Numbered from the stretch's first letter, positions 1 to 32,247 are shown. The stretch: DNA of 32,247 nt from an uncultured archaeon (GCA_964645535.1 CAZYCQ010000020.1:16433-48679), one strand, 5' to 3'. Numbers and translations are program-made. Notes: generated by a model not told the origin, from the sequence alone.

Positions 1-648
1 GAACCTGTGAGCACTCCGAAGCCAGAACCCATCAGTCAACCCAAACCAGTAGGTGCACCAACACCGTCTGATTCCGAAACTGTTGTGGATAATGAAGATA
101 AGACTTCCTCTTCTCAAGAGACAACCACTGAGGGATGGATCAAACCATCTGAATTTTTGGCAAGAAGAAGAAAGGTTGAAGCAAATAAACCAAAGAAGTT
201 TGATCCTGTTGCTCCAAATAAGCCACTTGTAGAGGAACCACAAAAAGAAGAAGAACAAGAATCGAAGGAAGAAAGTCCTTCTTTTGAGCCAAAACCTTTG
301 TCAAAAGAAACATTCAACAACATTGGCATATCAGATGAACCTGAGGAAGAAGAAAAAGAACCTGAACCAGTTAAACCAAAACCATCAGCTGTTAAAAAAG
401 ATACTCCTGCTGTTGATGAAAATACAAAGAAAGTATTGAAACTTTTTGCTGAATTCATTGATGAGGCAACTTCAACTAAAAACTTCCATGATCGGATCAG
501 TTCTGTTTGCGATATGGATGAGGCATATGAAGTTCTTGGGAGCATTGGTTTGAGCAAAATTTATGGATATATTGGGAAACCATTGGATAAGAAAAAAGAA
601 GTTATTGAATTACTTAACAAATGGGCAGTCGAAGGTGTTCCTCGATAA
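1..648 (+). CDS. Hypothetical protein, C-terminal part (5'-truncated); long Glu/Lys/Pro-rich linker followed by a small helical C-terminal domain
   Basis: Frame is open from base 1 to TAA at 646-648. Low-complexity EEP/KPK-rich region, then an ~75-aa globular-looking tail. Confidence 0.75.
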   Translation, partial: EPVSTPKPEPISQPKPVGAPTPSDSETVVDNEDKTSSSQETTTEGWIKPSEFLARRRKVEANKPKKFDPVAPNKPLVEEPQKEEEQESKEESPSFEPKPLSKETFNNIGISDEPEEEEKEPEPVKPKPSAVKKDTPAVDENTKKVLKLFAEFIDEATSTKNFHDRISSVCDMDEAYEVLGSIGLSKIYGYIGKPLDKKKEVIELLNKWAVEGVPR

Positions 649-656
649 TTTTCATG

Positions 657-670
657 TTTATAAACCTAAA
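657..670 (+). promoter_or_regulatory. Extended TATA box TTTATAAACCTAAA upstream of ORF 686
   Basis: Archaeal TATA consensus starting 29 nt before ATG at 686. The same extended motif recurs at 12135, 15404 and 18885. Confidence 0.6.
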
Positions 671-685
671 CCAATTTTTTTGTGT

Positions 686-1012
686 ATGTCTTCTGTGAAA
701 AACGTTCCCAAGTTTACTCCTTATGAAATTTACAAAAGCCTTCAATCTGAAAAGTCTTTGATTGTAAGATTTGTTGGTCCTGTCCATCTATCGATCCTTC
801 CTTTCTCCCAAAAAGTTATCTCCACTCATTTCACACAAAGATTTCCGATGAAATTTGTAACAAGCTATTTGTTTGAATCACTTCTTTACGCTTATCGAGA
901 TTTTGATCCAGACTTTTTTTACGATAGCTCCATTCATCCCTACAAGAAGCCAATCCAACTCAAGATTCAGAATGGTTATTTTTCCATTGAATTCGTTAAA
1001 ACATTACAATAG
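686..1012 (+). CDS. Small hypothetical protein (108 aa)
   Basis: Part of ORF 563..1012. The ATG at 686 avoids overlap with the upstream gene and sits 29 nt after the start of a TATA box. Confidence 0.55.
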   Translation: MSSVKNVPKFTPYEIYKSLQSEKSLIVRFVGPVHLSILPFSQKVISTHFTQRFPMKFVTSYLFESLLYAYRDFDPDFFYDSSIHPYKKPIQLKIQNGYFSIEFVKTLQ

Positions 1013-1813
1013 AACGAAGAAAATAAACATAAGATAGGGAAGACCCGTAGTAATAGACGTTTCCGCAATCGACAATTTAGTTCCTTTACTCATTCCATAA
1101 ACCGCAAGCACCATCCCCCATATCCAAAACAAAATTTGAAAGAACCTGATGAAAACACCAATTCCACTTGAAGCCATATTATCGATTGCATTTGCAATTT
1201 CAGAATATGTTTCTACATCTACGTTCTGTGACGGTGAAAATAATCTCAGGATAATTGTTACCGTATCCCCCACAAGAACTGGAACCAATGAATATCCAAT
1301 GATGGACCTGACTTTTTCACGATTATTTTCTCCACCAAGTGCAATGTTTAGATAATTGATGATTCTTGCCGCTGCTCTTAAAACTACTGTAAATACTATG
1401 ACAAACAAGAAAGGCCAAAATATTAGAAAAACAACCGTAGGAATTCTTGATATGATGAAGTTCAATATGGTGATCCCTATGTTGTCTCCTTGGACAAAAT
1501 TTTGTTCATTAAATGCGAGACCATTAATCTTCCTAAGCATTGTGAGCATATGGAATGTGAGAGCAACTCCAATAAGGTAAATGATTGTTCTTGGTCCTCT
1601 AAGATCTGGGATTAACGCGATTTCTTTCATTGCATTGAATGGGTCGCGAATTACTTTATACATACGAATGAATGCATCTCGTCTTTCAATTTTGATTCCT
1701 GCTCTCCGTATATGCTCTCCGGTAAGGTCATATCCACACCACACGCAAGTGATATATTCAACCGGGATGAGTTCCCCGCATGAGGGGCAACTCTGCATTT
1801 CGACTTCGCTCAC
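1004..1813 (-). CDS. Yip1-family multi-pass membrane protein with N-terminal zinc ribbon
   Basis: CPSC...CVWC zinc ribbon, then Yip1-like 'VIRDPFNAMKEIA', 'IIGYSLVP' and 'FWIWGMVLAVYGM' motifs with about 5 TM segments. Confidence 0.75.
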   Translation of the reverse strand: MSEVEMQSCPSCGELIPVEYITCVWCGYDLTGEHIRRAGIKIERRDAFIRMYKVIRDPFNAMKEIALIPDLRGPRTIIYLIGVALTFHMLTMLRKINGLAFNEQNFVQGDNIGITILNFIISRIPTVVFLIFWPFLFVIVFTVVLRAAARIINYLNIALGGENNREKVRSIIGYSLVPVLVGDTVTIILRLFSPSQNVDVETYSEIANAIDNMASSGIGVFIRFFQILFWIWGMVLAVYGMSKGTKLSIAETSITTGLPYLMFIFFVLL

Positions 1814-1931
1814 TAAATGGATAGACCATCTTTGAATTATATACCTTTTTCTTTCAATTTGAATTGGATTTTACTGTTTCCAAGGGTTTTTCCCTGACTG
1901 CTTCCGAAATAAAATTAAGCAACGAGCATAA

Positions 1932-3218
1932 ATGGAGTCTGTAAGAATGACCACCGCTGACAGTAAAGAGAAAAAGCGGAGTTCCCTTGAGCTCTATCAT
2001 TTGAAAAATGTCCTTAAACGATTGGAAAAAAAGCATTCCCCAAATATGAGTACGTCCCTGATCTCATTATATATTCCTCCAGGGACTCAACTTTCAGAAA
2101 TTGCAAATCTACTGCGCAACGAATATGGTACTGCATCCAATATTAAAGATAAAAAGACTGGAAAAGCAGTGATGGACGCTATCTCGAGTATTCTTGCTCG
2201 ATTGCCCAACTATGAAAATTCAGAAAATGGTCTTGTAATATTTGCAGGGATAACCGCTGATAAAAACAAGGTTGAATTCTATGCAATTTATCCCCCTGAA
2301 AAGGTGGGAATCAAAACCTATCGGTGTGAACCCTACTTTGATACAAAACATCTTCGCGAACTGCTTGATGTAAAGGATCAGTATGGTGTTATTGCAATTG
2401 CTAGAGGAGGGGCAACCTTTGCGGTTATCCGAGGAAGTAGTCTTCAGATCGTGATGGATACCGATAGCTTTGTTCCTAGCAAGCATGGTCGTGGCGGACA
2501 ATCTCAAGGACGTATTGAACGAGGTATTGAAATCTTGGCTGAGGAATTCTTCAGCAAGATGGCTGAGCAGGCAAACAAAATCTTCCTAGAAGAATATCCC
2601 GTGAAATTCGTGATTGTAGGCGGACCTGCAATGACTAAAGATCAGTTCCTTCAAAACAAGAATTTGGACTATCGATTGAAGGAAAAGATCCTTAAGGTAT
2701 ATGATGTTGGCTATACTGGTATTGCAGGTATTCGGGAAATTCTGGAAAAAGCAAAAGATGATCTTGATGAAATCGACCTGATAAAAGAAAGGAATTTGGT
2801 TGAGGAATTCAAGAAAGGTTTGGCAACAGGATCTAACAAAGTGACATATGGTGAAGAAGCTGTTCGAAAAGCATTACAGATGGCTGCAGTTGATACCGTC
2901 CTTTTCAGTGAAGGCATTGAAAAAACTCACCTGTATATTCACTGCACCAAATGTGATCATCGATTTATAGAAGTGAAAGAGCATGGTGAGCCTTCCATAT
3001 ATGAACTTCAAATCGCAAATATTCCATGTCCGAATTGCAAAGAAGTTGGTGGGCTTGAAATCGAAAAAGAAGAAGATCTCATCGATGAAATCGAAAGATT
3101 GGCAAAAGAAACGGGTGCAAAAATAGAGGTGATTTCCACTTCACATGAAAATGGAATGGAGCTCTTGAAGGCATTCACTGGCATTGCAGCCCTTCTTAGG
3201 TATCCCGTTGACTTTTAG
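1932..3218 (+). CDS. prf1: Peptide chain release factor aRF1/eRF1
   Basis: 'LISLYIPP', 'TASNIKD' (NIKS-like), 'YRCE' (YxCxxxF), 'KHGRGGQS' catalytic GGQ, C-terminal 'FTGIAALLRY', and a CxxC..CxxC mini-domain. Confidence 0.97.
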   Translation: MESVRMTTADSKEKKRSSLELYHLKNVLKRLEKKHSPNMSTSLISLYIPPGTQLSEIANLLRNEYGTASNIKDKKTGKAVMDAISSILARLPNYENSENGLVIFAGITADKNKVEFYAIYPPEKVGIKTYRCEPYFDTKHLRELLDVKDQYGVIAIARGGATFAVIRGSSLQIVMDTDSFVPSKHGRGGQSQGRIERGIEILAEEFFSKMAEQANKIFLEEYPVKFVIVGGPAMTKDQFLQNKNLDYRLKEKILKVYDVGYTGIAGIREILEKAKDDLDEIDLIKERNLVEEFKKGLATGSNKVTYGEEAVRKALQMAAVDTVLFSEGIEKTHLYIHCTKCDHRFIEVKEHGEPSIYELQIANIPCPNCKEVGGLEIEKEEDLIDEIERLAKETGAKIEVISTSHENGMELLKAFTGIAALLRYPVDF

Positions 3219-3312
3219 ATCATGGAAGGTCTCTCTCATTTTGACCAAATTTTCTTTTGACATGTGTAATATTCCTTAATATTTAATTGCCATTAGAAAA
3301 AAGGTAAACTAG

Positions 3313-3507
3313 ATGACAAAGATCGGTATGAAACCCAGCAAAACCTTCGCACGAGTAAAGTGCCCTGAATGCGAAAAGGAAACTATCGTTTTCATTTCTG
3401 CAAAGACCACTGTCCGTTGCTTAAATGAAGAATGCAATACGGTATTGGCAGTTCCACGGGGTGGAAAGGCAGAAATCAAGGGAGAAATTGTTGAACTTCT
3501 TTCCTAA
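3313..3507 (+). CDS. rps27e: 30S ribosomal protein S27e
   Basis: 'FARVKCPECEKETIVF...VRC....C..VLAVPRGGKA' matches the S27e pattern. Confidence 0.93.
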   Translation: MTKIGMKPSKTFARVKCPECEKETIVFISAKTTVRCLNEECNTVLAVPRGGKAEIKGEIVELLS

Positions 3508-4055
3508 ATTTTAAGATTGAGCTGTTTTACTTTTGATCTCCGAACGAAGTTTCTGATATTTTCAATTGGCATCAGGACAACATCTCCTTTTTTGAATGGT
3601 CCATATGTAAAAAGATCCGCCCCTACGATTTCATTTGGTTCATCCTCAAGGAAGATGCAAAATTCATACTTTTCTTCATCTTCCCCTTCAAAAGGCTCTT
3701 CCTTCAAGGCAGTTATCCCTAAAATCGAATCCTGATGAACTCGAATTAGGTGATTCAGCTTGTCTCTGAACATTTCTTCTTCCGACGTTAATTTTTTTGG
3801 TCTCGGCTTGCCTGCAATGATTTCGTAGAAGTGCTTTTCCATTCTGAGCTTAGTCAAATCATTGATGATAAAATTAAGTCTTTGAAACCTACGGTTAAAA
3901 ATTTTCCTTGCAAGTTCATCTTCATCACTTGTTGCCATCATTTCCAAGTGTTTGAGGTAAGTCTGGACTTTTTCGAAAAAATTTGGTTCTAAGGGAACAA
4001 GATCTTCTTCAACCCGTTCTCTTCTCCAAACATTCAAAATCTTCTCAAACAGCAT
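3504..4055 (-). CDS. GINS complex subunit, Gins51 (Sld5/Psf1-like, A-B domain order)
   Basis: N-terminal 'WRRERVEEDLVPLEPNFFEKVQTYL' helical A domain. C-terminal B domain 'IVGADLFTYGPFKKGDVVLMPIEN'. Lies directly downstream of PCNA. Confidence 0.9.
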   Translation of the reverse strand: MLFEKILNVWRRERVEEDLVPLEPNFFEKVQTYLKHLEMMATSDEDELARKIFNRRFQRLNFIINDLTKLRMEKHFYEIIAGKPRPKKLTSEEEMFRDKLNHLIRVHQDSILGITALKEEPFEGEDEEKYEFCIFLEDEPNEIVGADLFTYGPFKKGDVVLMPIENIRNFVRRSKVKQLNLKI

Positions 4056-4070
4056 GGAAATCCCTTAAGG

Positions 4071-4877
4071 TTAGTTGGTGGAACGTGGTGCAATTGCAAC
4101 AGCTGCATATCCTGCATCTTCTGCAAACTGAAAGATTGCTAGAACTGGTTTATTGTGACCAAAGCAGAGAAGCATATGATCCTGTATCTTTGAGAACTTG
4201 GTCAAATTCTTGATGTAGTCCATCGCAAAAGTCGCGCTTACTTCCTCCAATTCCGATTCAAATTTTACATTGGTGACTTCTTCATTTTCAAAATCAATTT
4301 CTGTATTTGTGCTTTTGGTGGTTCCTGTTGAAATGAGCCTCAATTTGTGTTTGGTCATTCTCAATTCTACGTGTGTACCCCCAAGAGAAGAAATTTGCAT
4401 TGCCTCTGCGAAGAGATTTGCAGAAATGACCAAGCTAGCCTCCAATTTCGTCTGTAGATTGATCAATCCTCTGAATTTATAGTCATCCGCCGTTCCTAAT
4501 AGCCTTAGATCGATTTCTTTGATCATCTTGTTTTTGATCAATTTGAAAACCATGATTCCTTCATTCTCATTCAGTTCTATATGCAACGTATCCGAAGCGC
4601 TTGCTGTTTTGAGAAAATCTGTCAATTCCTTAAGGTTGAGGTGGTAATTTTGTGTTTCAGAAATTTCATATTCTGAAAATTCCTTTTTGTTAATTTTCCC
4701 TTCAATCGCCCATACAAGTCCTTCCATTGCAGTTTGGAGATGCAGACCCGTGTCTGTGAATTCCAAGGTAATTCCTTCACTGATGTTCTGTGGGATTGGT
4801 TCGAGCAAAGTTCTCAATAGTTTTGGTGTTGGCAATACCGCTCTTAATGTCATATGAGTCTCTCCTAATCTGATCAT
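4071..4877 (-). CDS. pcn: DNA polymerase sliding clamp PCNA (divergent; start may be 4853)
   Basis: About 260 aa with 'LEFTDTGLHLQ', 'EFSEYE...LNLKELTDFLK', 'ATFAMDYI', 'FGHNKPV' and C-terminal 'IAPR', all typical of PCNA. Confidence 0.9.
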   Translation of the reverse strand: MIRLGETHMTLRAVLPTPKLLRTLLEPIPQNISEGITLEFTDTGLHLQTAMEGLVWAIEGKINKKEFSEYEISETQNYHLNLKELTDFLKTASASDTLHIELNENEGIMVFKLIKNKMIKEIDLRLLGTADDYKFRGLINLQTKLEASLVISANLFAEAMQISSLGGTHVELRMTKHKLRLISTGTTKSTNTEIDFENEEVTNVKFESELEEVSATFAMDYIKNLTKFSKIQDHMLLCFGHNKPVLAIFQFAEDAGYAAVAIAPRSTN

Positions 4878-4940
4878 TTATATCATTTTATAACCTCATA
4901 GGCTTTATCCCAAACTGTCTCAAACTTTTTTTTGGCAGTT

Positions 4941-5288
4941 TCATTCAGGATACGCGATACGACGTTCAAGAGATATGATTGTCTTATACTTTTCAAAATC
5001 TTCTGGCAACATCTTGTGTGCAAATTGACCGATGAATTTTATGCCTCCTTCAATCTCTTGAAGCTTACAGATGATTCTGAACGGTTGCATTAGTTTTAAT
5101 GTTGATGTAGGGATGCTCCCATACTCAATCTGGATTTGACTCTCTCCATCGTTTAGAACAAAACTAAGTGGATCCAAACTGACAACATATCCTATCAGCC
5201 GACACAAGGATGGTTTCTTATCTATTGCCTCTTGAATGAAAAAATCCTTGGCTGGCATTCTTGCAATGGGTTGAGCATCTTCATCCAT
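4941..5288 (-). CDS. Single OB-fold protein, RPA3/RPA14-like replication protein A small subunit
   Basis: 'RMPA...I.E', 'RLIGYVV', 'FVLNDGESQIQI', 'FRII', and a C-terminal helix 'DFEKYKTIISLERR' resembling the RPA trimerisation helix. Lies upstream of PCNA. Confidence 0.7.
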   Translation of the reverse strand: MDEDAQPIARMPAKDFFIQEAIDKKPSLCRLIGYVVSLDPLSFVLNDGESQIQIEYGSIPTSTLKLMQPFRIICKLQEIEGGIKFIGQFAHKMLPEDFEKYKTIISLERRIAYPE

Positions 5289-5373
5289 CTAAATCCTAAT
5301 CAAAGTTCACTTTAAAAAGAACGTTGTAATCTCTCGTTTTCCTTTATATAGATAATCTATTACTAAATTTCCG

Positions 5374-5706
5374 ATGAACACCCGTGAGTTTTCTCCGAGT
5401 CCTAAGTTACCTTCAAATGAAACCTCCTTTTCATTTTTCTCCATACGAACAACAGGGTCATCCTTTTCGCAAGGTACCTTGCGTCTTATCCTTCAATTGC
5501 TCATATCTCATTACGACATCCAGCGGTATACGCTTGAAAAAGAAAAAATGACTCTTGTTATAACTAAGCTTCCAAGAAAACAGACAAGGCAAATAGAGCA
5601 AATCATTGATTACATCAGATACAAACTCCTTACTTCAGTGGATGAATTTGCGTTGCTGGAAGAGATCAGAAGAAAAATGTTGGTTGGTGAGCCCCATGTT
5701 GAATGA
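5374..5706 (+). CDS. Hypothetical protein (110 aa)
   Basis: ATG 31 nt after the start of TTTATATA (5343). Overlaps the next ORF start by 11 nt. Confidence 0.6.
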   Translation: MNTREFSPSPKLPSNETSFSFFSIRTTGSSFSQGTLRLILQLLISHYDIQRYTLEKEKMTLVITKLPRKQTRQIEQIIDYIRYKLLTSVDEFALLEEIRRKMLVGEPHVE

Positions 5707-6148
5707 AATCATCTTCTCGTCAGCAATCATTTTGTTTTTGATGATGGTTCGTTCAAATTCATCAAAAGAGGAAAATGAAAGTCTCCTGAAAGTCAAGCAA
5801 CACTTTTCCCCTTACGGAAAATACTCGCAAGTTGATGGAAAATTTTATAGAAGCAACGCAGAAGCAAAAATTGCGCGTTTCCTTACCAAACGCAATATAA
5901 AGTTCATCTATGAATTTCCAATAAAGAAAACCAAATTTAAGACAGATTTCTATCTTGTTGACTATGACATCTATGTAGAATACTGGGGGCTGACAGATTT
6001 ACAAAACCGGGATGGTGATAGATATCGTGAAACTCATCGCCGGAAAATACGAATTTACCAAACTTTGGGTCTAAATCTCATCTCCATCTATCCCAAGGAT
6101 TTAAATCATCTCCCTCGAATCTTCCAGCATATCACTTCATCCCCTTGA
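5696..6148 (+). CDS. PD-(D/E)XK superfamily (Vsr/DUF559-like) nuclease with N-terminal hydrophobic anchor
   Basis: 'RSNAEAKIARFL...YE...TDFYL...IYVEYWG...Y....RK...Y' nuclease signature. N-terminal 'IIFSSAIILFLMMV' hydrophobic segment. In-frame ATG at 5696. Confidence 0.75.
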   Translation: MLNEIIFSSAIILFLMMVRSNSSKEENESLLKVKQHFSPYGKYSQVDGKFYRSNAEAKIARFLTKRNIKFIYEFPIKKTKFKTDFYLVDYDIYVEYWGLTDLQNRDGDRYRETHRRKIRIYQTLGLNLISIYPKDLNHLPRIFQHITSSP

Positions 6149-6173
6149 ATTTACTCTACATTTCGTTTTTGAT

Positions 6174-6189
6174 TTTATAAAACTATTTT
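6174..6189 (+). promoter_or_regulatory. TATA box upstream of the radA-like gene
   Basis: TTTATAAAACTATTTT starting 37 nt before ATG 6211. Confidence 0.5.
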
Positions 6190-6210
6190 CTATCATTCTT
6201 TCCGAGGACC

Positions 6211-7491
6211 ATGCCGAAAGAGAAATTATCTTATGATCCGAAAACTCATTTCGAGTATAATGGAAGAATTTGGACAAAAAGGCCTTCTACCAAAGTATTC
6301 TTCCAAGAAATGAAGGAAGCAAAGCTTCTCGCCAATTCCACTGCAACAAAAATTGCGAATATCTTTATCAAGGAAGGCTGGGAGACTTTTTCAGCATTTG
6401 AGACAAAGGGATTTGCAGATTTTGTAGCATTGGAAGGCGTATCTGCAGCCAGTGCAAAGAGAATCGCATCTCACAAACTTGTCATTGCTGCTGAAGGAAG
6501 ACCAATTCGGTCTTTCCAAGAACAGATTGAAATGAACAAAGGACATAAATACCTTCTGACACGTGTACATGACTTGAATCGCCATCTTAATGACGGGCAG
6601 GGTTTGGGGTTCCGGTCAGGTACACTGATTGAATTTTATGGCAAGCCCCAAATGGGCAAGACACAATGGATGTATGATCTAGCTGTCAGAACAATGCTTC
6701 CTCCAGAAAAAGGTGGTTGGGGTCAGGCAGTCATTTACTTTGATACTGAAGGTGCCTATAATGTCAACCGTATTCTTAAATGTGGATTGTATTGGGGTCT
6801 TTCAGAAGAGGATTTTGAAGAAAAGATGTATTATGTAAGTCCTCGCGTACTTTCGACTGGATCTGACTTGGTCACTCACATTGAAAATCTAGATCCCATA
6901 ATCCAAGAGAAAAATGTAGGGTTGATTATTATTGATTCCATCATTCAACCTTTCAAAAATGAATTTAAAAGTGTCGCTGGAGAAAACCTAAATTTCATGG
7001 GAAAGAGACAAAACCTGCTTGGTCAGGCATTGATGCGACTAAAATCATTGGCTCAGACCTATAAGTTAATTGTATGCTACACGAACCAGGTGATCGCAAA
7101 TATTGGTGGAATGGGTAACCAAGCAAAGGAAATTCCTGTCGGAGGTGATACTGTAGGTCATGCATCTGATCTCCGATTTGAGTTGAAAAAGGACAAATCG
7201 GTGGAAAAAAGTGAGACAAGGAGGATGAAATTAGTTGACTGCGGTTGGCTTCCAACTACAGTTACTACATTCTGTCTTACTCCATTTGGCATAGTTGATC
7301 CATCGGAAGTAAAAGAAGTTCTTAGAATCGCAGAAACTCTGGAAAATCGTGATCCCAAAGACAAAACTCCAATCCTTAACCATTTGGGACAGCCTATTTT
7401 GGAAAGCAAATACCTAAAATTTGGAAGTGAATTGGAGAAGTCATTCAAACTCCCTGATCTAACCGGTAATTTTGCTGAGGAAACATCTTAA
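6211..7491 (+). CDS. RadA/Rad51-family recombinase paralog
   Basis: Walker A 'GKPQMGKT', 'LPPEKGG', 'YFDTEG', Walker B 'LIIIDS', 'RQ', 'TNQV', 'GGDTVGH' and an N-terminal HhH-like domain. Has N- and C-terminal extensions. Confidence 0.92.
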   Translation: MPKEKLSYDPKTHFEYNGRIWTKRPSTKVFFQEMKEAKLLANSTATKIANIFIKEGWETFSAFETKGFADFVALEGVSAASAKRIASHKLVIAAEGRPIRSFQEQIEMNKGHKYLLTRVHDLNRHLNDGQGLGFRSGTLIEFYGKPQMGKTQWMYDLAVRTMLPPEKGGWGQAVIYFDTEGAYNVNRILKCGLYWGLSEEDFEEKMYYVSPRVLSTGSDLVTHIENLDPIIQEKNVGLIIIDSIIQPFKNEFKSVAGENLNFMGKRQNLLGQALMRLKSLAQTYKLIVCYTNQVIANIGGMGNQAKEIPVGGDTVGHASDLRFELKKDKSVEKSETRRMKLVDCGWLPTTVTTFCLTPFGIVDPSEVKEVLRIAETLENRDPKDKTPILNHLGQPILESKYLKFGSELEKSFKLPDLTGNFAEETS

Positions 7492-7605
7492 GAATACTAT
7501 CTTTTATTTCCATATAGAAATAGTCCCCACTTTGCAATTCTATTTTTGCTATTTGATGACTTTCTGTTTAATCCCCAAATATTTGTTCATCAATGGTGTC
7601 TCTTC

Positions 7606-7744
7606 ATTTTTTCTGAAATTTGGGACAAAATTCCACCACAATTCAAGACAATTGGCAAATGTCCCCCAAATAAACCTTTGATGGACTCTCAAGTCTGTTG
7701 ATGAATTTTCACCATATATTTTTTCTGAAATTTAGGACAAAATT
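7606..7744 (+). repeat. 27-bp direct repeat, two copies (7606-7632 and 7718-7744)
   Basis: ATTTTTTCTGAAATTTGGGACAAAATT versus ATTTTTTCTGAAATTTAGGACAAAATT: 1 mismatch, 112-bp period, in a ~380-bp intergenic gap. Confidence 0.9.
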
Positions 7745-7870
7745 GGGGGTGTCTTATCTACCCCTTCCACCTACCTTTTCTAATTTCGATATTTAAACTC
7801 CTGATGGAATTTTCCTCATTTCTTTCATTGATCACCAAATTCGGGATGTGTTTTTGAGAACTATTACCAT

Positions 7871-10800
7871 ATGTCAATCCATAGTGAGACCCTTAACTCA
7901 ACCGAACACCTTCATACTAGATCCAATTCTCCCTTCTCATATTGGATTAGCCGAGAAAAAACTCATGAAAAAAGTATTCATGAACTGGATCGAGAATATG
8001 AAATGCTGAAAGAGGAGTTCCGAAATCTCTATGGTGATGAACGAACGCTTTATGAGCCCAATTATGCTACAAATTACTTCTACAATTTTCCTAGTTTGAA
8101 TTCAGAACATATGGATCCATACAAATCGCAAAGTGTGATGTCCAAAATCAATTACTCTCATCTCATCAAAATCAAAGGAAAAAGGTTTGCACGAAGCATT
8201 CTTTTTTCAAGCTCAACTGGAGAACATACGAGAGAACATCACGAAAACAAGAAAATCATGAAAATACTTGCCGGTTTCGTTACAGAACCTTGGATCTACC
8301 TGAAAAGAGATTATCTCAACAAATATCATCCAAAGTTTTTGAAATTTCTTTGCAACACTGAAGTTCCAAGAAGAACTCCTACAATCTCAAAATACTTCTA
8401 TGTTATATTCAAATATCTTTACGTCGAACGTTACAGGACCGACCTTCCCTCCCGCCTCAAAAATGAACTGAAAAACATTCTCAATATCCGAAGACTCGGT
8501 CTCAAAAAGAAACTCGAACTTGAAGAGGCAGGTGTGATCTCTCGTGGTAAACCAAGCGACATATTGAAAACTCAGTCGAAAACTGTTGTCGATGAGGCAA
8601 GAACGGTATTGAGGAAGATGGCACTAATGCTTCCTCCTCATGTTTCAATTAGAGATCTTGTTTTAGGTGTCGACAAAGTGGCGTCAAGATATAAAATAAA
8701 TCTTAAAGGATTTTCTTATGAACCTGAGGCATTGGCATTCTTTACCTTGCTCCATTTTCTGAAAGGATTCCCACTTCCGTCCCGTCCAACTCTGATTTCT
8801 CTCCTTCTTGATCTGCCAAAGAAGGATTTTTCCGTGATTCAAACCTACCGTAAGATATTCCATTTCGGTGAGAATAATCCTTATCTTTCCGAATTGATTT
8901 CTGCCAGTAATTTTACGAAACTTTCAATTGATGATCTTTATCTTGAATGGCAAAAGGTTTCTTATGAGCCTTTTGAAATCAAGGATAAAACAACGTGCAT
9001 CCAGAAAAAAGTATCTGTTTCCGATTGCCAACTTTTGGAGGCTACTGATGCTGCCAATGAACTGGCTTTACATGGCATGGATTGGTTGCCAACAGAAGTT
9101 CTGTCACAACTCTTCAATTCATCTGATACCATGGAATTTCTGAAAACTGTTTCACATATAGAGAATCTAGGTGTTCAGAAACGGTTCAATTCACTCTATC
9201 GTTCATCAGTAAGGCAAAATTTTTCCCATATCCAACCATCCTCTCTTCCAGTTCAATTGATTAAGATAATCAAGGGCGTGGAATCATTGACCTTTTTTTC
9301 CCAGGGTCCTGACTTAGATATTGCCTTTTTGAGTTTCGTTCGCCATTTTGTAGATACTGAAGAAGCATTGGTCTTTTCTAGAAAATTCACTCCAAAATTT
9401 CTCAAATCCTTTTTTCCTCCTCTTTTGGTGAATCCTATTATCAAAAACATGGTTTTCGAAATACCATCTCATACCTCCAGAATGGTAATCTTGTTGGATG
9501 AATGCACCAATCACGAAGCTCATCCGCCACGATCTTTATGTAGAAAAATTAACCGTTCACCTGAGCTCGTAGTTTCATATCAATTGGTAAATCGTATAAG
9601 AAAAGGTATTTTCCCTCCTCAATTTTCCGAAATCAATGCCGAAATGAACAGTGGGAGAATGGTAATTGTTGAACAACGAAATCCGATGCTCGAAAAACTA
9701 TCAATTCCATTCTATGGGAGGGTACCTTGGCGAACATCTTCCTTACTTATTGATATGGCATATTATGTCTTGATTTTCGGATCAAAAGGTGGAAAGGTTC
9801 TTTTAAATCCAAATTTTCCATCAGGAACCTTTTTCAACCAATATTTGAACGGTACCCTTTCCTACCGGCTAAATCAACTAATGACATCAGAAAACCTCAA
9901 TCCAATGCAATTGGCCATTGGGGATGATGAAGTCATTGCATTTTATCTGCTTCAAATAATCCAACTTCGCTTGCTCCAAAAGAAATATTGTGCGTCAACC
10001 AATCAAAATCTTCCTCCAATTTTCTGGCTTGCATCAGAAACAGAATTTGCTGAACAATTGCTTGTTTGCGGATTAAAGAATCCGGAAAGAGTTAGGAAAC
10101 GCTTGGGGATTCATTTGCTGGATCCTGATCCCTTAACATCAATTACCGACTTTCTCACACTATTCAATGCCTTCCTTACCCCCCTCCCGAAAGGGTCCAC
10201 TGTGGTTTTCCCTTCAATCCATAGAATTCTACAAGATGAATATGTCCCTGATGAATTGAGAAAAATGGACGATGATGAATACTATTCGTATCTCTGGGAA
10301 TTGGCAGAATCAGAGGTCTCTGAATTTGATGAAACAATTGATGAATTTATCCAAAAAGAACTTGATGCCTATATTGATGAGACCACCACTGAACGAGAAC
10401 TCCTTCTACTCAGGAAAGAAGCGGAAGAAAAATTTCAAATGAAAAGACAGAAATTGATTCAATCTATTGATGCAAAAATAAAGGCTGCTGTCATTACCAG
10501 ATCCCATCACCAAGATCGAGGTATTCCCTATTATTTCAATGGAAACTACTCTACGGAAACAAAAGTTCGCCTCTTTCAGCTTTTACAGAATGTTGCAGAA
10601 AAGGCTATCACTGAAGAAATTTTTATTCTCATGGGTTGCAGGTCAGGTTCCTATTTCAAAATACCAATTGAAAAATTTGTTTCGGATCCTGGCTCCTTCT
10701 TGCCGACCTACAATTTGCAGAACAATAATGGGGAAAGTCTCGAATCTAAAGAGAGATTCATGTATCATACAGAACAACTGTTTTTAGATGTAGTCCAATT

Positions 10801-10960
10801 ACAAAAAGATCTCCTTTCGAAATTACCGACGTATTCTTTCATACACCTTTCATCCCACAAAGACAGAGTGATTGCCTATCTCAAGAATCAAGGTAATTGG
10901 AAAGGTGAGATCTGGAATATGGGTGAGGTGTATCGATACCTTCGAAGATTGGAGGAATAA
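7871..10960 (+). CDS. Large hypothetical protein (1029 aa); probable C-terminal inactivated RadA/RecA-like domain and possible N-terminal TFB/cyclin-like repeat
   Basis: Long uninterrupted ORF. The C-terminal third has RadA-ordered segments 'FPSGTFFNQYLNG', 'IFWLASETEF', 'VVFPSIHRILQDEY' and 'LLQNVAEKA...IFILMG' but no GKT. Domain calls are by eye. Confidence 0.6.
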   Translation: MSIHSETLNSTEHLHTRSNSPFSYWISREKTHEKSIHELDREYEMLKEEFRNLYGDERTLYEPNYATNYFYNFPSLNSEHMDPYKSQSVMSKINYSHLIKIKGKRFARSILFSSSTGEHTREHHENKKIMKILAGFVTEPWIYLKRDYLNKYHPKFLKFLCNTEVPRRTPTISKYFYVIFKYLYVERYRTDLPSRLKNELKNILNIRRLGLKKKLELEEAGVISRGKPSDILKTQSKTVVDEARTVLRKMALMLPPHVSIRDLVLGVDKVASRYKINLKGFSYEPEALAFFTLLHFLKGFPLPSRPTLISLLLDLPKKDFSVIQTYRKIFHFGENNPYLSELISASNFTKLSIDDLYLEWQKVSYEPFEIKDKTTCIQKKVSVSDCQLLEATDAANELALHGMDWLPTEVLSQLFNSSDTMEFLKTVSHIENLGVQKRFNSLYRSSVRQNFSHIQPSSLPVQLIKIIKGVESLTFFSQGPDLDIAFLSFVRHFVDTEEALVFSRKFTPKFLKSFFPPLLVNPIIKNMVFEIPSHTSRMVILLDECTNHEAHPPRSLCRKINRSPELVVSYQLVNRIRKGIFPPQFSEINAEMNSGRMVIVEQRNPMLEKLSIPFYGRVPWRTSSLLIDMAYYVLIFGSKGGKVLLNPNFPSGTFFNQYLNGTLSYRLNQLMTSENLNPMQLAIGDDEVIAFYLLQIIQLRLLQKKYCASTNQNLPPIFWLASETEFAEQLLVCGLKNPERVRKRLGIHLLDPDPLTSITDFLTLFNAFLTPLPKGSTVVFPSIHRILQDEYVPDELRKMDDDEYYSYLWELAESEVSEFDETIDEFIQKELDAYIDETTTERELLLLRKEAEEKFQMKRQKLIQSIDAKIKAAVITRSHHQDRGIPYYFNGNYSTETKVRLFQLLQNVAEKAITEEIFILMGCRSGSYFKIPIEKFVSDPGSFLPTYNLQNNNGESLESKERFMYHTEQLFLDVVQLQKDLLSKLPTYSFIHLSSHKDRVIAYLKNQGNWKGEIWNMGEVYRYLRRLEE

Positions 10961-11078
10961 AATTGTTGGGTAGTAAACGAGTAGGCATACAATTCAAAGA
11001 GCAACTCCTGAGGAGGAGTGTCCAAGTCTTGTTTCCCGTCTTGTTGGGATATCTCGCCTATTTGATTTCAAAACAATT
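10961..11078 (+). other. Candidate structured intergenic RNA element (nested stems)
   Basis: Paired segments: AATTGTT/AACAATT, CGAGTAGGC/GCCTATTTG (2 G-U), ACTCCT-GAGG-AGGAGT and TCCC/GGGA. Confidence 0.35.
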
Positions 11079-11090
11079 GGAGGCTGGAAT

Positions 11091-12128
11091 TTGAAAAAAG
11101 AATACATTTCTTTCTTCCTAAATCTTCTTTTAGTAAGTTCACTCCTAAGCTCCAATGGTCAGCAACATGCTTTCCAGGAAAAAAGGATTGAATATCGTTT
11201 CGAATCTTTTGACAAGGGTTCTGCAATTCACACTCTTATCGCAAACAAATCGTCCGAAACTTTAATCTTCAACAAAACTTTGCCTGTTGAGACTGTGGTG
11301 TCCATTCGGTTAACTATTAGTACAAATTCTACCGGCAAATTCTCCTTGGTCGCATGGGGGGCAAAATTAAACCCTATGGACACTTTACCATCCTATTGGA
11401 TACTTTTCAAAAATAAACGAATCTTAGCATCACAATTTACTCCTCCACAAATTTTCACATTTTCCTCCAACAAACTCAATATTCCTGACGAATTCGTAAA
11501 CTTTCCTCTAGTATTAAAAATGGATGTGGTGAATGGGGGAAACGGGATTCTCCAAGCTCAAATAATTCTAGAATTTGAAATTGGTAAATATGTCCGGACA
11601 ACAACCTTCATGCCGAATGGTACCGAAAACGATTCTTTCATGAATTTTGTTGATCTTCCCTTTTCTAATGCCTCATTTGATGGATCGGCTTTCCTCTACT
11701 CAAAATTCGCATATTTCTATATTTCCTTCCCTAAATACATCTTTGATACAAAAAAAGAATTTGATCTAAACCTTGAGTTCTCAGTTGATAGCCAAAATTC
11801 ATTTGAATTTCTTCCACTCCTTGAAAATTTTAATAGTCCTGATAATTCAACAGAGACCACCAAAGCTTCAACCTTTACTTGGTTCAATATCAAACTTGAT
11901 CAAGGCATATCCATCTCCTTGGAAGGAAAGAATTCTCCCGCAAAAATATCTTTGGTATCCATATCTTTGACTCCCACACAAGATTCTGAGGGGTTTCTTG
12001 ATAGACTAATGGTCAGACGCGGTAATTCTCCCGCATTGGGCATTTTTATGGTTGCTCTTGTTTGGGGAGTTTATCTTTGGATTACAAAACGACGAATCTA
12101 TATAACATCTGCTACCCTTAATCGATAA
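11091..12128 (+). CDS. Secreted/cell-surface protein with signal peptide and C-terminal membrane anchor
   Basis: N-terminal 'MKKEYISFFLNLLLVSSLLS', beta-rich body with many NxS/T sequons, C-terminal TM 'ALGIFMVALVWGVYLWI' followed by KRR. GGAGG lies upstream of the TTG start. Confidence 0.75.
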   Translation: MKKEYISFFLNLLLVSSLLSSNGQQHAFQEKRIEYRFESFDKGSAIHTLIANKSSETLIFNKTLPVETVVSIRLTISTNSTGKFSLVAWGAKLNPMDTLPSYWILFKNKRILASQFTPPQIFTFSSNKLNIPDEFVNFPLVLKMDVVNGGNGILQAQIILEFEIGKYVRTTTFMPNGTENDSFMNFVDLPFSNASFDGSAFLYSKFAYFYISFPKYIFDTKKEFDLNLEFSVDSQNSFEFLPLLENFNSPDNSTETTKASTFTWFNIKLDQGISISLEGKNSPAKISLVSISLTPTQDSEGFLDRLMVRRGNSPALGIFMVALVWGVYLWITKRRIYITSATLNR

Positions 12129-12134
12129 TTCTTC

Positions 12135-12150
12135 TATTTAAAGCTAAAAT
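12135..12150 (+). promoter_or_regulatory. Extended TATA motif TATTTAAAGCTAAAAT
   Basis: Starts 29 nt before GTG 12164 and matches the recurring motif. Confidence 0.55.
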
Positions 12151-12163
12151 TTGGATTAAGTAT

Positions 12164-15100
12164 GTGAAAATTTCAATAATTGCAGATGCGATTGTAGTTG
12201 AAAATAATGCCAATGTGGATATCCATTATCCTTTAATTCTTCCTTTTGTTCCATTGAAGCTAAATGTCGTTTCACATGAAAAATTTAGGCGTTTTGGCCC
12301 CTCTTACAAGAAAAGAATGGCTGACTCAAGACAGATGCCATTGTTGATAAATGATATCGATCATGAAACCACCTTAAAACACGTTTCCGTGCAGCATTAC
12401 GTCAAATTCCTTGTGGCATTCGTGAATTCTGGAATTCCAATACGAGTGATCAAAAAAGAAAATCAGTTTATTGTTTTAGCTGTATTTCATGAAAAAATTA
12501 TTGGAAATAAGAACAGAAAAGATCTAGAAAACAAAATTAATGAAAAATGGAGGCGTCTTCCTCAATTTCCTAAGTTGAGCTTGTCTCCAAGGATGCTTTA
12601 TTCTCTAAAAAAATATCCGTTCTTTGCTTTCAATGTCCAGAATCTTTTCAAGCATCATCGAAAATGGCTCATTCCATTTTCTACATATGGAATGATCCTA
12701 GATAGACTGGCATCAGAATTCCAGGTTCCTGATGATCAGACTGAAACGTTCTCTGGAAACGAAGCCATCAAGGAATATGAAGATAACGGCATTTCTGTTT
12801 ATGTCTTTTCAGTGCGAAAGAAGAAATACCGATTGGAAAATGGAAATGTTTTACTCGTATACGGCCCAATACATGAAATAGGGGAATGGTTTCCTCACGT
12901 TCTTGCTAGATTTAGGGATCGTCTTCTTTGGCTTGGAAATTTTCCAGAAAGAAATGGTGTGTCCCGTCAGATTGATTTCCAAAAATACCGGGTAGATTTC
13001 CTTAATCTCTTGAAACGTATTGATGTTGGATCTGATGTCACATTTTTCGGGAATTATCTTTGGCGAATAACACAGATGAAGTCTTTTAGAAAGGCTTTTC
13101 GAAAATTATTGACAATCATTGAACAGAAAGGGCTTGGACAAGGTCTTAACAACGTTCCCTTCAGCAGAATAATTGAAGCATTTGGCCATCCTGAGGTATC
13201 ACAGGCCATGAGTGAAGGAGAACGAAGATTTGTATATGCTACTTTCATCCAATTGGACAATTACAGATTTCTGGATCCAGAAACAGCCTCCAATCCTTTG
13301 GTTTTTGAGGAATTCGGTTATCTCTGGCATTCCCTCAGAAATCCAAATATCATTCAAATGCTCTTTGAAGCATATATTCTGCTGAAATTCGCGTCAATTC
13401 ATGACATGGGTTATTCTCTTCTTGTTGTAGAAGATCAGGATGCTGCTTTGCATCTTTTGGAAAGTAATGCCTTAGAACTTATTCAATCCGAATTTCCGGA
13501 TCTAAAAATTATTCTTTCTCTGAAAGAGTGTAAAAGAGTTTCTAATACTTATCATCAACTCATAATAGGGAAACACCAAGTATCACAGTTTCTTCCAAAC
13601 AATGCATCTGCCAGATTCCCAAAAACCATCAATCTTTACCGAAATCCTGCCGGAAAAGGATTTGTTCATGTGGCAATTGATAATTTTCCAATTTCCACAT
13701 TCACAAATGAATTTGATCCTCTTCTGCTAGAAGAAGGCAGTCCTCCTTCCCTTCTTTCCCCTATCCAAGAAGAGAATGAAGAGGTACGTATCGTCTTGCA
13801 AAAGATAATTGTTGATGGAAACACTTCTCTTCTTTCCTCACACAAATTTTCAGAGAAGGTAAAAGAACACGTTGATATCGCTCTTTTACTTGAAAAATTT
13901 CCTATTATCGGTTTATCCAAGGGTTTTGATCTAACTGAGGTATCGTCGACAAAAATGAATCGTTTGAAACGTTCTGAAATACGAGAAATTCAAAATTCTT
14001 CAATAGAACGGGCTGTGGAACGGGGGTTCGTATTAACTATTGGAAAGGGTTACTCTAGCGATAGTGATCAATTTGAAATTACAGAGAATGGGATAAAATG
14101 GTATCACACCCTTCTACAGAAAATAAGAAAGGATTTCATTGACTTGGTTGTAACACTTCCTAATACCTTCGAAATTTTTGATAAAGTTGGAAATAAAGTT
14201 AAGGAACTTATGGAATTGAGGCAACTCTCAAATTCTAGGATTGTCCATTTGAAATTATTGGAATATGGATTTATGGCCTTTGCTTACGGAAACTTCGGTC
14301 TTCATGTTCCTGCACTCCTTCTGGGTTTGTATTCTCTTTTTGACCCCAAAATTGAATTTTCAGAACCTGAATTTATAGATGGGGAATTAGACAGCTTATA
14401 TCGACTGAGGTGTGTTTCACTTAAGACAAAAGTTCTTGAATTGTTCCAGACTCAATCTAATCAACAAGATAACCCAAAAAAAATTGAGATGGAAGAGGAA
14501 AATAGATTTGAAAATGCTTCTCAATACATTGATGAATTACCCAATCCCATCCCTTCATCAATTAAAACTTCTGCTCCCTCTATTCCTGAAATACTCAAGT
14601 TCATGAAAGAAAGTAAGCTTACGACAGTTGTACTTCCTAAATCAGACAATCTCTCACTAGATCAAAAAATAAGTGTTATCAAGGAGATTCCTATAAATGG
14701 ATTCTTTACTGAAAGTTCCTCAAAAAAACTTGGATCTTTCAGATCTATGAAATTAGGACAGCTTTTGGAATTTTCAAAAGAGGAAATTGAAAATGAAATT
14801 TCTGAACCAGTAATTGCGGAAAAATTATACTCCCTAAAATCCAAGTGTGTCAATCAAAAATTTGTATATCTCTTTTCCCAACTTGATGCGTATTACAAGA
14901 AACTAACTATAGCCACAGGCATCAGGATTCCAAAATCTCTACTTCCACATGATATCGTCATTCCGATGTCCGATGACAACACTGCAAAAATAAGGGAAGG
15001 AGTGAACCAAAGCAGTACAAACCTTGAAATCTTTGGTCGGTTTTTTCATATCATTTTGCTCATATGGTGCAATAACGAACAACTTCGATTGAAAATCACT

Positions 15101-15397
15101 AAAAAGACAAGTGATGCTTCTTCAGAATGGATTAAATCTGTAACCTCTCTTGATGTCAAAGAATTCACTCCGCACCTTCTAACGGAAATGAACCGGTTGA
15201 TCCAGGCGTTTCAGGAATTTCGTGGTGGTATGGAAATCAAGGAAGATTCTTACAAGATGAAACCCACTCCATTTATGGTTTCTGTCGGTTATTTTAGATT
15301 GAATCGCTTATGGAAACTAATTGAGGAAAATGATCCTGAATCAAATAAAAGGCTAATTTTCGAGAAGATTCATAAAATTGTAGAGTACAGAAGTTGA
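12164..15397 (+). CDS. Large hypothetical protein (1077 aa); probable degenerate VirB4/HerA-like ATPase domain plus winged helix
   Basis: 'NVLLVYGP' (Walker A position, no GKT), 'FLNLLK', 'HSLRNP', 'LLVVED' (Walker B-like), and later wHTH-like 'IERAVERGFV...FEITENG'. Confidence 0.55.
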   Translation: MKISIIADAIVVENNANVDIHYPLILPFVPLKLNVVSHEKFRRFGPSYKKRMADSRQMPLLINDIDHETTLKHVSVQHYVKFLVAFVNSGIPIRVIKKENQFIVLAVFHEKIIGNKNRKDLENKINEKWRRLPQFPKLSLSPRMLYSLKKYPFFAFNVQNLFKHHRKWLIPFSTYGMILDRLASEFQVPDDQTETFSGNEAIKEYEDNGISVYVFSVRKKKYRLENGNVLLVYGPIHEIGEWFPHVLARFRDRLLWLGNFPERNGVSRQIDFQKYRVDFLNLLKRIDVGSDVTFFGNYLWRITQMKSFRKAFRKLLTIIEQKGLGQGLNNVPFSRIIEAFGHPEVSQAMSEGERRFVYATFIQLDNYRFLDPETASNPLVFEEFGYLWHSLRNPNIIQMLFEAYILLKFASIHDMGYSLLVVEDQDAALHLLESNALELIQSEFPDLKIILSLKECKRVSNTYHQLIIGKHQVSQFLPNNASARFPKTINLYRNPAGKGFVHVAIDNFPISTFTNEFDPLLLEEGSPPSLLSPIQEENEEVRIVLQKIIVDGNTSLLSSHKFSEKVKEHVDIALLLEKFPIIGLSKGFDLTEVSSTKMNRLKRSEIREIQNSSIERAVERGFVLTIGKGYSSDSDQFEITENGIKWYHTLLQKIRKDFIDLVVTLPNTFEIFDKVGNKVKELMELRQLSNSRIVHLKLLEYGFMAFAYGNFGLHVPALLLGLYSLFDPKIEFSEPEFIDGELDSLYRLRCVSLKTKVLELFQTQSNQQDNPKKIEMEEENRFENASQYIDELPNPIPSSIKTSAPSIPEILKFMKESKLTTVVLPKSDNLSLDQKISVIKEIPINGFFTESSSKKLGSFRSMKLGQLLEFSKEEIENEISEPVIAEKLYSLKSKCVNQKFVYLFSQLDAYYKKLTIATGIRIPKSLLPHDIVIPMSDDNTAKIREGVNQSSTNLEIFGRFFHIILLIWCNNEQLRLKITKKTSDASSEWIKSVTSLDVKEFTPHLLTEMNRLIQAFQEFRGGMEIKEDSYKMKPTPFMVSVGYFRLNRLWKLIEENDPESNKRLIFEKIHKIVEYRS

Positions 15398-15403
15398 TTT
15401 TTC

Positions 15404-15419
15404 TTTATAAACCTAAAAT
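15404..15419 (+). promoter_or_regulatory. Extended TATA motif TTTATAAACCTAAAAT heading the operon that contains polB
   Basis: First 14 nt are identical to 657-670. Starts 37 nt before ATG 15441. Confidence 0.6.
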
Positions 15420-15440
15420 CATTTCCTATGATGGGATCTC

Positions 15441-15794
15441 ATGGCCATTACTACCGCTCAAATGAAAGACCTGCTTACACCGATGATGAGTCGTATCCGA
15501 AATTGGGGAGAGTACTTCAATAATCTTGGTTTCAGGCTCGCATTATGGTATACCATCACTCGTTTTCTTATGTCTCTGAATCCATTGGTTTCATCAATGG
15601 TCTCGATAGCTATTGAAGTATTCCTAATACTTGCATTAAGAAGAAATGAGGTTTCCTCCCCTCCTGAAATTCATGAATCCCCTAAGGACTTTTTGGTATT
15701 GGAAACAAACGGTTTATCATATTGCTGGCATGAAACCGACAAGAAAGTGGAAGTGCTGATTGAAAAAGGAATGATGGTGATTGAAAATGATTAG
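15441..15794 (+). CDS. Small hypothetical membrane protein
   Basis: 117 aa with 1-2 hydrophobic segments. Overlaps the next ORF. Confidence 0.65.
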   Translation: MAITTAQMKDLLTPMMSRIRNWGEYFNNLGFRLALWYTITRFLMSLNPLVSSMVSIAIEVFLILALRRNEVSSPPEIHESPKDFLVLETNGLSYCWHETDKKVEVLIEKGMMVIEND

Positions 15795-16311
15795 GATGTT
15801 TTTGGAACTTTACGCTCTCCATGTACTGATTGCAACCATATTTTCATATTTGGTCATTCCATTACTCCCCAGTTCCTTGACCAAACCTTATTTGCAGTTT
15901 GGATCTGCATTAAGAAAAGGTATCTATGAAACGATCGAAAAGATATATGAAAAAAAGACAATCGAGCTTTATTTAACATCAAGAATCTTTACTCCTTTTG
16001 TTATCTTCGTCATTTTGAGTTCATTTGTCTTGGATTTCATCGTTTCTGCTGAGGGCTTGATTGCTACTCAATTTCTTGGATGGCTCCTGTATGGTTCTCT
16101 TGTGATAAATTCTGTTCCATCAATTGAAGAATGGGATCATATTGTACAGGGAGACCCCATTTCATGGGCATTTGTATGGATAAAGGTAACAGTGATCATT
16201 GATTTTCTTGGTAACCAGACCTTTGATTTCCTACCCCCTTTTGCTACATATGTTGCAATTTTCTTTCCTTTCTCAGTTTTTTTCCCTGAAGGCGAAACGA
16301 GATTTGTTTAG
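15781..16311 (+). CDS. Membrane protein, probable inactivated M50-like metallopeptidase family (paralog of 21473..22222)
   Basis: Several TM segments, 'IFTPF' and 'GWLLYGSLVINSVPSIEEW', no HExxH. Start may be the ATG at 15787 or 15796. The stop overlaps the polB start. Confidence 0.6.
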   Translation: MKMIRMFLELYALHVLIATIFSYLVIPLLPSSLTKPYLQFGSALRKGIYETIEKIYEKKTIELYLTSRIFTPFVIFVILSSFVLDFIVSAEGLIATQFLGWLLYGSLVINSVPSIEEWDHIVQGDPISWAFVWIKVTVIIDFLGNQTFDFLPPFATYVAIFFPFSVFFPEGETRFV

Positions 16312-18875
16312 TGATAAACATGACCCGAAAAAATGCTTGGGAGAGGATTCCCCTTACTCATTCATTTGAAAAAGGAATCCTTATTGATGGTTATTGGGAT
16401 CATCAGAACGAAGGTTTTCATTGCATATTTTATGTTCCAGAAGATGGGGGAAAATTGCTAAGATGGTTGGATTATTCATCCAAAAGGGTGGTGCGTTATC
16501 TTACTCCATTCCCCAATGGGGGTCAAACCATTAGGAAACTTCTGAACCCTTTGACATTTAAAGTAGTATGTGTCTCTGATGTACCTTATGAATCTCAATC
16601 TCTCATGAATGCAAAGGTTGTTGAAAGGTTCCAAATTCCTGAACTTCAATATTACACGTATCAACAAAAGATTCCTGGAGCTTGGTATACCTTGAAGGAT
16701 GGAAAATTGAAGCAGACTGGACTCGATTTTTCAAAAAAAGATGAGATCCGAAATCGGCTGATGGGTGAAACCTACGATCTAATCAATTTAGCTTTATTGA
16801 ACTTTCCAATACTTGATAGTCCAATTCCCAAATTCAAGTGTGTTGCCTTTGATATTGAGGTTGGATCTCCACGGCATACATTTGCAGTTCCTGAAAAAGC
16901 AGAATTTCCAGTGATTTCCGTTGGTCTGTCTTCTTCTGATGGATTCAATGCTGTCTTGGTTTTGGGTGAAAGTTCCCTCAATGATGCTGATATTGTGGAT
17001 CTTGTTGAAAACCATGGAATCAATCCTTTTACATCTGTTGAATTCTTCAAATCTGAAGCTGAGCTCATTGAACGTCTTTTCACAATTCTTTCAGATTTTC
17101 CTTTCGTACTTAGTTTCAACGGGAACTCATTTGATCTCCCATATTTGTTATTCCGTGCTAAGAAATTGAATATCTCATACATTCCTATCATCCAACATAG
17201 AAAACGCCCCACTGATTGGCAAATATCCGGCACAGTTCATATCGATTTAATGTCATTTTTCAGAAATCAAGCAATCAGGTTGTACGCATTTGGTGGTAAA
17301 TACTCCACATGGAATCTTGATGATATTGCTGAAGCCCTATTAGGTAAAAAGAAAATCACTCATGAAAACTGGTTCGATGAAATGTCACAACGAGAGCTGA
17401 TTGCATACAACCTGCGTGATGCAAAAATCACATTGGAATTAACCCAGTTTTCTGATCAACTGTCATGGACACTCATTATTTTACTTATGCGACTAGGTAG
17501 AATCCCTATAACTGTTCTTACCCAGTTTTCAATTTCCCACTGGATCAGGCAATGGCTTGCCTTTGAGCATTCCCGTAGAGGCTACTTGATTCCTTCAAAG
17601 GATGAAATAATTGAAGAGAAAGGGGGTTTCGAAAGTACAGCTGGAATTGATGGTAAGGGCTATGAAGGGGCAATTGTTCTTGATCCTGTCCCCGGTGTTT
17701 GGTGGAATGTTGTGGTAATTGATTTTGCCTCCCTCTATCCATCAACCATAAAAAGACGAAACATCAGCTATGAAACCATTCGTTGTAAGGGGAACGGTCA
17801 TGAACGATGCAAAAGCAATATTGTCCCCGGACTTTCCCATTGGGTTTGTGTCAGACATACCGGTCTTATGTCTTCACTGGTCGGTTTTGTGAGGGATTTG
17901 AGAGTGAGATGGTACAAACAGATGAAGAAGAAGAGTACTGGGAAAAAGAAACAATTCTATGACATGGTTCAGGCTTCATTGAAAGTTTTCATCAATGCAA
18001 GTTATGGGGTTTTTGGAGCCGCAGATTTTGACCTTTTTTGTCCACCTGTAGCAGAATCCACAACAGCATTTGCAAGAGATGCTTTGTTAACCCTATATCA
18101 ATATGCCGAAGAAGAAGGAATCAAGGTATTGTATGGGGACACGGATTCATTGTTTCTCTATCAGCCTCCTCCAAACATTTTGGAGAAAATCATGTTCAAG
18201 ATGCTTATTCGACATGGAATGGAATTGGGGATCGATTATAATTTTAAGGTACTTTATCTTACTGATAAAAAAAAGAATTATTTTGGATTCACGAAAGAAG
18301 GGAAAATCATCATCAAAGGACTTCAAGGAAAAAAAAGCAATACTCCTCATTTCATCCGAACAGTCTTCAAAAAATGTCTTGAAGCCTTTTCAGGTATCGA
18401 AACCGAGGCCGACATCGTTCCCATAAGAAATGAGATATTGTCAATCATCGTACCCGTCGTCACACAATTGAAAAATCAAACAATCGAACTGGATGGCCTG
18501 AAAACCCAGTATACTTTGAACAAAGATCTTTCTGAAATCCGGCAAAAAACTCCTGCTGTCATGATTGCATTGCAGTATTTCAACAATGGAAACGGGAAAA
18601 CGCATGAAATTGGTCACGGATCCATCTTTTTTGGAATCAGAATCAAGCCAATTCTTCTTCATGTTGTTCATAATCCATTTTCTGGTTTGAATTTTTCAAA
18701 AGGAGATTTGGTAGAGATAACCTATTCTGAGGTATCGCTCATAACAAAATCCCAAGTCGATTGGGATTATTACCTTAAAACTCTAAAGAAAACACTCTCT
18801 CCAATTCTCTCTCCCCTAAATATTGATTGGGATCGTGATGTATTGGGCCAAAAAAGCCTTGAACAATTCCTTTGA
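16311..18875 (+). CDS. polB: Family B DNA polymerase, PolB1 (crenarchaeal Dpo1-like) type, with intact exonuclease and polymerase motifs
   Basis: ExoI 'FDIE', ExoII 'FNGNSFDLPYL', ExoIII 'YNLRDA', 'YEGA', motif A 'DFASLYPS', motif B 'KVFINASYGVFG', motif C 'YGDTDS', PolB1-typical 'YAFGGKY' and C-terminal PIP box 'QKSLEQFL'. Confidence 0.95.
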   Translation: MINMTRKNAWERIPLTHSFEKGILIDGYWDHQNEGFHCIFYVPEDGGKLLRWLDYSSKRVVRYLTPFPNGGQTIRKLLNPLTFKVVCVSDVPYESQSLMNAKVVERFQIPELQYYTYQQKIPGAWYTLKDGKLKQTGLDFSKKDEIRNRLMGETYDLINLALLNFPILDSPIPKFKCVAFDIEVGSPRHTFAVPEKAEFPVISVGLSSSDGFNAVLVLGESSLNDADIVDLVENHGINPFTSVEFFKSEAELIERLFTILSDFPFVLSFNGNSFDLPYLLFRAKKLNISYIPIIQHRKRPTDWQISGTVHIDLMSFFRNQAIRLYAFGGKYSTWNLDDIAEALLGKKKITHENWFDEMSQRELIAYNLRDAKITLELTQFSDQLSWTLIILLMRLGRIPITVLTQFSISHWIRQWLAFEHSRRGYLIPSKDEIIEEKGGFESTAGIDGKGYEGAIVLDPVPGVWWNVVVIDFASLYPSTIKRRNISYETIRCKGNGHERCKSNIVPGLSHWVCVRHTGLMSSLVGFVRDLRVRWYKQMKKKSTGKKKQFYDMVQASLKVFINASYGVFGAADFDLFCPPVAESTTAFARDALLTLYQYAEEEGIKVLYGDTDSLFLYQPPPNILEKIMFKMLIRHGMELGIDYNFKVLYLTDKKKNYFGFTKEGKIIIKGLQGKKSNTPHFIRTVFKKCLEAFSGIETEADIVPIRNEILSIIVPVVTQLKNQTIELDGLKTQYTLNKDLSEIRQKTPAVMIALQYFNNGNGKTHEIGHGSIFFGIRIKPILLHVVHNPFSGLNFSKGDLVEITYSEVSLITKSQVDWDYYLKTLKKTLSPILSPLNIDWDRDVLGQKSLEQFL

Positions 18876-18884
18876 AATCTAGGC

Positions 18885-18900
18885 TTTATAAAGCTAAAAT
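18885..18900 (+). promoter_or_regulatory. Extended TATA motif TTTATAAAGCTAAAAT upstream of the XPD-like helicase
   Basis: Recurring motif about 10 nt after the polB stop and 40 nt before GTG 18925. Confidence 0.6.
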
Positions 18901-18924
18901 TGACCTAACTTTTGCAAAATTGGG

Positions 18925-20805
18925 GTGATCAATATCTCCGTTCAAACAAACTCTTCTAAACTCGATAATCTAATCAACCTTTTCCCCTATCCCAAGCCCT
19001 CTCCTGCACAGGTATCCATGATGGAAACCATTGTCCTTTCTCCTGCCCAAACAAAGATTATGGTTCATAACTCCACGGGGGCAGGAAAAACCATTGCTGT
19101 ATTGACCGGTGCTTTAGCAAGAAAAGAGAAAGGTCAGAAAATATTGGTTTTTTGCAGAACCATCTCCCAAATCACTTCATTTCTTCGCGAATGGAATTCC
19201 CTGCTACAACCAACTCCCGTCAAGTCATTGGAAACCCGTAAAATTCCCCTGATCCTCCCCTATCTTGGCAAAATGAGGCTTTGCAGACTCCTTGACAAAA
19301 GTTCATCTGTCGATATCAAAATTCCTCCAGAAGCGGTAAGCATTCTTTGCCATATGTTACCCTGCAATTACCATCCCAATCGAAATGTGGAAAAACCTGA
19401 AGGTGAACGATTTATTCTTCCCACCAACATCAAACTTTCATACAATCCTTCTCCAGAACATTTCAAAAAAATACTGTTTCAAATACGTAAATCCCAATGT
19501 CCCTATTATCTTCAACATTCTATGTTAAAGGCATCGGAAATTGTAGTTACCACTTATGCATACCTTTGGGAACCTCTATTTTCCCATATGCTGCAATCAT
19601 TGGGAATTGGAATTGAAGATGCAATCCTTATATTTGATGAAGCACACAATCTAGCAAATACTGTAAAAGAATCGATCACTCTCAAAGATATTGAATTTGT
19701 TCAGAATGAACTTGGAAACCACCCCATGCTTTCCTCCCTCAAAGAGGCTTTCGGCCAACTGCAGTTGCTGACCCCTTCGGATTTGGGTGAGGAATTCATG
19801 TGGAGTGATCTTGAAAGTTTCCTTAATCTGACAAATAATGAGGATGATAAATCGGTTTTTGCTTTTTTAAGCTCAGAAGAGGTATTGAGAATGAAACGAT
19901 TTCTCAGACTAAGAAGTTCTGGGTATATCGTAGCCAATTCAGAAGTTCTTACTTTCATACGTGTGGCTCCCAAGGAATGGCTTTCTAGATTTCAAACAGC
20001 AAACCTCCAGATCTACATGAGCGGCACTTTTCGCCCCCTCTATCTTTTCGCAAAAATGTTTGGCTTTGACAATAAAGATACTGTTCTTCTTGATTTCACC
20101 CAATCAAATCCCAACAATATTTTCAAGAGCTATCTTTCATACAAGGGACTAACTAGCAAAGCAAGCAAAAGAACTCCTGCTTTGTTTACAGACATGGCAA
20201 AAACCATTGTGACACTTTCTGAATTGTCACCTAGGCATGTTATGGTTGTCTGCCCGTCATATGTCTTTCAACAGGGTTTGTTGGCTCCACTGAAGGAATT
20301 TTCTCCATATGAACTAATTGTTGAAGAAAAGCAAACCAAACTTGTCGAAATACAAAGAGAACTAGATCGGAAAAAGACAAAGGTTTTGATTTTAGCCATT
20401 TCTTCCGGGAAGTTCTCTGAAGGAATTCAACTTGTGCATCATGGACGGTCTCTTCTTTCTTTATTGATATTTGCAGGTCTCCCTTTTGCCACCCCTTCTG
20501 ATGATCAAAAGTTTATCTCCCGTTTGTTGGCCAATGTTCTGGAAAATCCTTCCCTTGCTTTGAATTTTGAGCAGGTTGTTCCTCTTATGCAATTAATCAC
20601 GCAGGCTCTTGGAAGAACTGTTCGATCTCAAAAGGACAAGGGTGCTCTTGTATTGTTGGATTACCGTGCAGAGCTTCTTAGAGGTCTTGATCGAGAATTT
20701 ACGATAACAAAGTACACTAACCTTGATTTATTGAAATCTGAATTGCGTGAATTTTTCAAACATTACCCCACCATTGAGGAGTTGAGTAATCATGCAAAAC
20801 AATGA
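18925..20805 (+). CDS. XPD/Rad3/DinG-family SF2 Fe-S DNA helicase
   Basis: Q motif 'FPYPKPSPAQ', Walker A 'STGAGKT', Cys cluster (LC..., C..LPC, CPYY), 'FDEAHN', 'MSGT', 'GKFSEGI', 'GLPF' and motif VI 'QALGRTVR'. Confidence 0.93.
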   Translation: MINISVQTNSSKLDNLINLFPYPKPSPAQVSMMETIVLSPAQTKIMVHNSTGAGKTIAVLTGALARKEKGQKILVFCRTISQITSFLREWNSLLQPTPVKSLETRKIPLILPYLGKMRLCRLLDKSSSVDIKIPPEAVSILCHMLPCNYHPNRNVEKPEGERFILPTNIKLSYNPSPEHFKKILFQIRKSQCPYYLQHSMLKASEIVVTTYAYLWEPLFSHMLQSLGIGIEDAILIFDEAHNLANTVKESITLKDIEFVQNELGNHPMLSSLKEAFGQLQLLTPSDLGEEFMWSDLESFLNLTNNEDDKSVFAFLSSEEVLRMKRFLRLRSSGYIVANSEVLTFIRVAPKEWLSRFQTANLQIYMSGTFRPLYLFAKMFGFDNKDTVLLDFTQSNPNNIFKSYLSYKGLTSKASKRTPALFTDMAKTIVTLSELSPRHVMVVCPSYVFQQGLLAPLKEFSPYELIVEEKQTKLVEIQRELDRKKTKVLILAISSGKFSEGIQLVHHGRSLLSLLIFAGLPFATPSDDQKFISRLLANVLENPSLALNFEQVVPLMQLITQALGRTVRSQKDKGALVLLDYRAELLRGLDREFTITKYTNLDLLKSELREFFKHYPTIEELSNHAKQ

Positions 20806-21448
20806 TCTTGATCTAGTGATACGAAGGATAGTATCTAACTCCAACTGCCTTCGTCTCTGTTTGGTCTCAAAACCCTTGAATTTCTACACAACAGGGGTCA
20901 TAGGAACCCTTACGTTCCTCATTGAAAAAGTAATTTCTGAATTTGAACTCTCCCGGCAACTTGTCAAAAAACAAAGATTGGACGAACTTCTACAGGATGA
21001 CTTGGTCAACCTGTCACGGGAAGGATGGGGGCATTCAATCAGTCCTCGACCTCCTCCTAATTACATTATCGCTTATTTTTTTGAGGATTTCCGAATTGAA
21101 ACATTCAAGTCTGTACAGGATCGTATTTTTTTCTATCCCCTAATTGCCGATTACAGCATTGCCCCTGAATTTGAAGTAATTTCACGCATTGATGCCTTAG
21201 ACCGGTATCTTCAACAATCTGGCATTCAGAACCCCTATATTGTGTTAATTTTTCCCGAAAGAATGAATGGTTACGTCCCTGAATTTCACGTATTTTATGA
21301 ACGTCTTCTAGTTCGACTGACATCCCTACCCTTCCCTTCTCTGGTGGTTTCTAATGTCCCTAACCCCAAATCTTCCTTGTTTGGATATCCTTATTCTGTC
21401 ATTTTCAAAAACATGGGTGTGAAGGAAATTTCATTTTTCATGGTTTAA
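20792..21448 (+). CDS. Hypothetical protein, possibly an inactivated RecA/RadB-like fold
   Basis: Overlaps the helicase stop. Has 'IIAYFFEDFRIETF', 'IVLIFPE' and 'LLVRLTSLPFPSLVVSN' in RecA-like order, with no Walker A. Confidence 0.5.
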   Translation: MQNNDLDLVIRRIVSNSNCLRLCLVSKPLNFYTTGVIGTLTFLIEKVISEFELSRQLVKKQRLDELLQDDLVNLSREGWGHSISPRPPPNYIIAYFFEDFRIETFKSVQDRIFFYPLIADYSIAPEFEVISRIDALDRYLQQSGIQNPYIVLIFPERMNGYVPEFHVFYERLLVRLTSLPFPSLVVSNVPNPKSSLFGYPYSVIFKNMGVKEISFFMV

Positions 21449-21472
21449 AAATCCAACAATTTTTTCAATGGT

Positions 21473-22222
21473 ATGTATCTTGAATTATTGAATCTTTTCT
21501 TCAACTTTGTTCAAGTTCTGTTAGTTATACTTATGGTTTTTCTTGTGATTCCTTTCATTCATTATTTCATATTTGGTTTCATTTATTATGCCATTGGTCG
21601 TTTTTTTGGTCTCCAACCCTATGAGGTTGCTCGCTACATCGGTGTTCTGTTCTTTCCTGGAACATTCCTTAAATTGATGGTTAGGGCCGCAATTATCCCA
21701 ATATTGGGTGGACGAAGTGGGACGAACCTTGGAATGAATTTTCAAGGGGTTTGGGCAAATACATGGGTCGATTTCGATGGACGTCTCAGTCGGGAGGCTG
21801 TTTTCATTTTTAGTCCATACATCCTTTTACTTTTAGAAATTCCTCTTGCAGTATTTTTTTCCCAGATTGTCGAACTTCTCTCATATAATGGAATCAATAT
21901 TCTGTTCTCAATGATCTTGGTGGGTTATCTGATGGTCTCAATTATCGTTACTGGTTTGCCTATCCCTCAAGATGTGTATTCATTCTTTGCCCTTTTCACA
22001 AGAAATCACCCTCTTGCTTTTTTTATGTTCCTTGGGATTACCTTCAATTCTTTGCTTTTGGTTCCCTCTCTTGGTCTAGATCTTGCATCAACCTTTGCAT
22101 TTTTTCAACTTGTTGCATATCTTGTTATTGAAGTCCGAACAAATCGCATTCTTTCAATTCTACGAAATCCTGATGAATTTCCAGAGGATTTTATGGATTT
22201 GGTTGATTTGGGTGTGATCTAA
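21473..22222 (+). CDS. Multi-pass membrane protein resembling M50-like/DUF3267 zinc peptidases but lacking HExxH
   Basis: 'LFFPGTFLKLMVR' sits where the family has 'PGTxxHExxH'. Also 'IFSPY' and 'GYLMVSIIVTGLPIPQD'. About 6-7 TM segments. Confidence 0.6.
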   Translation: MYLELLNLFFNFVQVLLVILMVFLVIPFIHYFIFGFIYYAIGRFFGLQPYEVARYIGVLFFPGTFLKLMVRAAIIPILGGRSGTNLGMNFQGVWANTWVDFDGRLSREAVFIFSPYILLLLEIPLAVFFSQIVELLSYNGINILFSMILVGYLMVSIIVTGLPIPQDVYSFFALFTRNHPLAFFMFLGITFNSLLLVPSLGLDLASTFAFFQLVAYLVIEVRTNRILSILRNPDEFPEDFMDLVDLGVI

Positions 22223-23550
22223 TGCGGGAAAAACCATTGACTGTACACTTTGTCCATGGAATGGCATTGAATCATAAATGGAGGGAATGGTTGGATGGTC
22301 CAATTTATTCTTTACACATTACTTCATCATCTGGTGAAATGAGAAAGTTCGTTGAAACTTATATTTCGGAAATCTTGGCAAGCAAGATTCTGATTTCAAT
22401 AGTTGCGGTGAAAATTACTGATGAAATCATTCTGCTCTCTAAGTTTTGTATTGATTTGAATTTACCGATCATTTGGAATGGCCCAATCCGACAGTTGAAC
22501 AAAAATGAACTCGATTGGTTGAAGCAGGTTGACCCTTCGGTCTCTGAACTTGTTGCTTTCCCTGCTTCCGAACCATATTTCCCTATTAAACACCATGATA
22601 CATTGGATGAAGACAATGAAATAATTGAATTTAGCAATTTGGCAGAGTTATCAGGATGTGGAATTACCCTTTCTTTTGATTTCTTTAATAATTGGATGTT
22701 GTATTCTAGATTCTTTATTCCAAAACAAAATTACTTGATAGTTGATTTATCTAAAGAAAAAAAACCCTTGAAGAATCTTTTTGACAGAACGTGTTTGCTT
22801 TTCCTTAAATATGCTAGACTTATGAATGTGGTGACCGTAGAATCATTTTCCCATTTATTGCGGATTTTCCCTCCATTCAATGGTCTTGACTTAAGCGGTC
22901 TTCTGTCGATAATGTTTGGAAAGATCAGATGTGGTAAGGACATCCATACATTCCTTGAATTATATGGAATAAGAAGATATCACATCTCTAGTCTTCCTGG
23001 ACTTGAAGGTGATCGATTTCGAGTTTCAATATTTGAAACCCATAAGGAAGATCACATCGTTGACTATTCGAGTTTTCATGTTCGATGTTCCTGCAAAAAG
23101 GAAAATTGTTCTGGCAAACTAATTCTTGCCATGAAAAATGGAAAGGGTGTTGAGAATTGGGGAATACTTCCATTTCTCATGCGAAAAGGATTTTTAAGAC
23201 GTACTGAACGATATCCCAACCCTAGAAGCCTCCTTGAATCCATTTTTCCGTTTCATGAAGAAACCGCGAGATTTGAAATCACTAAAAAGGGGTATGAACT
23301 TTTGAAGCTACATGCTTCTCCTACTGATTATATTACCATTGAAAATTTATTCGTTTATAATGAAATCCCGGATGAGCCAGATTCCTTTCTTGCAGAAGTA
23401 CGAAGCACATTGCCATTAGAATCCTATTCATCCAATTCATTTCATCTCAAAAGACCCTTTTTGAAAATGGTGATGAAACTGGCTTTTGCCCATGGATATT
23501 CCAACATCTTTCGTTTCACCAATAAATTCCTTGGAGAAAGTGAGAATTGA
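22222..23550 (+). CDS. Hypothetical protein with SWIM-like Cys motif and Hel308/Ski2-like winged helix
   Basis: TAATG-coupled to the upstream gene. 'HIVDY...RCSCKKENC' and 'FLMRKGFL...FEITKKGYELLKLHASP'. No recognisable Walker motifs. Confidence 0.5.
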   Translation: MREKPLTVHFVHGMALNHKWREWLDGPIYSLHITSSSGEMRKFVETYISEILASKILISIVAVKITDEIILLSKFCIDLNLPIIWNGPIRQLNKNELDWLKQVDPSVSELVAFPASEPYFPIKHHDTLDEDNEIIEFSNLAELSGCGITLSFDFFNNWMLYSRFFIPKQNYLIVDLSKEKKPLKNLFDRTCLLFLKYARLMNVVTVESFSHLLRIFPPFNGLDLSGLLSIMFGKIRCGKDIHTFLELYGIRRYHISSLPGLEGDRFRVSIFETHKEDHIVDYSSFHVRCSCKKENCSGKLILAMKNGKGVENWGILPFLMRKGFLRRTERYPNPRSLLESIFPFHEETARFEITKKGYELLKLHASPTDYITIENLFVYNEIPDEPDSFLAEVRSTLPLESYSSNSFHLKRPFLKMVMKLAFAHGYSNIFRFTNKFLGESEN

Positions 23551-23559
23551 GTGCTCTTA

Positions 23560-24663
23560 TTAATGTTGATCTTTTCTATTCAATACTTGGACATAAGGGA
23601 AATTCCGTATGATTTCCTCTTTTACCTTAACATGGTCAACAATTCCTAGATCTGAACCATTACTGGTTTGGAAAATCTTCTCACACTGCTCTTGGAATTT
23701 CTGCAATGAAATTACCATGTTCCTTGTTGGTTTTTCTGTGATTAATGCCACATGGATTGCATTTCCCATTTGGAAAATAATTGATTTGTCAAAAGTTTCA
23801 ATGGTTTTTAGACTTTGGTCATTCCCGAAAATATCCTTGACAAATGCTTGTATCGCACTTACAAAAGGGGCGATCAGATCTGGTACAATCGGGGATGTCT
23901 TGTTCATCCTTCTCTTTCTTGTTTTAAGTTGATAAAACCCAAGGGACTTCCCAATGTCATCAAATAGAAAGATCCCAAATATATTAATTGCAGCTCTTTC
24001 CACATAGTCTACATTTAATGCATAGATTGAAATGAAAATGAGTGCGCCAACTGCTTTCATAACTGCTGAAATAATAGGATCGATCTGTAAATGCACTCGA
24101 ATCATCGGTGTCGATATGCCTCCAATCAGGAATCCTATTGATAGGGCTGTAGTTCCAAATGCCTGTACTAGTGCCTCAATCTCCCCTGCAAAATCTACAG
24201 TTTTGTAAAGGATATATGAAACGTAAATGAATGAATATAATCCGATAAAGTTGTAACTGAGATCCCAAAACAATTCATCGATCTCATCCATTGCATGTAA
24301 CGAAAATTTCAGGCACATAATCACAAAAATTGGCCAACTAACCAAAATTGGAAAATTCAATCTGATATTCAACTTCATGGATCTTGAAAACTGAAAATGG
24401 AAATAAAAGAAAAGATATTCCAACGAATAAAGAAAGAGTTCCATTGGCAGAAAAATCCTTTTTTCAAATGATTTCAATTCAAAATGAAGCACTAATGAAA
24501 TGATTGAGGCAATAATGCCCATTCCCAATCCTAAAATCAGCAAATGTGCATTTCTTCGATAAACCATTGATTGCCGAACTATGACAACAATCAAAATCAT
24601 CTGCACAATGATATAGATTGATGTGATGGCAATTACTAGTTGATCCACCAAATATTCATTCAA
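23560..24663 (-). CDS. Multi-TM (about 7) sensor-like protein fused to a C-terminal longin-like domain
   Basis: About 215-aa hydrophobic N-terminal region, then 'IFGIFLFDDIGKSL...DLIAPFVSAIQAFVKDIF...LKTIE...IIF', typical of Asgard longin-like domains. Confidence 0.7.
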   Translation of the reverse strand: MNEYLVDQLVIAITSIYIIVQMILIVVIVRQSMVYRRNAHLLILGLGMGIIASIISLVLHFELKSFEKRIFLPMELFLYSLEYLFFYFHFQFSRSMKLNIRLNFPILVSWPIFVIMCLKFSLHAMDEIDELFWDLSYNFIGLYSFIYVSYILYKTVDFAGEIEALVQAFGTTALSIGFLIGGISTPMIRVHLQIDPIISAVMKAVGALIFISIYALNVDYVERAAINIFGIFLFDDIGKSLGFYQLKTRKRRMNKTSPIVPDLIAPFVSAIQAFVKDIFGNDQSLKTIETFDKSIIFQMGNAIHVALITEKPTRNMVISLQKFQEQCEKIFQTSNGSDLGIVDHVKVKEEIIRNFPYVQVLNRKDQH

Positions 24664-24768
24664 TAGCGACTATTTATTTTTTGGTACAAAAAAGATGGGG
24701 GCTTTGAAGGAGATCGTTTCAATTTTTATCATTTCATCTTTATATTCTTAATTCTGACAGATAGTTTA

Positions 24769-32247: not shown

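Follow-up and report, generated by a model that had tools for sequence, protein, structure and literature searches.

In a hot-spring Heimdallarchaeote, a divergent paralog of the recombinase RadA is directly followed by the gene for a 1029-residue protein, P0001, and the locus raises the question of what the C-terminal part of this protein is and whether it works together with the paralog upstream. A preliminary description had proposed that P0001 ends in an inactivated RadA/Rad51-like domain, which could be a Rad51-paralog-like mediator or an ImuA-like scaffold. We analyzed the whole 32,247-nucleotide stretch of DNA (the window), in which the genes that matter here are arranged as follows.

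6211..7491, + strand: RadA paralog, 426 aa, divergent, ATP-competent as judged by its motifs (Pfam PF08423, E 4.7e-36)
7492..7870, + strand: conserved intergenic spacer, 379 bp (alignment of four orthologous spacers)
7871..10960, + strand: ORF of 1029 aa, P0001 (ORF call and translation)
11091..12128, + strand: partner gene downstream, 345 aa (homologs lie behind the predicted pseudo-RecA gene)
12164..15397, + strand: 1077-aa protein, next member of the array (orthologs in L001, G003, and G007)
18925..20805, + strand: XPD-like (DEAD_2) helicase paralog (Pfam)

The ORF translates to 1029 aa, as had been described, and does lie directly downstream of the RadA paralog, with a conserved spacer carrying its own TATA-like element between the two. 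The paralog has an N-terminal HhH-like region, a Walker A motif (GKPQMGKT), a Walker B motif (IIIDS), TNQV, GGDTVGHASDLRF, and a conserved C-terminal tail, and these motifs are invariant across five orthologs of 49–86% identity. It is the most divergent of the six Rad51-family genes in its genome (126 bits vs. 146–266), sharing 27–32% identity with the others. The spacer, which measures 380–510 bp in the orthologous loci, contains two RGGACAAAAT boxes (7622–7631 and 7734–7743) and a TATA-like element, ATATTTAAACTCCTGA, at 7789–7804, 67 nt ahead of the ATG, which may be the promoter of the 1029-aa gene. With such a promoter-like element in the spacer, co-transcription of the RadA paralog and the giant gene is not required. 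The listing of public runs contained no RNA source for this stretch.

P0001 itself can be divided into three parts.

7928..8965, + strand: conserved N-terminal module, about aa 20–365 (homologs with the N-terminal part only)
9659..9808, + strand: strand-rich small subdomain before the core, about aa 597–646 (AlphaFold2 model)
9818..10945, + strand: predicted RecA-superfamily core without ATPase motifs, about aa 650–1025 (AlphaFold2 model and structure searches)

The N-terminal module is a separate gene in some relatives (P0009, P0011, P0012, P0014, and P0016). The region around residues 165–245 gave a weak winged-helix hint when profile A5 was compared with the PDB (ArsR family, E 0.006; SlyA, E 0.13–0.2), and an ESM Atlas feature search with the N-terminal 400 aa returned no usable match.

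The preliminary description had read the C-terminus as following the order of RadA elements, and all six motif strings quoted there were located, at aa 649–661, 680–697, 717–726, 778–791, 904–922, and 996–1004 (nt 9815–10882). As sequence, their resemblance to RadA was not above chance. Pfam gave no match for the N-terminal 600 aa of P0001, nor, with the threshold relaxed to E ≤ 5, for P0001 or any of the 10 family members, the Rad51 profile PF08423 included. When the C-terminus was compared with the RadA paralog by BLASTP, the E-value was only 0.9, phmmer and profile searches of PDB sequences with the P0001 family found no match, and an HMM of RadA from the same genome scored all family members at E > 0.04 with negative or near-zero bits. 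The profile comparison with RadA, suggested as a check, also failed to connect the two, hhalign returning only P 0.11–0.45 for family alignments A2 and A3 against two RadA alignments. ESM Atlas features of residues 590–1029 pointed to viral RdRP clusters (0.90–0.92), a match that we rejected as chance, just 120–133 of 256 features being shared. Degenerate domains of this type escape profile searches and come to light only through structure prediction on family alignments.

The alignments on which such a prediction can be based are shallow. An exhaustive search of 1.84 billion representatives yielded 12 credible relatives, and one candidate from it, P0017, was discarded as spurious (a eukaryote-like GTPase/protease); word-indexed searches gave 2 proteins each. 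An ortholog of P0001 that is collinear and 51% identical lies on a syntenic contig, and in alignment A3 no conserved stretch of 7–10 columns was found. We conclude that the family is small, unannotated, and fast-evolving, and that it is known only from a few Heimdallarchaeota.

We built an AlphaFold2 model of residues 590–1029 on the 10-sequence alignment A3, obtaining a mean pLDDT of 83.4 and a pTM of 0.73, with all five models at pLDDT 80–83; a single-sequence prediction of residues 640–1029 was uninformative (pLDDT 40.6). Foldseek, which had been proposed for residues ~645–1029, matched the model to RecA-superfamily ATPase cores in the PDB, with KaiC best (E 1e-4), 47 matches at E ≤ 1e-3, and, among the matches listed, KaiC in all of the top 50. 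Global TM-scores were just 0.23–0.30, which a 90-aa insert and an additional subdomain on the N-terminal side account for. Independently of Foldseek, a VIA-align scan covering 48,161 chains, with a stated background of Z 7–8, placed only RecA/RadA/Rad51-paralog/KaiC/DnaB-type chains in its top 33 rows (Z 10–12.7), including FlaH (12.7, 192 aa aligned), UvsX (12.6), XRCC3/RAD51C (12.1), DMC1 (11.9), BCDX2 (11.8), RecA (11.4), and RadB (10.5). On re-alignment, RadA from S. solfataricus and P. furiosus scored Z 12.1–12.7. The RecA-superfamily alignments run from model positions 61..75 to 430..438 and cover 170–210 residues (rmsd 3.1–4.4 Å, Z 10–12.8), and an ESM Atlas search with the model retrieved KaiC, AAA_25, Rad51, and RadB clusters. 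The top matches in all three structure searches were thus solely RecA-superfamily, with RadA, Rad51, DMC1, Rad51 paralogs, UvsX, KaiC, and FlaH tied at Z of about 12–12.8 over 175–205 aligned residues.

The predicted structure therefore contains a RecA-type core, with a parallel sheet in RecA order and its helices; absence of such a core was the outcome named beforehand as speaking against the proposal. The element order read from the sequence is borne out here as well, the motifs falling on strand 1 with the helix belonging to it, on strand 2, on the Walker B strand, and on the helix and 'TNQV' strand. The 60 residues upstream of the core form the strand-rich subdomain in the model (E9–13, H16–26, E32–38, E41–48, and E51–56, model numbering), not a helical HhH, and this subdomain falls outside most structural alignments in both the VIA-align scan and the re-alignment.

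That aa ~650–1025 form a RecA-superfamily α/β core is thus predicted, and this fold assignment depends on one prediction from a shallow alignment. The model could be an artefact, with the C-terminus being a lineage-specific domain of some other fold, as might be suspected from the 10-sequence alignment, the poor single-sequence model, the low TM-scores, and the failure of every sequence method to see RecA. We consider this improbable: all five models were of similar quality, three independent libraries and aligners agree over 170–210 residues at scores above background, and a motif register proposed blind from the sequence fell onto the predicted elements.

If the fold is as predicted, the sites at which an active RecA-type ATPase would carry its motifs can be placed on the sequence.

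9905..9937, + strand: Walker A-equivalent site (secondary structure on the sequence and family alignment)
10196..10243, + strand: Walker B-equivalent strand and next helix, GSTVVFPSIHRILQDEY (model E188–191 and H194–202)
10250..10519, + strand: acidic helical insert of about 90 aa, aa 794–883 (model, composition, and alignment)
10553..10642, + strand: helix and strand, aa 895–924, ending in FILMGCR, counterparts of the RadA helix and 'TNQV' strand (model H306–325 and E329–335)

At the first of these, a strand (MQLAIG, aa 679–684) would lead through a two-residue turn (DD, aa 685–686) into a helix (687–710), reducing the P-loop to a turn; the position agrees with the RadA, Rad51, and RadB chain ranges in the VIA-align scan and the re-alignment. 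The Walker A motif GxxxxGK[ST] is absent, the family consensus there being Q-h-x-x-G-D with no Lys-Ser/Thr. The Walker B Asp is replaced by Pro in P0001 (TVVFP) and by Pro, Gly, Glu, or Ser across the members, and no catalytic Glu is conserved after strand 2 in the family alignment. Conservation within the family is highest at E790 and Y791 (in A3, Y202 is invariant and E201 nearly so), and GSTVVFPSIHRILQDEY matches VGLIIIDSIIQPFKNEF of the RadA paralog without gaps when both sequences are read directly. The claim of inactivation holds across the family, the Walker A motif and the Walker B Asp both missing in 10 of 10 members. The best explanation is that the predicted core can neither bind nor hydrolyze ATP in the canonical way.

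Conserved residues at these same sites, namely the G-D that closes strand 1 and S/T776, E790, and Y791 around the Walker B-equivalent strand, might instead bind a nucleotide or another ligand non-canonically, making the domain a switch rather than an inert scaffold. We find this very improbable, as the phosphate-binding loop is physically missing from the model, replaced by the two-residue turn, and the family conserves no Lys or Ser/Thr pair at this site.

The insert had been described as acidic, coiled-coil-like, about 100 aa long, and located where the L1 DNA-binding loop would be. It is indeed acidic (25 D/E vs. 14 K/R in 91 residues) and predicted to be helical (205–208, 212–231, 234–243, and 252–294, model numbering, the last a single helix of 43 residues), its length is about 90 aa, and alignment A3 has it in all family members. 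Its placement at L1 is probable from the order of the elements and the established topology of RadA/Rad51, not from residue-level superposition. By the same element order, the L2 position would be taken by an unstructured stretch of about 34 residues.

The core could be RadA/Rad51-like just as well as KaiC-, FlaH-, or UvsX-like in origin, since the scores of all these lie within 1 Z unit of one another, with no sequence signal to set them apart; descent from RadA is likewise not demonstrable. No FxxA-type motif was spotted by eye among the conserved columns of A3. The tied structural neighbors differ in function, comprising recombinases, KaiC, FlaH, and DnaB.

Gene neighborhood offers a second line of evidence. 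An ortholog of the RadA paralog lies upstream of the giant gene in the window, L001, G002, G003, and L024, in the last of which the giant protein retains only some 21% identity, and in L049 it lies 3.8 kb away; all contigs of sufficient length show the two linked within 4 kb. Orthologs of the RadA paralog (at least 48% identity) and the giant family co-occur in the same five genomes (G000–G003 and G007), which come from one narrow clade and are hence not independent. Large ORFs downstream of distant RadA-paralog-like genes in G008 (1320 aa) and G006 were considered and rejected, having no detectable homology to the family. Separately, the G008 1320-aa protein has a sub-threshold match to RAD51D_N (E 0.051).

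Farther downstream, the 1077-aa protein has no match in Pfam or among PDB sequences, also when searched as a profile. The XPD-like helicase, one of four in the genome, is the most constantly linked DNA enzyme of the array (L001, G003, L024, and G008). Recent mobility of the array was considered and rejected, its PCNA-GINS-eRF1 flank being syntenic in related genomes.

The array also includes one of the three PolB genes of the genome, co-directional with the inactive RecA-fold gene and present on the distant contig L024 too. In the bacterial imuA-imuB-dnaE2 mutasome, ImuA is an inactive RecA-like adaptor encoded next to a DNA polymerase gene, and P0001 could similarly be a scaffold recruiting this PolB paralog for damage tolerance. 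What weakens such a role is that PolB is not always a neighbor: in the window it is 5 kb and four genes away from the P0001 gene, and it is missing from the orthologous G003 array, where the XPD-like helicase directly follows small ORFs. Moreover, the window has no ImuB-like or Y-family polymerase gene, P0001 shows no sequence relation to known families, and it differs from ImuA, no entry of which came up in the searches, in domain of life and architecture. We think an ImuA-like role quite improbable, more so than an artefactual model.

The tightest conserved neighbor of the P0001 family is a different protein. By sequence, the 345-aa product has a hydrophobic signal-like segment at its N-terminus, a domain rich in sequons, and a membrane anchor at its C-terminus (W-G-x-Y ... 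K-R-R), and it matches no Pfam family; a homolog follows the predicted pseudo-RecA gene in 8 of 8 loci, with a stop/start overlap in L025. That the closest tie is to a membrane-anchored protein and not to the RadA paralog fits a recombination mediator poorly. P0001 could instead act as a regulatory scaffold, in the manner of FlaH/ArlH or KaiC, for a membrane-associated machine, assembled from the membrane-anchored protein, the 1077-aa protein, and small membrane proteins and perhaps serving DNA transfer or the membrane tethering of DNA enzymes, with the RadA paralog merely a neighbor. FlaH and KaiC, the nominal best matches in VIA-align and Foldseek, are RecA-superfamily regulators or scaffolds rather than recombinases, and a promoter-like element of its own precedes the giant gene. 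However, their scores are tied with those of RadA, Rad51, and UvsX, and both proteins bind ATP through a canonical Walker A motif that P0001 lacks. Pfam scans revealed no archaellum (arl/fla) or kai genes in the window, where the neighbors are the RadA paralog, unknown proteins, PolB, and XPD, and the RadA paralog is linked over the whole known range of the family. Nor does P0001 have the tandem domains of KaiC, its single core (model 62–435) aligning to one KaiC domain at a time (17–243 or 256–476). We regard this membrane-machine explanation as rather unlikely, though clearly a stronger contender than the ImuA-like role.

Pairing with the RadA paralog, the remaining explanation, was examined by modelling the complex with the 6211..7491 product, as the preliminary description had suggested. 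ESMFold2 runs with the RadA paralog and P0001 residues 590–1029 gave ipSAE values of 0.49, 0.53, and 0.54 against 0.00 for the best control, with partner pLDDT of at least 74 and contact agreement of at least 67%. Of 80 solved complexes, 58 passed the cut-off, as did 2 of 110 mismatched pairs; a score no higher than 0.60 occurred in only 7 of the 80 and in both mismatched pairs that passed. The modelled complex (0.53) separates from its control and yet stays in the band graded as weak support, and its score may also reflect the model's memory of RecA-RecA interfaces.

We put about even weight for and against the proposal that the P0001 C-terminus is a pseudo-ATPase that acts as a non-catalytic subunit or adaptor paired with the RadA paralog. 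A role as mediator or partner is suggested by the conserved gene linkage and this weak in silico complex score, and the pairing, like any part in recombination or repair, is inferred from them. In such a complex, the pseudo-ATPase core would pair RecA-core to RecA-core with the ATP-competent RadA paralog, much as active protomers join degenerate ones in the Rad51-paralog complexes of eukaryotes. The position of the L1 DNA-binding loop would be taken by the conserved acidic helical hairpin (~90 aa), and the N-terminal module, possibly a winged helix, and the insert may contact DNA or other products of the array, such as the membrane-anchored protein, the 1077-aa protein, or the XPD-like helicase.

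The closest parallels are the degenerate eukaryotic Rad51 paralogs, namely Csm2-Psy3 of the Shu complex, SWSAP1, XRCC2, and RIP-1 of RFS-1/RIP-1 (PMC4518479, PMC3084681). Like P0001 as modelled, these combine a RecA/Rad51-type core with ATPase motifs that are weak or missing, are very divergent, and are often recognized by structure alone, and the Rad51-paralog chains XRCC3, RAD51C, and BCDX2 are among the top structural matches of the P0001 model. Csm2-Psy3 is not known to carry canonical Walker motifs. Degenerate Rad51 paralogs form heteromers with an ATP-competent Rad51-family protein, whereas for P0001 such pairing is predicted only. Unlike them, P0001 is archaeal, restricted to few Heimdallarchaeota, and tied in an operon-like manner to a membrane-anchored protein; its core is the C-terminal third of 1029 aa, has a 90-aa insert at the presumed L1 position, and is preceded by the strand-rich subdomain and a long N-terminal module.

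Archaeal RadA paralogs (RadB, aRadC/KaiC-like proteins, and Sulfolobus Ral) are likewise accessory RecA-fold proteins beside RadA, and RadB resembles the model both in VIA-align (Z 10.5) and through its Atlas cluster. These proteins are about 220–260 aa long, detectable by Pfam Rad51/KaiC profiles, and retain Walker A, whereas the P0001 core has no profile match and no P-loop. Degenerate RecA-like domains also serve as assembly platforms in Elp4/5/6 of Elongator (Elp456, Z 10.3–10.4) and in the N-terminal domain of BcsE (Z 12.1 for chain 9fnn_E of the Bcs macrocomplex, which we take to be BcsE), but their partners and pathways, tRNA modification and cellulose secretion, are unrelated to P0001 and share no context with it.

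Mixtures of active and degenerate RecA-fold proteins, as in BCDX2, CX3, Shu, and Rad55-Rad57, are considered a eukaryotic elaboration of recombination, and to our knowledge the archaeal accessory paralogs described to date are short and retain their ATP site. It is conceivable, though on balance doubtful, that a subgroup of Heimdallarchaeota evolved, independently of eukaryotes, its own heteromeric recombinase-accessory complex for DNA repair or exchange, composed of a RadA paralog and a pseudo-RecA with an acidic arm in place of L1, and tethered to the membrane with an XPD-like helicase and, in some genomes, PolB. If so, Asgard archaea too would have explored 'dead paralog' solutions, with a fully degenerate RecA core, large extra modules, and a tie to a specialized RadA paralog, and the locus would provide a simple two-gene system for the effect of a non-catalytic RecA protomer on a recombinase.

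The assembly that holds the window (G000) spans 3.6 Mb at 89% completeness; the MAGs closest to it are named Candidatus Heimdallarchaeota, and the best DNA match of the window is a hot-spring metagenome.

Gene order in the window (coordinates, strand, gene)
1932-3218, +, eRF1
3504-4055, -, GINS51
4071-4877, -, PCNA
6211-7491, +, Rad51-family gene (RadA paralog)
7871-10960, +, 1029-aa ORF (giant protein, P0001)
11091-12128, +, 345-aa ORF
12164-15397, +, 1077-aa ORF
between the 1077-aa ORF and PolB, +, two small ORFs, unknown
16311-18875, +, PolB
18925-20805, +, XPD-like helicase

Genome-wide there are six Rad51-family, three PolB and four XPD-like (DEAD_2) genes (listed positions C5:40690, C20:6325, C83:4757, C45:19858, C16:14050 and C20:23033), and on contig C83 a 323-aa RadA lies ~600 bp from PolB, a second RadA-PolB neighborhood. 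The ~1060-1080-aa proteins at 12164-15397 and 24769-27948 are paralogs (15% identity, alignment A8) with no match in Pfam or in a profile search of PDB sequences; orthologs of the 1077-aa protein belong to the conserved array in relatives.

P0001 is a real, conserved protein, with a collinear ortholog (51% identity) on a syntenic contig that retains full synteny. Only 12 credible relatives emerged when 1.84 billion representatives were searched exhaustively, and among 47 searched genomes of the order, matches were confined to the same genus (3/3) and one other genus of the family. The giant protein has diverged much more quickly than the RadA paralog beside it (21-53% versus 49-86% identity over the same set of loci). 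Its gene is split in two in the related genome G003 (L021 7891-11174; 531 and 563 aa, stop and start overlapping) and in three on a distant metagenomic contig (L024 6062-11283; 582, 478 and 692 aa); these splits show the C-terminal half to be a unit of its own. No counterpart of the middle of these three genes was detected in the window. Around aa 165-245 (window 8363-8605), a profile of the N-terminal module shows weak similarity to winged-helix regulators (ArsR-family 2p4w, E 0.006; SlyA, E 0.13-0.2), which hints at a wHTH.

The preliminary description had read the C-terminus of P0001 as an inactivated RadA/Rad51-like domain, and every motif it quoted lies where it had placed it. At the level of sequence, the resemblance of P0001 to RadA is no greater than chance. 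BLASTP of the C-terminus against the neighboring RadA paralog gave E 0.9, neither P0001 nor the family profile matched any RecA-like PDB chain in sequence searches, Pfam assigned no RecA-like model to any family member up to E 5, and a RadA HMM gave ~zero bits against all members.

Structure prediction gave a different result. A single-sequence model was uninformative; with an alignment of 10 sequences as input, the model of residues 590-1029 reached a mean pLDDT of 83.4 and a pTM of 0.73 (80-83 across five models). Foldseek against the PDB returned KaiC (E 1e-4), with low global TM-scores, as is to be expected for a domain carrying a 90-aa insert plus an additional subdomain, and an ESM Atlas search returned KaiC, AAA_25, Rad51 and RadB clusters. 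When 48,161 representative chains were scanned independently of Foldseek, the top 33 rows were all RecA-superfamily, including FlaH (Z 12.7), UvsX (12.6), RAD51-XRCC3-RAD51C (12.1), KaiC (12.1), DMC1 (11.9), BCDX2 (11.8), Rad51 (11.4), RecA (11.4), DnaB (11.2), RadA/Sms (10.7), RadB (10.5) and Elp456 (10.4); alignments covered 170-210 residues at 3.1-4.4 Å rmsd, spanning model residues ~62-435. Re-alignment of Foldseek's top 1000 chains placed archaeal RadA (S. solfataricus filaments; P. furiosus ATPase domain 108-346) at Z 12.1-12.7. It is improbable that the RecA-like fold is a modeling artefact; the Z values exceed the tool's stated background (best Z 7-8), and the match list is homogeneous. 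Four structural comparisons thus agree on the RecA superfamily, and the predicted structure does not lack the RecA-type core on which the preliminary description had staked its reading; we consider it very probable, from the model, that the domain has such a core. RadA and Rad51 chains are among the structural matches (Z up to 12.7); profile-profile comparison with RadA alignments from this genome and orthologous loci gave P 0.11-0.45. Recombinases, KaiC, FlaH and UvsX score less than one Z unit apart and sequence gives no signal, so the domain cannot be placed in any one subfamily by origin.

Mapped onto the model, the predicted elements agree with the register proposed earlier.

Elements of the modeled C-terminal domain (P0001 residues)
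679-684, strand 1, MQLAIG
717-719, strand 2, IFW
777-780, Walker B strand, TVVF, with Pro at the Asp position
794-883, helical insert, acidic (25 D/E of 91), with one 43-residue helix
895-914, helix, and 918-924, strand FILMGCR, equivalent to the RadA helix and 'TNQV' strand

Two residues link strand 1 to helix 687-710, where RadA has an eight-residue P-loop; by chain ranges, the Walker A of RadB, Rad51 and P. furiosus RadA falls at model residues ~96-105, in agreement with this register. The helix after the Walker B strand ends in E790 and Y791, the family's best conserved residues, and P0001 GSTVVFPSIHRILQDEY aligns directly and without gaps, as read by eye, to VGLIIIDSIIQPFKNEF of the RadA paralog. 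The insert, found in every family member, probably sits at the L1 position as first proposed, a placement that follows from element order and known RadA/Rad51 topology, not from residue-level superposition. GxxxxGK[ST], the Walker B acid and a conserved catalytic Glu are absent from all ten aligned members, so inactivation of the domain is supported and would be ancestral to the family. It differs from the RadA/Rad51 family in having no profile match, Walker A or Walker B, and we do not assign it to that family.

The upstream gene was rightly called a RadA paralog, since it is divergent within the six Rad51-family genes (126 bits, the lowest, versus 146-266; 27-32% identity to the other five products) yet motif-complete: Walker A, Walker B, TNQV and the GGD..H.SD.R block are retained and invariant in 5/5 orthologs. 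Its C-terminal ~60 aa (window 7312-7488) extend past the Rad51 core and carry a P-h-L-N-H-h-G-x-x-I-x-x-S motif, also conserved in 5/5 orthologs, that could be a docking peptide. A UbiA-family prenyltransferase gene (Pfam) lies immediately upstream of the ortholog in two loci (L024 3026-4276; L049 2067-3068), and a 331-aa ORF holds the equivalent position in L031 (2439-3434); the window has no UbiA-type gene there.

Orthologs of the RadA paralog (at least 48% identity) and of the giant gene occur in the same five genomes. The former lies upstream of the latter in the window, L001, G002, G003 and the distant L024, and 3.8 kb upstream in L049, where a DUF285 gene and a reverse ORF intervene (contigs of G007, of the same lineage, break here). 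The two are thus linked in 6/6 contigs long enough to judge, which, being all close kin, amount to one evolutionary observation. As in the window, the XPD-like helicase is linked to the array in L001, G003, L024 and G008. In G008, from another genus (L047, G008:C302, 1497-8598), a 1320-aa ORF starts no more than 6 nt after a more distant RadA-paralog-like gene (428 aa), and an XPD-like helicase comes next; the product of the 1320-aa ORF shows no detectable homology to the giant family and a sub-threshold RAD51D_N match near its C-terminus (E 0.051), and the arrangement may be analogous to, or a very diverged version of, the RadA paralog-giant gene array.

The spacer between the two genes (window 7492-7870; length conserved at 380-510 bp in four genomes) looks like a regulated archaeal promoter, judging by its boxes, so the RadA paralog and the giant gene may be transcribed separately.

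Promoter-like elements of the spacer (window coordinates)
7622-7631, RGGACAAAAT box
7734-7743, RGGACAAAAT box
7789-7804, TATA-like ATATTTAAACTCCTGA, 67 nt before the giant gene ATG

The most constant neighbor of the giant gene is the downstream 345-aa protein family, homologs of which follow in 8/8 loci, in one with the giant gene's stop overlapping the start.

Loci of the downstream family
window 11091-12128
L001 11081-12103
L021 6695-7777
L022 3210-4145
L023 299-1327
L024 11382-12521
L025 2616-3704
L027 2241-3428

These proteins (~310-395 aa; no Pfam match) are rich in N-x-S/T sequons and combine a hydrophobic segment at the N-terminus with a W-G/S-x-Y ... K-K-R anchor at the C-terminus. The conserved spacer and the greater constancy of this partner temper the picture of a RadA paralog-giant gene operon, and a membrane-type protein is an odd constant companion for a DNA-repair-looking gene. 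In the main rival reading, the domain would be a scaffold of the FlaH/KaiC kind in a membrane-associated assembly that includes the downstream proteins; we regard it as possible, if doubtful.

The best-supported reading, by analogy with degenerate Rad51 paralogs in eukaryotes, is that the domain would act as a pseudo-ATPase RecA protomer pairing with the ATP-competent RadA paralog. The complex model proposed earlier, pairing residues 590-1029 and the RadA paralog, passed at ipSAE 0.49, 0.53 and 0.54, which the tool grades as 'weak support'; three controls gave 0.00. The pass mark is reached by 58/80 solved complexes and 2/110 mismatched pairs, and only 7/80 solved complexes score 0.60 or below, as do both mismatched pairs that pass. 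Partner pLDDT is at least 74, and runs share at least 67% of contacts. Solved structures include many RecA-RecA interfaces, so the pass may partly reflect what the predictor has memorized. An ImuA-like polymerase adaptor, for which PolB would be the neighbor of interest, is highly improbable, weakened by the inconstancy of PolB, which is absent from the G003 array.

In its way of working, the domain may resemble degenerate Rad51 paralogs (Csm2-Psy3, SWSAP1, XRCC2, RIP-1) and other RecA-fold pseudo-ATPases (Elp4/5/6, ImuA). Heimdallarchaeia have duplicated RadA clades (PMC12722695). A term search of that Asgard RadA work returned no mention of a protein like P0001, and a recent study that clusters Asgard proteins by structure mentions none in its passages on RadA, Rad51 and RecA. 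The narrow distribution of the domain, whose function we infer, limits its interest, which comes from its Asgard context and its recognition from sequence alone.
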